From contig JBIQKU010000001.1 of NCBI GenBank assembly GCA_044506225.1, positions 1-58,290 on the forward strand: DNA of 58,290 nt, in the 5' to 3' direction. The translations under genes and the position numbers were made by a program. Positions within the stretch are counted from its first letter, which is position 1, and every line of letters begins with the position of its first letter. Source of the stretch: Rubrivivax sp. (GTDB lineage: Bacteria; Pseudomonadota; Gammaproteobacteria; Burkholderiales; Burkholderiaceae_C). Under the pieces are notes generated by a model. It had not been told where the DNA came from, searched no databases, and was given only the letters and a program-made list of their open reading frames with translations. Shown one piece after another: positions 1 to 58,290 of this stretch.

Positions 1-390
1 TTCGACAAGCTCAGCACGAACGGGTTGGTGGGACGAGCGCTTCGATACCTCAGCGAACGGGCGTTTGCGGGGGAGCGCTTCGACAAACTCTGCCCCGAAC
101 GAGTCCGGGGCAATGGGTCCGGGCGAAGAGCGCTTCGACAGGCTCAGCGCGAACGGATTTTCATGATCTGCGTGCTTCGACAAGCTCAGCACGAGCGGGG
201 CTTTGGTGACGAGCGCTTCGATACCTCAACCCCTTCGACAGGCTCAGGATGATCGGCGGGCTTCGATACCTCAGCCCGCACGGGATGTGACGGGCGAGCG
301 CTTCGATGCCTCAGCACGAACGGCATGCTCGGGCAAGTGCGCCCTGCCTCAACCCGAACCGGCTCGGCCCCTCACCGCGAACGGCCCGCC
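1..390. repeat. Array of degenerate tandem REP-like repeats (unit ~37-45 bp, core CTTCGA[CT]A.GCTCAGC.CGAACGG)
   Basis: Core copies begin at 1 (partial), 40, 78, 133, 175, 216, 233, 261, 301, with decayed half-copies to ~390. ORFs 25..252 and 203..547 only translate the repeat. Confidence 0.8.
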
Positions 391-1058
391 GCGGCGGCCC
401 CATCCGGCAGCTCAGACGCGGAACTGGCGTCACCCGACATGGCCGCCCCGCCCTCCCCCCACCGCAACGCCCGCCTCACCGCCACCACCCCCAAAGCCAC
501 CGCCAGCACGATCAGCCCGATCCCGGTCCAGCGCTGGTCGTCGATGAGGTAGCTCACGCACAGCCGTGCCGGCGTGTCGAGGTAGAGCATGCCGGCCGTG
601 GCCGACATCCAGCTCAGGTTGCCGACGAAGAAGAGCAGCAGCTCCGGGTCCATGCGGCGCCAGCTGCCGGCGTGCACGGCGCCGGCCAGCCACCAGCTGG
701 CGTACTTCGCCGCGGCCATTGGCGCGGAGAGCAGCGCCGCGTCGATGGACGAAGGCAGCATCCAGAAGATCGCCACGCAGGAGACGAAGGCGGCACCACT
801 CCAGCCGCGCCAGTCGAGCAGCGCGAGCGCCCGGAACCGATGGCCGGACAGCCGGTGAGCCGCCCACCCGGCCGCGAAGAGCAGCGGCCATTCGAGCAGC
901 ATGTGCAGCAGCATGCGGCTTTCGATGCTGTGGCGAAACGCAGGCCACAGCAGCGCCAGCGGCAGCAGCGCGAGCAGCCACCAGGCGCCGCGGCGTACCG
1001 CCTGGCGATTCAGCACTCGCGTCGGCGCCTGCCATGCCGCGTGCATCGCCGCCCTCAT
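372..1058 (-). CDS. CtaG-like (Caa3_CtaG-type) cytochrome oxidase assembly membrane protein
   Basis: Last 228 codons of ORF 372..1673. Polytopic hydrophobic protein (WWLLALLPLALLWPAF, FWMLPSSIDAALL). ATG at 1058 overlaps the SCO1 stop (ATGA). Family assigned from topology, motif memory and context. Confidence 0.55.
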   Translation of the reverse strand: MRAAMHAAWQAPTRVLNRQAVRRGAWWLLALLPLALLWPAFRHSIESRMLLHMLLEWPLLFAAGWAAHRLSGHRFRALALLDWRGWSGAAFVSCVAIFWMLPSSIDAALLSAPMAAAKYASWWLAGAVHAGSWRRMDPELLLFFVGNLSWMSATAGMLYLDTPARLCVSYLIDDQRWTGIGLIVLAVALGVVAVRRALRWGEGGAAMSGDASSASELPDGAAAAGRSR

Positions 1059-1729
1059 CGCCGCGCCTCGCGCCTTGTCGCCGCCAGGTGTTCGGCGGCG
1101 GTCAGCGCCTGCTGCCATTCGTCGAGTTCGTACAGGCCGTGCAGCCGCCCGCGTTCGTCCAGCAGGTGGATGGCGCCGTTGTGCACATAGCCGCCGAAGC
1201 CGTCGGGAATCACCACCACGCCCAGCGATTGCAGCAGGCTGCGGGTCTCGGCCTCGCTCGTCGGCGCGGCAATGGTCCAGCGCGCCGGGTCGGCCTGGTA
1301 GGTGCGGCCGTACAGCCGCAGGCTGGCGGCATCGTCGTTGGCGATGTCGAAGGAGACGGACAGCAGCTGCACACCCTCGTTGCCGCGTTCGGCGAGCTGC
1401 GCCTGCATCTGCTGGTACTCGCTGCCGAGCACCCGGCACACGGTGGGGCAACGCGTGTAGATGAAGTCGACGAGGTAGGCACCGGGCGGCGGCTGGCTGC
1501 CCGGCTGCCAGGGCGTCGGCACGGTGGCGTCTGCGGTGCGCAGGCTGGCGGGCGCGGCGTGCAGCGTGCCGGCGGCGATCTGCGCACGGCGCTGGCCTTC
1601 GAAGGTCCAGACCTCGAAGCCCTGCGTCTGCTTCGTGACCAGCCAGGCGAAGCCGACGAGCAGGCCCACGCACAAGGCGGCGCTCAGCCGCCGTGACCAG
1701 CGGGAGGCGGCCGGGGCGTGCGCTTCCAC
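1055..1729 (-). CDS. SCO1/SenC family copper chaperone (thioredoxin fold)
   Basis: Last 224 codons of ORF 1055..2251. N-terminal TM helix, CPTVC (CxxxC) motif, conserved downstream His (YVHNGAIHLLD). GTG at 1729 lies 3 nt after the stop of the upstream cytochrome c gene. Confidence 0.8.
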   Translation of the reverse strand: MEAHAPAASRWSRRLSAALCVGLLVGFAWLVTKQTQGFEVWTFEGQRRAQIAAGTLHAAPASLRTADATVPTPWQPGSQPPPGAYLVDFIYTRCPTVCRVLGSEYQQMQAQLAERGNEGVQLLSVSFDIANDDAASLRLYGRTYQADPARWTIAAPTSEAETRSLLQSLGVVVIPDGFGGYVHNGAIHLLDERGRLHGLYELDEWQQALTAAEHLAATRREARR

Positions 1730-1731
1730 GG

Positions 1732-2325
1732 CTACTGGTGCGAGGCGAGCTCGACGTCGCCGTTGTAGGGTTTGCTGCGATCGGCGGTTTCCGCGCGCAC
1801 TGCGGCCACTGCGTCGGCGGTCACCGGCTCGGCGGCGTTGCCCCATTGGCCGCGGATGTGCGTGAGCAGCGCGGCCATTTCGTCGTCGCTCAGCTGCGCG
1901 GCAAAGGCCGGCATCACGCCGTTGTAGGTGTGGCCCTTGACGGTCAGCGGTCCTTCGACGCCATGCAGCACCACCGCCGTCAGCGTGCGTGCGCTGCCCA
2001 CCACCCATTCCGAGCCCGCCAGCGGCGGGAACACGCCGGGCAGGCCGTTGCCGTTGGCCTGGTGGCAGGCCGCGCAGCGCGAGGCGTAGACCGCGGCGCC
2101 GTCGATCGCACCGCCGGCCGCCGGCGGTGCGCCCTGCAGCTCGGCCAGGCTGCGGCCGTCGCCGACAGCGGGCGCCTGGTCCAGCGAGGTACCGGCGATG
2201 TAGATGACACCGAAGGCCAGCAGCAGCGCGGTCAGCACGATGACGAACCACGGCATCGGGTTCGGCGCCTCGTGCGGCTCGGGGTTCTCGCGCTTTTGCG
2301 GCGGCAGGATGCGGGGCGTGTTCAT
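1732..2325 (-). CDS. Membrane-anchored monoheme c-type cytochrome, in the position normally held by diheme CcoP
   Basis: Last 197 codons of ORF 1732..2613. One TM helix (PWFVIVLTALLLAFGVIYIA) and a single CAACH heme site. GGGAG Shine-Dalgarno before ATG 2325. Confidence 0.8.
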   Translation of the reverse strand: MNTPRILPPQKRENPEPHEAPNPMPWFVIVLTALLLAFGVIYIAGTSLDQAPAVGDGRSLAELQGAPPAAGGAIDGAAVYASRCAACHQANGNGLPGVFPPLAGSEWVVGSARTLTAVVLHGVEGPLTVKGHTYNGVMPAFAAQLSDDEMAALLTHIRGQWGNAAEPVTADAVAAVRAETADRSKPYNGDVELASHQ

Positions 2326-2339
2326 CGCGGACTCCCGGT

Positions 2340-2963
2340 TCAGCGCGCGGCCGTGGTGGCGACGGACGACGCGGCCGCCGCCGGCGCCGGCAGGGCGGCG
2401 AAGCTGCGGTCCAGCGACTGCAGGTACTTCACCAGGTCCACCGCCTCGGGGCGGGCCACCACCACCTTGCCGGCAGGCGTGAAGCCGTCGGGCAGGTGCA
2501 CGACGAGCTCGTCCTTGTCGGCCGCGGGCTTCACCTCGAAGAGGTAGGGGTAGCTCGGCATGATGCTGCCCGGCACGTAGGCCCGCGGCTGGTACAGGTG
2601 GCCGAGGTGCCATTGCTCGCTCGGCTGGCGCACGCCGATGTTCATGAGGTCGGGCCCCGTGCGCATGGTGCCCAGCAGGTGCGGTGCGTCGTAGGCGTAG
2701 TCGCCGGCCACCGTGGCGCGGCCCCAGCCGCGCTCGAAGTCGGCCGGCGCGAAGCCCTTGGCACGTGGCTGCTGCGTGTGGCAGTAGACGCAGCCGTTGG
2801 CGATGTAGACCTCGCGCCCGCGCAGCTCCGCGCTGGTGTAGGGCTCGAGCCCGGGCGTCGGCTGCACATGCCGCACCTGCAGATAGGGCAGCACCACCAG
2901 GGCGCTGGCCGACAGCGCGAGCATCACCATCGCGCCGGAAATGAGCTTGACTTCACTCTTCAT
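2340..2963 (-). CDS. ccoO: cbb3-type cytochrome c oxidase subunit II (FixO/CcoO)
   Basis: Last 207 codons of ORF 2340..3269. N-terminal TM anchor, CVYCH heme site, conserved GPDL and YPYLF blocks typical of CcoO. ATG 2963 overlaps the ccoN stop (ATGA). Confidence 0.9.
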   Translation of the reverse strand: MKSEVKLISGAMVMLALSASALVVLPYLQVRHVQPTPGLEPYTSAELRGREVYIANGCVYCHTQQPRAKGFAPADFERGWGRATVAGDYAYDAPHLLGTMRTGPDLMNIGVRQPSEQWHLGHLYQPRAYVPGSIMPSYPYLFEVKPAADKDELVVHLPDGFTPAGKVVVARPEAVDLVKYLQSLDRSFAALPAPAAAASSVATTAAR

Positions 2964-4606
2964 TGCGCCGCCTCCACGCGGGCGCCACGCACGAACAGTG
3001 CGGGGCGGGCGCGCTGCGGGCCCAGCCCCAGCGCCATGGCCACGAAGTGCCACGCGAACACCAGGTGGCCGGCCACCATCAGTGCGCCGCCGATGCTGCG
3101 GCCCTTGAGCCACGGCAGGGTGACGTTCACCGAATCCATGAAGGGCCGTGCCGCATCCAGCATCGCCTCGCCCTGCAGCCAGCCGCCGATGGTCAGCGTC
3201 CAGAAGTAGACCGCGATGCCGATGGTCACCAGCCAGAAGTGCGCCGAGATGAGCCGCGGGAAGGGCCACTCACGCGCGATGATGCGCGGCATCACGAAGT
3301 ACATCGCGCCGAAGAACACCAGGCTGACGAAGCCGTACAGCCCCAGGTGCGCATGGCCCACGGTGTAGTGCGTGAAATGCGCGACCAGGTTGACGCTGCG
3401 CAGTGCCTCGAGCGAGCCCTGCACCGAACTGGCCGTGTACATCAACCCGCCGATGCCCACGAAGCGAAGCGTGGGCGAATCGCGCAGCGCGGCCAGCCGC
3501 CCCTTGAGCGTCTGGTACATGTTCACGCTGAACGCGGCCACCGGAATGATCATCATCATGCTCTGCACGATGGACAGCGTGACCATCCACTCCGGCACCG
3601 GCCCGCCGATCAGGTGGTGGCCGCCCACCTGGCCGTAGAAGAACGCGAGGCCCCAGAAGCCCAGCAGCGACAGGTTGTACGACTGCACCGGCCGCCCGAT
3701 CACCTTGGGCAGGAAGTAGTAGACCGAGGCGAGCGCGAGCGGCGTGAAGAACAGGCCCAGCACGTTGTGGCCGAACCACCAGTTCATCGCCGCCTGCTGC
3801 ACGCCGGCATGCAGGCCGGGGATCTTGGCGACGATGAACAGCACCGGCAGCCAGAACAGCGCGCAGCCCATGTACCAGACCGACACGTAGAGGTGCTCCA
3901 CGCGCCGGTTCACCAGCGTCATCACCAGTGGCGCGGCGATGAGCGCACCGCCCGCGGCGAAGAGGATGCCGACCTGCCAGGGAATCTCCAGCCACTCGAG
4001 GCCGTCGTTCACGCCGGCGGCGATGGTGCCCAGGCCGGCGATCAGCGCCGCGTTCCACAGCACGCCGCCCACGAAGGCATAGCGCGCGCCCATCAGCGGT
4101 GTCTTCAGCAGCCGCGGAATGATGAAGAGCGCGATGCCCAGGCCCGCCATCGGCGCCCAGCCGTAGGCCACCGCATTCAGATGCAGCGTGCGGATGCGCC
4201 CGAAGGTCAGCCAGGCCTGCTGCACCAGCCAGTCCGGCTCGTGCAGCTTGATGGAGGCGGTGAGCCCCGCGGCCGATGCGACCAGCAGCCAGACGATGGC
4301 GCTGGCGAAGAAGAAGAACACCACCGGGCGGGTGGAGGCGTCGGCATCGGCGCGCTTGTCCAGTTCGTCGGCACCGGCATCGCTGCCGTCCGGGGCGCCC
4401 GCGGCGTCCATCGAGCTTTGCAGCGCACCCTGGCGCGCCGTGGTCGCGGCCGGCTCCTCGACGCGGCCGACTTCGCCGGGGGCAAAGATGATTTCCGCGC
4501 CCTTGCTGCTGCGGTCGAACAGCCCCGAGCGTTGCGACCAGATGAAGAACAGCAGCGCGACGAACGACAGGACGAACGCCGACAGCAGGATCGCAACCGT
4601 GCTCAC
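2960..4606 (-). CDS. ccoN: cbb3-type cytochrome c oxidase subunit I (CcoN) with an N-terminal CcoS/FixS-like segment
   Basis: ORF 2960..4606 (548 aa). WWFGHNVLG, HFTHYTVGHAHLG and 12+ helices match CcoN. The first ~45 aa (FFIWSQRSGLFD) resemble the CcoS maturation peptide. GTG start preceded by AGGAAG. Confidence 0.9.
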   Translation of the reverse strand: MSTVAILLSAFVLSFVALLFFIWSQRSGLFDRSSKGAEIIFAPGEVGRVEEPAATTARQGALQSSMDAAGAPDGSDAGADELDKRADADASTRPVVFFFFASAIVWLLVASAAGLTASIKLHEPDWLVQQAWLTFGRIRTLHLNAVAYGWAPMAGLGIALFIIPRLLKTPLMGARYAFVGGVLWNAALIAGLGTIAAGVNDGLEWLEIPWQVGILFAAGGALIAAPLVMTLVNRRVEHLYVSVWYMGCALFWLPVLFIVAKIPGLHAGVQQAAMNWWFGHNVLGLFFTPLALASVYYFLPKVIGRPVQSYNLSLLGFWGLAFFYGQVGGHHLIGGPVPEWMVTLSIVQSMMMIIPVAAFSVNMYQTLKGRLAALRDSPTLRFVGIGGLMYTASSVQGSLEALRSVNLVAHFTHYTVGHAHLGLYGFVSLVFFGAMYFVMPRIIAREWPFPRLISAHFWLVTIGIAVYFWTLTIGGWLQGEAMLDAARPFMDSVNVTLPWLKGRSIGGALMVAGHLVFAWHFVAMALGLGPQRARPALFVRGARVEAAQ

Positions 4607-4702
4607 GAGACTTCCTTTTCAAGGCGCTGCGCTGGGCGCTCGCGCGTCCAGGGCAACCATCACCACACAAGAGGGCCGGGCGGCCCGAGGCAGGGGGCGG
4701 AA

Positions 4703-5911
4703 TCAGCCGTCCTTGCCGTCCACGCGCGCGCGCATCAGCCACGGCGTGAAGATCCACAGGTACAGCGCGAAGGCCAAGCTCCAGGCAGCCGCGGCGGCGA
4801 CCAGGGCGGGCACGTACAGCATGTCACTCACGAGGGGCAGCAGCACGCGGATCGCGGCCGCCGCCATCACCAGCCCGTAGGCCAGCACCTCGGGCCGCGA
4901 GGCCTGCAGCATGCGGCCGGTGTGGCCGCGTGCGGTGCGCGTGATCATGCCGATGATGAGCCCGCCGGTGGCACCCACCGCCAGCGCATGCACGCCGGCC
5001 GACACTGGTACTAACCCTAGCTCAGAAAGGGAGAGCAGGCCCAGTCCAAGGGCAATCCATGCGTAGGCCAGGTGAAGAATCCACAGAATGGGCCGGCCAC
5101 CGGTCGTCCACGGCCCCCACTGCGCCTGACGCAGCAACTGCAGCACGGCGGCCGCGGCGAGCACGACGGCCGACAGCATGGCCCGGCCATCGCACACCCA
5201 CAGCAGCAGGCCCAGTCCCGTGGCGGCGAGCGCCGCTGCGTCGAGCCTGGGCCGCAGCGTCAGGGCGAGCCCGGGCGTCGCGTTGCGGGTGAAGGCCGGC
5301 ACCACGCGCCCGGCGATCACGCATTCGATCATCACGATCAGCGCAAGGCCGGCGTACAGCGGCTTCACGGGCGCGATGTCGACCGTGCCCATCACCGCCA
5401 GGTGGAACATCAGGTTGGCCACCGACAGCAGAATGAGGATGCCCACCAGCGGCAGGTTGCGCCGGTTCTTCGCGCGCACCAGCACATCACCGAACACCGC
5501 CGCGACGATGGGCAGCAGCACCACGTCGAGAAATGCGTAGACCGCATACGGTGCACCGAGCGCCGCAGCCCGCGCGGCCAGCCACAGCAGCGCGAGCGCC
5601 CCGAGGAAGGCGCCGCGCGGCGTGTCCAGCCCCGTCCACGCGCGCCCCGCGGTGAGCAGAAAGCCGATGATCACGGCCGTCGCAAAGCCGAACAACATCT
5701 CGTGCGCATGCCACAGCACCGGCGGCGCATTGGTGGCCACGCTCACCTGGCCGAGGAACATCGCCACCCACAGCGGCACCGACAACGCGCCCAGCAGCGC
5801 CGCGCACAGATAGAACGGACGGAAGCCGAGACGCAGCAGCGGCAGGCCGCGCGCACCGGACACAGGCTTTTCGGGCGGCTGCATGGCGGCGATGGGCAGT
5901 GTCGATTTCAT
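4703..5911 (-). CDS. nnrS: NnrS family heme/copper membrane protein (NO-stress associated)
   Basis: ORF 4703..5911 (402 aa). About 12 helices, with the RLGFRPFYL and LWHAHEMLFGF motifs characteristic of NnrS. Confidence 0.85.
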   Translation of the reverse strand: MKSTLPIAAMQPPEKPVSGARGLPLLRLGFRPFYLCAALLGALSVPLWVAMFLGQVSVATNAPPVLWHAHEMLFGFATAVIIGFLLTAGRAWTGLDTPRGAFLGALALLWLAARAAALGAPYAVYAFLDVVLLPIVAAVFGDVLVRAKNRRNLPLVGILILLSVANLMFHLAVMGTVDIAPVKPLYAGLALIVMIECVIAGRVVPAFTRNATPGLALTLRPRLDAAALAATGLGLLLWVCDGRAMLSAVVLAAAAVLQLLRQAQWGPWTTGGRPILWILHLAYAWIALGLGLLSLSELGLVPVSAGVHALAVGATGGLIIGMITRTARGHTGRMLQASRPEVLAYGLVMAAAAIRVLLPLVSDMLYVPALVAAAAAWSLAFALYLWIFTPWLMRARVDGKDG

Positions 5912-6212
5912 GGGGTTTCCGCTGTCCGTCTAAAGTTGCACTTTTCAAGCATCTTAAGTTTGCGGGTCCCGTCGGCGCAACCGCGGGGACATGCACGACG
6001 CCATCGGACGCGGCGGGTTTGACCCAGGTCAAAGTGAGCGCGCGCTGGGCTCGCGCAGTAGTGCACAGCGGCCGCGCTTTCGTGATGCATCTCGCGCTCG
6101 GGCTGAGCGTGCGCGCTTAGGCTGCGCCCGCGACGCGCCAGCAGTCGGTCCCGCGTCGTCGCAAACGGCATCGGAGGGATGCCGCCCACAACCTGAAGAA
6201 AAAGGACAGACC

Positions 6213-7154
6213 ATGTCACGCTCACGTTCCATCTCCATCGCCACCACCCTTGCCGCGGCCGCGGCACTGACCGCCTGCGGAGGAGGCGGCGGTGGCGACG
6301 ACACCGCGACCCGGCTGCCCGCGAGCGCTGCCGAGGTCACCGGCGACTTCGACAGCAGCAACTACGCGGAGGTGGCCGCGGGCGCGGCGACCACGCTCAC
6401 GCCGACCGGCGCGCTGGCCAACATGGGCGTGTCGGTGCTGGCGCAAGCCGCGTCCGTCACCGGCGACCGCGCCAGCGCCCTGGACGGCGAACAGCGACGC
6501 CGTGCGCTGCGCGTGCAGGCACAGGAGGTCTACCAGGACACCGAGTCCTGCCCCGGCGGCGGCAGCCTGAGCTACGTGATCAACGACGCCGACAACAACG
6601 ACGACTACTCGGCCGGCGACAGCTGGTCCGAGACCTACAGCAACTGCAACATCGGCGGCATGGTGCTCAACGGCACGGCGGGCGTCACCGTGCGCAGCGC
6701 GAGCAGCACCGGCATCGACGTCGCGGTGTCGATCAACCAGCTGAGCATCGGCGACGCCGTGCTGCACGGCACGGGTGGCCTGGTGTTTTCCGTCAGCGGC
6801 TCGCAGTACGCCGCCACGGTGACGTTCGCCAGCATGTCGCTCGCCGCAAGCGGCGCCGAGACGGTGACGCTCGGGCACACCACCTCGTTCAGCTACAACG
6901 AGATGACCGGGGTGTCGACGCTGGCGCTCGAGGGCCCGGTGCTGGTCGGCAGCGACTCCTTCTGGCTGGACCAGGCGGCATCCTTCACGCTGCCCGCCGG
7001 CAAGAACGTGCCGCGCTCGGGCGACCTGACCATCCTCGACAAGGACGGCGACCGGGTGGTGGTGGTCGGCACCGCGCAAGGCCTGCGCTACGACTTCTAC
7101 AAGAAGGGTTCGAACACGCCTGACGCCTCGCAGCTGGGCATCGCCGCCGACTGA
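6213..7154 (+). CDS. Hypothetical lipoprotein
   Basis: In-frame ATG 6213 inside ORF 5991..7154, preceded by AAAGGA. Signal peptide plus lipobox LTAC followed by a Gly run. No recognisable domain. Confidence 0.7.
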   Translation: MSRSRSISIATTLAAAAALTACGGGGGGDDTATRLPASAAEVTGDFDSSNYAEVAAGAATTLTPTGALANMGVSVLAQAASVTGDRASALDGEQRRRALRVQAQEVYQDTESCPGGGSLSYVINDADNNDDYSAGDSWSETYSNCNIGGMVLNGTAGVTVRSASSTGIDVAVSINQLSIGDAVLHGTGGLVFSVSGSQYAATVTFASMSLAASGAETVTLGHTTSFSYNEMTGVSTLALEGPVLVGSDSFWLDQAASFTLPAGKNVPRSGDLTILDKDGDRVVVVGTAQGLRYDFYKKGSNTPDASQLGIAAD

Positions 7155-7176
7155 GGCGGCCCCTTCGCCGGCAGAT

Positions 7177-8040
7177 TCAGCCGGCCCCGCGGGCGCGGGC
7201 GAACAGCACGTTCAGCTCGCCCTGCGGGATCTGTCCGTCGGCATAGCCCACCGTGCCGCGTTCGCGCAGCTCGCGGGCGGCTTGCCGCACCAGGCCCAGC
7301 GCCGCGCGGGCGATGGAGCCGCCGACGCTGATGCGCCGGATGCCGGCGTCGATCAGGTCGCGGGCGTTCGAGCCCGCTTCGTTCAGCCCGACGACAAGGT
7401 TGACCGGCCCGGCGATCTCGCGCGCCAGCACCTGGGCGCGTGCCACGTCGCTCACACCGGGCACGAACACGCAGTCGGCGCCGGCCTCGAGGTAGCGGTT
7501 GCCGCGCCGGATGGCGTGCTGCATCGCCGCCTCGCCCCCTTGCTGGAACACATCGGTGCGCGCGTTCAGCACGAAGCTCGCGCCGGTGGCCGCGATGGCG
7601 GCGCGTGCGGCGGCAATGCGCTCGGCGGCCGCGTCTTCATCGAACAGGTGGCCGGTGGCCGGGTCCGCATCCTCGATGTTGCAGCCGACGGCGCCCGCGT
7701 CGATCACCAGGCGCACGCTCTCGCCCACCTCGGCCGGGGTCTCGCCGTAGCCGGCCTCGAGGTCGGCAGTCACCGGGATGGTGACGGCCACGGCGATGCG
7801 GCGCACGGCCGCCAGCATCTCGTCGCGGCTCACCGCCAGCGCGGGGTTGCCGACGTTGTAGTCAGGCTTGCCGAGCGAGAACGCGATGCCGGCGCTGGTC
7901 GTCGCGATTGCGGCGAAACCTTCGTTCGCCAGCACGATGGCGCTGCCCGCATCCCAGGCATTGGGCAGGATGAAGCCCCGCTCGGCGCGGTGCATCTGGA
8001 GAAAGCTGCGGCCCTTGTCGGCGCTGGCCGGCGTGTTCAT
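7177..8040 (-). CDS. Isocitrate lyase / PEP mutase superfamily enzyme (2-methylisocitrate lyase or phosphorylmutase-like)
   Basis: ORF 7177..8079 trimmed to MNTPAS. Motifs PNAWDAGSA, TSAG, VTADLEAGYG and NIED are typical of the ICL/PEPM fold. Confidence 0.8.
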   Translation of the reverse strand: MNTPASADKGRSFLQMHRAERGFILPNAWDAGSAIVLANEGFAAIATTSAGIAFSLGKPDYNVGNPALAVSRDEMLAAVRRIAVAVTIPVTADLEAGYGETPAEVGESVRLVIDAGAVGCNIEDADPATGHLFDEDAAAERIAAARAAIAATGASFVLNARTDVFQQGGEAAMQHAIRRGNRYLEAGADCVFVPGVSDVARAQVLAREIAGPVNLVVGLNEAGSNARDLIDAGIRRISVGGSIARAALGLVRQAARELRERGTVGYADGQIPQGELNVLFARARGAG

Positions 8041-8140
8041 GGTTGAGGCTCCGAAAGTGCTGGAGGTGCGATCGTGCAAGCCGCCACCCTGTGCGTCAAA
8101 CGAATCGTTCTTCCTTGATGCATCGGCTGGCCCTGCGCCG

Positions 8141-8572
8141 CTAGCCGCCCGTGAGCATGGCCTTGTCGCCCGCCAGGCGCCGCCCCATCGCCTGCTTCAA
8201 GGCCTGGAGCCCGCTGGCCGGGCGCACCATGACCTCGAACTCGGCGATCCGGCCGTGCGCATCGAAGCGGATGAAGTCCGCACCCTTGAGCGCCTTGCCC
8301 CCGATCTCGGCGCTGAACTCGAGCACCACGTTCAGGCCGTCGTCGCTGGCGAACTCGCGGTGGTAGCGAAAGTTCTCGAACACCGTGTTCACCGTGGTGA
8401 GCACCAGCGCGATCGCCTGGCGCCCCGGATAGGGCGTGTGGGCGACCGGCGAGCGAAACACCACGTCGTCGGCGAGCAGCGGATCGAGGTCGGCCGCTGA
8501 GTTGCTTTGCAGATAGCGGTGCCAGCCTTCGAGGGTGGCACGAACGGCGGGGGCGAGTCGGGTGGCATCCAT
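8141..8572 (-). CDS. NTF2-like (SnoaL-type) small protein
   Basis: ORF 8141..8572 (143 aa). Size and pattern (W..Y....D...L..LLADDVVF.SP) are typical of the nuclear transport factor 2 family. Confidence 0.6.
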   Translation of the reverse strand: MDATRLAPAVRATLEGWHRYLQSNSAADLDPLLADDVVFRSPVAHTPYPGRQAIALVLTTVNTVFENFRYHREFASDDGLNVVLEFSAEIGGKALKGADFIRFDAHGRIAEFEVMVRPASGLQALKQAMGRRLAGDKAMLTGG

Positions 8573-8628
8573 GGCGGCGCTCGGTGGCTGGAACGGTGCG
8601 AAGCCGCAAGCCTAAGCCTTCGCGCGGC

Positions 8629-9228
8629 TCAACGCCGTCGCGCACGCGGCGCGGCATCGAGCACCGCGTCGATCAGGCCGAGCACGGCGTCTTCCACGCC
8701 CTTTCGCGGCGCGCCGAGCGACACGTCCAGCGCCGCCCGGTCGAAGGCCGCCGACACCAGGCTCACGACGAAGGGCAGCGCGCGCGCACGCCCAGGCAGT
8801 GCCTGCGCCAGGCCTTCGGCCAAGGTCGCGCCGGCATGGGCCGCGTCCATGGCGCGCATCTCGGCCGGGCCCAGCACCGTCGGCCCCTCGATCAGCAGCA
8901 GCCGGGTGCGCCCGGGCACGGCCATGGCGCCCAGGTAGGCGAGCGCACCGCGGTGCAAGGCCTCGCGCGCCGGCGCATCCGGCGCGGACGACGCGCGTAT
9001 CGCCTGCGCGACCTGCGCCGACTCCTCCAGCAGCACCGCACGGAACAGCTCGCGCTTGTCGGCGAAGTGGTGGTAGAGGGCGCCGCGCGTCATGCCCGTC
9101 GCCTCGCAGATCTGCGGCGTGCCGGTGTCGGCGTACCCGTGTTCGACGAAGAGTTCGCGCGCGGCGCCGACGAGCGCCTGCCGCGTGGCCACCGCACGCG
9201 CCTGGGGAGTCCGGTTCATGGTCGCCAT
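8629..9228 (-). CDS. TetR/AcrR family transcriptional regulator
   Basis: ORF 8629..9270 trimmed to MATMNRT. N-terminal HTH (ARELFVEHGYADTGTPQICEATGMTRGALYHHFADK). Confidence 0.9.
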   Translation of the reverse strand: MATMNRTPQARAVATRQALVGAARELFVEHGYADTGTPQICEATGMTRGALYHHFADKRELFRAVLLEESAQVAQAIRASSAPDAPAREALHRGALAYLGAMAVPGRTRLLLIEGPTVLGPAEMRAMDAAHAGATLAEGLAQALPGRARALPFVVSLVSAAFDRAALDVSLGAPRKGVEDAVLGLIDAVLDAAPRARRR

Positions 9229-9240
9229 GGTCGTGTTGAA

Positions 9241-9290
9241 AACATGCAGGCTGCATGTTAGTCTCCACAAAACATGCAGCCTGCATGTTT
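9241..9290. promoter_or_regulatory. Two near-identical palindromic operators in the divergent TetR/VOC promoter region
   Basis: AACATGCAGgCTGCATGTT at 9241-9259 and AAACATGCAGcCTGCATGTTT at 9270-9290, between TetR start 9228 and VOC start 9304. Confidence 0.75.
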
Positions 9291-9303
9291 AAGGAGCCAC
9301 TCG

Positions 9304-9720
9304 ATGAAGACCACCAGCTACTACCCCGTGATCGCCACCCGTGACGTGGCCGGCACCGCGGCGTTCTACCGCCACCACTTCGGATTTCGCCCGCTGTTCG
9401 AGGCCGACTGGTACGTGCACCTGCAGGCCGAGGACGACGAGGCGGTGAACCTCGCCGTGCTGCAGGCCGGCCACCCGACCATTCCGGCGGCCGCCCGCGA
9501 GGCGACCGCCACCGGCCTGCTGCTGAACTTCGAGGTCGCCGACGTCGATGCCGAATACCGCCGCCTGACACAGGCCGGCCTGCCGATGCAGCTCGAGTTG
9601 CGCGACGAAGCCTTCGGCCAGCGCCATTTCATCGTCGCCGACCCGAACGGCGTGCTGATCGACGTGATCCAGCCGATCCCGCCGTCGGCGGAGTACGCGC
9701 AGCAGTACCTCGGCGGCTGA
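9304..9720 (+). CDS. VOC (glyoxalase/bleomycin-resistance/dioxygenase) family protein
   Basis: ATG 9304 within ORF 9274..9720, preceded by [17 protein letters not shown]...FGF and the [14 protein letters not shown] ending are typical of the VOC fold. Confidence 0.8.
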
Positions 9721-9816
9721 GCACGGCCCTTCGCGCGACGCGTGGCGCGACCACGCAGAAGCCCTGGGGACGGTGCGGGTGTGGTGCCGCGTGCCGCTGT
9801 CGATGACACTGCCCGC

Positions 9817-10701
9817 ATGCACACGCCGGCCCGCCAAAGCCTTCGCCTGTCCGGCGGCACCGAGCTCTCCTTCGTCACCGCCGGAGCGCCGGACGCGCCT
9901 GCCGTGCTGCTGCTGCACGGCTTTCCCAACTCGTCGCGCAGCTTTCGCGGGCTGCTTCCGCTGCTCGCGCCGGTGGCCCGAGTGCTCGCACCGGACCTGC
10001 CGGGCTTCGGTGAATCCGAGCCGCTGCCGGCACCCTCTTTCGCCGCCTTCGCTGCGGCGATCGGCGAGTTGCTGGAGCGGCTGGCGGTCGGGCCGCGGTA
10101 TCTCTACCTGCATGACTTCGGCGCGCCGGTGGCGCTGCATCTCGCGATGCAGGCGCCGGCATTGGTGCGCGGGCTCATCGTGCAGAACGCGAATGCGCAC
10201 GAGAGCGGCCTGGGCCCTGCGTGGGCGGCGACGCGCGAACACTGGTCTCAGCCGAATGCGCACAACACCGCGCAGGCCACCGCCCACCTCACGCCCGACG
10301 GCATGCGCGACCAGTACGTCGCCGGCCTGCCGGCCGAGCTGGCGGCGCGCATGCCGGCGGCGAACTGAGAGGAAGACTGGCGTGTCATGAACCTGCCCGG
10401 GCGCATGGACACGCAGCGCGCGCTGATTGCCGACTACGGGCGCCATGTGGCGCGCTTCGATGCGATCGCCCGCTACCTCGCGCGCTGGCAGCCGCCGGCG
10501 CTGCTGCTGTGGGGGCGGCACGATGCCTTCTTCGAGCTGGCCGAGGTGCTGTCGTGGATGCAGGCCCTGCCGCGCATGGAGGCCCATGTGTTCGACGCCG
10601 GCCATTTCCTGCTGGAGACGCATGCGGCCCAAGCCGCCTCGCTGATGCGCGAGTTCCTCGCGCGCACGACGGCACCGAACGCCCGGCCCGCAGAGGGATG
10701 A
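9817..10701 (+). pseudogene. Alpha/beta hydrolase (epoxide hydrolase/haloalkane dehalogenase-like) interrupted by an in-frame TGA
   Basis: ORFs 9742..10368 and 10387..10701 are in the same frame. The first has HGFPNSS and the nucleophile elbow LHDFGAP; the second has the catalytic His region (FDAGHFLLETH). A single TGA at 10366-10368 separates them. Confidence 0.7.
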
Positions 10702-10757
10702 CGCGCGCGGCGCCCGGGTCTCGAGCCCGACTGCGGCGGCCACTACAGTCCGGTCGC

Positions 10758-12755
10758 ATGCGTTGGCGCCTTCCTTCCCTGAGCCTGCAGAGCACGCTGG
10801 CACTCGCGTGTTCCGCAGCCGTCCTCCTGCTCGTCCTGCTTCTCGCCGCCGTCGGCATGCGGCTGCTGGAGGCCGATCTGCGCTCGAACGCGGAAGCCGG
10901 CCTCGCGGCCATCGTCGAGGCGACAGCGGCCGACGTGGACGAGAAGGTCGCCCAGCGGCTGCAGGTGATCACCGCGGCCGCCGCGGCGCTGCCGGCCGAG
11001 CTGATCGCCGACGAGGCCGCGCTGCAGGCCCATTTCGCGTCGCGCCCGGTGATGCGCAGCTTCTTCGACCTGACGCGGGTGCTCGATGCACAGGGGCGTG
11101 TGGTGCTGAACACCCCGGATGTCACCGGAGCGATCGGCCAATCCCTGGCCGACCGGCCGCATGTGCGGCATGTGCTCGCCACCGGCGAGGCGGTGGTGTC
11201 CGAACCGCTGGCCGGGCGCACCACCCACCAGCCGACCGTCGTGTTCGCCGCGCCGCTGCGCGATGCCGCCGGCCAGGTGCAAGGCGTGCTGACCGGGGCG
11301 ATCATGCTCACGCGAGCCAACTTCCTCGGCTCGCTGGCGAACCACCGCATCGGGCGCAACGGCTACTTCTACATCGCGACCAAGGGCGAGCGGGCCGTGC
11401 TGGCGGTGCATCCGCAGAAGCACCGCATCATGGAGCCGGTGCCCGATGCGGGCCGCAACCCGCACCTGCAGCGCGCGCTCGCCGGCTTCGAGGGCACGGT
11501 GGAAGGCCGCAACAGCCAGGGCCTTCATGCGCTGCACACCTACCGCAGCCTGCGCTCGGTGCCCTGGGTGGTGGCCGGTGTCTACCCGGTGGCCGAAGCC
11601 TTCGCGCCCATCGAGCAGCGCCGCCGGCAGCTCACCACGGCGGCGTTCGCGGTGGCAGCCTTTGCGGGCGTGCTCATCGTGCTGCTGTGCTCCGGCCTGA
11701 TGCGGCCGCTGCGCCACCTGCACCGGCGCATGGTCGATGCGACCAATGGCCGCGGCGAACACCTGGTCACCGTGCGCAGCCGGGCCAGCGACATCGGCGA
11801 CATCGTGCGCGCCTACAACGCGCTGATGCTGCACAAGGATGCAGCCGAGAAACTGCTGCACGACAGCGAGCGCCAGCTGCGTGCCATCGCCGACAACCTG
11901 CCGGTGCTCATCGCCTACATCGACCGTGAGCTCGTCTACCGCTTCGTCAACGCCACCTATGGCGAATGGTTCGGCAAGCCGGTGGCGCAGATCGGGGGCC
12001 GGCCGGTGCAGGCGCTGGTGGGCACGGAGGGCCTGGCCGCGCGCACGGCGCTGTTCGAGCGGGCGCTGCGCGGTGAACGCGTGGACTTTTCCGAGCAGCT
12101 CACGCTGCCGCATCGCACGCGCCATGTGCAGGGCACCTACATCCCCGACCGCGGCGAGGACGGCGAGGTGCAGGGCTTTCACGTGCTCATCGCCGACGTG
12201 ACCGAGGCCAAGGACAACGAGCAGCGCCTGATCGCGCTGGCGCGCCGCGATGCGCTGACGGGCCTGCCGAACCGGCGGCACTTCCAGGAGCGGCTCGATG
12301 AGGCCATGGCCCGCGCGCGCCGGCAGGACCGGCCCATCGCGCTGATGGTGCTGGACATCGACCACTTCAAGCAGATCAACGACCGCCACGGCCATGGCGG
12401 CGGCGACGCGGTGCTCAAGGTGTTTGCCGAGCGGCTGCTTGCTTCGGTGCGCGTGACGGACATGGTGTCGCGCCTGGCCGGCGACGAGTTCACCATCATC
12501 CTGGAAGGCCTGGGCCTGCCCGAGCAGGCGCTCATCGTCGCGCGCAAGATCATCGCGGCGATGGACACACCGGTCGCGCTGCCCGAAGGCCCCGTGCGGT
12601 TGTCGACCAGCATCGGCATCACGGGTTACGACGCCGAGCCGATCTCGTCCGCCGAGCTGTTCGACCGCGCGGATGCGGCGCTGTACGAAGCCAAGCGCGC
12701 CGGGCGCGGGCGCTTCCATTTCGCGCCGCAGGCCGCGACCACGCCGGGGTCCTAG
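10758..12755 (+). CDS. Sensor diguanylate cyclase (TM-Cache-TM-PAS-GGDEF, AGDEF variant)
   Basis: ATG 10758 inside ORF 10221..12755. Two TM segments flank a Cache-like periplasmic domain, followed by PAS (LRAIADNLPVLIAYID) and a GGDEF domain (DALTGLPNRR, LAGDEF). Confidence 0.85.
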   Translation: MRWRLPSLSLQSTLALACSAAVLLLVLLLAAVGMRLLEADLRSNAEAGLAAIVEATAADVDEKVAQRLQVITAAAAALPAELIADEAALQAHFASRPVMRSFFDLTRVLDAQGRVVLNTPDVTGAIGQSLADRPHVRHVLATGEAVVSEPLAGRTTHQPTVVFAAPLRDAAGQVQGVLTGAIMLTRANFLGSLANHRIGRNGYFYIATKGERAVLAVHPQKHRIMEPVPDAGRNPHLQRALAGFEGTVEGRNSQGLHALHTYRSLRSVPWVVAGVYPVAEAFAPIEQRRRQLTTAAFAVAAFAGVLIVLLCSGLMRPLRHLHRRMVDATNGRGEHLVTVRSRASDIGDIVRAYNALMLHKDAAEKLLHDSERQLRAIADNLPVLIAYIDRELVYRFVNATYGEWFGKPVAQIGGRPVQALVGTEGLAARTALFERALRGERVDFSEQLTLPHRTRHVQGTYIPDRGEDGEVQGFHVLIADVTEAKDNEQRLIALARRDALTGLPNRRHFQERLDEAMARARRQDRPIALMVLDIDHFKQINDRHGHGGGDAVLKVFAERLLASVRVTDMVSRLAGDEFTIILEGLGLPEQALIVARKIIAAMDTPVALPEGPVRLSTSIGITGYDAEPISSAELFDRADAALYEAKRAGRGRFHFAPQAATTPGS

Positions 12756-15043
12756 TTCTTCCTGGGGTCGAGATCCTGCACGTCGCCCGCGTCCTTGGGC
12801 ACGGTGGACGGCGGCTCCACCGGCGACACGGGCGGCACCGGCGGCGTCAGCACGGATGCGGTCGCACTCGCGCTCGAGACGGTGAGGAAGGCGAGGTGCG
12901 CCTCGTAGCGCTCGAGCACGTCGTCGATCACCTGCTGGCGTGTCAGGCCCATGAGGTCGTAGCCGCCCGAGCCGGTCTGGGTGAAGACCTCGAGGCGGTA
13001 GTAGACGTCGGTGTCGCGCGTCATGCGGCCGCCGAACATCGGCACCGGCGCCTCGACCACGGCCACCTGGTAGTGGAAGGCGCGGAAATCCGCCATCGCC
13101 ACGCGCAGCAGCGGCTCGTCGACACCGCTCGCGCCGCGCATGCTGCCTTCCTCCACCTCGTAGCCCTGGTTGCGGAATTCGGCGGCCACATCGGCCAGCG
13201 CCGGGCGCACCACGCGGTCGAGGAACTGGCTCACCTGGCGCAGTGTCGGGAAGGCACGCAGCTGCTCGAGCCGCTGCTTCCATGAGCGCTCGGGCACGTG
13301 GCCGCCGATGGGCGCCATGGATCGGCGGTACAGCACCTGGCCCTCGCGCTCGGCGCGCTCCATGCGCAGCACCTTGTAGAAGGAGGCCATCACCAGGTAG
13401 GCAATGATGGTCACCGGCAGGGCGAAGATGAGCGTGGCGTATTCCATCGTCGTCACCCCGCCGGCCAGCAGCATCGCGACCGTGAGCACCGCGGTCAGCA
13501 CGGCCCAGAAGATGCGCAGCCACTTCGGCCCGTCCTGCGACGGATCGGGGATGGAGGCGGAGAAGTTGGACATCACCATCGCCCCCGAGTTGGCGCTGGT
13601 CACGTAGAACAGCAGGCCCGACAGCGTCGCCAGGCCGATGAGGAACATCGGCCCGGGAAAGGTCTCGAGGAGCGCATACCAGCCGCGTTCGGGGCTCGCG
13701 ACGGCGAGCTCGGCGAAATCGCGGTTGCCCTGCAGCACATGGTGCAGCGCCGAATTGCCGAACAGCGAGACGATGATGAAGTCGCACAGCACCGGCGCGG
13801 TGATGGCGGCGATCACGAACTGGCGCAGCGTGCGCCCGCGCGAGATGCGCGCGAGAAAGACGCCGACGAACGGCCCCCACGCCAGCCAGAACGCCCAGAA
13901 GAACAGCGTCCAGCCGCCCATCCAGTCGGCGCCGCCCGGCTCGTAGGCAAAGGTCTGCAGCGTGCGCTCGGGGAAGGTGACGAGAAAGCGGCCGATGTTC
14001 TCCACCAGCGCGTTCAGCAGGAAGGCCGTCTGGCCGGTGACGAGGATGTAGACCATCATCGCCACCGCGCTCCAGAGGTTGAGCTCCGAGATCCAGCGGA
14101 TGCCGCGGTCCACGCCCGAGGTGGTGGCCGCGACAGTGAGCACCACCGCGCCGACCACCAGCGCGATCTGCAGCGCGAGGCCCTGCTCCAGGCCGAAGAT
14201 CAGCGAGAAGCCGACGTTGAGCAGCACCACGCCGATGCCCATGGAGGTGGCCACGCCGAACACCGTGCCCACCAGCGCGATGGTGCTGATGCCATCACCC
14301 AGCGGGCCGCGCACGCGCCGGCCGAGCAGCGGGTACAGCGCGGCGCGGATCGACAGCGGCATGCCCCAGCGGTAGGCGAAGTAGCCCATGGCCATGCCCA
14401 GCAGCGCATACATCGACCAGCCGGCCACGCCGTAATGGAACATCGTCCACACCACCGCATCGCGCATCGCCGCGGGGCTGGCGCCTTCACCCGCCGGCGG
14501 CGACAGGTACTGCACCACCGGCCCGGTGACCGAATAGAACAGCATGTCGATGCCCACGCCCGCGGCGAACAGCATCGCCACCCAGGTCACCAGGCTGTAC
14601 TGCGGGCGCGAATGGTCGGGGCCGAGCCGCACCTCGCCTTCCTTGGAGAACGCCACCCACAGCACGAAGCCGATGACCAGCGTCATCGTCAGCACGTAGT
14701 ACCAGCCGACATTGGTCGCGATCCAGTCCACCGCCGACTTCATCGCCACGCGCGCATCGGCCGGCAGGAAGCTGGCCCAGACGGAGAAGGCCAGGATGAC
14801 GATGGAGGCGCTCACCAGCACCGGCCAGCTGATGCGCGCGGCGCGGTCCTCCAGCAGTTCCTGCGGGCCGCGGCTGAGGTCGCTGCGCGACACCGGCGCG
14901 TCGTCGTCGTCCTGGCGCGCGGGGCGCCGGCTGCTGCCGCCGAAGCGGCTGCGCTCCAGCGGCTGCAGCGGCTTGCCGGGCGGGCGCGCGGATGTGCCGG
15001 GCGCGGCGGCGGCGTCACGGTCCTCAGGGTGGTCGACGGGCAT
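12752..15043 (-). CDS. BCCT family transporter, BetT-like with a long C-terminal cytoplasmic domain
   Basis: ORF 12752..15043 (763 aa). 12-helix core with BCCT blocks (GWTLFFWAFWLAWGPFVGVFLARISRGRT). Its stop overlaps the convergent cyclase stop. Confidence 0.85.
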   Translation of the reverse strand: MPVDHPEDRDAAAAPGTSARPPGKPLQPLERSRFGGSSRRPARQDDDDAPVSRSDLSRGPQELLEDRAARISWPVLVSASIVILAFSVWASFLPADARVAMKSAVDWIATNVGWYYVLTMTLVIGFVLWVAFSKEGEVRLGPDHSRPQYSLVTWVAMLFAAGVGIDMLFYSVTGPVVQYLSPPAGEGASPAAMRDAVVWTMFHYGVAGWSMYALLGMAMGYFAYRWGMPLSIRAALYPLLGRRVRGPLGDGISTIALVGTVFGVATSMGIGVVLLNVGFSLIFGLEQGLALQIALVVGAVVLTVAATTSGVDRGIRWISELNLWSAVAMMVYILVTGQTAFLLNALVENIGRFLVTFPERTLQTFAYEPGGADWMGGWTLFFWAFWLAWGPFVGVFLARISRGRTLRQFVIAAITAPVLCDFIIVSLFGNSALHHVLQGNRDFAELAVASPERGWYALLETFPGPMFLIGLATLSGLLFYVTSANSGAMVMSNFSASIPDPSQDGPKWLRIFWAVLTAVLTVAMLLAGGVTTMEYATLIFALPVTIIAYLVMASFYKVLRMERAEREGQVLYRRSMAPIGGHVPERSWKQRLEQLRAFPTLRQVSQFLDRVVRPALADVAAEFRNQGYEVEEGSMRGASGVDEPLLRVAMADFRAFHYQVAVVEAPVPMFGGRMTRDTDVYYRLEVFTQTGSGGYDLMGLTRQQVIDDVLERYEAHLAFLTVSSASATASVLTPPVPPVSPVEPPSTVPKDAGDVQDLDPRKN

Positions 15044-15163
15044 CGGCGGGCTCCTTCATCGGAGCTGGTCGGCTCGCGCCCGCCGATCAGGCCGCGTCGT
15101 CGCTTGCTTCCGGTGACGCGGCATTGTTGACGAAACCGCACGACCTCGCGCGGCCGCCGTGAC

Positions 15164-16024
15164 CTACATGTTGGTCTGCTCGGGCGGCACCGCGTCCGGC
15201 AGCGATTGCCCGTCCGCCGCGTTCGCATGCGTCGATGGCACGGTCATGCCCAGCGTGTAACTGGTCATGCTCAGCGAGCCGAGCGCACGCCCTTCGGCAA
15301 AGGGCTGGGCCACCTCGCCGGCGGCCTGGCAAAGCCCGGCGAAATACGCCAGCGGCAGGAAGTGCTCGGGGGTGGGCACGGCGCGCGCGTAGTCGGGCAG
15401 TGCCTCCACCGAGGACAAGCTGGCGGGCGCGGTGGTCATCAGCTCGCGCACCTCGGTGTCGAAACGATCGGCCCAGTCGAAGCCCTCTTCGCCGCGTTTC
15501 CAGTCGATCAGCCGCAGGTTGTGCACCACGTTGCCGCTGCCGAGGATGAAGACGCCGCGCTCGCGCAGCGGTGCAAGCCGCGCGCCGAGGTCGAGGTGGT
15601 ACGCGAGCGGCGCGCCGGCATGGACGGACAGCTGCAGCACCGGCACGTCGGCTTCGGGAAAGACATGCGCCAGCACCGACCAGGTGCCGTGGTCCAGGCC
15701 CCAGCTGCCCTGGTCGAGGCCGACGTAGGACGGGGCCAGCGTGTCCACCACCTCCTGCGCCACCTCGGGGCTGCCCGGCGCCGGGTAGTCGAAATCGAAC
15801 AGCTGCTTCGGAAAGCCGTAGAAGTCGTGGATCACGCGCGGCTGGGCCATCGCCGTCACCGCCGTGCCCTGGATGAACCAGTGCGCCGAGATGGCGAGCA
15901 CCGCACGCGGGCGCGGCAGCGCCTGGCCGAGGGCGCGCCAGGTGCGGGTGAAGCCGTTGATCTCGAGCGTGTTCATCGGCGAGCCATGGCCGATGAAGGC
16001 GGCGGGCATGCGGGTGTCGGTCAT
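15164..16024 (-). CDS. ygiD: 4,5-DOPA dioxygenase extradiol (class III extradiol dioxygenase, YgiD-like)
   Basis: ORF 15164..16024 (286 aa). MPAAFIGHGSPMN, ISAHW and GSGNVVHNL motifs. Confidence 0.85.
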   Translation of the reverse strand: MTDTRMPAAFIGHGSPMNTLEINGFTRTWRALGQALPRPRAVLAISAHWFIQGTAVTAMAQPRVIHDFYGFPKQLFDFDYPAPGSPEVAQEVVDTLAPSYVGLDQGSWGLDHGTWSVLAHVFPEADVPVLQLSVHAGAPLAYHLDLGARLAPLRERGVFILGSGNVVHNLRLIDWKRGEEGFDWADRFDTEVRELMTTAPASLSSVEALPDYARAVPTPEHFLPLAYFAGLCQAAGEVAQPFAEGRALGSLSMTSYTLGMTVPSTHANAADGQSLPDAVPPEQTNM

Positions 16025-16059
16025 GGCGGTCTCTCCTCGGACAAGGGACGGGGGACGAA

Positions 16060-16881
16060 TCAGGCGATCACCGCGAGGATCACGCTCGACGCCTTGAACA
16101 CGGCGGTGGCGCGCACGCCGGGCGCGAGCCCCAGGGCGGCGACGCTGGCCTGGGTGACGGTCGCGACGATGTGTTCGCCGCCGTCGACGTCGAGGATCAC
16201 CTCGGCATTCACCGCGCCGGGCGTGACCGCGCTGACCGTGCCGGCCAGGGCGTTGCGGGCCGACAGCTTCGCGTCGCCGAGCTCGGTCGCAACGATCACC
16301 GCTGCGGACGGCACCAGCGCGAAGGCCTGCAGGTGCAGGCGCAGGCCGAGTGCGGTGGCGCTGTCGCGGGTGATGATGGCGACGATGCGCGCCCCGCCCG
16401 GCAGCCTGAGCTCCACCTCGTCGTTCACCGCGCCCGAGCGCACCGCGCTCACGGTCCCGAGGAACTGGTTGCGGGCACTGGTCTTCATGTTGAGCAGCCG
16501 AAGCGGCGAGATGTCGTGCGCGGCGTCGATCGCTTCGTCGTCCAGCAGCTTGACGAAGCGTTCGTGGATCGCGCTCATCGTATCGAAGCGCTGGATCAGG
16601 CGTTCGCCGCGTGGGGTCAGGCGGGTGGAGCCGCCGCCGCGCCCGCCGGTGGTGCGCTGCACCAGCGGCTCGCCGACGCGCTGGTTCATGGTCTCCACCG
16701 CGTCCCAGGCGGCGCGGTAGCTCAGGCCGACGGCCTTGGCGGCCTGTGTGATCGAGCCGTGCTCCGCGATGGCCCGCAGCAGGCCGATGCGGCCGTGCCC
16801 GCCCAGGCTTTCACCGCCGGCGGTGATCCACAGCGCGCCCCTGAGTTCGAGCCGGTCGTGCTTCGGTCGCCGCGGCGGCAT
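16060..16881 (-). CDS. modE: Molybdate-responsive transcriptional regulator ModE (HTH plus two Mop/TOBE domains)
   Basis: ORF 16060..17013 trimmed to MPPRRPK (16881). GSITQAAKAVGLSYRAAWD HTH, and two SARNQ/SARNA...G.V repeats. Confidence 0.85.
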   Translation of the reverse strand: MPPRRPKHDRLELRGALWITAGGESLGGHGRIGLLRAIAEHGSITQAAKAVGLSYRAAWDAVETMNQRVGEPLVQRTTGGRGGGSTRLTPRGERLIQRFDTMSAIHERFVKLLDDEAIDAAHDISPLRLLNMKTSARNQFLGTVSAVRSGAVNDEVELRLPGGARIVAIITRDSATALGLRLHLQAFALVPSAAVIVATELGDAKLSARNALAGTVSAVTPGAVNAEVILDVDGGEHIVATVTQASVAALGLAPGVRATAVFKASSVILAVIA

Positions 16882-16903
16882 GGATGCTTTGGAACTGGGT
16901 CGC

Positions 16904-17614
16904 TCAGGCCAGGGCCGGCGCGGGGTCTTCCTGCACCGGCGCCGCGTCGACCACCCGCCCATCGCGCAGCTGCACCACCTCGTCGGCGAGCAGGCGCACG
17001 TCGGCCTCGTCATGCGTGATGAGCAGCATCGGCACGCCGAGCTGCGATTGCACCTGCGCCAGCTCCGCGCGCAGGCGCTCGCGCAGGTGGGCGTCGAGTG
17101 CGGCGAAAGGTTCGTCGAGCAGCAGCGCCGTCGGCTCGGTGACGAGTGCGCGTGCGAGCGCCGTGCGCTGGCGCTGGCCGCCGGAGATCTGCGCCGGGAA
17201 GTGGTCGGCCACGGCGGCGAGCTGGAAGACCCCGAGCCAGTGCTCGACCCGCGGGTCGCTGCGGCGCGCGCCAGGGTTGCGCCAGCCGCTGCTCAGCGCG
17301 AAGGCGATGTTCTGCCGCACCGTGAGGTGCGGAAACAGCGCGTAGTCCTGGAACACATAGGCCAGACGCCGCGCCTGCGGCGCCAGGTTCACGCCGCAGG
17401 CCGCGTCGAACAGCGTGCGCCCGCCGAGCCGCACATGGCCGCGGTCGGGGCGCACCAGGCCGGCAATCATCTTCAGCGTCTGGCTCTTGCCGGCCCCCGA
17501 CGGCCCGAACAGCACCAGCCGCGGCGCCGCGCTTCGCAGCGACAGCTGCAGCTCGAAGCGCGAGGCGCCGTGCTGCAGCCGCTTGGCGAGTTGCAGGTCC
17601 CAGATCATTCGCAA
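16904..17614 (-). CDS. modC: Molybdate ABC transporter ATP-binding protein (short form without C-terminal TOBE)
   Basis: ORF 16904..17614. Walker A GPSGAGKS, signature ISGGQRQR, Walker B LLLDEP. Sits downstream of modAB. Confidence 0.85.
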   Translation of the reverse strand: MRMIWDLQLAKRLQHGASRFELQLSLRSAAPRLVLFGPSGAGKSQTLKMIAGLVRPDRGHVRLGGRTLFDAACGVNLAPQARRLAYVFQDYALFPHLTVRQNIAFALSSGWRNPGARRSDPRVEHWLGVFQLAAVADHFPAQISGGQRQRTALARALVTEPTALLLDEPFAALDAHLRERLRAELAQVQSQLGVPMLLITHDEADVRLLADEVVQLRDGRVVDAAPVQEDPAPALA

Positions 17615-17630
17615 GCCTTTCGACAGAACG

Positions 17631-18305
17631 TCAGTGCCGCTGCGGCACCCGCCCCGGCACCAGCCGGCCGGCGGCCAGCAGCACCGCGATGCAGGTGACG
17701 GAGGTCACCGCAACGAGGAAGTTGGCGGTGTCGTCCTGGCCGGCCTGCACCGCTTCGTACACCGCGATGGACAGCGTCTGCGTCTGGCCGGGGATGCTGC
17801 CGGCCACCATCAGCGTGGCGCCAAACTCGCCGGTCGCCCGTGCGAACGACAGCAGCAGCCCCGCCAGGATGCCGCGCCAGGCGAGCGGCAGCGAGACACG
17901 AAAGAACACCGAGATCTCGCGCACCCCGAGCAGGCGTGCGGCTTCCTCGAGCTGCGGATCCACCGTCTCGAAGGCCGCACGTGCCGCCTTGAACACCAGC
18001 GGGAAGGCGACCACCGTCGCCGCGATCACCGCCGCCTGCCAAGTGAAGATGAGCCGCAGGCCGAACTGCTGGTCCAGCCAGGCGCCGAGCGGCCCGTGCG
18101 AGCCGAGCAGCACCAGCAGGTAGTAACCGAGCACGGTGGGCGGCATCACCATCGGCAGGGTGAGCAGCGCGTCCAGCAGCTCGCGCCCCGGAAAGCGCAG
18201 GCGCGCCATCGCATAACCGGCGCCGATGCCCAGCAGCAGGTTCAGCGCCGTCGCCCAGCCGGCGACCTTGAGCGTGAGCGCGAGTGCGATCCATGCGTCG
18301 CCCAT
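17631..18305 (-). CDS. modB: Molybdate ABC transporter permease
   Basis: ORF 17631..18305 (224 aa). Five to six helices and an EAA-like loop (LEEAARLLG). Confidence 0.85.
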   Translation of the reverse strand: MGDAWIALALTLKVAGWATALNLLLGIGAGYAMARLRFPGRELLDALLTLPMVMPPTVLGYYLLVLLGSHGPLGAWLDQQFGLRLIFTWQAAVIAATVVAFPLVFKAARAAFETVDPQLEEAARLLGVREISVFFRVSLPLAWRGILAGLLLSFARATGEFGATLMVAGSIPGQTQTLSIAVYEAVQAGQDDTANFLVAVTSVTCIAVLLAAGRLVPGRVPQRH

Positions 18306-18311
18306 GCCGGC

Positions 18312-19067
18312 TCACGGCTGACGGAAGCCGTGCTTCGCGAACACCGCCTGCGCCGCCGGCGCGAAGAGGAAGTCGACGAAGCGCGCGGCAGCCGCGGCGT
18401 TGGGGCTGGCCGCGAGCACGGCCACCGGGTAGACGATGGGCGTGGCCGTGGGCACGGTCAGCGCCACCTTGACCTTGGCCGGCATCAGCGCCGCATCGGT
18501 GGCGTAGACGAAGGCGGCATCGACCTCGCCGCGCGCCACATAGTCCAGCGCCTGGCGCACGTGGTGCGCGCCGACGATCTTGGGTGCCAGCGCGGCCCAG
18601 AGGCCGGCCTGCTCGAGGGCCTCGCGGGTGTAGCGCCCCGCCGGCACGCTGGCCGGCAGGCCGATGGCGATGCGCCGGTAGTCGGCCTGCGCCAGCGTGT
18701 CCAGCGCCGCCGGCATGCGCGGGCTGGCGGCCGGCACGACGACCACCAGGGTGTTGGCGAGCACATCGCGCCGCGCCGCGGGCTTCACGAAGCCCCGGGC
18801 CTGCGCCTGGTCCATGGTGTGGGGGTCGGCGCTTGCGAACACGTCCACCGGTGCGCCCTTGTCGATCTGCTGCATCAGCGCGCCGGAGGCGGCGAAGTTC
18901 AGCCGCAGCGTCGTGCCCGGCTGCGCCGCCTGGAACAGCGGCGCGATCTCGCGCAAGGCATGGGTGAGGCTTGCGGCGGCCGAGACCGTGAGCTCCGCCG
19001 CCGACGCGCCGAGGCTGATCCCCAGGGCCAGGGCAAGGGCGGGCAGGCGGCGCAGGAGCGGGCTCAT
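18312..19067 (-). CDS. modA: Molybdate ABC transporter periplasmic binding protein
   Basis: ORF 18312..19067 (251 aa). Signal peptide, then VSAAASL and FASAD motifs typical of ModA. Confidence 0.85.
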   Translation of the reverse strand: MSPLLRRLPALALALGISLGASAAELTVSAAASLTHALREIAPLFQAAQPGTTLRLNFAASGALMQQIDKGAPVDVFASADPHTMDQAQARGFVKPAARRDVLANTLVVVVPAASPRMPAALDTLAQADYRRIAIGLPASVPAGRYTREALEQAGLWAALAPKIVGAHHVRQALDYVARGEVDAAFVYATDAALMPAKVKVALTVPTATPIVYPVAVLAASPNAAAAARFVDFLFAPAAQAVFAKHGFRQP

Positions 19068-19095
19068 CGAGGACGGGCGGTCGGGTGCGGACTCA

Positions 19096-19186
19096 ATATG
19101 CAGGAGTCTATATCCCGATCGTCCCGTCCATGCGTCACTGCCCTAGGGCGTGGCGCGAGTTTCGTTATGCGTGGTCATATATTTCG
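19096..19186. promoter_or_regulatory. Candidate ModE operator(s) and modA promoter region
   Basis: AT-rich islands in a GC-rich intergenic region upstream of modA. CGTTATgcgtggtcATATATTTCG at 19163-19186 reads TATAT-N7-CATAA on the other strand (ModE-type consensus TATAT-N7-TAYAT). ATATgcaggagtcTATAT lies at 19096-19113. Confidence 0.4.
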
Positions 19187-19198
19187 CTGCGCGCCAAC

Positions 19199-19618
19199 TC
19201 AGGCCGTGCGGGGGCCGAGCGGCTGCGCGCGAGCGGCCAGCCCGCGCCATTCGAGCCCGGCCAGCAGCAGCACGACCAGCGCCTGCGCGATGACGAACAC
19301 CTGGCCCAGCAGGCCGATGCCGTCGACCATGAACAGCACCGCCACACTGGCCGCCGCCCAGCCGAGGTTGCCGGCGACGATCAGCCGCACCAGCGCCGGT
19401 GGCGGCGGCCGGCGCCGCCCGGCGATGGACATCAACAGCGCACACGGCAGCAGCAGCAGGCCGGCCACCGTCAGCAGCCGCCCGGGCAGGCCCGTCCAGG
19501 CGGCGATCAGCGCGGACAGCCCGAGCAGCAGCACGGCCATCGCCAGGCAGGTGGCGGCATCGAACAGCAGGACGGCGCCGAGGCGGGAACGGTCGGTGGA
19601 GAGGTTGGCGGAGGTCAT
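19199..19618 (-). CDS. Hypothetical small integral membrane protein (about 4 helices)
   Basis: ORF 19199..19618 (139 aa). Strongly hydrophobic with coding-like GC3. No recognisable family. Confidence 0.55.
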   Translation of the reverse strand: MTSANLSTDRSRLGAVLLFDAATCLAMAVLLLGLSALIAAWTGLPGRLLTVAGLLLLPCALLMSIAGRRRPPPPALVRLIVAGNLGWAAASVAVLFMVDGIGLLGQVFVIAQALVVLLLAGLEWRGLAARAQPLGPRTA

Positions 19619-19706
19619 CTGCAGGCTCCAATGAAAGTGAGGTGTCTGCAGTGTGGGCAGCGCCCCGCGCAGCGTCGATGACCTCGGAGGTCAAGCCCGG
19701 TCGCCT

Positions 19707-20045
19707 TCAGAACGTGAGCCGTGCGCCGACGTAGACCGAGCGTGGCTCGCCGGGATGCAGGATGGCGGCGTCGGCCGCCGCCATGTCGCGCACGCTGAAC
19801 ATCGAGGCGTAGCGGCGGTTGCCCAGGTTGCGGGCTTCGGCATGGACCTCCCACCGCTTGCCCATGTAGCCGGCGCGCAGGCCCCACAGGCGATAGGCGC
19901 CGACTTCGTAGGTGTTGCTGAAGGCGGCATGCGCCGGCGCCGGCGCACCCATCACGACCGCGTGCGCCACCGGCATCCAGGCTTGCGCCAGCCACGCCAG
20001 CATGGCGAAGGCAAGACGCAGGCGGATCGCGGCGCGGCGGGTCAT
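19707..20045 (-). pseudogene. C-terminal remnant of a TonB-dependent outer-membrane receptor
   Basis: ORF 19707..20111. The last ~70 aa (YRLWGLRAGY..WEVHAEARNLGNRRYA...RSVYVGARLTF) are the final beta-strands ending in the canonical terminal Phe. Plug and most of the barrel are absent. Confidence 0.65.
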
Positions 20046-20168
20046 GGCGAGGCGATGGGGTAGAGGCTGGCATGCAGGGGTTCGCCCCGGTTTTCGCCGC
20101 TGCCTCGGCAAACCTACGATGCGCGGGCTTTTCCACCCGCCCCACGGGCGCCCTCAAAGGAAGACACG

Positions 20169-21380
20169 ATGATCGGCATCAGCATCACGGAAAAGGCATG
20201 GGACGGGGTGCGCCCGTCCAGCGTCAAGAAGACCGGACTGAGCGAAGCCATCCGCAGCTTCATCAAGGTGTCGCCGAAGGGGACGCCGGGCACGCCCAAG
20301 GCCTTCGACGATGTCACGCAGGCCATCATGGCGTTGTCGGCGGCCATCGCGCAGACCGAGGCCGCGGTCAAGAAGGCCACGGACGACAAGAAGGGCGCGG
20401 CGGCCAAGCTCAAGGCCTGGAAACAGGAATGCGCGAAGGCCGCTGGCGCACTGGCAGACCAGCGCGTGCAGCTCGGCGTGCTCAAGGCCAGTGTCGAGGC
20501 CGACAACCTGCTCAAGACCAGGACCGCCGAGGTGGACGAGGCCATCCGCGCCGGCAAGGCGCTGGTGTCGGACATCGGCTCGGGCAAGCTCACCGATGCC
20601 AAGAAGATCGCGGTCGGGCTGCAGGACCTGCGCAATGTGATGCGCGACGGCATCAAGGTCAGCCAGAAGGACGGCTTTGCCGAATACATCCGCACGCAGC
20701 CCGAGGTGCGCGCCTGGGGTGTCGACCCGAAGAAGGTGCCGCTGCCGCCGAACGCCAAGCTGATCAAGGCGAAGCTGCCGCTGCTCGAGAAGGTGGCCGA
20801 ACAGGCACGCATCGCGGCCACCCAGGCGCTGGAGCAGTCGTCGAAGTCGCGCACCGGCAGCGCCGCCGACCTCGCCAAGGGATTGGTGGCCGACTACCGC
20901 AACCTCGGCAAGACCATCAAGTCACGCATCAGCCAGGCGAAGCAGTTCAGCGCCAATGCCAAAGGGCTGGGCGACAAGTTCAAGGCGGTCATCGCCAAGA
21001 ACCCGCCGCACGACAAGCTGCTGGGCGAGCTGACGAAGTTCCACGCCATGGTGTTGAAGTACGAGGACATCTGCCTGAAGGACATCGCCCGCGGACGCGT
21101 GAGCTCGGGCGACATCCAGGCCAAGCGCATCAAGCTGCGCAATTCGCTCGACAAGGACTCGAAGGAGTACCGCGAGTTCGAGGCCATCGCCAGCCAGGAG
21201 TGGAACCTCATCATGGTGACCCACCGGGAGGTTTCCGAAGAGCTCGGCAAGGCCTACCAGCAGGTGGACCGTGTGGCCCGATTGGTCGGCGCGATGTCGC
21301 CGGCCGCGAAGACGGCAGCGGCAAGCCAGGAGAAGAAGTTCGCGGCCGAGCGCCAGGCGCTGCGAAACAAGTACCAGTAG
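20169..21380 (+). CDS. Hypothetical Lys/Ala-rich all-helical (coiled-coil-like) protein, no signal peptide
   Basis: ORF 20169..21380 (403 aa). AAGGAAG before the ATG and coding-type GC3. No motif recognised. Confidence 0.65.
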   Translation: MIGISITEKAWDGVRPSSVKKTGLSEAIRSFIKVSPKGTPGTPKAFDDVTQAIMALSAAIAQTEAAVKKATDDKKGAAAKLKAWKQECAKAAGALADQRVQLGVLKASVEADNLLKTRTAEVDEAIRAGKALVSDIGSGKLTDAKKIAVGLQDLRNVMRDGIKVSQKDGFAEYIRTQPEVRAWGVDPKKVPLPPNAKLIKAKLPLLEKVAEQARIAATQALEQSSKSRTGSAADLAKGLVADYRNLGKTIKSRISQAKQFSANAKGLGDKFKAVIAKNPPHDKLLGELTKFHAMVLKYEDICLKDIARGRVSSGDIQAKRIKLRNSLDKDSKEYREFEAIASQEWNLIMVTHREVSEELGKAYQQVDRVARLVGAMSPAAKTAAASQEKKFAAERQALRNKYQ

Positions 21381-21555
21381 CCGCCAACGACCTGGCACCA
21401 ACGGCACCCGATCGATGCCCAGGTCAACGAGCGCTCGATCCGATCCACGAATGGACGACGCCAACGAAGACCGCGACCAGCTCCCCTGCTGACGCGACCC
21501 GTCATCGCACGGCGCGTGTGCCCCGAGGGGCGCGGACGAAAGAATCCAACCCGCG

Positions 21556-22002
21556 CTACTGTCCGGCCCGAGCGCGAACTGCCGCTCCGTCGCGGCGACC
21601 CGCTTCGGCGGCGGCCTTTCGCAGCCATCGATCGGCACTTGCCTTGCCGTCGGTGCGGGTACGACGCTCGTATTCGGGCAACAGCTCGCGCTTGCGCTGC
21701 TCCATCAGGCGCCGCTTCTCCGCTTCCACCACGGCTTTGTCGAGGCGACGCTGAGAGCTTGCGGGCGCGGGACCGTCGGCCGACTTCATCACCTTGCCGT
21801 TGTTCTTGCGGCGCTGCGCTTCGCGGTCGATCCAGTCCGGACCATCGCCGGTGCTCTGATTGCGCATCATGGTGTGCTGCTGCATCAAGGCGGCTTGGCC
21901 GCCGGCGTCGAACGCGCTCGCCGGGCCGGCAATGCAAAGCACGCCCGCAACGGTCGATGAGGCGGCAAGGCGGACCCAGAAACCGGTCTGCAAATAAGCC
22001 AT
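21556..22002 (-). CDS. Hypothetical small secreted basic protein
   Basis: Last 148 codons of ORF 21556..22446. ATG 22002 preceded by GGAGAA. Signal peptide ending ASA-FD, followed by an Arg/Lys/Glu-rich helix. Confidence 0.6.
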   Translation of the reverse strand: MAYLQTGFWVRLAASSTVAGVLCIAGPASAFDAGGQAALMQQHTMMRNQSTGDGPDWIDREAQRRKNNGKVMKSADGPAPASSQRRLDKAVVEAEKRRLMEQRKRELLPEYERRTRTDGKASADRWLRKAAAEAGRRDGAAVRARAGQ

Positions 22003-22354
22003 CGGTGTTCTCCTTCGGGGGCAAGGCCGACCGTACCCACGCTCAGCCTGCAGACGTGTCGCAGAGCGTACGCAAGCGCAACCGCTTGCACGATGCGCCA
22101 ATGTCTCGTACGCATCTCCGGTGTTGCCGGCGATGACGATCAGGCGCCAGATGGGTGCCCTCTTGGCGCGCTTCCCGTGATCTGCACCAAATCGACGGCG
22201 GAACAAGCGTCTGTCAGCGACGTGAAGGCGGAAAGCTCTCATGCTCCACGTCGCGCTGACGGGCCAGCATACCCACGAGAGTTGAAGCAGATCAGAAGCG
22301 GATCGGCGGCTCAGGGCCGGGCCACAGCTGGGCTGGGGAGGGGCCACAAAGCAG

Positions 22355-22378
22355 AACGCCCACTGTGAAGTGGGCGTT
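22355..22378. other. GC-rich stem-loop (9-bp stem, 6-nt loop) in an orphan intergenic region
   Basis: AACGCCCAC tgtgaa GTGGGCGTT. No gene ends next to it on either strand and there is no clear U-tract. Confidence 0.5.
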
Positions 22379-22436
22379 TGCTGCTGGCCGAAGCCGTATT
22401 GGTTGGTTGCGGGGGCTGGATGGTTATGAGAACAAC

Positions 22437-22470
22437 CCGGATCCATGTATGCTCGTCGACATAAATCCGG
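22437..22470. other. Extended imperfect inverted repeat in the lower-GC junction upstream of the giant recombinase gene
   Basis: CCGGAT-cc-ATGT-atgctcgtcg-ACAT-aa-ATCCGG. A second small hairpin, AACGT-gatctt-ACGTT, lies at about 22474-22489. Confidence 0.5.
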
Positions 22471-22586
22471 CTTAAACGTGATCTTACGTTGAAATCCAGG
22501 GGATTCGGCGAGCTCTCAAGCACGACGGCGAAGCCCGATTTGCGCCGCACGCGGCCGGTTGCTGACAGTAAACCGCTCCGCCGCAC

Positions 22587-25500
22587 ATGGCGCACAACGC
22601 TCTCCCAGCGACCTTTGGTCAACACGCGCTGCACTCCACCGATGTTCTTATCGGTTGGGCTTCGGCGCGCGGCGTAGCCGCTCCGGCGCAACTTCTCATC
22701 GATCTCCTCGGCGCGCGAGACGCTCGCGTCGACTACCTCGGAACGATCGTCGAGCGACTCGCTTCCGTAGCACCGGTGCTCAGCGCGTGGTCCGAGGAAG
22801 CCGTGGAGTTGCACGGCCTGGCCCGGTTGGCGAACGCAATTCGCGCCGACGGCGCGGACCTTGCCTCTCTTCCGCGCCGCCGGACGTTCAACCCGGTGAT
22901 GCAGGACTTTCGAGGCCAGGCCGAAACGCACTACCTATATATGTGCTGGGTGGTCCACGGCCCGGTGGGGGAGCGCGCGCTCGGGTGGATCAACGTCGTG
23001 CGGGCCTGGCTGCTCGTGCAGGCGCTGATGCGCACCGACCTTGGCGTTTGGCTTGACGACCTCCAGAAGGAGGCCTGCCTGAGGGTTCGAGAGGCGTGCG
23101 AGGAAACTCAGGACGTTCGATGGCTCGCAGCCATCGAACAGTTGCAGACGCCAAGCGACGACTGGTATCGCCTGACGCAGCATCTCCACGGCGCGGTCGA
23201 CCGCTTCATCCAAGCGCCCGGCGAAAAGGGATACGCCCAGCGCCGGAATTGGCTACTTGTTCTCAGGCGCATCGCCGCCGGCGATTCAAGGCCACAAGAG
23301 AGCGATCGGACCGACCAAGGGGCAGCACCGGAGGAATCGCGCGACCTGCCCCAGCTTGATGTATCGGCGCTGGCCGGCGGACAAATCGACGACCTCGTAC
23401 TTGTCGAGCAGGCCGTTGGCACAGGAAGCTGGGACGACGCTGAGCAAGACGACTTCGATGGCGCCGACGTCGTCGCCATCGATCCAACGGAGGCGCCGGC
23501 ACTGGCGCATGAAACCGCCAGGCAGATCCAGTTGCTGTCAGGCGCCGACGTCCGGCTTCTCGTGTGGGACTGGTATGTCCTGACGCCACCGGAGCAGGAC
23601 GCGCTGCAGCGCCTGATTCGTCGTTCGTTGGGCGCCACCGAACCCTCGGGCAGGGTGATCGCGGCACTGGTGGATCTCGCGCAGTGTCTCGGTCGTTCCC
23701 TCGAGATGGTGGGCCGCGTGCGCCTGCTTCGAGGCGAAGCTGACCCCATCGGCGAAGAGTGGGCAGTCGATATCGACAGCGGCAGTGTGCGGCGTGCATG
23801 CCCTCGTCGCCCCGCGCATTGGCGGCCCGGCGACCGCGAGCGTCCCTTCATCAACGAGTTCGCAGACGTTCTGACCCTTCGGCTGCCACCCGGTACAGCA
23901 GATGTCTTGCGCGACGCCGGGGCCCGAGCACCAGACAGCGCAACCGTCGATCAACTCTGGCAGGCGCTGCACCAGGGTCCACTGGAGAGCCAATTTCGCA
24001 AGTGGTGCGCTCAGGAGCCGTCACTTCGACGTGTCACGCAGGGCATGCTGTCGCAGACCTTGGCGCGAGCGTTCTTTGAGCGCAGCGGCGATCACGTGGC
24101 GGCCCGACTTCTTGCCTCGGCTCCGCGCAGCGGCCTGCCGGCGTCGACCGCGTATACGGCATACCTGGCATCCGACCTGGCGCCGGGTCTGCCTGCGGTT
24201 ACCGCGCCTTGGAGTGCGTTGAACGTGGCCGGGGGACTGATGGATCCCGCTGGCGACTTCCTCAAACGGGGATTCGCACGTGCGCACCAGGATCTCGTTT
24301 CACGGAGCAGCACGGCAGACTTCGTCGGCTTCCACAACGCGGTGACGCACTACTGGGATGCCGTGTGGCGGGCGGCGACAGGTATCCGGCCTTTCACCCA
24401 GCGCTGGACGGACATCAACCTAATCGACCCGACGCACGGCTTCGTGGTCGTGGATGACAAGTCCTCCCTTCAGGATGCACGAACCCGTTTGGTCCCGCTG
24501 GTCGGCGGCCTGTGGCAACGGTTTGAACGCTCGTACATCCAACAGCACCTGCCCGTGTTTCACCGTTGGCTGGAAGCGAACGGCGTACGTGGCGACCTAT
24601 CACTTTCCACGGGAGCGGAACTCCAAGCGCAGCAGCGCCCTTTGATGTTTGCACTGGTCGCGGAGCGCGGCTCCGTAAGCGCTGTACCCATCGGGTCGCA
24701 CACGGCGCCGATGCCGCCCGAATCGCCGTTGCCGCCCAACGTCTATCGGCATCGCGTGCGCACCTCGCTGCACCGGCAAGGGGTCGATCCGGAAGTGATT
24801 GACTCGATCCTGGGACACCAGGATGGCGCGACGGCCACGCATGGCGACTATTCCATGCGTGTGTGGCGTGATGACATGCAGGCGGCCTCCGGAGCCCTGC
24901 GAGACATCTTCGACGAGCTGGAGATTCGGGATCCGCCGTTGTATTTCGGCGAGCTGACGCCACTGTCGCCATCGAGCTGCCCAACGTACCAGCCACTCGA
25001 AGTGCCGTCGGCGCGCACGGCTCAACGCTCCGGCCCATCATGGCGTTTGCGGCTGCGTGCGGCACGCACGGCCCGGCGAATCATCACCCAGGCGCTCGCG
25101 CCAGCAGTCGATGGCGTACCGCCTAGCCAGTCGGCACTGGCAAAGCAGCTTGCCGATCTGGATGCCGACGCATTGAACCGGCTGTCAGCCCGACTGGCCA
25201 CCTCACCGAAGGGCACGCCCACGATCCTAAGTCCGTTGCGCTATGCCTATTTTCTGCGGCTGTGCGATCGCGCTTGGCGGACTTCCGACAAGCGACCTTC
25301 GCTGCGTCGCCGATTTCTATGGCGGCCCCGCGACGCATCACCCTATCGCGCCGAGGCGGCCAAGGCTCTAAGCGTCAGAGCAGCGCTGAGGAAGGAATTG
25401 GAGTCGGCGCTGGAGGGGCTGACTCCCTCGAAACTGACACGAACGGATGCGCTGTGGCTGGCGCTATTTGATCTGAGCCTGTGCAGCGGTGTCGCTGACG

Positions 25501-28049
25501 CTGTGTTGCAGGCGGTCCTGATCGAGGGTAAGGCGATACGGCTCATTGAGCTCGAAGAGCACGCCTATCTCGAGTGGAACTCGGAGGGGCAGGTCGACAC
25601 GGCCCGAAGCCCCATCCAGCGATTGCGCATCACCTCCTGGTCCGCCCACGCCCTTCACAACCTGATGCAGGCACAGCGGCGGCATGTTGACTGGCAGTCG
25701 ATTCCGCCGCAGCGCTTCGACGTCCTTGCGCAGATCCTTCGAGACCACGGTCTGCTCGATGGCGTGGGTCTGCGCGCAGTGCTTGCGGCCTTGAACACCG
25801 TGGTCGATCAGTGCAATGTGATCGAGCTGCCAGGAGCGATCGCTGCGCATCTCGCCGGGCGTGTGCGCAGCGCGTCGTTGCACTGGGGGGACAAGCTGGC
25901 CCTGCGTCGCGGGGATCGCTTTGATGCCAGCACCCTGATGCGCGCGACCTCAGTGGACCGCACAGAGGTGACAGACATCAGCGGGACCGTCTTGGCCGAC
26001 GATGCAAGTAACGAGCTCCAAGAGCGACCAACCGTTGGATTGCCTGTTGCAACCACGGTCGCCAGAACTCGGGCCCAGATCGATGTCAGAGATCTGTTCA
26101 GGCAGGTGCGGGCGGAACTCGCCCTGGCAGAACACGAGCGTCAAGCTGCCGGTGCGAAGGCAACGATTCGAAGGAGCGCAGGTAGAAGAATCAACGCACT
26201 GGCCTCAGCGACTGGCTGTAGCGCCGTGACATCGTTGATCCACTGGTGCGCAAGTCTTCTGGTTCGACCACGGGGACACGGTCTGCTGGCGATTTCCACG
26301 GTCAGACGCTACTTCGCAGCCCTTTCGCCGCGGTTTGAAGCTGCGTCGTACGCGGCCGATCTGCTGTCCATGGACGACGAAGAGATCGCGCAGCTGTACG
26401 CCAGCATGATGGACCTGCCACCACAAAGCGCAGCCGACTACGCCTACGCTCGCCTGCGTGATTTTCATGGGTTTTGTGAGCAGCGGTTCGCACTTCCTGA
26501 CATCGACTGGAGTGAGGTGGCACCGGAGAAGACCGCCAAGCTGGCCGCGCCGGGCTACGTGCATGAACGCATGTACCGGTGCCTGTTGATCGAGATTCGA
26601 CGCGCTGCGCCATTGCCGACCGCGCATTCGCGTACCGCGGCACAGGCACTCGCGGTCCTGGGCTACCGCTTCGGGCTGCGCGGCGCCGAGGCCTGCGGCC
26701 TGGAGATCGATGACTGCCACTTCGACGCGACGCCGCCGTGGCTGAGCGTCCAGAAGAATCGGCTGCGCGAACTGAAATCGCCCGCCGCCCGACGCACCGT
26801 TCCGCTCTTGACGCGCCTGCTTCCGGTTGAACGGACCATCCTGGGCCGCATGCTGAACGCGGCGCAGCAAGCGACGGCGGGCTTACCGAACGCACCGAAG
26901 TATCTGTTCCTCGATCCCCAAGGCGCCGGCGAATTGCTGGACCGTGGCTTGATCAAACGCACGGTCAACGCGCTGATCAAGGACGTAACCGGGCAGCGGC
27001 ATCTCTCCGTGCACCATTTGCGTCATAGCTTCGCATGCAATGTGTGGGACGGCATTACGGCCGCGCGAGTCCTTGCTGCTGACGAAGAGGGCTCAACCCG
27101 AGCCGCTACGCTGCTGGGCCAGCGCCAACAACTCGGTGCAACGCGGCGAGCACCCTGGGCCTTGGCGCGCCTCATGGGGCATGCCCACCCACGCACCACG
27201 CTGTTCAGTTACGTCCACACGCTTGGCGAAGCCGCCGAACGGCTCGCCTTTAAAGGTCCGACGCGTGATTGGAGACTCCCCTCCCACGCTTTGCTGCAAG
27301 TGGGCCGGCTGCAGCCTCAGCCCAGGCCTCGCTCCCAAGGTACGGCCGCGCAGGACATGCTGAGCGGTGCGCAGGCGTTCTCCATGCTGATGGCACTCGA
27401 TCGCGGCACGCATGTCGAGCGTCTGCCGTCACGGTATCCGGTCACCTTGCAGGTGGCACGCCGGATCGAGCGAATACGCCAGGAGGTGGTCCGCCGCTGC
27501 GCCCGCACGGACGAGATCGCCGAAGTCGGTCTGAGCCCCCGGGCCGCGGCCTATCTCGTGCACCGTGGCATTCTTTCGCACACGACTCGGTCACGCGGGC
27601 CAGCGCTGCGTGCGGCCATCGACAAACTCTTCACCGCGCAGAATCGCGCACGGCTCGCAGAAGTTCGGATCACCGAGGAAGAGTTTCGCGGCCTGTTTGG
27701 CTCAAAGCGAAACATCTCGATGTTTCGTGCCGCGCAGTTCCAACTGCTGCGCCTGGTCCAGGAAGTGATCGGCATCCCGCAGGCGCAGTTGCGGCTGGCT
27801 TGGCGGCTGAACGCCAAAGTCAAGCGAGGCGCGGTAGCGTCAGGGTGGCTGACGCCTTCCGCACCCGACGAGCACGACGAGCGCGGTGTCGAGTTCGACC
27901 GTGTCCGATTCGACGGCAACCCGGTTGAGCATCGCGTGGTCTTCAGCCTGCAGCGAACTGAGCAGGGACCGATTCGGAATCGGTGGGAACTGATTGCAGT
28001 CTTGCTGTCGACGATATCGCTCCTGACGTTCGAGGCGGAGCGTGATTGA
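22587..28049 (+). CDS. Giant (1820 aa) protein with two complete tyrosine-recombinase catalytic domains in tandem
   Basis: ORF 22587..28049; a TAA at 22569 excludes an earlier start. Domain 1: R601 (ATGIRP), K625, H722-x-x-R725 (YRHRVR), H744 (LGH), Y755 (GDYS). Domain 2: R1365 (GLRGAE), K1397, H1476-x-x-R1479 (HHLRH), H1532 (MGH), Y1542 (FSYVH). Confidence 0.8.
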   Translation: MAHNALPATFGQHALHSTDVLIGWASARGVAAPAQLLIDLLGARDARVDYLGTIVERLASVAPVLSAWSEEAVELHGLARLANAIRADGADLASLPRRRTFNPVMQDFRGQAETHYLYMCWVVHGPVGERALGWINVVRAWLLVQALMRTDLGVWLDDLQKEACLRVREACEETQDVRWLAAIEQLQTPSDDWYRLTQHLHGAVDRFIQAPGEKGYAQRRNWLLVLRRIAAGDSRPQESDRTDQGAAPEESRDLPQLDVSALAGGQIDDLVLVEQAVGTGSWDDAEQDDFDGADVVAIDPTEAPALAHETARQIQLLSGADVRLLVWDWYVLTPPEQDALQRLIRRSLGATEPSGRVIAALVDLAQCLGRSLEMVGRVRLLRGEADPIGEEWAVDIDSGSVRRACPRRPAHWRPGDRERPFINEFADVLTLRLPPGTADVLRDAGARAPDSATVDQLWQALHQGPLESQFRKWCAQEPSLRRVTQGMLSQTLARAFFERSGDHVAARLLASAPRSGLPASTAYTAYLASDLAPGLPAVTAPWSALNVAGGLMDPAGDFLKRGFARAHQDLVSRSSTADFVGFHNAVTHYWDAVWRAATGIRPFTQRWTDINLIDPTHGFVVVDDKSSLQDARTRLVPLVGGLWQRFERSYIQQHLPVFHRWLEANGVRGDLSLSTGAELQAQQRPLMFALVAERGSVSAVPIGSHTAPMPPESPLPPNVYRHRVRTSLHRQGVDPEVIDSILGHQDGATATHGDYSMRVWRDDMQAASGALRDIFDELEIRDPPLYFGELTPLSPSSCPTYQPLEVPSARTAQRSGPSWRLRLRAARTARRIITQALAPAVDGVPPSQSALAKQLADLDADALNRLSARLATSPKGTPTILSPLRYAYFLRLCDRAWRTSDKRPSLRRRFLWRPRDASPYRAEAAKALSVRAALRKELESALEGLTPSKLTRTDALWLALFDLSLCSGVADAVLQAVLIEGKAIRLIELEEHAYLEWNSEGQVDTARSPIQRLRITSWSAHALHNLMQAQRRHVDWQSIPPQRFDVLAQILRDHGLLDGVGLRAVLAALNTVVDQCNVIELPGAIAAHLAGRVRSASLHWGDKLALRRGDRFDASTLMRATSVDRTEVTDISGTVLADDASNELQERPTVGLPVATTVARTRAQIDVRDLFRQVRAELALAEHERQAAGAKATIRRSAGRRINALASATGCSAVTSLIHWCASLLVRPRGHGLLAISTVRRYFAALSPRFEAASYAADLLSMDDEEIAQLYASMMDLPPQSAADYAYARLRDFHGFCEQRFALPDIDWSEVAPEKTAKLAAPGYVHERMYRCLLIEIRRAAPLPTAHSRTAAQALAVLGYRFGLRGAEACGLEIDDCHFDATPPWLSVQKNRLRELKSPAARRTVPLLTRLLPVERTILGRMLNAAQQATAGLPNAPKYLFLDPQGAGELLDRGLIKRTVNALIKDVTGQRHLSVHHLRHSFACNVWDGITAARVLAADEEGSTRAATLLGQRQQLGATRRAPWALARLMGHAHPRTTLFSYVHTLGEAAERLAFKGPTRDWRLPSHALLQVGRLQPQPRPRSQGTAAQDMLSGAQAFSMLMALDRGTHVERLPSRYPVTLQVARRIERIRQEVVRRCARTDEIAEVGLSPRAAAYLVHRGILSHTTRSRGPALRAAIDKLFTAQNRARLAEVRITEEEFRGLFGSKRNISMFRAAQFQLLRLVQEVIGIPQAQLRLAWRLNAKVKRGAVASGWLTPSAPDEHDERGVEFDRVRFDGNPVEHRVVFSLQRTEQGPIRNRWELIAVLLSTISLLTFEAERD

Positions 28050-29004
28050 ACGCCGTCTGACCGTGCTCCCACGCTTCGTGGTCTGGACTTTGTCGTTGAA
28101 TCCTCCAGCCGATGAGTGTGTCTTTGATTTTGACGCTACCCATTCCTTCTTCGACGACACGCCGAACTCTGAATCGGATCTTCACGGAAGGTGGCTGCGA
28201 GAGCAGACTCAAAAGTTTTGCCGGCACCTCTCCATTGGGGCCACTCTTGTACATCATCAGCATCTTCGCTTCCTCGCCGCTATCTGCCTGATCCTTCGCA
28301 CAAAGCTCGACCTGAGAGGGTCGTCGATTCAGTGCATTGACATGTCCGACGAGTCTGCAGATCGTTGACTTCGTCGGCATGCGCTGAGGAATTGGGATGA
28401 TCGAATCGAATTTGTAGCGCTCGCCCCCCGCGGAAATGGAAATCTGCTTCAGCGTCCGCTTTCCACCGACGCGCTTCAGAAGCTCCTCAGCCATGACCTC
28501 GCGCGCAACCTCAGCCCGGTCATGCACTTCCTCCGCAGCGCGGTCCATCGGTGCGGTGCTGCCCGCATCGAGGCGCATGGGCGCGGTCGGAGTTGTCGCC
28601 ATGACCCCCGCAACACGGACAACCTCGGGCATCAATTTGACCAACTCGGCGGTGCAAAAGTCGCCAATGGCTTTTGAATCAAGGTCGAGCTCGGACGAAT
28701 CTCGGACTTTAACTGCCAACGAGACAGCGCCCAGTTTCGGGTTTTCCGGCAACTCACTGATAACCAGTTTCGTCTCGAACTGGTCGGGCCTCAGATAAAA
28801 TGCAGCGCAGAGCGCGGCGATCACTGCCTCGACCAACTGCTGCTCCGTTGCGAGCTTTATGTTGGATCTCCCAAGCTCTACCTGCCCTACGCCAAATTCA
28901 ACGCGAATGCGCTCCGTTTCAGTGAGAAAGATGATGTGCTCAGATGTCGCACTCTGACGCGCGCTGATAGTACTTGCCACGATGGTCTCTCCCCTGTCGA
29001 TCAT
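27943..29004 (-). CDS. Hypothetical protein (353 aa), low-GC module gene 2
   Basis: ORF 27943..29004. ATG overlaps the stop of the upstream gene (ATGA at 29001-29004). The 3' end overlaps the convergent recombinase ORF by 107 nt. Local GC is about 50 %. Confidence 0.6.
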   Translation of the reverse strand: MIDRGETIVASTISARQSATSEHIIFLTETERIRVEFGVGQVELGRSNIKLATEQQLVEAVIAALCAAFYLRPDQFETKLVISELPENPKLGAVSLAVKVRDSSELDLDSKAIGDFCTAELVKLMPEVVRVAGVMATTPTAPMRLDAGSTAPMDRAAEEVHDRAEVAREVMAEELLKRVGGKRTLKQISISAGGERYKFDSIIPIPQRMPTKSTICRLVGHVNALNRRPSQVELCAKDQADSGEEAKMLMMYKSGPNGEVPAKLLSLLSQPPSVKIRFRVRRVVEEGMGSVKIKDTLIGWRIQRQSPDHEAWEHGQTAFNHAPPRTSGAISSTARLQSVPTDSESVPAQFAAG

Positions 29005-29678
29005 CGATCGGTCCGACCGCGAGGATGCTTTGGAAAGTAGCTCCGCATTCTTCGCCCACGCAGGACCACAACCATATGCTCCAGATCAGGAGAGAAGTCG
29101 TCCATGTGCTCATCGATGAACTCCTCCCGGAACTCTTCGTATTGCGCCACGCTGAACTCCAACTGTTCGAGCGCCCCCAAGAGGTACGGCTGCGCGCGAT
29201 ACAAAACGGACAGCGCATCATCGAGCGCTCCCTCCGCGCTGTGGCAGTCGGCCAGAAGCTCCGCCACTTTGATCACGTCGGCTTCAGCGCACACGCCATG
29301 ATTGACCATCAAGCCGAATGCCTCGTTGAGCAGCGGAATGGCCGCCGCTCTTGAGTTGGGCGGCGACGTGTATCTTCCCTGGATTGCGAGGTTCAGGGCG
29401 AGCGCGCGGCGCGCTTCGGGATAATGCTCTCGAATGAATGGCTCTGCGTCCTGAAGCATCTTCAGTAGTCGCCGCTCGTGAAACTCTGCACCATGAGAGA
29501 CGACATACCAACTCTTTGCTAGCCAAACCTGTGGGTCGTCTTCATCGAGTTCGTACTCGAGCTTGCTTACGAGGCTCTTCAGGGCAAACGTTCTCATTCC
29601 ATGGTGGTGAACCGTGAGAAACGGCCCTTTGAACGGGTGATCGACAAGAGGCGGGAAGACAGTACTACTGGACATCAT
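29001..29678 (-). CDS. Hypothetical helical (TPR-like) protein, low-GC module gene 1
   Basis: ORF 29001..29822 trimmed to MMSSSTVF (ATG 29678). The longer form needs a GTG at 29822 with no Shine-Dalgarno. The start is uncertain. Confidence 0.5.
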   Translation of the reverse strand: MMSSSTVFPPLVDHPFKGPFLTVHHHGMRTFALKSLVSKLEYELDEDDPQVWLAKSWYVVSHGAEFHERRLLKMLQDAEPFIREHYPEARRALALNLAIQGRYTSPPNSRAAAIPLLNEAFGLMVNHGVCAEADVIKVAELLADCHSAEGALDDALSVLYRAQPYLLGALEQLEFSVAQYEEFREEFIDEHMDDFSPDLEHMVVVLRGRRMRSYFPKHPRGRTDR

Positions 29679-30199
29679 TTCAGCTTTCAACAAAGGACGG
29701 TTTCGATCAGGTCGAGCAGTGATGTGATCTGCCAGACGGCGGGAGGGAATGACGGCATCGTTGACCTCGCCGCAGCAGCGATTGCAATGTGGGCAAGCTG
29801 CCGCGAAGCGCGGCGCAAGCACTTTCGCGAAGCCGCGCTACTGGACGAAGCCACGATGACATCGACCGAGACGGTATCGACGCGTCCTGTCCTAAACCTG
29901 TCCGTGCTGCCTGCTCGATGACGGCTGACGTGCAGATCTGTGCAGGATTCGACGGAAATGCGCGTAACGCCACCACGGCTCCAACGTCGGATAGCAGCGT
30001 GGCACTCCTGCCTTCTCTTCGATGACCGGTCCTCTCGAGTGGAGCCGAGCAGCCACGTTGAGCGCGCGCCCAACTCCGCGTGCGTTACTCAGATGCGGTG
30101 ATTGCGGAGATCACAGCGGGAATGTCACGGCAAGTGACTCATGACGGCAGGAACGCTCGCGTCGCCCCCGCTTTGACACTGCAACGCAGATGCAACACA

Positions 30200-30499
30200 A
30201 TGATCGACATGAAGACCGCCATCCTTCCCCAAGTCCGAGTGGAGCCTCAGTTGCGCGCCGACCTCGAGTCCGTCCTGCGCGAGGGCGAATCACTGTCGGA
30301 GTTTCTCGAGTCCACCGTGCGCAAGGCTGTGGAGTACCGACGGATGCAGGCCGAGTTCCATGCCCGTGCTGAGGAGGCATGGGACGACTACAAGCGGACC
30401 GGCGTCTCCCACTCCGCGCAAGACGTGGTCGCGGAGCTTCGCGCCAAGACCGATGCGCGACGCAAGCAACTGCAGGGCAAGCGTCGGCCCACCGCATGA
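30200..30499 (+). CDS. Ribbon-helix-helix type II antitoxin (ParD-like)
   Basis: In-frame ATG 30200 (or 30209) in ORF 30080..30499. LPQVRVEPQLRADLESVLREGESLSEFLESTVRKAVEY fits a beta-alpha-alpha RHH. The stop overlaps the toxin ATG. Confidence 0.75.
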   Translation: MIDMKTAILPQVRVEPQLRADLESVLREGESLSEFLESTVRKAVEYRRMQAEFHARAEEAWDDYKRTGVSHSAQDVVAELRAKTDARRKQLQGKRRPTA

Positions 30500-30813
30500 G
30501 CTTCGAGGTCGCGTTCAGTCCCCAGGCAAGATTCGACCTCATTCGCCTGCACGACTACCTGCTGGATAGGGCCGAGTACGTTGAAGATCTCGAACTCGCC
30601 GACCGTGCGATCGAGGCTGTCGTGGCGGCAGTCCGGTCACTGGCGACGACGCCGTTCCTTTTTCGCAAGGCTGGCGGCTCACACGGACCCTTGCGCCGTG
30701 AGCTGGTCGTGCCGTTCGGGAGCACCGGGTACGTGGTGGCATACGAGATTGCCAAGCCCGGTCTGGTCATCATCCTCGCCGTACGTCACCAGCGCGAAGA
30801 AGACAACCACTGA
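30496..30813 (+). CDS. parE: ParE/RelE family type II toxin
   Basis: ATG 30496 in ORF 30379..30813 (105 aa). FSPQARFDLIRLHDYL ... VVILAVRHQRE is the typical ParE pattern. ATGA overlap with the antitoxin. Confidence 0.8.
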   Translation: MSFEVAFSPQARFDLIRLHDYLLDRAEYVEDLELADRAIEAVVAAVRSLATTPFLFRKAGGSHGPLRRELVVPFGSTGYVVAYEIAKPGLVIILAVRHQREEDNH

Positions 30814-30869
30814 AAGGCGAGGACGGCTCGAACGGCCCGTGTCGTCAACAGGACGATTCGCGCGCCGAA

Positions 30870-31376
30870 TCAGGACGTGAAGCCGAGCACTTCGTCCAAC
30901 TTGCGCAACTCGTCGTGCGTCAGCCCGACACGGTGATCGCATACCACAAGCTCGCGAGTAAACGGCCGATACAGCCATGGCTGGTCGTCCAAAGCGGCCC
31001 ACCGCCGCCACGGCGCTTCGCTCCGCCGAAGCCAGGCCTTCACTTCGGCGTGTCGCGCATGCCGAGTCGGCGGTGGCTCTCCGCCGAACTGCTCCCAGTT
31101 GTCGCGCATGAATCCCGGGGTGACGCCGATCACGCGCGGCTGAAGGTCGGACGCGAAGAACGAAGCAAGTTCGCCCACAGTGCGTTGCGTCCGCCAGGTC
31201 GATGAGATCACGACGTCGATGCCCGGCCGTCGGCGAAGCCAATCCTGCAGGATGTCCACACGACAGAAGAGCTGGTCGGCCGTGCACCCGCAGGGATGGA
31301 GCACTCCGTCGAAATCCAGAAACAACACAGCGTCCGTTTCGACGGCGGTATGTCTGTCGTGCTCCATTGCGCCCAT
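30870..31376 (-). CDS. Small stand-alone HAD-superfamily phosphatase-like protein (copy 1)
   Basis: ORF 30870..31376 (168 aa). Motif I LFLDFDGVLHP, motif II VISSTW, motif IV ALDD. Confidence 0.75.
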   Translation of the reverse strand: MGAMEHDRHTAVETDAVLFLDFDGVLHPCGCTADQLFCRVDILQDWLRRRPGIDVVISSTWRTQRTVGELASFFASDLQPRVIGVTPGFMRDNWEQFGGEPPPTRHARHAEVKAWLRRSEAPWRRWAALDDQPWLYRPFTRELVVCDHRVGLTHDELRKLDEVLGFTS

Positions 31377-31699
31377 CAGCGTGCTCCATCGGCGTGCAGC
31401 GTGACGGCAATGGTTCCATCCACCAGTCGGACCACCCGAGCGTTGAACTCCCTTTCATCGAAGCCGACCCGCAAGCCGTACGGCGCTCGCTCGGTCAGCC
31501 ATCGCATATCTTTCTGCAAATCGTCCTCGTGGGCCACGACGCCGAACCGTTCCGGAAGCGTCTCGACGACGAAGCGGCCCAGCAGCGCTGAGTCGAACAC
31601 GCTGACACTCAGATGCACCATCTGACGTTCGTGGTCGATCTCCAGTGTCATCGCCTGGTCCAGCAGGCATGACATCGAGTGCTTTACATAGACCTGCAT
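31376..31699 (-). CDS. Hypothetical protein (107 aa)
   Basis: ORF 31376..31732 trimmed to MQVYVKH (ATG 31699, GAGGAA 5 nt upstream). Its stop shares a base with the next ATG (TGATG). Confidence 0.55.
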   Translation of the reverse strand: MQVYVKHSMSCLLDQAMTLEIDHERQMVHLSVSVFDSALLGRFVVETLPERFGVVAHEDDLQKDMRWLTERAPYGLRVGFDEREFNARVVRLVDGTIAVTLHADGAR

Positions 31700-31835
31700 T
31701 GATTCCTCACTACTGCTTTGCGGCCGCTGCATGTCGCGCCGCGGCCTTGAGATCGCACGCCATCACGTCTTCACCGGCGCGCCCGCGGCCGGCCACGGCA
31801 CCTCGACCACCCATCCCGCGTTGAACCGGAGATTC

Positions 31836-32621
31836 TCAAAGGCTCCGTCGCACCCGATGGCCACGAGGATTGCTGATCACGCGGCGGTCTCCGCGTCGGT
31901 AGTCGAACGGCGCATGCGTATGTCCATGCACCCACAACGTCGCGCCGCCAAAGAACTCTCCCGGTAGTTCGCTGACAAATGCCGGCGTCAACGAGTCGCC
32001 GGCGTACCGCTGCGCCACGGAGCCGCCGGAGGGCGCGTGATGCGTGACGACCACTGTCGGCCCATCGAACGGCTCAGCCATCGTCCGCCGCAACCAGTCG
32101 CGGTCGATCCAGTTCATCGCCAATGTGTCCTCGGCGCGCAGCAGTCGGCGAAACTCTTTCTTTTGGGTCTGGCGCTTCGTCGGCGCCTGAAGCTCGATGA
32201 GCTGGAAGTCGTTCATGTACCGATTGGCGTCTGTGAGCGCTCGGCTCACGTCGGACTCCATCCAGCCATCGGGCCGCCGAATCGGCAACTGGAAATCGGT
32301 CCAGAGCGTGCAGCCCAGAAGCCGCGCGCCGCCGATGACGATGGCGCTTCGCTCGAGCACGTGGACTTTGCTGTCCACCGCGGCGTTCTTCATCTGCTGG
32401 AGTTCGCTGGCCATCTCGCAGCCATAGAACTCGTGGTTGCCGGCGACGAGCAGCACCGGCTTCCCGCCGAAGGTCGATGCGCACTTGGCCCAATGCACCG
32501 CCTTGCGCCCCGGCGAATGAATGTCGCCGGCCAGCACAACGGCGTCGTACTGAAGCCCCGGCGGCAGCGTCAGGGACGTGCCGAGTTCGAGATGCAGGTC
32601 GGAGAGAACGAGCACCTTCAT
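31836..32621 (-). CDS. Calcineurin-like metallophosphoesterase (copy A)
   Basis: ORF 31836..32621 (261 aa). LSDLHLE, LAGDIH, AGNHEF, VTHHAP, VHGHTH motifs. Confidence 0.85.
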   Translation of the reverse strand: MKVLVLSDLHLELGTSLTLPPGLQYDAVVLAGDIHSPGRKAVHWAKCASTFGGKPVLLVAGNHEFYGCEMASELQQMKNAAVDSKVHVLERSAIVIGGARLLGCTLWTDFQLPIRRPDGWMESDVSRALTDANRYMNDFQLIELQAPTKRQTQKKEFRRLLRAEDTLAMNWIDRDWLRRTMAEPFDGPTVVVTHHAPSGGSVAQRYAGDSLTPAFVSELPGEFFGGATLWVHGHTHAPFDYRRGDRRVISNPRGHRVRRSL

Positions 32622-33394
32622 TCGCGGCTCCGGCGCTGACGCCCATGCTTGCGCGCTTCGTCGAGCTCGCCCGGCACCACGATTTCAGCGTTGCCGTCAG
32701 CGTCAACGGCTGTCACGCCGCGCAGGCCCACGCCGTGCGACTTGAAGCCCTGTCGGCCCCAATGGTCGGAAGAATCGATGGCATCGTGATGATGGCCATG
32801 AACCACCACCCTCGCGCCCATGCTTTGCGTCAGGGTGTCGAGCAGGTCGAAGCCGTTGGGGTGATACCCGGGAGCCTCATGCGTGATGAGCACATCGGCC
32901 CGCATGTCGGCCAGTCGGTCGACCGTCTCGGGATAGATGGTTCCCCAATGCTTGCGCGGCGGCCCATTGCCGCGCCAACGATTCTGGCGTGGCGTAGCGG
33001 CGGCGTGCGCTCTCATTGTTCGGAAGGCAGGCGCACCCGCACGCGCGGCCGACGGGCTCGGGTACCAGACAGTCTCCCGGAAGACACCCCCGAGGCCAGC
33101 CAGGCGCTGACCATTGAGAAGCTCGGCGACGCGCCCATGGACGCTGCGCTCCGCAAGGTCGCTGGCCCAGAGATTCATCCACAGCTGGTCGCTGTCCGCG
33201 TCGTGATTGCCGTGAATGAAATAGATCGGTACCGCCTGTTCGATGAGCGGCGCGAGCTCGAGATGCAGCGCTCGCTGCGGTTCCATGTCGCCGAGCAGGA
33301 CCACGGCGCTCGCCTTGGTGCGTTCGGTGGCGTCGATGATGTGCCGGAACTGTGCGTGCGGGTCACCGCAGTAGAGGACCGGGCCGGAGTTCAT
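32618..33394 (-). CDS. Calcineurin-like metallophosphoesterase (copy B)
   Basis: ORF 32618..33595 trimmed to MNSGPVLYCGDPH (ATG 33394). GDPH, LLGDME, IHGNHD, ITHEAP, VHGHHH motifs. The stop overlaps the next ATG (ATGA). Confidence 0.8.
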   Translation of the reverse strand: MNSGPVLYCGDPHAQFRHIIDATERTKASAVVLLGDMEPQRALHLELAPLIEQAVPIYFIHGNHDADSDQLWMNLWASDLAERSVHGRVAELLNGQRLAGLGGVFRETVWYPSPSAARAGAPAFRTMRAHAAATPRQNRWRGNGPPRKHWGTIYPETVDRLADMRADVLITHEAPGYHPNGFDLLDTLTQSMGARVVVHGHHHDAIDSSDHWGRQGFKSHGVGLRGVTAVDADGNAEIVVPGELDEARKHGRQRRSRE

Positions 33395-33521
33395 CGTGCG
33401 CACCTGGGCCACCGGAGGTTCGGGATCCTGTCCGAGAGCTTGATGGCGTACGGCGCAATGAGCGCGACGGACGCCGTTTCCCCCGCGCTGCGCGGAGTGG
33501 CCGTCGCTCCTGTGCCCATCC

Positions 33522-34013
33522 TCATGAGGACTCCTTGAACCGCTCAAGGGCGACGGCCAAAGCAGCCCGCACTGGCGGATGCGCGATGCCCTCAACGGGA
33601 TGGGAAAGCACTACGTGGCCATGCGCGTGTGTCCACCCTTCGTCCACGTCGTCAACGGCCAGCCACTGCGAAGGCTGCCGGCGCTGGACGTCGCCGAGGA
33701 CCTGGGCGCCGCGCGGCAGTTGCTCGAACCAGGCACGGTTCATTTCGCTGTGGTAGGTGGCGCCAACGCAGCGGGCGGCCAAGGACGCGGGCAGAAACTG
33801 GACGGTTCGAGCGTAGCGGTAGTGGCGAACCCAACTTGTCGATAGCACGACACGGACCGATGGATACGGATCCAGCAGGTCGGCGAGGAGGTCGGCGTTC
33901 TCGAACAGCGCATGTCCGGAAGGCGAGCGGACATACGCGCTGCCACCGGGCCGGACCCACACGTCTTCGGGGTGCAGTACCCCGTCGAAGTCGAGATAGA
34001 GGATCTGATTCAT
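33522..34013 (-). CDS. Small stand-alone HAD-superfamily phosphatase-like protein (copy 2)
   Basis: ORF 33522..34013 (163 aa). LYLDFDGVLHP, VLSTSW, AVDDV. Paralogous to 30870..31376. Confidence 0.75.
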   Translation of the reverse strand: MNQILYLDFDGVLHPEDVWVRPGGSAYVRSPSGHALFENADLLADLLDPYPSVRVVLSTSWVRHYRYARTVQFLPASLAARCVGATYHSEMNRAWFEQLPRGAQVLGDVQRRQPSQWLAVDDVDEGWTHAHGHVVLSHPVEGIAHPPVRAALAVALERFKESS

Positions 34014-34189
34014 CGTTCCGTGGAAGAGTCGGTAATGATGAATCGGAGATATCGCGAGGTCGCCAGACCGTCAAGGCGAAAAGCGTGCCGGCAACTCGTG
34101 GAGTGGAACGGTAGATCGCCCAGCAGCCGGAACTACCTATGAGCATTGAAAACACGCCTTCGTCGAGCGACGGCTATCCCGCTAAGAGG

Positions 34190-36079
<1,890 letters not shown>

Positions 36080-36101
36080 GGCGGCCTCGTTCAGGTTGTC
36101 T

Positions 36102-37097
36102 TCACGCATTGACGTCGACGACGACGCGCCCTCGCACTTGGCCCGCCAACAGGCTGGGAGCCACGTCAATGGCTTCAGCCAGACCGATCGGTTCCTGCGT
36201 GATGAGGTCCAGCAGACTTGTGTCGATCTCCGCTGCCAGTGATGCCCAGGCCTCCAGCCGCTCGGGCAGCGGGCACATGACGCTGTCGATGCCTGCAAGC
36301 GTGACCCCACGCAGGATGAACGGCGCGACAGAGCCGGGAAAGTCCATCCCCGCGGCCAATCCGCATGCCGCCACGACTCCGCGATAGCGCATCGAAGCGC
36401 ACAGGTTCGCCAGCACGTGGCTGCCGGCACTGTCGATGGCGCCCGACCAGCGCTCCTTGGCGAGCGGTTTGCCCACTTCTGTGAACGGCTGTCGATCGAT
36501 GACCTCCGCCGCACCCAGCCGTTGCAGATACGCGGCCTCGGCCGGACGGCCCGTGAGGGCCACGACGCGATAGCCACGCCTCGCCAGCAGCATCGTCGCC
36601 ACGCTCCCGACACCGCCCGCCGCCCCGCTGACGGCTATCTCGCCATCGCCCGGCATCACGCCATGCCGCCTCAGCGCCATGACGCACAGCATGGCGGTGT
36701 AGCCCGCGGTGCCCAGTGCCATGGCGTGGCGGGGAGACAGCCCCGCAGGAAGCGGCACCAGCCAATCGCCGCGAACCCGTGCTCGTTGGGCCAGGCCGCC
36801 CCAATGGGTCTCGCCCACACCCCAGCCGTTGAGCACCACGAGCTGACCCGGCTTGAACCCGGGATGGCTGCTGCCTTCAACCTCGCCGACGAAATCGATG
36901 CCGGGGACCATCGGGTAACGGCGGACCACCGGCGACCGACCGGTGATTGCCAGACCGTCCTTGAAGTTCAAGGTGGAGTAGGCAACCCGAACGGTGACGT
37001 CACCTTCAGGCAGCACCATGTCGGCGAGATCGCGACATGAGACGTGGCGGCCGTCGACGGCTTGTTCGATGAGCAGCGCTTTGAACGTGGAGCTCAT
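36102..37097 (-). CDS. acuI: YhdH/AcuI-type acrylyl-CoA reductase (MDR-family quinone oxidoreductase)
   Basis: Last 331 codons of ORF 36102..37451 (MSSTFKALL...). [18 protein letters not shown] and the size are typical of YhdH/AcuI. Confidence 0.8.
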
Positions 37098-37267
37098 CGG
37101 TTGACCGCCTGAAGACGAATGGACGCGGCGATCGCCGTGGTGATGATCATCGGCGCACCGACCCATACCGTGGGCTCCAAGAAGGTGCTGCGACGCGCAT
37201 GCATCCGCACAGCGGTGTGTTCGTATTCTTCGCCGAGCGTCTCGCCCGGACCGTGATTGCTGCTCAT
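37094..37267 (-). CDS. Candidate small (57 aa) protein with a C-terminal hydrophobic helix, translationally coupled to acuI
   Basis: Read by hand; it falls below the ORF-track cutoff. ATG 37267 lies 7 nt after [63 protein letters not shown]. Its TGA overlaps the acuI ATG (ATGA). Confidence 0.4.
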
Positions 37268-37390
37268 GCTGATCTCCTGACTGCGCCGTGGCGCATCGAG
37301 GTCGAGACGGAATCGCCTGCCCTCGAGTCGTTGGATGGCACCGGGGGCTCGCTCGACCCACTCTCACCGAACTGGATCGGCACCCCAACA

Positions 37391-37406
37391 GATACCGCTC
37401 GGTATC
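37391..37406. promoter_or_regulatory. Inverted repeat GATACCG-ct-CGGTATC upstream of the small ORF-acuI-prpE genes (candidate TetR operator)
   Basis: 7-bp arms with a 2-nt spacer. A near-identical motif occurs at 38206-38221. Confidence 0.5.
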
Positions 37407-37512
37407 ATGATGAGTGCCGAGTCGCTTGTCAAGCGACTGCACGCGCAGCATGCCCCCGCACGCTACTCAGTTCGGGTAGCAGCGGAGCCCAAGAATCAGC
37501 AGAAGGGGAAGG

Positions 37513-38160
37513 TCAGGTCTGTCCGGCCGGTGCGCGAGCGCTGCGTCGGGCACGCAGCGGCTTCGCAGAACCCGGCGCCGCGGCGGACGCAGCGCCGAGG
37601 ATGGTCGATGCAATCGAACGCACCATGCGATCCGCCTCGGGAATGCTGCCGTTCTGCGCCGTGACCTGGGCACCTTCGAGGAGAAAGGTCAGCTGGGCCG
37701 AAGCAAGATGAGGCTGGGCAATGCCCGCCTGGTGACACAGGCGCTCGATGCGCAGCGCTTGACGATGTTTGTGAGCCTCGATGAGCTGGCGCGCTGGGTG
37801 ATTTCGGTCGGGAAGCTCCGCGAGCGAATTGACGAACGGACAACCCCGGTGCGACATCCCACGCAACGACTGCGCGATGAACTCGACCCAGCCGTTCAAT
37901 TGCGCACGTGCGTCATCCGGGAAGCGCGCTTCCAGTGCATCGAAGATGCCGCTGTACTCCGCGATCACGCCTTTCAGCCACTCGGCAACGAGCGCGTCCT
38001 TGGAGGCGAAATGACGGTAGATCGCCATCTTCGTCGTTTCCGCTTCGGCCGCGATGGTCTCAACACCAACTCCACGAATGCCTTCGTCATGAAACAGCCG
38101 GGCCGCGGTCCGCAGGATGCGATCGCGTGGGGGCATGCCTTCGGGATGTTTGCGCTTCAT
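37513..38160 (-). CDS. TetR/AcrR family transcriptional regulator
   Basis: ORF 37513..38160 (215 aa). HTH: RILRTAARLFHDEGIRGVGVETIAAEAETTKMAIYRHFASKDAL. Confidence 0.9.
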   Translation of the reverse strand: MKRKHPEGMPPRDRILRTAARLFHDEGIRGVGVETIAAEAETTKMAIYRHFASKDALVAEWLKGVIAEYSGIFDALEARFPDDARAQLNGWVEFIAQSLRGMSHRGCPFVNSLAELPDRNHPARQLIEAHKHRQALRIERLCHQAGIAQPHLASAQLTFLLEGAQVTAQNGSIPEADRMVRSIASTILGAASAAAPGSAKPLRARRSARAPAGQT

Positions 38161-38205
38161 GGAGACCTGCAGAAAAAGCTTGACAAAGGAAAGTCGACAC
38201 TACAC

Positions 38206-38221
38206 GATACCGTTCGGTACC
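38206..38221. promoter_or_regulatory. Inverted repeat GATACCG-tt-CGGTACC in the divergent tetR/amidase promoter region (candidate TetR operator)
   Basis: Lies between tetR start 38160 and amidase ATG 38287, about 20 nt downstream of a TTGACA hexamer at 38180-38185. Confidence 0.5.
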
Positions 38222-38286
38222 ATTCCCGGGCGATGACCGGCCCGCCAACCCCGGCCAACGGCCGGGCATTCGAAACCGGAGGCGAT

Positions 38287-39732
38287 ATGCGACTTTCAGA
38301 ATACACGGCATTCGACGGCATCGGGCTGGCCGAGCTCGTGCGTCGCGGCGAAGTGCAGCGTCACGAGCTCGAGGCCGTTGCTGCGGCGGCGATCGAAAAG
38401 GTGAATCCGAAGATCAATGCGCTGGCTGGCCAGTGGCCTGGCGATACGCAACCTGGCGACGCGGAAGACAGTGCGGTTTTCAGCGGTGTGCCCTTTCTGA
38501 TCAAGGACATCGCCGTTCACATGAAGGGCCGGCCGACCGAATTCGGCAGCCGACTCGCCGAAGGCCTGACACCAGAACGCGACTCCTACCTCATGCGGCG
38601 GTTTCGCCGCGCAGGCCTTGTGACACTCGGTCGCACCACGTCACCGGAGATGGCCTTCAGCACCACGACAGAGTCGGTGTTCAATGGGCCCACGCGGAAC
38701 CCTTGGGACGTGACACGCAGCGCTGGGGGATCGAGCGGCGGCGCTGCGGCCGCGGTGGCCAGCGGCATGGTGCCGCTCGCACATGCAACCGATGCGGCCG
38801 GCTCTATCCGCGTGCCCGCCTCGTTGTGCGGCCTCTTCGGACTGAAGCCCACCCGAGGGCGAGTCTCCAATGGCCCGCATCTCGACGAGGTGTTCAACGG
38901 CTTCGGCACGCAGTTGGGCGTGAGCCGCACCGTGCGAGATTCGGCCGCGCTGCTCGACGCCATTCAAGGCGCCGAACCCGGTGACCCTTACAGCGCTCAT
39001 CCACCTGCATGTCGCTACCTGCAGGAGGTGATCACCGAGCCGGGACCGCTGCGCATCGGTCTGCAGATGACGGCCTGGAATGGCGCGCACCCGACCAGCG
39101 ATGTCCGCCGCGTCACCGAACAGGCGGCAAAGCTGTGCCAGGAACTGGGTCACACCGTGGTGGAGACCTCCGTGTCGCCCGGCGTGAGCTGGGACACCTT
39201 CGTCCATGCGAACGCGCAGATCTGGTGCGGCAATTTGGTCGGGTGGGTCGACGACATCGCCGCGGCCATGGGCCGCCAACCGTCGGAGAAGTTCCTCGAG
39301 CCCTCGACACTCGCCTGCTATGAGTACGGCCGCAGGGCCACCGCCGACGACTTCGCTCGAGCATTGGGCGTGCGCAATCAGGTGTCTCGTGCAGCCGCAG
39401 ACGGATTCGCCAGCATCGACCTGCTGCTCACGCCGACGATGCCGGACATCGCCCCGCCACTGGGCACCTATGAACAGGGACTGACGTCCCTCGACGGACT
39501 CGCGTGGACCCACCTGGTCTTCAAGCACGCGCCTTACATGGCGTTGTTCAACGTGGCCGGGTTTCCCGCGATGTCGGTGCCGCTGGGTGTGGGCTCGACA
39601 TCGGGCATGCCCATCGGCGTCCAGTTCGGCGCCGCGTTCGGGCGCGAGGATTTGCTTCTGCGCCTTGCAGGGCAGCTCGAGCGCGCAGCGCCCTGGCAAC
39701 AGCGCACGCCGGCAATCTGGGCCGGCCGCTGA
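38287..39732 (+). CDS. Amidase-signature (AS) family amidase
   Basis: ATG 38287 (GGAGG upstream) within ORF 37708..39732. GGSSGGAAAAVASG plus the DAAGSIRVPAS Ser-cisSer-Lys signature. Confidence 0.9.
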   Translation: MRLSEYTAFDGIGLAELVRRGEVQRHELEAVAAAAIEKVNPKINALAGQWPGDTQPGDAEDSAVFSGVPFLIKDIAVHMKGRPTEFGSRLAEGLTPERDSYLMRRFRRAGLVTLGRTTSPEMAFSTTTESVFNGPTRNPWDVTRSAGGSSGGAAAAVASGMVPLAHATDAAGSIRVPASLCGLFGLKPTRGRVSNGPHLDEVFNGFGTQLGVSRTVRDSAALLDAIQGAEPGDPYSAHPPACRYLQEVITEPGPLRIGLQMTAWNGAHPTSDVRRVTEQAAKLCQELGHTVVETSVSPGVSWDTFVHANAQIWCGNLVGWVDDIAAAMGRQPSEKFLEPSTLACYEYGRRATADDFARALGVRNQVSRAAADGFASIDLLLTPTMPDIAPPLGTYEQGLTSLDGLAWTHLVFKHAPYMALFNVAGFPAMSVPLGVGSTSGMPIGVQFGAAFGREDLLLRLAGQLERAAPWQQRTPAIWAGR

Positions 39733-39938
39733 GCTGCGACGGCCGGTCGTCCTGACCGGCCGCGCCGCCATGACATCACAGGCTCTGCCGCATCCGGCGG
39801 CGCGGAGTGGCCGTGCAGGTCGAAATTGCGCTCGACGGCCTGCTGTATCCCGTATGCCTGAACGCGCGTCTCGGCACGTCCGGTAGGTGCTCGAAACGAC
39901 GTGACATCGAAGCATCGAAAGCCCGCCGGAGCACACGT

Positions 39939-40568
39939 CTACTGCTTCTGGAATGACAAGATGTCATTGGCGTTGATGATGGCCGCTGCGATCTCTTCGG
40001 TCGTGCAACGCTTGGCCATCGCCTGCTCGCGAATCAGATCGTAGGCCCGGTTCTCATCAATCCGGTGATTGCGAATGAGGATTGTTTTCGCCTCGGCGAT
40101 TCGTCTGGCCCCGAGCAACTTGGCCTCGAGCTTGGCCACACGGCGCGCCTGCGCACGAGCGTCATCGTGTACGCGTCGCGCAACCACCAGCGTCGAAAGG
40201 ACGCCGAAGGAGCGGATCGGCGAGGGCAGTACCGCCTTGGCGCCGACGTGCAGCACCGCTTGCACAAGCGTCGGATTCTCGTAGGCCGTCACCGCGATCA
40301 TCGTGGCGGGCGCATCGTTGTGGAGCCAGTCGAATGTCATCTGGATGCTGTCTGCGTTCACGGCCAGAAAAACCACGTCCGTAGCCTCGGGCAGCTCCGC
40401 CGGCGGCGGCCAGAACGCTTGCACGTGACAGCCGATGCGCTGAATCTGCTGCGTCAACTGCCGCCCGTCCCCGTCCTGGGGAAGCAGCACGACCACACGA
40501 AGGCTGCGCAGATCCTTGAGCTGCTCGGGTGTTGCACGCTCGGTCCGACGCGTGGTGCGGTTCTGCAT
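39939..40568 (-). CDS. amiR: AmiR-type ANTAR antiterminator (receiver-like domain plus ANTAR)
   Basis: ORF 39939..40604 trimmed to MQNRTT. C-terminal ANTAR helix pattern (RRIAEAKTILIRNHRIDENRAYDLIREQAMAKR). Lies directly downstream of the amiC-like gene. Confidence 0.8.
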   Translation of the reverse strand: MQNRTTRRTERATPEQLKDLRSLRVVVLLPQDGDGRQLTQQIQRIGCHVQAFWPPPAELPEATDVVFLAVNADSIQMTFDWLHNDAPATMIAVTAYENPTLVQAVLHVGAKAVLPSPIRSFGVLSTLVVARRVHDDARAQARRVAKLEAKLLGARRIAEAKTILIRNHRIDENRAYDLIREQAMAKRCTTEEIAAAIINANDILSFQKQ

Positions 40569-40570
40569 GG

Positions 40571-41725
40571 CTAGAACGGCAAGGACTCGAGCCGGGCGGC
40601 CCAATCGCCCAACGAGTGAGTGACCATGTAGGGGTCGGGATGGACCTGGCGCCGCGCTTCGCGAACGATGGTGAACTGTCCTTGGGGATTGGCCACACCG
40701 ATGCGCGGGTACAGACAGGTGTGGTGGTTCTGTGGGTCGACGCGGACACGCCCCTGCGGCGCCTCGAACTCGCGGCCGAGGACATGGGGCATCAGTGCAC
40801 GGATGTCATCATCGCCGGACTGCCGAAAAGCCTCTGCGAACAGGTGGACCTGAAAGTAGGCAGCTTCCGAACACAGGTTCGGCATCGCCTCGTCCCCGAA
40901 CCGCTCGAAGAAGCGTTGCAGGAAGCGCAGATTGGCCGGTGACTGGATGGACTGGAAGTATGGTGCCGAGGTCACGTGCCCGGCCACCACGTCCGCGCCG
41001 GTCTGGCGGATCTCTGCCTCGGATGTCGTGAGGCTCGCTATCGGCATCGATTTCGCACTTAGACCCGCGTCGGCAAAGGCCCGATAGAGAAGCGACGTCG
41101 CATCACCGACCACGGTCGAGAAGATGAAGTCGGGTTGGGTCTGTTGAATGTCCTGCATGATGACGTCGAATTCACGCTGGGTGGCGTCGAGCGCAACGTA
41201 GCGCTCGCCCACCTTCTCGCCTCCCTGGCGCTGCTGAACCAGCTCACCCATGATGCGATTCGACTCGTACGGAAAGATGTAGTCCGAACCTACCAGGTAC
41301 ACGCGGGGACCAAACGCGGACGTCATGAACTCCGCCAGCTGGACGCTGTTCTGGTTGGGCGCAGCACCCGTATAGACCACGTTGTTCGAGAACTCGAAAC
41401 CTTCGTAGAGCGTGGGGTAGAACAGCACGCAGTTGCGACTCTCCACGACAGGCAGCACGGCCTTGCGCGTGCTCGACATGTAGCACCCGAAGATCACGCT
41501 GACCTTGTCCTCCACGATCATGCGCTCGGCTATCTGCGCATAGAGGGACGGCGTCGACTTGGCATCGTGGTGCACGCCCACCAGCTCCCGCCCCTCGAGC
41601 CCGCCGTTCGCATTGACCTCGTCGATCGCCAGCATGGTGCCCTGCAACATCGAGCGCCCCAGCGTCGAGGTCACCCCGCTGTCCGAGAACAGCACGCCCA
41701 CACGCACAGGATCCTTGTTTGCCAC
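40571..41725 (-). CDS. amiC: AmiC-type cytoplasmic amide sensor (LivJ-fold negative regulator of AmiR)
   Basis: ORF 40571..41725 (384 aa). No signal peptide. Periplasmic-binding-protein type I fold (VRVGVLFSDSGVTS...AIDEVNANGG). Confidence 0.8.
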   Translation of the reverse strand: MANKDPVRVGVLFSDSGVTSTLGRSMLQGTMLAIDEVNANGGLEGRELVGVHHDAKSTPSLYAQIAERMIVEDKVSVIFGCYMSSTRKAVLPVVESRNCVLFYPTLYEGFEFSNNVVYTGAAPNQNSVQLAEFMTSAFGPRVYLVGSDYIFPYESNRIMGELVQQRQGGEKVGERYVALDATQREFDVIMQDIQQTQPDFIFSTVVGDATSLLYRAFADAGLSAKSMPIASLTTSEAEIRQTGADVVAGHVTSAPYFQSIQSPANLRFLQRFFERFGDEAMPNLCSEAAYFQVHLFAEAFRQSGDDDIRALMPHVLGREFEAPQGRVRVDPQNHHTCLYPRIGVANPQGQFTIVREARRQVHPDPYMVTHSLGDWAARLESLPF

Positions 41726-41786
41726 GGTGCAACATGAGCGCAGACGCGAGGCGTCGTTGCTCTTCTCCAGAAACGGGGTTGAAAAG

Positions 41787-43436
41787 TCAACGCATGGTCA
41801 GTCGCCGGTAGACGCGGCGCAACTGCAGTGTCAGGTCTCGAACGTTGTGGACGCTTGCGAAGCCATCGCGGCCGAAGAGGCGCCGCGCATCCTCGGAAAT
41901 TCTGGGCGCCGCCTCCTCGTTTCCGGCAATGACCAGGCCGAAAACCAGGACACCTCGATCGTGGCTCTCCCGCACGGCGCGTCGTGCGTCCTCGACGAGG
42001 TACCGGTCGTCGTGGACATCGACGTCGGAGGGTGTGCCATCGGTGATCACCACGATACCGTGGTGATCCGCGGTGTCCTCGGCGAACTGGGACGCTGCGT
42101 GCCGCAAGGCGGCACCCAAACGCGTCGAATGTTGGGCGCGAACGCTCAGCAGCCTCCTGGCAGTGTCGGTATCCAGCTCGTTGCCACCTTCCAGAAGGCG
42201 CCAGTACGACACCGCGTCGCGGGTGTCCGACGAGAAGCCGTGCACCGCAACACGATCGCCTGCAGCCCGGATGGCACCTGTCATCGACAGCGCAGCGGCG
42301 ATCTCCACCGACAGTACCGTGTCGCCGGAGGCCCGCCGGTCGTTGGTCGATTCCGACAGGTCCAGCAGCAACAGGATCGAAGAAGAACGTTCGCGGCGAC
42401 CTGGCCGCTTGAAGGTGCGCGGATCGAGTTGGGCACCCTGCCGACGCTCGACCATCGCCGTCACAGCGGCGTTCAGGTCGATATCGTCACCCTCGGGCTG
42501 GCGCCACAACGGCCTGCGGCGCGCCAGCATTCCACCCCGCTGCAGCACGATGCGCTGAAGGCGCTCGCTCGCCGACGGGTCAGGGATGCCATCGGCCGCT
42601 TCGCAGAACTCGGCGGGCTTGTCGATCACGGTGCACCAGTCCGTCCGATACGTTTCGAGCCGCGCGTCCCACTCCGGGTAGACCGTACGAGTCAGCTCGA
42701 TGCGTGCGGACGTCGAGGCGTCTTCGTGCGGGGTCGCTGGGTGCGACGTCTTGCGGGCCGCACCCACTCCGATCGATCGCTCCGGATTGTCCTCCGTCGT
42801 CGCGTGCTGCCAAAGATAGCTGTTGTCGTCGCGGTAGCTCGGCCACGGTCCGTATGCGCTGGGATCGAAGCGCACGCGCATCTGCCCGAGGTCATTGGCG
42901 AGCACGGACGCCAGCCGGCGGAAGGCGTCGTAGTCGTGCAGGTCGCGCGCTGCAGCTTCGAAGAGCGATCGTCCCTTGTCGACCCAGTGGTTGTCGTCGG
43001 GACACGTCGGGTCGGCGAGCACCCGGGAGAGACGCGCGAGCAAGCCCGCAAAGCTCAACTCACCCGGAGGTCTCGGTCCCCTCAACGCCTCGTCGAACCA
43101 TGCCCGAGCGCCAGGAAATTGCTTGCCGAACAATCGTTCGACCCGTTCGTCCTCGAGACTCGAGACGATCGCCACGGTCATCGGCTTGAGGCCTTTGGAC
43201 GGGAGCCCTTGCGGCGAGAAGCGGAGGTGTGCGCACGCATGAGCCACCGCGGCAGCAGCCTCCACCGAGTCCTGCCGTGGGAGCAGCAAGTGGTTCGGCG
43301 TCAGCACCGGGCGCGGCGGCCGATCCCCCGCCGCCTTGCCTGGATCCAGGCGTTCGACGGACACCCGCTGCTCGCTGAGCCCGCCAAGCAGCAGGCCCAG
43401 TGGCGCAAGGCCATCGGACTCGGGGCGAGCTTGCAT
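41787..43436 (-). CDS. VWA-domain protein of the NorD/CbbO type
   Basis: ORF 41787..43484 trimmed to MQARPES (43436). C-terminal VWA domain (ILLLLDLSESTND ... VVITDGTPSD) follows a long helical N-terminal region. Confidence 0.7.
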   Translation of the reverse strand: MQARPESDGLAPLGLLLGGLSEQRVSVERLDPGKAAGDRPPRPVLTPNHLLLPRQDSVEAAAAVAHACAHLRFSPQGLPSKGLKPMTVAIVSSLEDERVERLFGKQFPGARAWFDEALRGPRPPGELSFAGLLARLSRVLADPTCPDDNHWVDKGRSLFEAAARDLHDYDAFRRLASVLANDLGQMRVRFDPSAYGPWPSYRDDNSYLWQHATTEDNPERSIGVGAARKTSHPATPHEDASTSARIELTRTVYPEWDARLETYRTDWCTVIDKPAEFCEAADGIPDPSASERLQRIVLQRGGMLARRRPLWRQPEGDDIDLNAAVTAMVERRQGAQLDPRTFKRPGRRERSSSILLLLDLSESTNDRRASGDTVLSVEIAAALSMTGAIRAAGDRVAVHGFSSDTRDAVSYWRLLEGGNELDTDTARRLLSVRAQHSTRLGAALRHAASQFAEDTADHHGIVVITDGTPSDVDVHDDRYLVEDARRAVRESHDRGVLVFGLVIAGNEEAAPRISEDARRLFGRDGFASVHNVRDLTLQLRRVYRRLTMR

Positions 43437-43446
43437 TGCGGTCACG

Positions 43447-44265
43447 TCATGCTGCGGCGCGCCGCCCGAATTGCGCCTCGACAAACCCGCTGATCGCCGA
43501 CACCACGTCCGCGTCGTCCGAAAGGGCCTGAGTCATCGTGGCCTCGCAGGCATCCCATGCAGAGGCGCCGGAGCGCATGAGGAGCGCCGTGTAGATCAGC
43601 ATCCGTGTGCATACGCCCTCATCGACGCCTCGATCCTTGAGTTCACGCGTGCAACGCGCAACACGAACCAGTTGCAGCGCGAGGTCGCGATCGATCGCCG
43701 CTTCATGTGCCACGATTTCCGCCTCACGCGACTCATCCGGGTAGTCGAAGCAGAGCGCGGCAAATCGCTGACGCGTCGATGGTTTCAGGTCTTTGGTCCG
43801 GCTCTGGTAGCCCGGGTTGTACGAGACGATCAGCTGAAAGTCCGGATGCGCCGGGACGGTCTCGCCTTTCTTGTCCAGTGGCAGGATGCGGCGCGCGTCG
43901 GTCAGCGGATGGATGACGACAGTTGTGTCCTGCCGCGCTTCCACGACCTCGTCCAGGTAGCAGATGGCGCCCTGGCGCACCGCCGTCGTCAGGGGACCGT
44001 CGTGCCAGGTGGTCCCGGTTGCATCGAGCAGGAAACGCCCGACCAGATCCGACGCCGTGAGGTCCTCGTTGCAGGCCACGGTGATCAGCGGCCGGCGCAG
44101 GCGCCACGCCATGTATTCGACGAACCGCGTCTTGCCGCAGCCGGTGGGGCCCTTCAGCAACATGGGCATGCGGTGCCGGTGGGCCTGCTCGAAGAGTTTC
44201 ACCTCGTCGCGGGAGGGGCTGTAGTACGGCTGATCCCGAATGATGTGCTCAGCCAACTGGGCCAT
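43447..44265 (-). CDS. CbbQ/NirQ/NorQ-type (MoxR-class) AAA+ ATPase, AmiB-like
   Basis: ORF 43447..44373 trimmed to MAQLAEH (44265). Walker A GPTGCGKT, Walker B ICYLDEV, PDFQLIVSYNP block. Confidence 0.85.
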   Translation of the reverse strand: MAQLAEHIIRDQPYYSPSRDEVKLFEQAHRHRMPMLLKGPTGCGKTRFVEYMAWRLRRPLITVACNEDLTASDLVGRFLLDATGTTWHDGPLTTAVRQGAICYLDEVVEARQDTTVVIHPLTDARRILPLDKKGETVPAHPDFQLIVSYNPGYQSRTKDLKPSTRQRFAALCFDYPDESREAEIVAHEAAIDRDLALQLVRVARCTRELKDRGVDEGVCTRMLIYTALLMRSGASAWDACEATMTQALSDDADVVSAISGFVEAQFGRRAAA

Positions 44266-44483
44266 CAGGTGCCCCCTGCGCCAGCGGTCGCATTCAGGCG
44301 CTGCGCGAGCTGCTGTGCGATGGCTCGGCTCCTGCATTCGGCCAGCACGGCGCCCTCTTCGACCAGACACCACAACTGACGCCGAACAGTGCCTTGACGA
44401 TCACCCCACCCATACTTGCGGGCCAGGAAGCCCGGCAATTCACCGGTGCGCGACACCTCGCGCTTTTCGATCCGATAGCACAT
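44265..44483 (-). CDS. Hypothetical small protein (72 aa) between amiE and the AAA+ gene
   Basis: C-terminal part of ORF 44265..44669. ATG 44483 is preceded by a strong AAGGAGGAAAC. The stop shares a base with the next ATG. Confidence 0.55.
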   Translation of the reverse strand: MCYRIEKREVSRTGELPGFLARKYGWGDRQGTVRRQLWCLVEEGAVLAECRSRAIAQQLAQRLNATAGAGGT

Positions 44484-44551
44484 GTTTCCTCCTTGCTGCC
44501 TGGAAGCCTCGGAGACGGCGCGCCTCGAATGCATGAGGCGCGCTGCCTTGA

Positions 44552-45589
44552 TCAGCGGTGACGCGGCGCTTCGTTTGGAATACCGTCGATCGGGCATTCG
44601 GGCGATCCCGCCGTCGTGCGCGTGAGGGCCTCGACCATCTTGCGCGTGCCTTCCGGGTCCTTGATCCACTTGTCGTAGAACTCATACGGACTCCGGGCCA
44701 CGCCTTCGGCGCCCTCGCCGGAGTTGATCTTCCCCGTGTAGCCGCGATGCAGCAGCTTGAAGAGAAAGTTGTTCGACTGCGAGTTCTTGCGTGCGTCGCG
44801 GATCGCGCTCACGGACAGTTCGGCGAACTGCACGCCCATTTCCTCGGTCCCGCATTCACCCAGGCTGCGACCGTCGAAGCCGGTGATGCTGGAATGACCG
44901 AAGTACGAATACACGCCGTCGAAGCCTGTGGCGTTGGCGACCGCGACGTAGACGTTGTTCATCCAAGCCATGGTCTTCGCCACCATGATCTGCTGTTCCT
45001 TGGCCGGGTACATGTAGCCTTGGCAGCGCACGATGAGTTCGGCGCCGCGCATGGCGCAGTCACGCCAAATCTCCGGGAAGTTGCCGTCGTCGCAGATGAT
45101 CAGGCTGATCTTCATGCCCTTCGGCCCTTCGGACACGTAGGTGCAGTTGCCCGGGTACCAGCCTTCGATGGGTACCCAGGGCATGATCTTGCGGTACTTC
45201 TGGACGATCTCGCCCTTGTTGTTCATCAGGATCAGCGTGTTGTAGGGCGCCTTGTTCGGATGATCCTCATGCCGCTCGCCGGTCAGCGAGAACACGCCCC
45301 ACACGTTGGCCTTGCGGCACGCCGCCGCGAAGATCTCGGTCTCGTCTCCCGGGATCACGGACGCCGTTTCGTACATCTCCTTGGCGTCGTACATGATTCC
45401 ATGGGTCGAGTACTCCGGGAAAACGACGAGGTCCATCCCCGGGAAGCCTTGTTTCATGCCGACGACCATGTCGGCGATCTTGCGGCAGTTGTCCATCACC
45501 TCCTTTCGCGTGTGCAGCCGCGGCATCTTGTAGTTGACGACAGCCACACCGACGGTGTCGTTGCTGCTGGTGATATCTCCGTGTCTCAT
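44552..45589 (-). CDS. amiE: Aliphatic amidase (nitrilase superfamily, acylamide amidohydrolase)
   Basis: ORF 44552..45589 (345 aa). Near-colinear with my recollection of Pseudomonas AmiE ([26 protein letters not shown]..., [35 protein letters not shown]). Confidence 0.95.
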
Positions 45590-45619
45590 GTCGATCTCCT
45601 ATGGGTGAAAGTTGCAGAT

Positions 45620-46309
45620 TCAGATCGTCAGGTAGGACCTGACCTTGTCATGGTCGAGCGTCGCGCGGGCCTCCTCGTGCACGATTCGACCGCCATCGAT
45701 GACGAGGAAACGGTCGCCGAGTTCGAGCGCGAAGCTCAACACCTGTTCGGAGACGACCACCGCGAAACGCCGCTGCTTGCGCAACGCGTTCAGGGTGTGA
45801 GCGATCTCCTTGATGATGGAAGGCTGGATGCCTTCCGTGGGTTCGTCGAGGATCAAAACCTTGGGGTCGGACACCAGCGCGCGGGCGATCGCCAGTTGCT
45901 GCTGCTGCCCGCCCGACAGATGCCCGCCCGCGCGTGAGCGCAAGTCCTTGAGGGCCGGTAGGAACTCGAAGATGTAGTCGGGCACCTCGCGGTGTCCGGA
46001 CAGTTCGCAGCCGGTGAGGATGTTCTGCTCGACCGTCAGGTGCGGAAACACCATTCGACCCTGAGGCACGAACGCGAGGCCGTGCGCAACCCGCTTGTGG
46101 CTCGGCACGCGCTGCAATTCGTGGCCGTCGATCTCGATGCTGCCGGAACGCACCGGCAACATGCCGATCAGCGCCTTCAGCAAAGTCGTCTTTCCCATGC
46201 CGTTGCGCCCCATGATCGCGACAGACTCTTCCCGAGCGACGTCGAAGGAGATGTCGCGAATCGCCTGCGATTCGCGGTAGTAGACGTTCAGATTTCGGAC
46301 CTTCAACAT
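45620..46309 (-). CDS. urtE: Urt-type (urea/short-chain amide) ABC transporter ATP-binding subunit E
   Basis: ORF 45620..46309. GRNGMGKTT, LSGGQQQQL, LILDEPTEGIQPSII. Confidence 0.85.
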   Translation of the reverse strand: MLKVRNLNVYYRESQAIRDISFDVAREESVAIMGRNGMGKTTLLKALIGMLPVRSGSIEIDGHELQRVPSHKRVAHGLAFVPQGRMVFPHLTVEQNILTGCELSGHREVPDYIFEFLPALKDLRSRAGGHLSGGQQQQLAIARALVSDPKVLILDEPTEGIQPSIIKEIAHTLNALRKQRRFAVVVSEQVLSFALELGDRFLVIDGGRIVHEEARATLDHDKVRSYLTI

Positions 46310-46321
46310 CGCGGCGGCTCC

Positions 46322-47122
46322 TCAATGACCCAGATAGACGTCGATGACCCGCGGGTCGGACTGCACCGCATCGACGGATCCCTCGCTGAGAACCTTGCCC
46401 TGATGCAACACGGTCACCTTGCGCGCGATCCGCTTCACGAAGTCCATGTCGTGTTCGATGACGACCACCGATTTGCCCCTTGCAACCCGCGTGAGCAACT
46501 CGGCGGTGAGTTCGCGCTCGCGCGGACTCATTCCGGCAACCGGCTCGTCGAGCAGGAGAAGCTGCGGCGACTGCATCAGCAGCATGCCGATCTCCAGCCA
46601 TTGCTTTTGGCCGTGGCTCAACTGGCCGGCCTTGCGGTCAAGGTGCGCGTCCAGGAAGACGTCGCGGGACGTTTGCTGGACGACGTGCATGACGCGGTCG
46701 TTGCGCCGAAAGAGCATCGAGCCCCACATGCCCCGGCCTCCCGGCACCGAGATCTCGAGGTTCTCGATGACGCTCAGATCCTCGTAGACCGAGGGTGTCT
46801 GGAACTTGCGACCGATGCCTGCGCGCACGATCCGGTGTTCCGGAAGGCCGACGATGTCGTGCCCGTTGAAGACGATGCGTCCGGCGCTGGGCTTCGTCTT
46901 GCCGCAGATCATGTCCAGCAAGGTCGTCTTGCCGGCGCCGTTCGGGCCGATGATGACGCGCAGCTCGGATGGCTCAATCGACAGCGTGACGCCGTCCACG
47001 GCGCGGAATCCACCAAACGACACGGACAGGCGTTCCAGTTCGAGGACGGCGGGCGCCACTCCCGGCGACGAAGCGGGTACCGACATGGCGGCACCCAGGT
47101 TCACGTGGTCGGGCGCGTTCAT
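46322..47122 (-). CDS. urtD: Urt-type ABC transporter ATP-binding subunit D
   Basis: ORF 46322..47455 trimmed to MNAPDH (47122, ATGA overlap with the permease stop). GPNGAGKTT, LSHGQKQWLEIGM, LLLDEP. Confidence 0.85.
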   Translation of the reverse strand: MNAPDHVNLGAAMSVPASSPGVAPAVLELERLSVSFGGFRAVDGVTLSIEPSELRVIIGPNGAGKTTLLDMICGKTKPSAGRIVFNGHDIVGLPEHRIVRAGIGRKFQTPSVYEDLSVIENLEISVPGGRGMWGSMLFRRNDRVMHVVQQTSRDVFLDAHLDRKAGQLSHGQKQWLEIGMLLMQSPQLLLLDEPVAGMSPRERELTAELLTRVARGKSVVVIEHDMDFVKRIARKVTVLHQGKVLSEGSVDAVQSDPRVIDVYLGH

Positions 47123-48165
47123 CGCTGAATCCCGGCGGGGGCTGGCGAGCGCCGGCGGCTGGTGACGAGACCGGCGAGCCCCATGGGCATGACGGCCACG
47201 ACTCCGATGAAAAGAGCGCCCAGCAGATACAGCCAGGACTCCGGAAAAGACTCTGACAGAACCGACTTCAACGTGCCGACGAGGAGTGCACCCACGACGG
47301 CGCCGGCAATTGACAGTCGCCCACCCAGCGCGGCGAAGATCACCATCTCGATCGACGAAACCACGCCGATCAAGGACGGAGAGACCAGCCCAACCTGCAG
47401 GCAGTAGAGCGCACCGCCGATGGCGGCGAAGGCGGCGCCAAGCATGAAGACACACGCCTTCAGGTGAGCGGTGTCATAGCCACTGAACCGCACCCGGTTC
47501 TCGCTGTCGCGGATTGCCACCAACACCTTGCCGAAGCGGGTGCGCAAGATGCCCACGGACACGAACATCACGGCAACCAGGATCGCGACTTCGGCGAGGT
47601 AGAGCCTCTGCTTCGATGCGTCACCGACGATGTCGTGGCCGAGCAACGTGCGGAAATCGGTGATGCCGTTCGCGCCGCCCGTCTCGCCTTGCTGCCCGAC
47701 GATGAGGACCGTCAAGGTAAGCGCGAGCGCGAGCGTCACGATCGCGAAGTAGACGCCGCCGACCCGCTTGCGAAACACGGCGTACGAGAAGGCATAGGCG
47801 ACGGCCGCCGGAATCACAAGAATGAACGCGAGCGTCCACGGCAGGCTCTCGAACGGCCGCCACCACGAAGGGAGCTGCTCGACGCTGCTCCAGACCATGA
47901 AGTCTGGCAGTTCAGGCGCAGAAGCCTCCAGCTTGAGTCGCATGGCCATCATGTAGCCGCCGAGCCCGAAGAAGATCCCCTGTCCAAGGCTCAGGATGCC
48001 GCCGTGCCCCCACGTCAGCACGATGCCGACTGCGACAAATGCGAGCGCGACGTACTTGCCCAGCATCGACAGTCGAAACGGATCGAGCACGAGAGGCATC
48101 GCGAGCAGGAGCGCTGTGACCAGCAAAACGCCAGTGAGGTCGGAGCGAGGAATGAAGCGGCTCAT
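47119..48165 (-). CDS. urtC: Urt-type ABC transporter permease C (LivM-like)
   Basis: ORF 47119..48165 (348 aa). Polytopic, branched-chain-type permease blocks (GILSLGQGIFFGLGGY). Confidence 0.85.
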   Translation of the reverse strand: MSRFIPRSDLTGVLLVTALLLAMPLVLDPFRLSMLGKYVALAFVAVGIVLTWGHGGILSLGQGIFFGLGGYMMAMRLKLEASAPELPDFMVWSSVEQLPSWWRPFESLPWTLAFILVIPAAVAYAFSYAVFRKRVGGVYFAIVTLALALTLTVLIVGQQGETGGANGITDFRTLLGHDIVGDASKQRLYLAEVAILVAVMFVSVGILRTRFGKVLVAIRDSENRVRFSGYDTAHLKACVFMLGAAFAAIGGALYCLQVGLVSPSLIGVVSSIEMVIFAALGGRLSIAGAVVGALLVGTLKSVLSESFPESWLYLLGALFIGVVAVMPMGLAGLVTSRRRSPAPAGIQR

Positions 48166-48199
48166 AGGTCTTGCCCGTTCAGTTCGCAGGGGCTGGTTG

Positions 48200-49099
48200 C
48201 TACCGGGTCTTGAGGGCGAAGAGCCCCTGTGGCCTGAGGTACAGCACGACGATCACCATCACCAGGATGCTGACCTTGGCCATCGAGCCACTCATCAGGT
48301 ACTCGAGCGCCGTCTGTGATTCGGCGATGACCAGGCCTGAAACCACGGTCCCGAGCAAGGTCTGGACACCGCCGAACACAACGACGATGAACGCGTCGAC
48401 GATGTAGAGCTGCCCGGTGCCGGGATTGGTCGAGCCGATCATCGTGAAGACGCACCCGGCGATCCCGGCCAGTCCCGAGCCGAGAGCGAAAGTCACGGCA
48501 TCCACCCGTTCGGTATTGATTCCGACCGCCGAGCTCATCGCCCGGTTCTGAGTGACAGCGCGCGTACGCAGGCCGAATCGCGTGCGATAGAGCAGCAGGT
48601 AGACGCCGATCGCGACCACCGCCGTCAAGGCGATGATGAACAGCCGGTTCAAGGGCAGCTGAATTCCTTCAACTGGCTCCCACGCGCCCACCAGCCAGGC
48701 TGCCAGCGGCACACTCACCTCTTGAGGGCCGAAGATCGAGCGATAGGCCTGCTGCATCATCAGGCTCAATCCCCACGTGGCGAGCAGCGTATCGAGCGGC
48801 CGGTTGTAGAAGTGTCTGATGAACCCGCGCTCGAGCACGTAGCCGAACGCAAACGTCACCGCGAACGCTGCCGGCACGGCCACGAACAGGTAGACAGCCA
48901 GCGCCTCCGGTGCCCACCGGGTGATTGCCTGCGCCGTGAGGTACGTGGTGTAGGCCCCGAGCGCCATCAACTCGCCGTGTGCCATGTTGATGACGCCCAT
49001 CAGGCCGAAGACGATGGCCAACCCCAACGCCATCAACAGGAGGACGGTGAAGAGACTGATGCCGCTGAAGGCCTGCATCACCGCGATATCGAAGGTCAT
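48200..49099 (-). CDS. urtB: Urt-type ABC transporter permease B (LivH-like)
   Basis: ORF 48200..49195 trimmed to MTFDIAVMQ (49099). VINMAHGE motif. Confidence 0.85.
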   Translation of the reverse strand: MTFDIAVMQAFSGISLFTVLLLMALGLAIVFGLMGVINMAHGELMALGAYTTYLTAQAITRWAPEALAVYLFVAVPAAFAVTFAFGYVLERGFIRHFYNRPLDTLLATWGLSLMMQQAYRSIFGPQEVSVPLAAWLVGAWEPVEGIQLPLNRLFIIALTAVVAIGVYLLLYRTRFGLRTRAVTQNRAMSSAVGINTERVDAVTFALGSGLAGIAGCVFTMIGSTNPGTGQLYIVDAFIVVVFGGVQTLLGTVVSGLVIAESQTALEYLMSGSMAKVSILVMVIVVLYLRPQGLFALKTR

Positions 49100-49127
49100 G
49101 GAAGGCTCCCGCTGCTCGTGTCGCGGC

Positions 49128-50303
49128 TCAGAGGGCGGGGAAGGGGTTCGGCTCGATCGATACCGGAGATTCCCAGACGATGTCGAACTGGCCATCGGGG
49201 CGTGCCCGGCCGACGCGAACCTTTTTCCACACGTGGTGGTTCGTTGCGTGGACCTTGACAGTGCCTTCCGGAGCGTCGAGTTGGATGTTCGCGGCCGCGG
49301 CGATCACCTTTTCGGGCTCGAAAGACCTGGCCTTCTCCGCGGCAAGCTTCCAGAGGTAGACGCTGTTGTACGCAACTTGCATCGGATCTCCAATGACGCG
49401 GTCTGCGCCGTATCGAGCCTTGAAAGCCTTGACGAAGCGCTCGTTCGCCGGGTTCTCGAGGTTCTGGAAGTACCCCATGCACGCGTAGTAGCCCACGGCG
49501 TTGTCCTTGCCGATGCCTTCGATCTCGTTTTCGGAGACCACGGTCGAGAGCAGCGTTACCTTGGTGCCATCGAGACCGGCAGCGCGCAGTTGCTTGTAGA
49601 ACGCGACGTTGGACCCACCGACCACTGTGCTGTAGATGCAGTCGGGTCGCGCGGCCTTGATCTTGTTGATGATCGAGGAGAACTCGGTGTGCCCCAGGGG
49701 CACGTATTCCTCGCCAGCCACCTGGGCGCTCAGCAAGGCGACGGTCTTGCGCGCGATCTTGTTGCAGGTGCGGGGATAGATGTAGTCTGAGCCGACGAAG
49801 AAGACGCTCTTATTCTTCTTCTCGTTGATCAGCCACTGCATCGATGCGACGACGGATTGCGTCGCCTCCTGCGAGGGATACAAGACGTGCTTGTTCTGTT
49901 CCTGGCCTTCGTAGTAGGTCGGATAGAGCAGCAGACCATTGGCTCGCGCGAGCGCCGGGAGCACGGCCTTTCGCGACGCCGAGGTGTAGCACCCGACAAT
50001 GGCCGCCACCTTGTCGCGCTCGAGAAGCTTGCGCGCCTTTTCGGCAAAAACGGAGTTCTCGCTTGCACCATCCTCGATGATGGCGTTGATGCGACTGCCA
50101 AGTACCCCGCCCGCGGCGTTGATCTCCTCGATGGCGAGCTTCTCCGCATCGACGATGGATGCCTCCGCGATCGCCAAGGTGCCGGACAACGAATGCAGCA
50201 AGCCGATCTTTACGTCGGACTGCGCCGATCCCAGTGTCGGCAGGGTGGAAATGGACAGGGCCGCACCTGCCTTGAGGACGGTACGACGTTGGATCGAGGT
50301 CAT
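49128..50303 (-). CDS. urtA: Urt/FmdD-type periplasmic urea/short-chain-amide binding protein (Tat signal)
   Basis: ORF 49128..50303 (391 aa). RRTVLKAGAA twin-Arg signal. IGLLHSLSGTLAI and EEINAAGGVLG blocks as in UrtA/FmdD. Substrate is likely amide, judged from context. Confidence 0.8.
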   Translation of the reverse strand: MTSIQRRTVLKAGAALSISTLPTLGSAQSDVKIGLLHSLSGTLAIAEASIVDAEKLAIEEINAAGGVLGSRINAIIEDGASENSVFAEKARKLLERDKVAAIVGCYTSASRKAVLPALARANGLLLYPTYYEGQEQNKHVLYPSQEATQSVVASMQWLINEKKNKSVFFVGSDYIYPRTCNKIARKTVALLSAQVAGEEYVPLGHTEFSSIINKIKAARPDCIYSTVVGGSNVAFYKQLRAAGLDGTKVTLLSTVVSENEIEGIGKDNAVGYYACMGYFQNLENPANERFVKAFKARYGADRVIGDPMQVAYNSVYLWKLAAEKARSFEPEKVIAAAANIQLDAPEGTVKVHATNHHVWKKVRVGRARPDGQFDIVWESPVSIEPNPFPAL

Positions 50304-50391
50304 GAGGTTCTCCTGGTGGATTGCTTGAATGCGTCAGAACCTTCAGTTCTGCCTGGGTCGCTCACTCGATTTGAAGCACAGAAAACCGAGC

Positions 50392-50432
50392 AAAAAAAAG
50401 AGCCCAGCCCCGGACATCCGGGTTTGGGCTCT
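50392..50432 (-). terminator. Rho-independent terminator inside the 5' leader of the transporter-amiE operon (candidate AmiR-controlled attenuator)
   Basis: Minus strand: AGAGCCCAaaCCCGG-atgt-CCGGGgcTGGGCTCT followed by T8. Located 89-129 nt upstream of the urtA-like ATG (50303). Confidence 0.8.
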
Positions 50433-50859
50433 CTTGCCTTTGCATCGAACTGGCAGCCTTTGGCAGCCGATGCGCAACTTGTCTGAAACTGCCGCCAGCG
50501 GGTGGCAGTGAGACCGTGTTGTATCACCTAGCGTCTGGGTTGAATATAGGGTTACCGCGAATCACCGGAGATTGTCAGAAGCGGTTCGGCGTCCAGGTGC
50601 ATGAACCATCAACACAGCCCGCCAAGCCTCATCATCCCCAGCATCGTCGCGCGTACTGAGGCAGCCTTTGTCGTTGTCCGCCCTACCCGGCCGGTGGTGG
50701 ATCGCGTCTCCTGTGCCAACGATCAGAAGCACACAACTCTCAGCGATAGGGAGCACGAAACCGAGAGACGATGAGACCGGTTTGTATCGCCTTTCGTCGA
50801 GCTTGAACACAGGGCTCATCACAAGAGTTGGGTGCGTTCTGGTGCATGCATGCACCAAC

Positions 50860-51640
50860 ATCAACACTGAATGCACGTTCTTCGTCACCTCCAACGGTTT
50901 CCATGGCGGCGAATGCCTCGTCGATGCGTTCGAGGGCCGCCGTGCACTGACCATGGCGTCAAGATCGAGGCGGCCTTGCCGGTACAGGTCGAGGTAGTGC
51001 GGCATGTCGAGCCGGAAGCGGTTCGAGCCCATGAAGGATCCGGTCACGCGGCGCTCGCTCAGCAGCCCTCTCGCATCGATCTTCAGTTCCTAGCCGGCCC
51101 GAACCGCGCCGACGAGGACCGCCAGCCCGCGCGGCGGGAGGCTGGCGAAGCACTGGGACAGCAGGTCGACGTGGCCGACGGCGTCGAAGGCGTAGTCAAC
51201 GCCTTCGCCGGTGAGATCGATCAGGGCGCCCACCGGCTCGTCGGCGGCGGACAGGATGGTGCGCGTTGCACCGAATCGGCGCGCGGCCTCGAGCTTGGCC
51301 GGCACGATGTCCACCGCGATGATCTGGCGGGCACCGGCCAGCCTCGCGCCCTGGATGATCGATGCCCCGACGCCGCCGCAGCCGAAGACCGCCACGCGCG
51401 ATCCCGGCTTGACCTTGGCGGTGTTCAGCGCCGCACCCATGCCGGCGAGCACGGTACAACCGAGCAGCGCCGCCCGGTCGAGTGGAATGTCCTTCTCGAT
51501 GCGCACCAGTGCCCGCTCGACACCAGCATGTACTGGGCGAGGGCGCCCAGGTCCGAGAACGGAAGGACCTTGGCACCGTCCTGACCGAGCCGAGACCGTG
51601 CGCCACGAGGACGGCGCGAGGGTGCGCGGTTCATGCAGAG
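50860..51640 (-). pseudogene. Degraded Zn-dependent alcohol dehydrogenase (MDR family), 5'-truncated
   Basis: The Rossmann part (VAVFGCGGVGASIIQGARLAGA..IIAVD) ends at an in-frame TAG (51090-51092). Homology continues in frame (GSFMGSNRFRLDMPHYLDLYRQGRLDLD). There are frameshifts near 51520 and 50940, and the N-terminal ~140 aa are missing. Confidence 0.75.
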
Positions 51641-51660
51641 GTGGACGAGCCGCTGGTGCG

Positions 51661-51825
51661 GTGAAAGCGACTCGCGCGGCGAGCGGGGTGAAGCGCCGCA
51701 AGAAGAAGCCACCAGTCAAGTTCAAGGACGACGCGGGCGATCGGTGGACGAGGCGCGGCTTGCAGCCGCACTGGCTACGCGATGCACTCGCAGCCGGCAA
51801 GAAACTGGACGACTTTCGCGCCTGA
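51661..51825 (+). pseudogene. Fragment encoding only the C-terminal DNA-binding domain of an H-NS-like protein
   Basis: End of ORF 51211..51825: KKKPPVKFKDDAGDRWTRRGLQPHWLRDALAAGKKLDDFRA matches the H-NS/Bv3F C-terminal motif (W.GRG..P.W). No oligomerisation domain lies upstream, and the fragment abuts the ADH pseudogene. Confidence 0.6.
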
Positions 51826-51951
51826 ACGTGTCCGGCACAAGATGAACGGTGTATTGAATCTGCGCGCGGCGGTGCGGTAGGCGCTGAACGCCGCCGCACC
51901 GCCCGCACCGCCCGCGTCGCTGACTCCGCCTTCCGCCTCTCGCGGCTGTAG

Positions 51952-52449
51952 TCACTGATAGGCGCCGCTTTCGAGAGCGCCAAGCAGCCGCGAGACCAGC
52001 CGAGCGCCTGTCGGAGTGGCGATCAACTCGGCGGGCCTTCTTCCACCCAGCGCCGGCTGGCGCACTTCTATCCAGCGCCCCAACCACTTCGCGACGTCAA
52101 GGTCTGCAGCCTCGGCTGAGGTCGAGCATTGATTGATTTCCTGAGCTCTCAACAGCAGATCGATGAAAGCCAATGCCGCATGGCCGGGCGATCCGGCAAC
52201 ACGCCCTTCCCTGTCGCCCGGCGCCGTACTCGTCCGGGGCAGTTCGAGGATTTTGAGAAGGTGAGCGGCAGATATGCCGAGCCGCGCGGCGAAGCCCCTG
52301 AGAAAGGGCAGCGTCACGCCCCGCCGCTCGAGCTCGATCCGTTCAATCGGCGTGGCCTCGGCGACGCGTCGCAAGAAGACATCGATCTCCTCGTCTGCTG
52401 CCGTGTCGCTCGAAGCACCACCGGCTTGCTTCATGCTGCGCGTTCTCAT
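51952..52449 (-). CDS. Xre-like/DUF2384 (MbcA/ParS-type) antitoxin-like protein
   Basis: ORF 51952..52449 (165 aa). The C-terminus, W...W...PALGGRRPAELIATPTGARLVSRLLGALESGAY, is the DUF2384 signature. No RES-domain partner lies downstream. Confidence 0.75.
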   Translation of the reverse strand: MRTRSMKQAGGASSDTAADEEIDVFLRRVAEATPIERIELERRGVTLPFLRGFAARLGISAAHLLKILELPRTSTAPGDREGRVAGSPGHAALAFIDLLLRAQEINQCSTSAEAADLDVAKWLGRWIEVRQPALGGRRPAELIATPTGARLVSRLLGALESGAYQ

Positions 52450-52464
52450 CGATACCGGGCCCGT

Positions 52465-53688
52465 TCAGTGCAGCTTCGGCCCGTCATCAGTCAGCACCCC
52501 GATCTCGTCGCACACCTGCGCCTCGGTGATCACCTCGCGGCTGTCGCGAACGGCCGCCGCCACGGCCTTCTCTACCGTGCGCAAGATCAGCCGCGGGCTC
52601 AGGTGTGCCAGCACATAGATGGCCTGCCGCTCGAACCTCACCCGCTCCCGAAGCCCCAGCCGTTCCAGCACCGAACTCACGATCTGCGAGGCGACTTGCA
52701 CGGACTGCTCCGGTGACGGCGGCGCAACGGTGAAAATCTCCATGCGGCTGAGCAACGGCGCTTGCATCCCGCGGATGCTGTTGGCCGTGGCAATGTAGGT
52801 GGTCAGGCTCGCATCGAGCTCGATCTCGGTGGAAGCGTCGACGGTATGCCGGGCGTTCTGCGGCTCCAGCGCCCCGTGCAACTGCCCCAGCGGGTCGCCC
52901 CGCCGTCCGCTGTCGCTGGCCGCCTTGTCGAGCTCGTCCAGCAGGATCACCGGGTTGGCGGCATCCCCCAGCGCGATCAGCTTGAACAACAGCCCCGACT
53001 CGCTGTTGCTCCAGTGCTTGTCCGAACCGCGCAGCTGTGTGCCGGCGCTCGGCTGGTCGAATGCGATGGAGGCGTACGGAGCGCCGAGCAATTGCGCGAG
53101 CCGATGGCTGAACAACGTCTTGCCGATGCCCGGCGGCCCGAGCAGCAGCATGGGCGGGATGCGTACCGGCACGTTCGTCGCCTCGGCCACCGCGAGCGAG
53201 TTGCGGATAAGCCGGACGGGGCCGCTGAAGTTCGGCAGTTCTGCCTCGAGCGTGTCCAGCGCTTCGCTGGCATTGTCCGGGCGCGCGACGCGCCGGTCCG
53301 GGCCTAGCTTGACGAGACGCTCGCGCAGCAGGCGCTGGCGCTCACGCGTGTCGTGGTCGGCGCTGCCGATCTTTACGTCCTCGTCGGACCATTCGCCGAT
53401 CTGCTCGGCGAACCGAGGAAGGACGCGGTAGAACCCCTGCTTCGGCTCGGACGGACCATCGATCACGCCAACCCGGGTGCCGTTTCGCACGTCCGCGGAT
53501 TTGGCGGCCTTGCGCTCCTTGCGGCGCTGCCTGGCCCGCTCTTGCGCTTGCCTCGCGCGTTCCCGCTGCGTCTCGTCCGCCATCATGTCGTCCGCCACGT
53601 CCTGTGGAACGGCGATCGTGTGACCGGACACGGTACGCACCAGCGTATAGCCGGCCGGCAGCCGACCCGAGTCGCGACGCACCGTCAT
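52465..53688 (-). CDS. Lon-like AAA+ ATPase lacking a protease domain, with a unique ~185-aa N-terminal region
   Basis: ORF 52465..53715 trimmed to MTVRRD (ATG 53688, ATGA overlap with the upstream stop). Walker A GPPGIGKT (53116-53139), Walker B ILLDELDK. Lon-type blocks RGDPLGQLHGALEPQN, ATANS, PLLSRMEIF. Confidence 0.75.
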   Translation of the reverse strand: MTVRRDSGRLPAGYTLVRTVSGHTIAVPQDVADDMMADETQRERARQAQERARQRRKERKAAKSADVRNGTRVGVIDGPSEPKQGFYRVLPRFAEQIGEWSDEDVKIGSADHDTRERQRLLRERLVKLGPDRRVARPDNASEALDTLEAELPNFSGPVRLIRNSLAVAEATNVPVRIPPMLLLGPPGIGKTLFSHRLAQLLGAPYASIAFDQPSAGTQLRGSDKHWSNSESGLLFKLIALGDAANPVILLDELDKAASDSGRRGDPLGQLHGALEPQNARHTVDASTEIELDASLTTYIATANSIRGMQAPLLSRMEIFTVAPPSPEQSVQVASQIVSSVLERLGLRERVRFERQAIYVLAHLSPRLILRTVEKAVAAAVRDSREVITEAQVCDEIGVLTDDGPKLH

Positions 53689-54884
53689 GCCGAGGCTCCA
53701 TGGCGCGTATCGCACTCTGGAGCGAACCAGGATGCGCTCACGGCCTGGCGCACGGCGATGCGAAGGCGCTGCAGACGCCGCCCCCGACCGGTGCTGGTGT
53801 CAGGTGGCGCCTTCTCGAGGAGAGCCTGCAGCTCACCCGCCACGGCGGGCGCAACCCGTTCGAGCCGCTGGAGCGCCTGAGATAAGCGCGGCAGTGTGCC
53901 GGCATGTGGCTCGAGTCCGCCCACGCTGCGCGGGGCGTCCGCCGACAGGCGCCGATCGCCGACCTTGCCCAGGTCGAACAGCAGCGCGGCTACGGTCGCG
54001 AGATCTCGCTCGTGCTCGGAGGCATGGCATTGTGCGTAGGCAATCTCCGCGGCGCAAACGCTCTGGTCGAAGAGCCCACCGGGGTAGCCATGGTGGTCGG
54101 CAGCGCCGATGCGCCACAGGAACCGTCGCTGCAGCCGGCTGTCGACCATCGCGGCGATGAAGGCCGCTTGCAATTCGGGCGCCAGGCGACTCAGCAGCGT
54201 GCGTAGGCGGGCTTGGTGAGCAAGTCGCACATGAGCCACGACGGGCGCCCAGGCGGCGTCGCCCTGCTGCAGCAGTTGGGGCGCGGCTGGCTGGATCGAG
54301 AAGACGCTCGGGTGTGACCGGTCCTTGTCGAATGCGCGACGCAAGCGGACATGGACCCAGTCGCCTTCTGCGAGGTCGCCGAGCTGGTCGCGATTCAGGC
54401 GGACGGTCAGACGCCCGATGGACAACTGCAGCGCGCACTCCATGCGCCCGGCCCAGCCGAGTTCGATGCGCTCGATCCGCCCGAGTACGTTGGTCACCGG
54501 GCCGCGCGGCAAGACGTCGGTGAGATCGGGGGCCTTGGCCGTCGTCTCGGGAAGGTACGGAAAGCTCTTCACGGTCGGGCGCACGGGAGGCTTGACCGCC
54601 GGCGGCCGCGCACCCTCTTCCACGACGGTGCGGCAGCAAAGCAGCTGCCACCGATGCGTGGCATCGGGCGCTGCGTGCTTGAGGCGCAGCAAAACGGCGC
54701 TCACCTGCGCGCCGGGCGCGAGATGCGGCAGATGAACATCCGCGAAGTCGCTAAGCGCATGCAGCTCACCGTCGGCGGTGTCGAGCACGCACGCGACATG
54801 ACCGAGAGGGGTCAGCGAGGCCGAGACGACCCGGCCGGTGACGGTGCGAACGCGCTGGCTTTGGGGCACATCGTGGAGGGACAT
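53685..54884 (-). CDS. Protein with two OB-fold-like segments and a degenerate HD-type domain (YhaM / TraI_2-like)
   Basis: ORF 53685..54962 trimmed to MSLHDVP (ATG 54884, GGAG upstream). HHGYPGGLFDQS (54060-54095) and LLFDLGK (53964-53984) parallel the HH..GGL..H(S/T) and LLHD.GK motifs, but the second His and the HD His are replaced. Confidence 0.6.
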   Translation of the reverse strand: MSLHDVPQSQRVRTVTGRVVSASLTPLGHVACVLDTADGELHALSDFADVHLPHLAPGAQVSAVLLRLKHAAPDATHRWQLLCCRTVVEEGARPPAVKPPVRPTVKSFPYLPETTAKAPDLTDVLPRGPVTNVLGRIERIELGWAGRMECALQLSIGRLTVRLNRDQLGDLAEGDWVHVRLRRAFDKDRSHPSVFSIQPAAPQLLQQGDAAWAPVVAHVRLAHQARLRTLLSRLAPELQAAFIAAMVDSRLQRRFLWRIGAADHHGYPGGLFDQSVCAAEIAYAQCHASEHERDLATVAALLFDLGKVGDRRLSADAPRSVGGLEPHAGTLPRLSQALQRLERVAPAVAGELQALLEKAPPDTSTGRGRRLQRLRIAVRQAVSASWFAPECDTRHGASA

Positions 54885-55029
54885 GTGAATCTCCTGGTGT
54901 CGTGGCAGGGCGAATGCCGTCCTGCCTGACCGCTTGGCGGCCGTGGCATGTATCGAAGGCAAAGCCGATCCCTACGGCCTCAACCAAGTGGTCGGGCCGC
55001 TGTGTGATCTGGCAGAGGAAAAGTGGCGG

Positions 55030-56361
55030 CTAGTGGCTCAGCTCGAGCTGCCGCAGCAGGCTGGGCGGTGGCTGGGCGGACGGCGGGGGGCCGGCGTCAT
55101 CGGCTGAGCGCGCCGGGACGGTGGTGAGGGGCGTCGGTGCAGAGGCCAGCGCCGCCCCGCTCGCAAAGCGCGTCGCCAGCAACCGGTCGATGGCCGAGCC
55201 GTCCTGGCGAGTGAGGTTGGGCACGTAGCGGCTGTAGACCCGAAACAGCATCTCGGTGCTCGTGTGGCCAAGCTGACGTGCGATCCACTCGGGCGCCTCA
55301 CCGGACGCCAGCCACAGCGTGGCTGCGGTGTGGCGCATCTGATAGGGCCGCCGGGGCTTCAAGCCGAGGTGGCGCAGCAGCGGGTTCCACACGCGGTCGG
55401 TGAAGTTCTTGTTGTCCAGCGGCTTGCCCTCTCGGTTGCAGAAGACGTAGTCACTGAGCTTGGCGGTGGCTGTGTGTTGGCGCCGCAGCGCCTCGAACAC
55501 CACCTGGTTCATGCGGATCTCGCGCTGGGAGCCGTCGGTCTTGGTGTACTCGTCCTCGCCGAGCACGAAGGTTTCGCGCACAAGGATCAGACGGTTGGCG
55601 AAGTCGACGTACTTCCACTTCAGACCATGGATCTCGCCGGTGCGCATGCCGGTGAAGAACCTCACGGTGAAGTAGTCGCGATAGTCCACACGCACGGTGC
55701 GCAGCATGAGTTGCACCTCGTCAAGGGTGAAGGGCTCGACATCGGTCTTGCGCACGCGCAGGGGTTTCAGCGTAAGCACCGGTGAGGTGAAACCGTAGCG
55801 GTCGGCGGCTTCGTTGAGGATCTGGCGCAGCGGGGCGAGGATGCCGTTGATGCGTTTGGTCGACAGGCCAGTGCGTTGTCCTCGGCCGGGCAATGCGGCA
55901 AGCTTGGTGCGGAACGCGAGTACGTCTGCCTTGGTGATGCTGCCCACGGGCTTGGCGCCGAAGAACGGCGTCAGGTGAGCGTCGATGGTGGAGCGCAGCA
56001 CCTTGATGTGGGAGCGGCGCCATTCGATTTCGTGGTCGGCGAACCACTGGGCAGAGAACTCATAGAACGACGGCGTGCTTGGCGCCACCTCTGCGGTAGC
56101 AACAGGAGCCGCAGTGACGCGTGACTCCGTTGCAGCTTGATCCACGCTCGCAGCCGACGCAGGCTTTCCGTTTGGGAAGTACGCGGCATAGTCGAATGTG
56201 CCGGCCAAAATTTCCCTCTCAACCTTGTCGAGGACCTTTTGCAGGCGCTTCCGGTTGGCCTCCGTGTCAGGCAACAGGGTCTGCTCACGGCAGCGCTGAC
56301 CGCGATACCGGAAATCCATGAAGAGGAAGCCGCTCTCTTTGCGGCAGCGGATGCTACCCAT
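55030..56361 (-). CDS. int: Tyrosine integrase with N-terminal arm-binding (DUF3596-type) domain
   Basis: ORF 55030..56394 trimmed to MGSIRCRK. FLFMDFRYRGQRCREQT N-terminus. Catalytic TGMRTGE, HQMRHTAAT, LGHTSTEMLFRVYSRY. Confidence 0.9.
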   Translation of the reverse strand: MGSIRCRKESGFLFMDFRYRGQRCREQTLLPDTEANRKRLQKVLDKVEREILAGTFDYAAYFPNGKPASAASVDQAATESRVTAAPVATAEVAPSTPSFYEFSAQWFADHEIEWRRSHIKVLRSTIDAHLTPFFGAKPVGSITKADVLAFRTKLAALPGRGQRTGLSTKRINGILAPLRQILNEAADRYGFTSPVLTLKPLRVRKTDVEPFTLDEVQLMLRTVRVDYRDYFTVRFFTGMRTGEIHGLKWKYVDFANRLILVRETFVLGEDEYTKTDGSQREIRMNQVVFEALRRQHTATAKLSDYVFCNREGKPLDNKNFTDRVWNPLLRHLGLKPRRPYQMRHTAATLWLASGEAPEWIARQLGHTSTEMLFRVYSRYVPNLTRQDGSAIDRLLATRFASGAALASAPTPLTTVPARSADDAGPPPSAQPPPSLLRQLELSH

Positions 56362-56593
56362 GGAGAACGACTCCGCTCGCCATCGGAATCGCATGGGCCT
56401 TGACGTGAGACACGGACGCCATGTCGCGCTCGATGTTCTCCCAGATGTACAGGATCTTGCGGCCGCCGAACGGGCGAACGTAGTGCTCGCCTTCGAGCAA
56501 TACGCTGTCCTTGAGACGCTCGCGGATCGTCCGCTGGTCGTACTTGATGCGAGCGGACAGCTCGTCGGTGGTCAGGTAAGTGACATCGGGCAC
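56354..56593 (-). CDS. Small excisionase-like / DNA-binding protein upstream of int
   Basis: ORF 56354..56638. GTG 56593 follows AAGGAG by 6 nt. The 79 aa (YLTTDELSARIKYDQRTIRERLKD) are HTH-like. The 3' end overlaps the int start by 8 nt. Confidence 0.55.
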   Translation of the reverse strand: MPDVTYLTTDELSARIKYDQRTIRERLKDSVLLEGEHYVRPFGGRKILYIWENIERDMASVSHVKAHAIPMASGVVLHG

Positions 56594-56658
56594 TTCTCTC
56601 TCCTTGACAGACGTGGAACAATCACCGAAGCAAAACATCCTGCAAACAGTCGTTTTGT

Positions 56659-56722
56659 CGTTCTGGATGACATTATGCGCCGCTAAATGTTATTGTCAAG
56701 GGCATTTTGGCGTTCTGGATGA
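56659..56722. promoter_or_regulatory. Two direct repeats CGTTCTGGATGA spaced 52 bp apart in the divergent xis-int / XRE promoter region
   Basis: Copies at 56659-56670 and 56711-56722, both followed by (C/A)ATT. The local sequence is AT-rich relative to its surroundings. Confidence 0.55.
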
Positions 56723-56770
56723 AATTTCTTCCTGGAGAAGATCCTGATCAAGTGCCACCTCTCACGACTG

Positions 56771-56965
56771 ATGGGCGAACACAAGCTCAAGATCGTCGAC
56801 GTCGCGAACGCCACAGGACTGCATCGCAACACGATCACGTTGCTCTACAACGAGACCGCGGCGCGAGTCGATTTGGACGCGATTGATCGCCTGTGCACCC
56901 TGTTCAACGTGCCTGTCGGCGAGTTGTTCGAGCACGTGCCGTCGCCCGCCGAAGACAGGCAGTGA
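56771..56965 (+). CDS. XRE (Cro/CI-type) helix-turn-helix regulator
   Basis: ORF 56771..56965 (64 aa). KIVDVANATGLHRNTITLLYNE ... LCTLFNVPVGELFE. Confidence 0.85.
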   Translation: MGEHKLKIVDVANATGLHRNTITLLYNETAARVDLDAIDRLCTLFNVPVGELFEHVPSPAEDRQ

Positions 56966-57011
56966 AGACGACCGCGCGAATCGCGCTCCCACCGCATTAG
57001 CGGCACCAACG

Positions 57012-57539
57012 ATGGATGTCTGCGATCTTTTCGCGTTAGGGTCTCGCGTGGGCGACAAGCTCGCAACCCGCGGTGAGACGATCGCGATAGCAGAGTCTTC
57101 GGCGGGTGGGTTGATTTCGGCGGCGCTGCTCTCTCGCGCAGGCGCTTCCGAGTACTACTTGGGTGGCGCGACGCTGTACACGCGTCGCTCGTTTCGACTC
57201 TTGACTGCGCTCACGCCGCAACACACCACGGGCATGCGCTCCTCGAGCGCGCCGTACGCCAAGTTGCTCGCACAGCACCAGCGTACGCGCTTCCGAGCGA
57301 ACTGGGGCTTAGCGGAGACTGGTGCCGCCGGACCGACAGGCAACCGGTACGGAGACCCCCCCGGTCACACCTGCTTGGCCGTCGATGGCCCGACAAATCG
57401 TGAGCGTGTGCTGCGCACCGATAGCGCTGATCGAGCGGAAAACATGATCGCGTTCGCGATGGCCGCACTCGAACTGCTTGAAGAAGCCCTTGACGCTACA
57501 CACGGGTCGGGCCAAGCGCTACCCGACATTGATAGCTGA
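57012..57539 (+). CDS. CinA-family (PncC-type NMN amidohydrolase domain) protein
   Basis: In-frame ATG 57012 within ORF 56883..57539. IAIAESSAGGLISAAL and GLAETGAAGP motifs. Confidence 0.8.
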   Translation: MDVCDLFALGSRVGDKLATRGETIAIAESSAGGLISAALLSRAGASEYYLGGATLYTRRSFRLLTALTPQHTTGMRSSSAPYAKLLAQHQRTRFRANWGLAETGAAGPTGNRYGDPPGHTCLAVDGPTNRERVLRTDSADRAENMIAFAMAALELLEEALDATHGSGQALPDIDS

Positions 57540-57903
57540 CACCTCGCCTCCGCGCCTGTGCAGACGCGCACGCGCGACATCAGCGACAGCGACGTGTCGC
57601 TCCGCAGCAGACGAGCGGCCGCGAAGGTCCGCTCGGCAGCGGTTGCTGCCGGTCGACTCGGCGGAGCGAAATCACGCTGACTGCCATCAAGCGGTCTCTC
57701 GCATTGGATTTGGCGGACTCTGCGAAGGTCAGCTGATCAGGTACTGCGGTCGTAGACCGGCGCACGGAGGCCGAGGCGGTCGGTGACCGCTTCCTCATCT
57801 GCCGTAGTGGCGAAACCGACCCGTAGGCGACATCGGCGACTGCGTCGTGTCACACGAGAGTGGACGCCCAACGTTCGAACTAACCGGCCTGCGGAGGCAA
57901 GCG

Positions 57904-57955
57904 CCGTAAGCCCGGCCTGAGATGATGCACCATGTGCCTCAGGCCGGGCTTACGG
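57904..57955. repeat. Perfect 18-bp inverted repeat with a 16-nt loop
   Basis: CCGTAAGCCCGGCCTGAG (57904-57921) and CTCAGGCCGGGCTTACGG (57938-57955). Sits 38 bp from the IS end. Confidence 0.8.
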
Positions 57956-57992
57956 TGCTTTCCGTAGCGGGTCCCGTTGAGCGAGGGGTTAG

Positions 57993-58290
57993 GGAAGGTC
58001 TGCGCAACACGCGCAACGGCCGGAACTGCAGGCACTGAACGAGCATGAAGCGTAAACGTCTTGGTGAAGCGGCTCGCTCGAGTGTCGCTGCGCCTCGGAT
58101 GCGGCGTTTTCGTCGCCTTTCATGCGCCTTTGGCGCTCTGCAGACGCACTCATTCGTGCGCGCCCATCAGCTTTCGCCGCGCCATCCACAGGTTGGACAG
58201 CGCGAACAACGTGACGAGTTGCGCGGTGTTCTTCGCCAAGCCGCGGTAGCGCACCTTGGTGAAGCCGAACTGGCGCTTGATCACCCGGAA
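57993..58290 (-). mobile_element. End of an IS5-family insertion sequence (continues beyond the window)
   Basis: Terminal sequence GGAAGGTCTGCGCAACA at 57993 resembles IS5-group inverted repeats and is preceded by TTAG (the IS5-type YTAR target). It contains the transposase 3' end. Confidence 0.75.
58150..58290 (-). CDS. IS5-family (DDE) transposase, C-terminal 46 codons (partial at window edge)
   Basis: Hand translation of the minus strand: [46 protein letters not shown], then stop (TGA at 58150-58152). This is a typical IS5 transposase tail. Confidence 0.8.

What the first reader, a model, noticed from the sequence alone, without database searches (positions are those of the whole stretch)
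22587..28049. 1820-aa single polypeptide with two complete tyrosine-recombinase catalytic domains
One uninterrupted ORF contains two full R-K-H-x-x-R-H-Y catalytic sets. Domain 1 is R601/K625/H722/R725/H744/Y755 (nt ~24330-24851). Domain 2 is R1365/K1397/H1476/R1479/H1532/Y1542 (nt ~26270-27212) and is preceded by a SAM-like core-binding segment. The remaining ~1100 residues (a 560-aa N-terminal region with an acidic linker, a 450-aa middle region and a 280-aa tail) match nothing I recognise. Ordinary tyrosine recombinases are 300-450 aa with one domain. Multi-recombinase elements that I know of (Tn554-like, recombinase-in-trio, GInt-type islands) encode them as separate genes. A covalently fused hetero-pair would be an unusual recombination machine and could define a new type of mobile element, with this gene at its left end.
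Basis: partly seen in the sequence, partly recalled or inferred. Interest (0 to 1): 0.8.

Follow-up and report, generated by a model that had tools for sequence, protein, structure and literature searches.

The report
Giant fused two-module tyrosine integrase
A real 1820-residue gene fuses a normal tyrosine integrase to a second, degenerate integrase-like module that keeps the phosphate-binding residues but not a conserved catalytic tyrosine; it lies at the edge of DNA inserted into an initiator-tRNA gene and belongs to a large, unstudied protein family.

Summary
The ORF 22587..28049 (+) is real. It is full length in more than 100 homologues of 1750-1950 aa, and every segment is under purifying selection. 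Module 2 (aa ~1216-1560) is a canonical tyrosine recombinase: it passes the Pfam cut-off, and R1365/K1397/H1476/R1479/H1532/Y1542 are conserved family-wide. Module 1 (aa ~296-782) has a recombinase/topoisomerase-IB-like fold but is very divergent. R601, K625, R721 and H744 are invariant in 126 members. Y755 is not conserved, being F or M even in close relatives, and 29% of members have no Tyr at 752 or 755. So "two complete catalytic sets" is only partly right. Acinetobacter and Aeromonas encode the two modules as adjacent genes (752+1060 aa, 790+1120 aa), so this protein is a natural single-chain version of a two-subunit recombinase. About 160 nt upstream, on the other strand, lies a remnant of initiator tRNA-fMet followed by that tRNA's native terminator and flank. 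An intact tRNA with the same flank exists in a metagenome contig. The gene is therefore the first gene of an island of at least 36 kb inserted in tRNA-fMet. I found no paper describing the family.

The parts
22587..28049 (+). Giant recombinase gene, 1820 aa
   Evidence: ORF and translation. Full-length homologues. Ka/Ks 0.08-0.36 in all segments.
22587..23471 (+). N-terminal region, aa 1-295: helical, ends in an acidic linker, no family match
   Evidence: No Pfam hit. Conserved within the family (A7). Not modelled.
23472..24932 (+). Module 1, aa 296-782: helical DNA-binding-like part plus a divergent recombinase-fold domain. R601, K625, R634, R721 and H744 are invariant, N718 sits at the His-I position, and H752/Y755 are variable.
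   Evidence: Pfam 19.9 bits. XerD/XerA are the only PDB sequence hits. AF2 model pLDDT 86.5. Foldseek top hits are Cre, XerA, XerH, topo IB and integrases, but E>=0.03. Conservation counts.
24933..26231 (+). Linker (aa 783-830), middle region (aa 831-1120: helices plus a three-stranded sheet, conserved R985, E996, R1012 and the QCNxIELPG motif), and a second disordered linker (aa 1121-1215)
   Evidence: AF2 secondary structure. Conserved columns. Corresponds to the N-terminal part of the separate B proteins.
26232..27266 (+). Module 2, aa 1216-1560: SAM-like core-binding segment plus a canonical tyrosine-recombinase catalytic domain (R1365, K1397, H1476, R1479, H1532, Y1542)
   Evidence: PF00589 E 3.5e-13. 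Weak XerD/XerC-type NCBIfam matches over aa 1237-1486. PHROG integrase 2.8e-14. XerA in PDB 6e-5. Residues conserved in 126 members.
27267..28046 (+). C-terminal region, aa 1561-1820, with a weak winged-helix (AbiEi_4-like) match at aa 1637-1663
   Evidence: Pfam E 3e-4, below the cut-off.
22422..22430 (-). CTCATAACC, the anticodon loop of tRNA-fMet: probable crossover core at the island junction
   Evidence: Exact match to tRNA-fMet nt 33-41. Present at the same place upstream of the giant gene in L001-L006, L012 and L013, with a TTCATAATC variant in L007.
22404..22421 (-). Remnant of the tRNA-fMet 3' end (nt 60-77: T-loop end, acceptor strand, CCA). tRNA nt 42-59 are missing.
   Evidence: 17 of 18 match to E. 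coli tRNA-fMet. Identical to the 3' end of the intact tRNA in L011.
22242..22403 (-). Native downstream flank of the host tRNA-fMet gene: terminator hairpin 22355-22378, then TTTGTGGCCC-type short repeats
   Evidence: Terminator scan and fold, z = -4.7. 79% identical over 184 nt to the flank of an intact tRNA-fMet in L011 and 75% to L004.
22431..22586 (.). Conserved non-coding stretch between the core and the start codon: candidate promoter/operator or arm-type sites
   Evidence: DNA blocks are conserved even with L003, whose protein is only 36% identical. No sigma-70 consensus found.
27943..29004 (-). Convergent 353-aa gene of unknown function, conserved next to the giant gene in one clade
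   Evidence: Homologues in L002 (E 4e-65), L006 (2e-29) and L003 (4e-7). Absent in L004, L005, L007 and L008. No Pfam or PADLOC hit.

Best explanation
The gene encodes a single-chain, two-module tyrosine integrase that serves a genomic island inserted in the initiator tRNA (tRNA-fMet) gene.

Module 2 is the working recombinase, with Tyr1542 as the nucleophile. Module 1 is a diverged recombinase-fold partner. It is homologous to a separately encoded 'A' subunit in Gammaproteobacteria. It keeps the phosphate-binding residues (R601, K625, R721, H744) but has no conserved nucleophile of its own.

One polypeptide would occupy both half-sites of a core site built on the anticodon stem-loop (core CTCATAA). 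Two polypeptides would form the four-domain synapse that four separate monomers make in ordinary systems. By inference, strand exchange is either carried by module 2 alone, giving a Holliday junction finished by the host (as in XerC-only or XerD-only pathways), or module 2 donates its tyrosine to the module 1 pocket.

Shown here: the fusion is real and conserved; module 2 is canonical; module 1 has a recombinase-like fold and motifs, and its Tyr is not conserved; split homologues exist; the tRNA-fMet junction exists. Inferred: which module cuts, the stoichiometry, and that this protein made the junction.
For: - Gene reality.
- Module 2: Pfam above the cut-off, and the catalytic hexad conserved in 126 members.
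- Module 1, sequence and fold. The only PDB sequence hits are XerD/XerA, at box II and in the correct register. The RxVPL patch after the Lys aligns with module 2. In the high-confidence AF2 model, K625 is on a beta hairpin, R721 is in a helix and H744 follows a helix. The top ~45 PDB and most top viral structural neighbours are tyrosine recombinases or topo IB.
- Module 1, conservation. R601, K625, R634, R721 and H744 are invariant in 106-126 sequences. Tyr755 is replaced by F or M in close relatives and absent in 29% of members.
- Split homologues in the same order: aciA/aerA match aa ~300-780 (prob 96.8-98.7%) and aciB/aerB match aa ~1060-1550 (prob 99.4-99.9%).
- Junction. The tRNA-fMet remnant and the CTCATAACC core are upstream of the gene in most loci, and a tRNA-Arg(CCG)-like remnant occupies that place in L008. 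An intact tRNA-fMet with the same flank is in L011.
- Composition. GC3 drops from ~0.9 to 0.6-0.85 right of the junction.
- Cargo in other loci is typical of islands: CBASS, Cas9, MmeI R-M, TA pairs, ars genes.
Against: - No structural or profile match of module 1 reaches formal significance: Foldseek E>=0.012, Pfam below the cut-off, and the hhalign match of D1 to D2 has only 3% probability.
- The other island end, an intact tRNA-fMet, is not in the window. Excision or integration is therefore not demonstrated.
- A classical P4-type integrase at 55030-56394 could in principle own the island.
- At the junction, the host tRNA 3' half lacks nt 42-59 or more in most loci. A simple conservative crossover in the anticodon loop does not predict this.
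- Invariant pocket residues in module 1 argue against a purely architectural role, so which chemistry it performs is open.
Confidence: 0.6

Rival explanations
1. Both modules are fully active recombinase domains. This would be a covalent XerC/XerD-like hetero-pair in which each module cuts one strand pair, with Y755 as the nucleophile of module 1.
For: In the window protein and its four closest relatives, R601, K625, R721, H744 and Y755 are all present and invariant. The Acinetobacter A subunit also has R, K, N, R, H and Y at these columns. The pocket residues are invariant family-wide.
Against: Position 755 is F in P0007 and P0011 and M in P0016, at 28-38% identity. It is H in the Aeromonas A subunit. 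It is Y in only 49 of 126 members, and 36 of 126 have no Tyr at 752 or 755. His-I is Asn. Y755 lies in a loop before the last helix in the model.
Confidence: 0.2
2. Module 1 is a dead, purely DNA-binding or architectural pseudo-recombinase, like Tfp of SE elements or GinC of GInts. Only module 2 does any chemistry, and the element moves by single-strand-pair exchange.
For: The Tyr is not conserved. Tfp and GinC set a precedent for a recombinase fold without catalytic residues inside multi-recombinase operons (PMC10214605).
Against: Tfp and GinC lack the RHRY residues altogether. Here R601, K625, R634, R721 and H744 are 100% conserved across sequences only ~22% identical. That is hard to explain without a role at a scissile phosphate.
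Confidence: 0.15
3. The giant gene is not the island's integrase. It is cargo or a domesticated or decaying gene that happens to lie by the tRNA remnant, and the P4-type integrase at 55030-56394 made the insertion.
For: A complete P4-type integrase with an AlpA-like gene is present at the far end of the low-GC region. A similar module lies 7 kb from the giant gene in L012.
Against: The remnant is coupled to the giant gene in most independent loci with unrelated cargo, and most of them lack any P4-type integrase within 10 kb. L008 has a different tRNA remnant in the same place. There is no tRNA next to the P4-type integrase in the window. Purifying selection acts along the whole gene.
Confidence: 0.05

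Closest known systems
XerC/XerD heterotetrameric tyrosine recombination
   Same: Two different recombinase-fold subunits share one core site. Module 2 gives its best (weak) NCBIfam and PDB matches to XerD, XerC and XerA. Xer systems also have pathways in which only one partner cuts and the host resolves the junction (established knowledge).
   Different: Scores are far below the Xer equivalog cut-offs (45 against 330 bits). The partners here are covalently fused and about five times larger in total. Module 1 lacks a conserved Tyr. The context is a tRNA-inserted island, not dif.
SE (intA-tfp-intB-srap) and GInt (ginABCD) multi-recombinase integrative elements
   Same: Several recombinase-fold proteins, one of them degenerate, act together at the end of an integrative element in Gamma- and Betaproteobacteria (PMC10214605). 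SRAP genes lie near the giant gene in L004 and L005.
   Different: Those are three separate recombinase-fold genes plus srap. Tfp and GinC lack all RHRY residues, whereas module 1 here keeps R, K, R and H. No SRAP gene was found in the scanned genes near the window gene. SE and GInt elements do not target tRNA anticodon loops according to the paper's description of their termini.
Classical tRNA-targeting genomic-island integrases (P4-like), anticodon-loop sublocation
   Same: The integrase gene is ~160 nt from an att core that coincides with a tRNA anticodon loop. The displaced tRNA 3' part and host terminator are on the outer side. The cargo is variable: defence, resistance and catabolic genes.
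   Different: Those integrases are ~400-450 aa with one catalytic domain and an arm-binding domain. The window's own example at 55030-56394 shows Arm-DNA-bind_2 + SAM + PF00589. The giant protein has none of the arm-binding families, and its gene lies at the end distal to the intact tRNA.
Flp-type trans-assembled active site
   Same: A phosphate-activating pocket (R, K/H, R, H/W) can be completed by a tyrosine from a neighbouring subunit (established knowledge). Module 1 shows exactly the pattern 'pocket conserved, Tyr not'.
   Different: No sequence relationship was tested, and trans donation here is purely inferred.

Membership tests
Tyrosine recombinase superfamily (Pfam PF00589), module 2 | HMM score above the gathering cut-off | tested here: met
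   50.1 bits against 27.1, E 3.5e-13, aa 1352-1485. 38.9 bits on the isolated segment.
Tyrosine recombinase superfamily, module 2 | Catalytic R-K-H-R-H/W-Y residues present and conserved | tested here: met
   R1365, K1397, H1476 (119 H, 7 Y), R1479, H1532 and Y1542 in 126 of 126 members.
Tyrosine recombinase superfamily, module 1 | HMM score above the gathering cut-off | tested here: not met
   19.9 bits against 27.1, covering only box II, aa 713-750.
Tyrosine recombinase superfamily, module 1 | Catalytic fold: helices, a three-stranded sheet with Lys on the hairpin, an HxxR helix, and GH | tested here: inconclusive
   The AF2 model (pLDDT 86.5) has the expected order of elements. The structural neighbours are almost only recombinases and topo IB, but E>=0.03-0.15 and TM 0.24-0.5.
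Tyrosine recombinase superfamily, module 1 | Conserved nucleophilic tyrosine | tested here: not met
   Y755 in 49 of 126 and Y752 in 64 of 126 members, with neither in 36 of 126. F or M at 755 in close relatives.
XerC/XerD (NCBIfam TIGR02224/TIGR02225) | Equivalog score above the cut-off | tested here: not met
   43-45 bits against 330-335.
SE / GInt elements | Operon of three recombinase-fold genes followed by an SRAP (srap/ginD) gene | tested here: not met
   There is a single gene here. The scanned genes near it in the window have no SRAP or integrase hit. Homology to IntA, Tfp or IntB could not be tested because those sequences were not at hand.
RIT / Tn554-type elements | Two or three adjacent separate tyrosine-recombinase genes | tested here: not met
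   No further PF00589 gene lies next to the giant gene.
tRNA-integrating genomic island | Partial tRNA copy at one end, next to host flank | tested here: met
tRNA-integrating genomic island | Intact tRNA gene (direct repeat) at the other end | tested here: not met
   No tRNA and no second copy of the motifs in the 58 kb window. The end may lie beyond the window.
tRNA-integrating genomic island | Excision to a circle and an empty site | not testable with these tools
   Needs reads or PCR. L011 shows an unoccupied tRNA-fMet with the same flank, but in another sample.

The most novel reading that the evidence does not exclude
Module 1 is a live active-site pocket that has given up its own tyrosine. 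The nucleophile would come in trans from module 2 (Flp-like), or from a relocated residue such as the invariant Y523. One fused polypeptide would then carry out an enforced, ordered two-step strand exchange with a single tyrosine. That would be a natural single-chain heterodimeric recombinase with built-in half-of-the-sites control.
Probability: 0.2. Interest if true: 0.85.

Novelty: new variant of a known kind. Interest (0 to 1): 0.62.

Why it matters
Tyrosine recombinases are textbook homotetramers, or two-protein pairs such as XerC/XerD. A widespread natural fusion of an active and a diverged subunit has not been described in the papers I could search. Here it comprises hundreds of sequence clusters, mostly in Betaproteobacteria as far as sources are named, with split cousins in Acinetobacter, Aeromonas and Vibrio.

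It offers three things:
- A model for how subunit asymmetry and the order of strand exchange are hard-wired.
- A template for single-chain designer recombinases with asymmetric target sites.
- A marker gene for a class of tRNA-fMet-targeting islands that carry defence systems (CBASS, Cas9, R-M) and catabolic or resistance cargo. These genes are currently annotated only as 'integrase' or 'hypothetical'.

Tried and rejected
- Direct profile-profile comparison of module 1 with module 2, on shallow and on deep alignments. Only the 20-residue RxVPL patch aligns, at 3% probability or less.
- First AF2 run with a 5-sequence alignment. It gave pLDDT 59 and was usable only as a hint.
- Pattern-based scans of GTDB genomes and JGI metagenomes with the protein alignment, and with the 403-aa left neighbour. 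All found nothing. I therefore could not get the host species, an empty site in a sister genome, or the other island end.
- Second word-indexed homologue search with a 106-sequence profile. It returned essentially the same four proteins.
- Search for terminal direct or inverted repeats within the 6-9 kb contigs and within window 22-32 kb. Only chance-level matches appeared, so I dropped the idea of a small 7-9 kb transposon bounded by the contig ends. The shared contig start is explained by a 30-nt (k-1) overlap with the repeated tRNA 3' end and flank.
- Rfam scan of 20-32 kb for an RNA gene upstream. Nothing was found.
- PADLOC found nothing for the giant gene and its downstream neighbours; PHROGs matched the giant gene only as an integrase (module 2) and gave one weak hit of unknown function for the 353-aa neighbour.
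- BIM elements. Their partner is an SMC-like protein, so they are not this family.
Full report
**Observation**

The window has an uninterrupted ORF at 22587..28049 (+), 1820 aa. The window is about 70% G+C up to ~20 kb and 57-68% G+C from there on. Third-position G+C falls from about 0.9 in the left-hand genes to 0.6-0.86 in genes from 22.6 kb onward.

**The gene is real and the fusion is the rule**

- A word-indexed search found four relatives at 99, 64, 42 and 36% identity. All are full length, 1787-1954 aa, and both residue sets are invariant among them.
- An exhaustive profile search with aa 1-1110 found 937 cluster representatives at E<=1e-3 and 279 at E<=1e-30. The best 150 are almost all 1750-1950 aa.
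- Window versus L002 gives Ka/Ks of 0.08-0.36 in each of nine segments, linkers included.
- A missed stop or frameshift, or a pseudogene, is therefore excluded.
- Source names are only 'integrase', 'site-specific recombinase XerD', 'tyrosine-type recombinase/integrase' or 'hypothetical'. The taxa named are Betaproteobacteria, Burkholderiales and Zoogloea.
- I found no paper on the family.

**Module 2 (aa ~1216-1560) is a canonical tyrosine recombinase**

- PF00589 scores 50 bits against a cut-off of 27.
- There are weak XerD/XerC-type matches that include the SAM-like part.
- PHROG 'integrase' matches at 2.8e-14, and XerA in the PDB at 6e-5.
- R1365, K1397, H1476, R1479, H1532 and Y1542 are conserved in 126 of 126 full-length members. 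The one exception is that H1476 is Tyr in 7.

**Module 1 (aa ~296-782) is recombinase-like but degenerate**

Sequence and profile evidence:
- Pfam sees only box II, at 19.9 bits, below the cut-off.
- A profile of aa 300-800 hits only XerD and XerA in the PDB (E 0.04). That alignment puts N718 on XerD H244 and R721 on R247.
- hhalign of module 1 against module 2 aligns only the RxVPL patch that follows the catalytic Lys in both.

Conservation across 126 members:
- R601, K625, R634, R721 and H744 are invariant.
- N718 is 90% conserved.
- R725 is Arg in only 17.
- Position 755 is Tyr in 49, position 752 is Tyr in 64, and 36 members have Tyr at neither.

Even relatives at 28-38% identity have F or M at 755.

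Structure:
- With a 43-sequence alignment, AlphaFold gives a confident model of aa 296-1215 (pLDDT 86.5, pTM 0.83).
- In it, K625 is on a beta hairpin, R721 is in a helix, H744 comes just after a helix, and Y755 is in the loop before the last helix.
- Its structural neighbours in the PDB and BFVD are almost exclusively Cre, XerA, XerH, Flp, phage integrases and type IB topoisomerases. However, E-values stay at 0.03-0.15 or worse (the earlier low-confidence model is).

I conclude that module 1 has the recombinase/topo IB fold with an intact phosphate-binding pocket. It has Asn at His-I and no conserved nucleophile.

**Split homologues**

tblastn against plasmids found Acinetobacter, Aeromonas, Vibrio and Sphingobium 'site-specific integrases' matching aa ~1050-1570.
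- In Acinetobacter ursingii pRIVM_C010761_4, the 1060-aa integrase is preceded by a 752-aa hypothetical protein.
- In the Aeromonas caviae KAM479 record, a 790-aa ORF overlaps the start of an 1120-aa ORF.

hhalign against the family profile gave these matches:

| Separate protein | Residues | Giant-protein residues | Probability | E-value |
|---|---|---|---|---|
| aciA | 291-749 | 333-781 | 96.8% | 2e-10 |
| aerA | 323-775 | 299-774 | 98.7% | 2e-16 |
| aerB | 276-733 | 1060-1549 | 99.9% | 6e-32 |
| aciB | 432-806 | 1210-1551 | 99.4% | 4e-21 |

So the giant protein equals A+B of a two-gene system, in the same order. The joint falls at the poorly conserved linker, aa ~783-830. aciA keeps R, K, N, R, H and Y. 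aerA has F and H at 752 and 755.

**Genomic setting**

Reading the minus strand away from the start codon:
- 22430..22422 is CTCATAACC, the tRNA-fMet anticodon loop.
- 22421..22404 matches tRNA-fMet nt 60-77.
- 22378..22355 is a terminator hairpin.

A metagenome contig, L011, has an intact tRNA-fMet followed by the same flank. L011 513-692 equals window 22421..22242 at 79% identity, and nothing upstream of position 513 matches the window. The host/insert junction is therefore at 22421|22422.

The same arrangement occurs upstream of giant genes with unrelated cargo:
- L001-L006, L012 and L013 have CTCATAACC, and L007 has a TTCATAATC variant.
- L003 has a complete tRNA 3' half.
- L008 (Zoogloea) instead has a tRNA-Arg(CCG)-like 3' remnant beside an intact tRNA-Asn/Gly/Lys cluster.

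The contigs L001 and L002 both stop exactly 30 nt after GCCCCCGCAACCA begins. That is what a k=31 assembler would do at a repeat shared with the real tRNA gene (the k value is my assumption about Logan assemblies).

No tRNA and no second copy of the motifs is in the window. The island is therefore at least 36 kb, or its far end is rearranged. Cargo in other loci includes CBASS, Cas9-Cas1-Cas2, an MmeI-type R-M enzyme, TA pairs and ars genes.

**Mechanism**

Shown:
- This is a fused A-B recombinase with one canonical and one Tyr-less but pocket-conserving module.
- It sits ~160 nt from a tRNA anticodon-loop junction.

Inferred:
- One chain covers both half-sites of the core, and two chains make the synapse.
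- Y1542 performs cleavage.
- Module 1 either only positions and activates DNA, or receives a tyrosine in trans.

The full invariance of R601, K625, R721 and H744 at ~22% overall identity argues against a purely structural role.

**Comparison with known systems**

- The system works like a hard-wired XerC/XerD pair. It also resembles the SE and GInt sets, which combine active recombinases with a degenerate recombinase-fold protein (PMC10214605).
- It fails the membership tests for Xer, SE/GInt, RIT and Tn554 (gene organisation) and BIM.
- As an island it behaves like ordinary tRNA-targeting islands, except for the enzyme.

**Unexplained**

In most loci the host tRNA part at the junction lacks nt ~42-59 (window, L002, L004), nt 42-64 (L001, L012) or more (L005, L006, L013). 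The left break is always right after CTCATAACC(C), and identical junction types recur in distant lineages. Simple decay, recombinase-made deletions between the similar anticodon-loop and T-loop sequences (CTCATAACC and TTCAAATCC), or selection to lock the island could all explain it. I could not discriminate among these.

**Verdict**

The finding is real and worth follow-up, but the headline needs correcting. The protein has one complete catalytic set plus one degenerate recombinase module. It is the fused form of a two-gene system, and it lies at the end of a tRNA-fMet-inserted island.

Noticed in passing
window 55030-56965: A second, classical P4-type integrase (454 aa: Arm-DNA-bind_2 + SAM + PF00589) on the minus strand. 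An AlpA-like 94-aa ORF (56354-56638, -) lies upstream, with a divergent XRE-type HTH gene (56771-56965, +). No tRNA is nearby. A similar int/alpA/HTH module lies 7 kb from the giant gene in L012. This may indicate tandem or nested islands at this locus.
   Followed up: partly
window 22404-22430; L001, L002, L004, L012 junctions: The displaced tRNA-fMet 3' half lacks its variable loop and T-arm. The deletion always starts right after CTCATAACC, and the same junction types recur in distant lineages. Only L003 keeps the whole 3' half.
   Followed up: partly
window 22242-22354; L004 ~9744-9800; L005, L012 flanks; L011 560-630: Downstream of the tRNA-fMet terminator there are 3-4 short direct repeats (TGGCCC or TGTGCCC) about 11 nt apart. 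They are also present beside the unoccupied tRNA in L011, so they belong to the host flank. Their function is unknown.
   Followed up: partly
window 30210-30813: A ribbon-helix-helix antitoxin-like ORF (30210-30499) overlaps a ParE/RelE-like toxin ORF (30496-30813). This call rests on reading the translations only. Contig L001 ends inside the antitoxin ORF at 30265.
   Followed up: no
window 30870-33595: A HAD_SAK_2 domain protein ('Swiss Army Knife' RNA-repair HAD, E 4e-29) lies beside two calcineurin-like phosphoesterases. This may be an RNA-repair or defence cluster inside the island.
   Followed up: no
window 34190-50303: Catabolic cargo: acetyl-CoA-synthetase-like enzyme, amidase, AmiR/AmiC-type regulator pair, CbbQ/NorQ AAA plus a VWA protein, aliphatic amidase (CN_hydrolase), and branched-chain-type ABC transporter genes.
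   Followed up: no
giant protein aa 523 (window 24153-24155): Y523, in the motif GLPxxxAY, is invariant in 106 family members. It lies N-terminal of the module 1 pocket residues, so it is a candidate relocated nucleophile.
   Followed up: no
L004 and L005 (GCA_006365075.1): One genome carries two divergent paralogues of the giant gene (1882 and 1966 aa). Both are flanked by IS3-type insertion sequences and have SRAP (YedK-like) genes nearby. L004 also has an imuA-imuB-dnaE2-like cassette.
   Followed up: no
window 58150-58290: The minus-strand end of the window reads like the C-terminus of an IS5/IS1182-type transposase (…[19 protein letters not shown]…). This rests on reading the sequence only.
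   Followed up: no
window 20169-21380: A 403-aa Lys-rich helical protein with host-like GC3 (0.92). It has no Pfam or PHROG match, only one weak PADLOC hit (PD-T4-6, E 0.0035), and no relative found in the GTDB species representatives.
   Followed up: partly

Follow-up and report, generated by a model that had tools for sequence, protein, structure and literature searches.

Gene organisation of the locus

The locus lies in a stretch of 58,290 nt from Rubrivivax sp. (GCA_044506225.1, JBIQKU010000001.1:1-58290), the whole of which is referred to here as the window. Three close-packed genes on the minus strand, termed g1, g2 and g3, were confirmed behind a tyrosine integrase gene, int (Table 1). 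The open reading frames, the ATGA overlap, the 15 nt gap and the position of int upstream on the same strand were as described in a first-pass annotation made from the DNA alone, and its domain calls for all three proteins were borne out by profile searches, structure models and hhalign. The three genes form the distal end of a five-gene, repressor-controlled operon with the order xis-like, int, g1, g2, g3.

Table 1. Features of the operon and its surroundings (positions counted from the first nucleotide of the window)
Feature	Position	Strand	Description
H-NS mini-ORF	51688..51825	+	45 aa; Pfam Histone_HNS 1e-9; convergent with g3
g3	51952..52449	-	165 aa; starts 15 nt past the g2 stop; Xre/ParS (DUF2384); occupies a variable accessory slot
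g2	52465..53688	-	407 aa; LonA-derived AAA+; its ATG and the g1 stop overlap in ATGA
g1	53685..54884	-	399 aa; ATG after AGGAG ribosome-binding site; tandem OB folds and degenerate HD
int, tyrosine integrase	55030..56361/56394	-	Arm-DNA-bind_2, SAM-like and catalytic domains
xis-like, small Xis/AlpA-like protein	56354..56593	-	79 aa; GTG start after AAGGAG; first gene of the operon; overlaps int
Genetic switch	56653..56726		Promoters arranged back to back, with a pair of operator-like direct repeats (22 nt)
Direct repeats of the switch	56653-56674 and 56705-56726		22 nt each
Minus-strand promoter	56699-56672	-	TTGACA-16-CATAAT; 11/12 match, near-consensus; repeats on both sides
Plus-strand promoter	56667-56696	+	Part of the switch
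Cro/CI-type repressor	56771..56965	+	64 aa; Pfam HTH_26 8e-16; divergent from the operon

The arrangement of a consensus promoter with flanking repeats recurs in most of 13 related loci, and the position of the repressor is filled in every readable related locus, either by an HTH_26 homologue or by an RHH protein of 66-88 aa. The product of the xis-like gene is 62-79% identical to that of a 78-aa gene ahead of int in the relatives and had no match in Pfam, NCBIfam or PHROG; judged by its position and HTH-like sequence only, it may act as an Xis. The integrase was recognised by Pfam (Arm-DNA-bind_2 2e-23, Phage_integrase 1e-20) and PHROG (integrase, 2e-60), and its identity across the related loci is 61-98%.

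The interval from int to g3 holds neither a promoter-like site nor a convincing terminator, and no promoter-like site was seen anywhere from the 56.7-kb switch down to g3, the fifth and last gene of the operon. Being co-transcribed with xis-like and int from the repressor-controlled promoter, g1, g2 and g3 are not an independent unit. The linkage of the module to the integrase holds. The 290 nt downstream of g3 contain the convergent H-NS mini-ORF, which encodes the C-terminal DNA-binding domain of H-NS alone. DNA homology between the window and a Rhizobacter element (L001) runs from 56575 to 51664 and includes this mini-ORF; a 45-aa gene is called at the matching place in L001.

The g1 and g2 proteins

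The g1 sequence had no match in Pfam, PADLOC or PDB, and a g1 profile likewise found nothing in PDB. Its AlphaFold model (pLDDT 74) contains beta-barrels at residues 12-86 and 130-199 followed by a helical domain, and a Foldseek search with the model returned the tandem-OB proteins HIN-200, RPA70, POT1, DrSSB, RecO and LEF-3. In most relatives g1 is split into a protein of about 115 aa (the first OB) and one of about 285 aa (the second OB and the pseudo-HD domain). By profile-profile comparison in hhalign g1 aligns with OB+HD proteins of the YhaM/TraI_2-like type over 236 columns (probability 99.7%, E 5.5e-26), where g1 HHGYPGGLFDQS pairs with HHHxxPGGLLEHS and g1 LLFDLGK with LLHDIGK. The HD metal ligands are mostly replaced (EH by DQ, HD by FD and the terminal D by A or V), and these variant motifs are invariant in 15/15 aligned members of the family. 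As the HD site is degenerate throughout the family, a role of g1 as a nuclease toxin is unlikely. We also considered g1 as a fragment of a MOBH relaxase, an outcome that the first-pass annotation had listed as damaging to its own reading; this was ruled out, as g1 has no TraI_2 match and a length of only 399 aa. The short HH..GGL motif of TraI_2 is touched only by distant OB+HD relatives.

The g2 gene is translationally coupled to g1 through the ATGA overlap. Its product matches Pfam AAA (8e-13), PDB Lon structures (3e-22) and the NCBIfam lon model (TIGR00763, 3e-24), the last over the AAA module only, and all 50 of the top 50 Foldseek matches to its model (pLDDT 85) are LonA. Walker A, Walker B, sensor 1, the arginine finger and sensor 2 are invariant across 37 homologues, and the pore-loop tryptophan is nearly so. 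No protease domain was found (no Lon_C match), the chain stopping about 20 residues past the lid domain, and Pfam detected no LAN (PUA-like) substrate-binding domain. The N-terminal 185 or so residues had been taken as unique to g2. This holds for the first 110 or so, modelled as a beta-hairpin and a long, charged helix of 40 residues, but residues from about 110 to 185 align with the helical region that precedes the AAA+ module in Lon. A search of genome contigs with the g2 profile gave only three true family loci; most of the matches, at 34-42% identity, are probably the AAA+ region of ordinary Lon genes. Lon-type AAA+ modules are protein unfoldases.

A conserved gene pair with a variable slot

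About 25 related loci were compared, 22 of which were readable for the pairing of g1 and g2. An AAA+ gene follows g1 in 19 of these 22, the exceptions being L143, L146 and L147, and a g1 homologue lies upstream in all nine neighbourhoods that were fetched starting from g2 homologues (9/9). Overlaps of the ATGA type or of 4 nt are frequent within the family. The pair g1-g2 is the conserved core, and the site after or between the two genes is an accessory slot that carries different genes in different relatives. Of the trio that the first-pass annotation would expect to find together, the pair recurs in most relatives and g3 is confined to the closest clade.

The slot holds a gene of the g3 type in three loci besides the window, a fusion of a DEDDh exonuclease with an Xre-C domain in four, a 130-147 aa protein of no recognised family in five, and HAD_SAK_2, Metallophos or PTP phosphoesterases in at least 11, while it is empty in some relatives. 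The Metallophos and HAD partners were unmatched in a PDB sequence search. The Xre_MbcA_ParS_C domain has been recruited to the slot twice, in g3 and in the exonuclease fusion. It may therefore be linked to the core in function, and to this extent the first-pass idea survives.

A LAGLIDADG gene lies within the operon in some relatives. Copies that lack the integrase and have their own repressor, mostly together with a LAGLIDADG gene, were seen in L004, L011, L013, L015, L143 and L145. Strict mutual exclusion of integrase and LAGLIDADG was rejected and is a tendency only; L017 carries both, and L156 has a LAGLIDADG gene and, at a contig edge, int or at least its C-terminal end.

The phosphoesterases in the slot bring to mind repair of RNA or DNA ends of the "Swiss Army Knife" type, by which damage from nuclease toxins would be countered. 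HAD_SAK_2, Metallophos and the DEDDh exonuclease domain in the relatives fit such a function, as does the YhaM-like OB+HD ancestry of g1; the PTP-SAK match is weak and sub-threshold (0.009) and comes from one locus. RNA repair systems are reportedly centred on a ligase, with an RNA ligase (RtcB or ATP-grasp) accompanied by end-modifying enzymes, but no version of the operon has a ligase, kinase or nucleotidyltransferase, and the version in the window combines a degenerate HD domain with the lack of any phosphoesterase. End healing is the most improbable of the functions weighed here.

An Xre/ParS antitoxin homologue without a RES partner

As a full-length antitoxin homologue, g3 matches Xre_MbcA_ParS_C (PF09722, 3.5e-11) and the ParS structure 6d0h (6e-8). 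The match to the NCBIfam model Xre_ParS_antitoxin (1e-12) is below the model cut-off, and that to an Xre-like HTH is weak (0.0019). The nearest relatives of g3 outside the family, at about 50% identity, are canonical antitoxins of Xre-RES systems, with the RES gene directly downstream and overlapping their 3' end. Neither a RES gene nor a remnant of one was found in the window or beside any g1-g2-linked g3, as tblastn with two RES proteins returned only noise (E > 0.9), in agreement with what had been noted at first. Orthologues of g3 at 64-84% identity occur in three other independent g1-g2 loci, all without RES. Recent loss of RES, which the first-pass annotation had allowed for as a simple deletion, is thereby ruled out. 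By itself g3 would be an orphan antitoxin added on to the core, but it is as likely to be a remnant in decay that a single clade has retained by chance.

The trio had been proposed to form a three-component toxin-antitoxin, abortive-infection or island-maintenance unit. In its toxin-antitoxin or island-addiction form, g1 would be a nuclease-like toxin, g3 its antitoxin and g2 a dedicated unfoldase controlling g3. The tight linkage of the genes, the two entries of the Xre-C domain into the slot and the trio found intact in three further independent loci within the closest clade are all in keeping with this. The proposal did not survive the comparison, since the slot is variable and g3 is missing from most relatives that retain g1-g2, the HD ligands of g1 are lost family-wide, and g2, without a protease, cannot degrade an antitoxin in the manner of Lon. 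Nor does the gene order fit an Xre-type system, with g3 last, no toxin after it and no RES. We regard a toxin-antitoxin function as very unlikely.

Genomic island context

The operon belongs to an uncharacterised family of integrative genomic islands, mainly of Burkholderiales-type bacteria, with hosts in Rhizobacter, Rubrivivax, Methylibium and Roseateles. In relatives the cargo adjoining the module, which may lie on either side of it, includes Gabija (GajA 2.8e-212, GajB 1.1e-189) and a gene for a large N6-adenine methyltransferase of the restriction-modification type. The flanks vary while the repressor, xis-like, int, g1 and g2 are constant, hence g1-g2 looks like part of the island backbone. 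This status is argued from synteny, as island ends and att repeats were not found: no convincing att direct repeats were seen in the window or in six relatives, where matches were negative or at chance level. There are no tRNA genes in the window, and in L006 and L137 tRNA genes lie 4.5-7 kb past the repressor. Transfer or packaging functions were not found.

A phage or satellite origin was rejected, since IMG/VR contained nothing closely related to g1 or g2 and PHROG gave generic matches only. The same applies to a plasmid origin: g1 was unmatched in plasmids, and g2 found there only "AAA family ATPase" genes of about 35% identity that have other neighbours. PADLOC-DB 2.0 gave nothing for g1 and g3 and only P-loop-level matches for g2, at 1.9e-4 or weaker; for the accessory proteins of the relatives it gave none, save generic homing-endonuclease (HEase) models for the LAGLIDADG gene. 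A known defence system was therefore rejected, as no component has a match above noise, and a literature search for the combination of domains in g1, g2 and g3 found nothing relevant. The module matches no named system, as had been stated from the start.

A place in the backbone raises the possibility that g1-g2 serves to replicate or maintain the island once it is excised, with g1 as an initiator that binds the origin or ssDNA, or as an SSB-like protein, and g2 as its ATP-driven loader or remodeller that sustains the circle. Many integrative elements replicate after excision, the pair shares a transcript with xis-like and int and is conserved along with the backbone, and the tandem OB region of g1 resembles RPA, SSB and LEF-3. 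On the other hand, there is no similarity to a known initiator, primase, helicase or relaxase, and no replication role is known for the Lon clade. Iterons or origin-like repeats were looked for and none was seen; moreover, this function leaves the phosphoesterases interleaved in the operon unexplained, and copies without an integrase exist. We consider it rather unlikely.

The cargo could instead point to a new anti-phage or abortive-infection system, in which g1 senses foreign nucleic acid, g2 serves as the motor and the variable partners, namely the LAGLIDADG nuclease, the exonuclease fusion and the phosphoesterases, are effectors or modulators. Conflict systems typically shuffle and displace the partners of an ATPase core in a modular fashion, Gabija and methyltransferase genes adjoin the module, and a self-regulated cassette without integrase exists. 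However, the module shares a repressed promoter with int and lies outside the cargo region, the version in the window has no recognisable effector (a degenerate HD, no nuclease and an antitoxin-type g3), and PADLOC was negative. Defence as such seems unlikely to us, and somewhat less credible than replication.

Proposed function

The explanation we favour, to which we give a probability of roughly 40%, is that g1 is a nucleic-acid-binding adaptor and g2 an ATP-driven remodeller, and that the two act upon induction of the island or its entry into a new cell. With the HTH_26 repressor present the operon would be silent, and it would fire upon induction or when the island enters a repressor-free cell. 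Int and the Xis-like protein would then mobilise the island. The OB folds of g1, whose tandem region resembles ssDNA binders, may bind single-stranded or otherwise exposed nucleic acid, and its conserved non-catalytic HD pocket could be a binding site; g1 would bring in a hexamer of g2, which would spend ATP on remodelling or stripping proteins or their complexes with nucleic acid while the island excises or establishes itself. This step would be shielded by the accessory genes. In relatives they would do so as end-processing phosphoesterases and nucleases, and in the window g3 might counteract NAD-targeting toxins of the RES type whose genes lie elsewhere, be it in the host or in rival elements. 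The pair might act on its own DNA, on host proteins or on rival elements.

The copies without integrase show that the module can persist in its absence, and a portable conflict cassette accounts for them no less well than a function in the life cycle does. Further, we speculate that mobile elements have a modular system, so far undescribed, with g1-g2 at its core. Here g1 would be a nucleic-acid sensor or adaptor directing the protease-free unfoldase g2, and plug-in partners (SAK-type phosphoesterases, nucleases and Xre-C proteins) would disarm the immunity of the host or of rivals at entry or induction, Xre-C being a targeting or adaptor domain outside toxin-antitoxin pairs. This wider proposal is possible but doubtful.

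If the favoured explanation is true, g2 would be the first Lon-derived AAA+ motor freed of its protease and employed by an integrative element, and if the core pair works in this way, a dead HD domain would be maintained by strong selection for its use in binding. Natural experiments are available within the family, as g1 occurs split and fused, the integrase is present or absent, and there are at least six alternative accessory genes. For the question of whether orphan Xre/ParS antitoxins serve as anti-addiction or anti-defence factors on mobile elements, g3 is a clean case. It also calls for caution in annotation, since DUF2384 domain content alone is insufficient for calling a toxin-antitoxin system.

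Comparison with known systems

In its divergent repressor of the CI or RHH type and its consensus promoter with operators, the locus resembles the xis-int operons that islands, satellites and ICEs keep under repressor control, and also the establishment genes in the early or leading region of mobile elements. As in these, the genes for excision and integration come first and are followed by accessory functions that are expressed only upon induction or entry; the accessory genes of this island, however, find no parallel among known genes for establishment, replication or anti-restriction.

In its second OB and helical domain g1 is homologous to YhaM-type nucleases and to the HD region of MOBH (TraI_2) relaxases, from which it differs by its mostly replaced metal ligands, its additional N-terminal OB and the lack of a relaxase/helicase region. 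Similarly, g2 retains the AAA+ module of LonA proteases and the helical region ahead of it, with the ATPase residues and the aromatic pore loop. In contrast to LonA, it has neither the Ser-Lys protease nor the LAN domain, it has a unique N-terminus, and it is found on a mobile element, coupled to an OB/pseudo-HD gene. With the Xre-RES systems ParST, MbcTA and PrsAT, g3 shares the C-terminal toxin-binding domain and, weakly, the Xre-like HTH. Whereas those systems are self-contained, autoregulated bicistrons, g3 stands without RES and without a promoter of its own, and in relatives its place is taken by unrelated genes.

Organization of the operon

The three ORFs reported in the first-pass annotation are all present on the minus strand, exactly with the spacing described there. 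A near-consensus promoter (TTGACA-16-CATAAT) directed into the operon lies between the divergent HTH_26 gene and the start of the xis-like gene, a second promoter in this intergenic region points in the opposite direction, and two 22-nt direct repeats bracket both. Because neither a promoter-like site nor a convincing terminator was found from this 56.7-kb switch region to g3, the xis-like gene, int, g1, g2 and g3 probably constitute a single repressor-controlled operon. No tRNA genes were found in the window.

Features of the window and of related loci (L numbers)
Feature	Location	Strand	Remarks
HTH_26 repressor gene	window 56771-56965	+	divergent from xis-like gene
Direct repeats	window 56653-56726		two, 22 nt
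xis-like gene	window 56354-56593	-	79 aa, overlaps integrase gene
Tyrosine integrase (int)	window 55030-56361	-	upstream of g1; Arm-DNA-bind_2 2e-23, Phage_integrase 1e-20
g1	window 53685-54884	-	ATG start preceded by AGGAG site
g2	window 52465-53688	-	start ATG within ATGA overlapping g1 stop
g3	window 51952-52449	-	begins 15 nt past g2
45-aa ORF	window 51688-51825	+	H-NS C-terminal DNA-binding domain only, Pfam 1e-9; convergent with g3
Zinc-type alcohol dehydrogenase (Zn-ADH) pseudogene	window 50562-51600	-	about first 150 residues missing, frameshifted
CinA/PncC-like gene	window 57012-57539	+	Pfam CinA 1e-34; 47 nt past HTH_26 gene, same strand
Hairpin	window 57896-57963		26-nt arms
Exonuclease/Xre_MbcA_ParS_C fusion in g3's slot	L011 11350-12084; L136 7582-8373; L146; L147		DEDDh-type N-terminus, Xre_MbcA_ParS_C C-terminal domain
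HAD_SAK_2 phosphatase genes between g1 and AAA+ gene	L136, L137, L140, L154, L155, L156		in L154 a Metallophos gene
LAGLIDADG gene	L004 4925-5410; L011 8408-8914; L145 10984-11460; L156 1430-1942; L017 7515-9386		LAGLIDADG-type motif intact

The g1 and g2 proteins

Sequence searches of Pfam, PADLOC and PDB gave no match for the OB/pseudo-HD protein g1. Its AlphaFold model (15 homologues, pLDDT 74) consists of a helical domain and two beta-barrels. Foldseek returned the tandem-OB proteins HIN-200, RPA70, POT1/TEBP, Deinococcus SSB and RecO from PDB, and the baculovirus SSB LEF-3 from BFVD. Homologues are few; an exhaustive profile search gave just 34 clusters at E < 1e-30, trailed by proteins of ~300 aa with Pfam HD, in some cases an OB fold, and the short TraI_2 HH..GGL motif. 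In profile-profile alignment to these proteins (probability 99.7%, E 5.5e-26, 236 columns) AADHHGYPGGLFDQS of g1 falls on HHHxxPGGLLEHS and ALLFDLGK on ALLHDIGK, and the terminal Asp ligand of the HD domain is also substituted. The substitutions are invariant throughout the family, so that the HD pocket, though degenerate, is under selection.

Both NCBIfam (3e-24, covering the AAA region only) and a sequence search of PDB (3e-22) identify the AAA+ protein g2 as Lon-type, and all 50 top Foldseek matches of its model (pLDDT 85) were LonA. It lacks both the protease and the LAN domain. Walker A and B, sensor 1, the Arg finger and sensor 2 show no variation among 37 homologues, and the pore-loop Trp varies hardly at all. 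Full-length homologues at 46-77% identity number in the hundreds, and most come from metagenomes or from Methylibium, Roseateles, Rhizobacter and Rubrivivax.

Conservation of the module

In a tblastn synteny table of 25 distinct related loci the recurrent layout was a divergent HTH_26 or RHH repressor, xis-like, int, OB (~115 aa), OB/pseudo-HD (~285 aa), AAA+ and variable genes; the two OB genes are fused into one only in the window's clade. g1 is followed by the AAA+ gene in 19 of the 22 loci with enough sequence, and lies directly upstream of g2 in all nine fetched g2-homologue neighbourhoods. A consensus promoter flanked by repeats was visible in most of 13 relatives inspected; the repeat sequences differ and the repressors are HTH_26 or RHH. 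Searches of IMG/VR and of plasmids gave no close relative of g1 or g2.

The third slot is variable. The window's g3 is a full-length homologue of Xre/ParS-type antitoxins, and its orthologues (64-84% identity) are confined to the closest clade: L001/L014 (Rhizobacter MAG), L004/L005, one 4.6-kb contig and the window, none with RES. The next-nearest homologues (~50% identity) are ordinary antitoxins, and in two of three contexts checked a RES gene overlaps them at the 3' end. Elsewhere the slot holds a 244-263-aa protein in which a DEDDh-like exonuclease is joined to Xre_MbcA_ParS_C, an uncharacterised 129-147-aa protein, HAD_SAK_2 phosphatases, Metallophos phosphoesterases or a PTP/DSP-like phosphatase. 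The fusion puts the toxin-binding domain of the antitoxin to an unusual use.

These observations speak against the three-component toxin-antitoxin system first proposed, which we regard as very improbable: family members can do without g3, the HD site of the supposed nuclease-like g1 is predicted to be dead, and g2 as a Lon-like controller could not degrade protein since its protease domain is absent. The gene order also differs from that of Xre-RES systems.

HAD_SAK_2 phosphatases are frequently placed between g1 and g2, and the phosphoesterase insertions in L154 and L155 have 4-nt overlaps. Such enzymes occur in most operon versions and are absent from the window's. Of the readings considered, an end-healing repair system is marginally the least probable. 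A LAGLIDADG endonuclease gene is found ahead of g1, between g1 and g2, or fused to g1, mostly where int is absent, deleted or not intact. It may be a selfish homing gene, or it may serve mobility in another way.

Flanks and cargo

The 45-aa H-NS ORF is conserved in position in the Rhizobacter element (L001), and DNA homology between the two elements stops just past it, at 51664. The Zn-ADH pseudogene directly adjoins the end of this common block and may mark the insertion, or a deletion scar. On the other side, the CinA/PncC-like gene is a candidate for island cargo or host gene, with the hairpin beyond it. GC in window 1-30000 is ~0.70-0.73, falling to ~0.64 near 20 kb and 0.57-0.58 at 28-30 kb; the low-GC part may represent a further acquisition.

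In L001 Gabija (2468-6087; GajA 2.8e-212, GajB 1.1e-189) sits to the left of the repressor, and in L136 GajA (8562-9335) sits to the right of the operon; adjoining the module on different sides, it indicates that the islands bear defence cargo. L004 has a large N6-adenine methyltransferase (restriction-modification-type) gene, and in L006 and L137 uncharacterised genes separate the repressor from a tRNA gene. The flanks thus hold variable cargo, partly related to defence or restriction-modification, around a constant core of repressor, xis-like, int, g1 and g2. A replication or maintenance role for the module seems unlikely. That the module is itself a new defence or abortive-infection system is slightly less likely still, though integrase-less, self-regulated copies and shuffled partner genes keep a conflict cassette alive as a reading.

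Proposed role and comparison with known systems

The data support a conserved two-protein core, g1-g2, as part of an integrative-island backbone and predicted to be expressed only without repressor. Domain identity, operon structure and synteny apart, every step of the mechanism is inferred. In the preferred mechanism, at a confidence of roughly 0.4, g1 would bind exposed nucleic acid and dock the g2 hexamer, g2 would remodel proteins or nucleoprotein complexes in excision or establishment, and the accessory slot would provide protective functions, in the window as an orphan antitoxin whose targets are RES-type toxins encoded elsewhere.

We found no Pfam architecture, PADLOC model or published description matching the domain combination. 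That it is a mobile-element system new in kind is rather unlikely; the individual domains are known, and we take it to be an integrative element's accessory or backbone operon.
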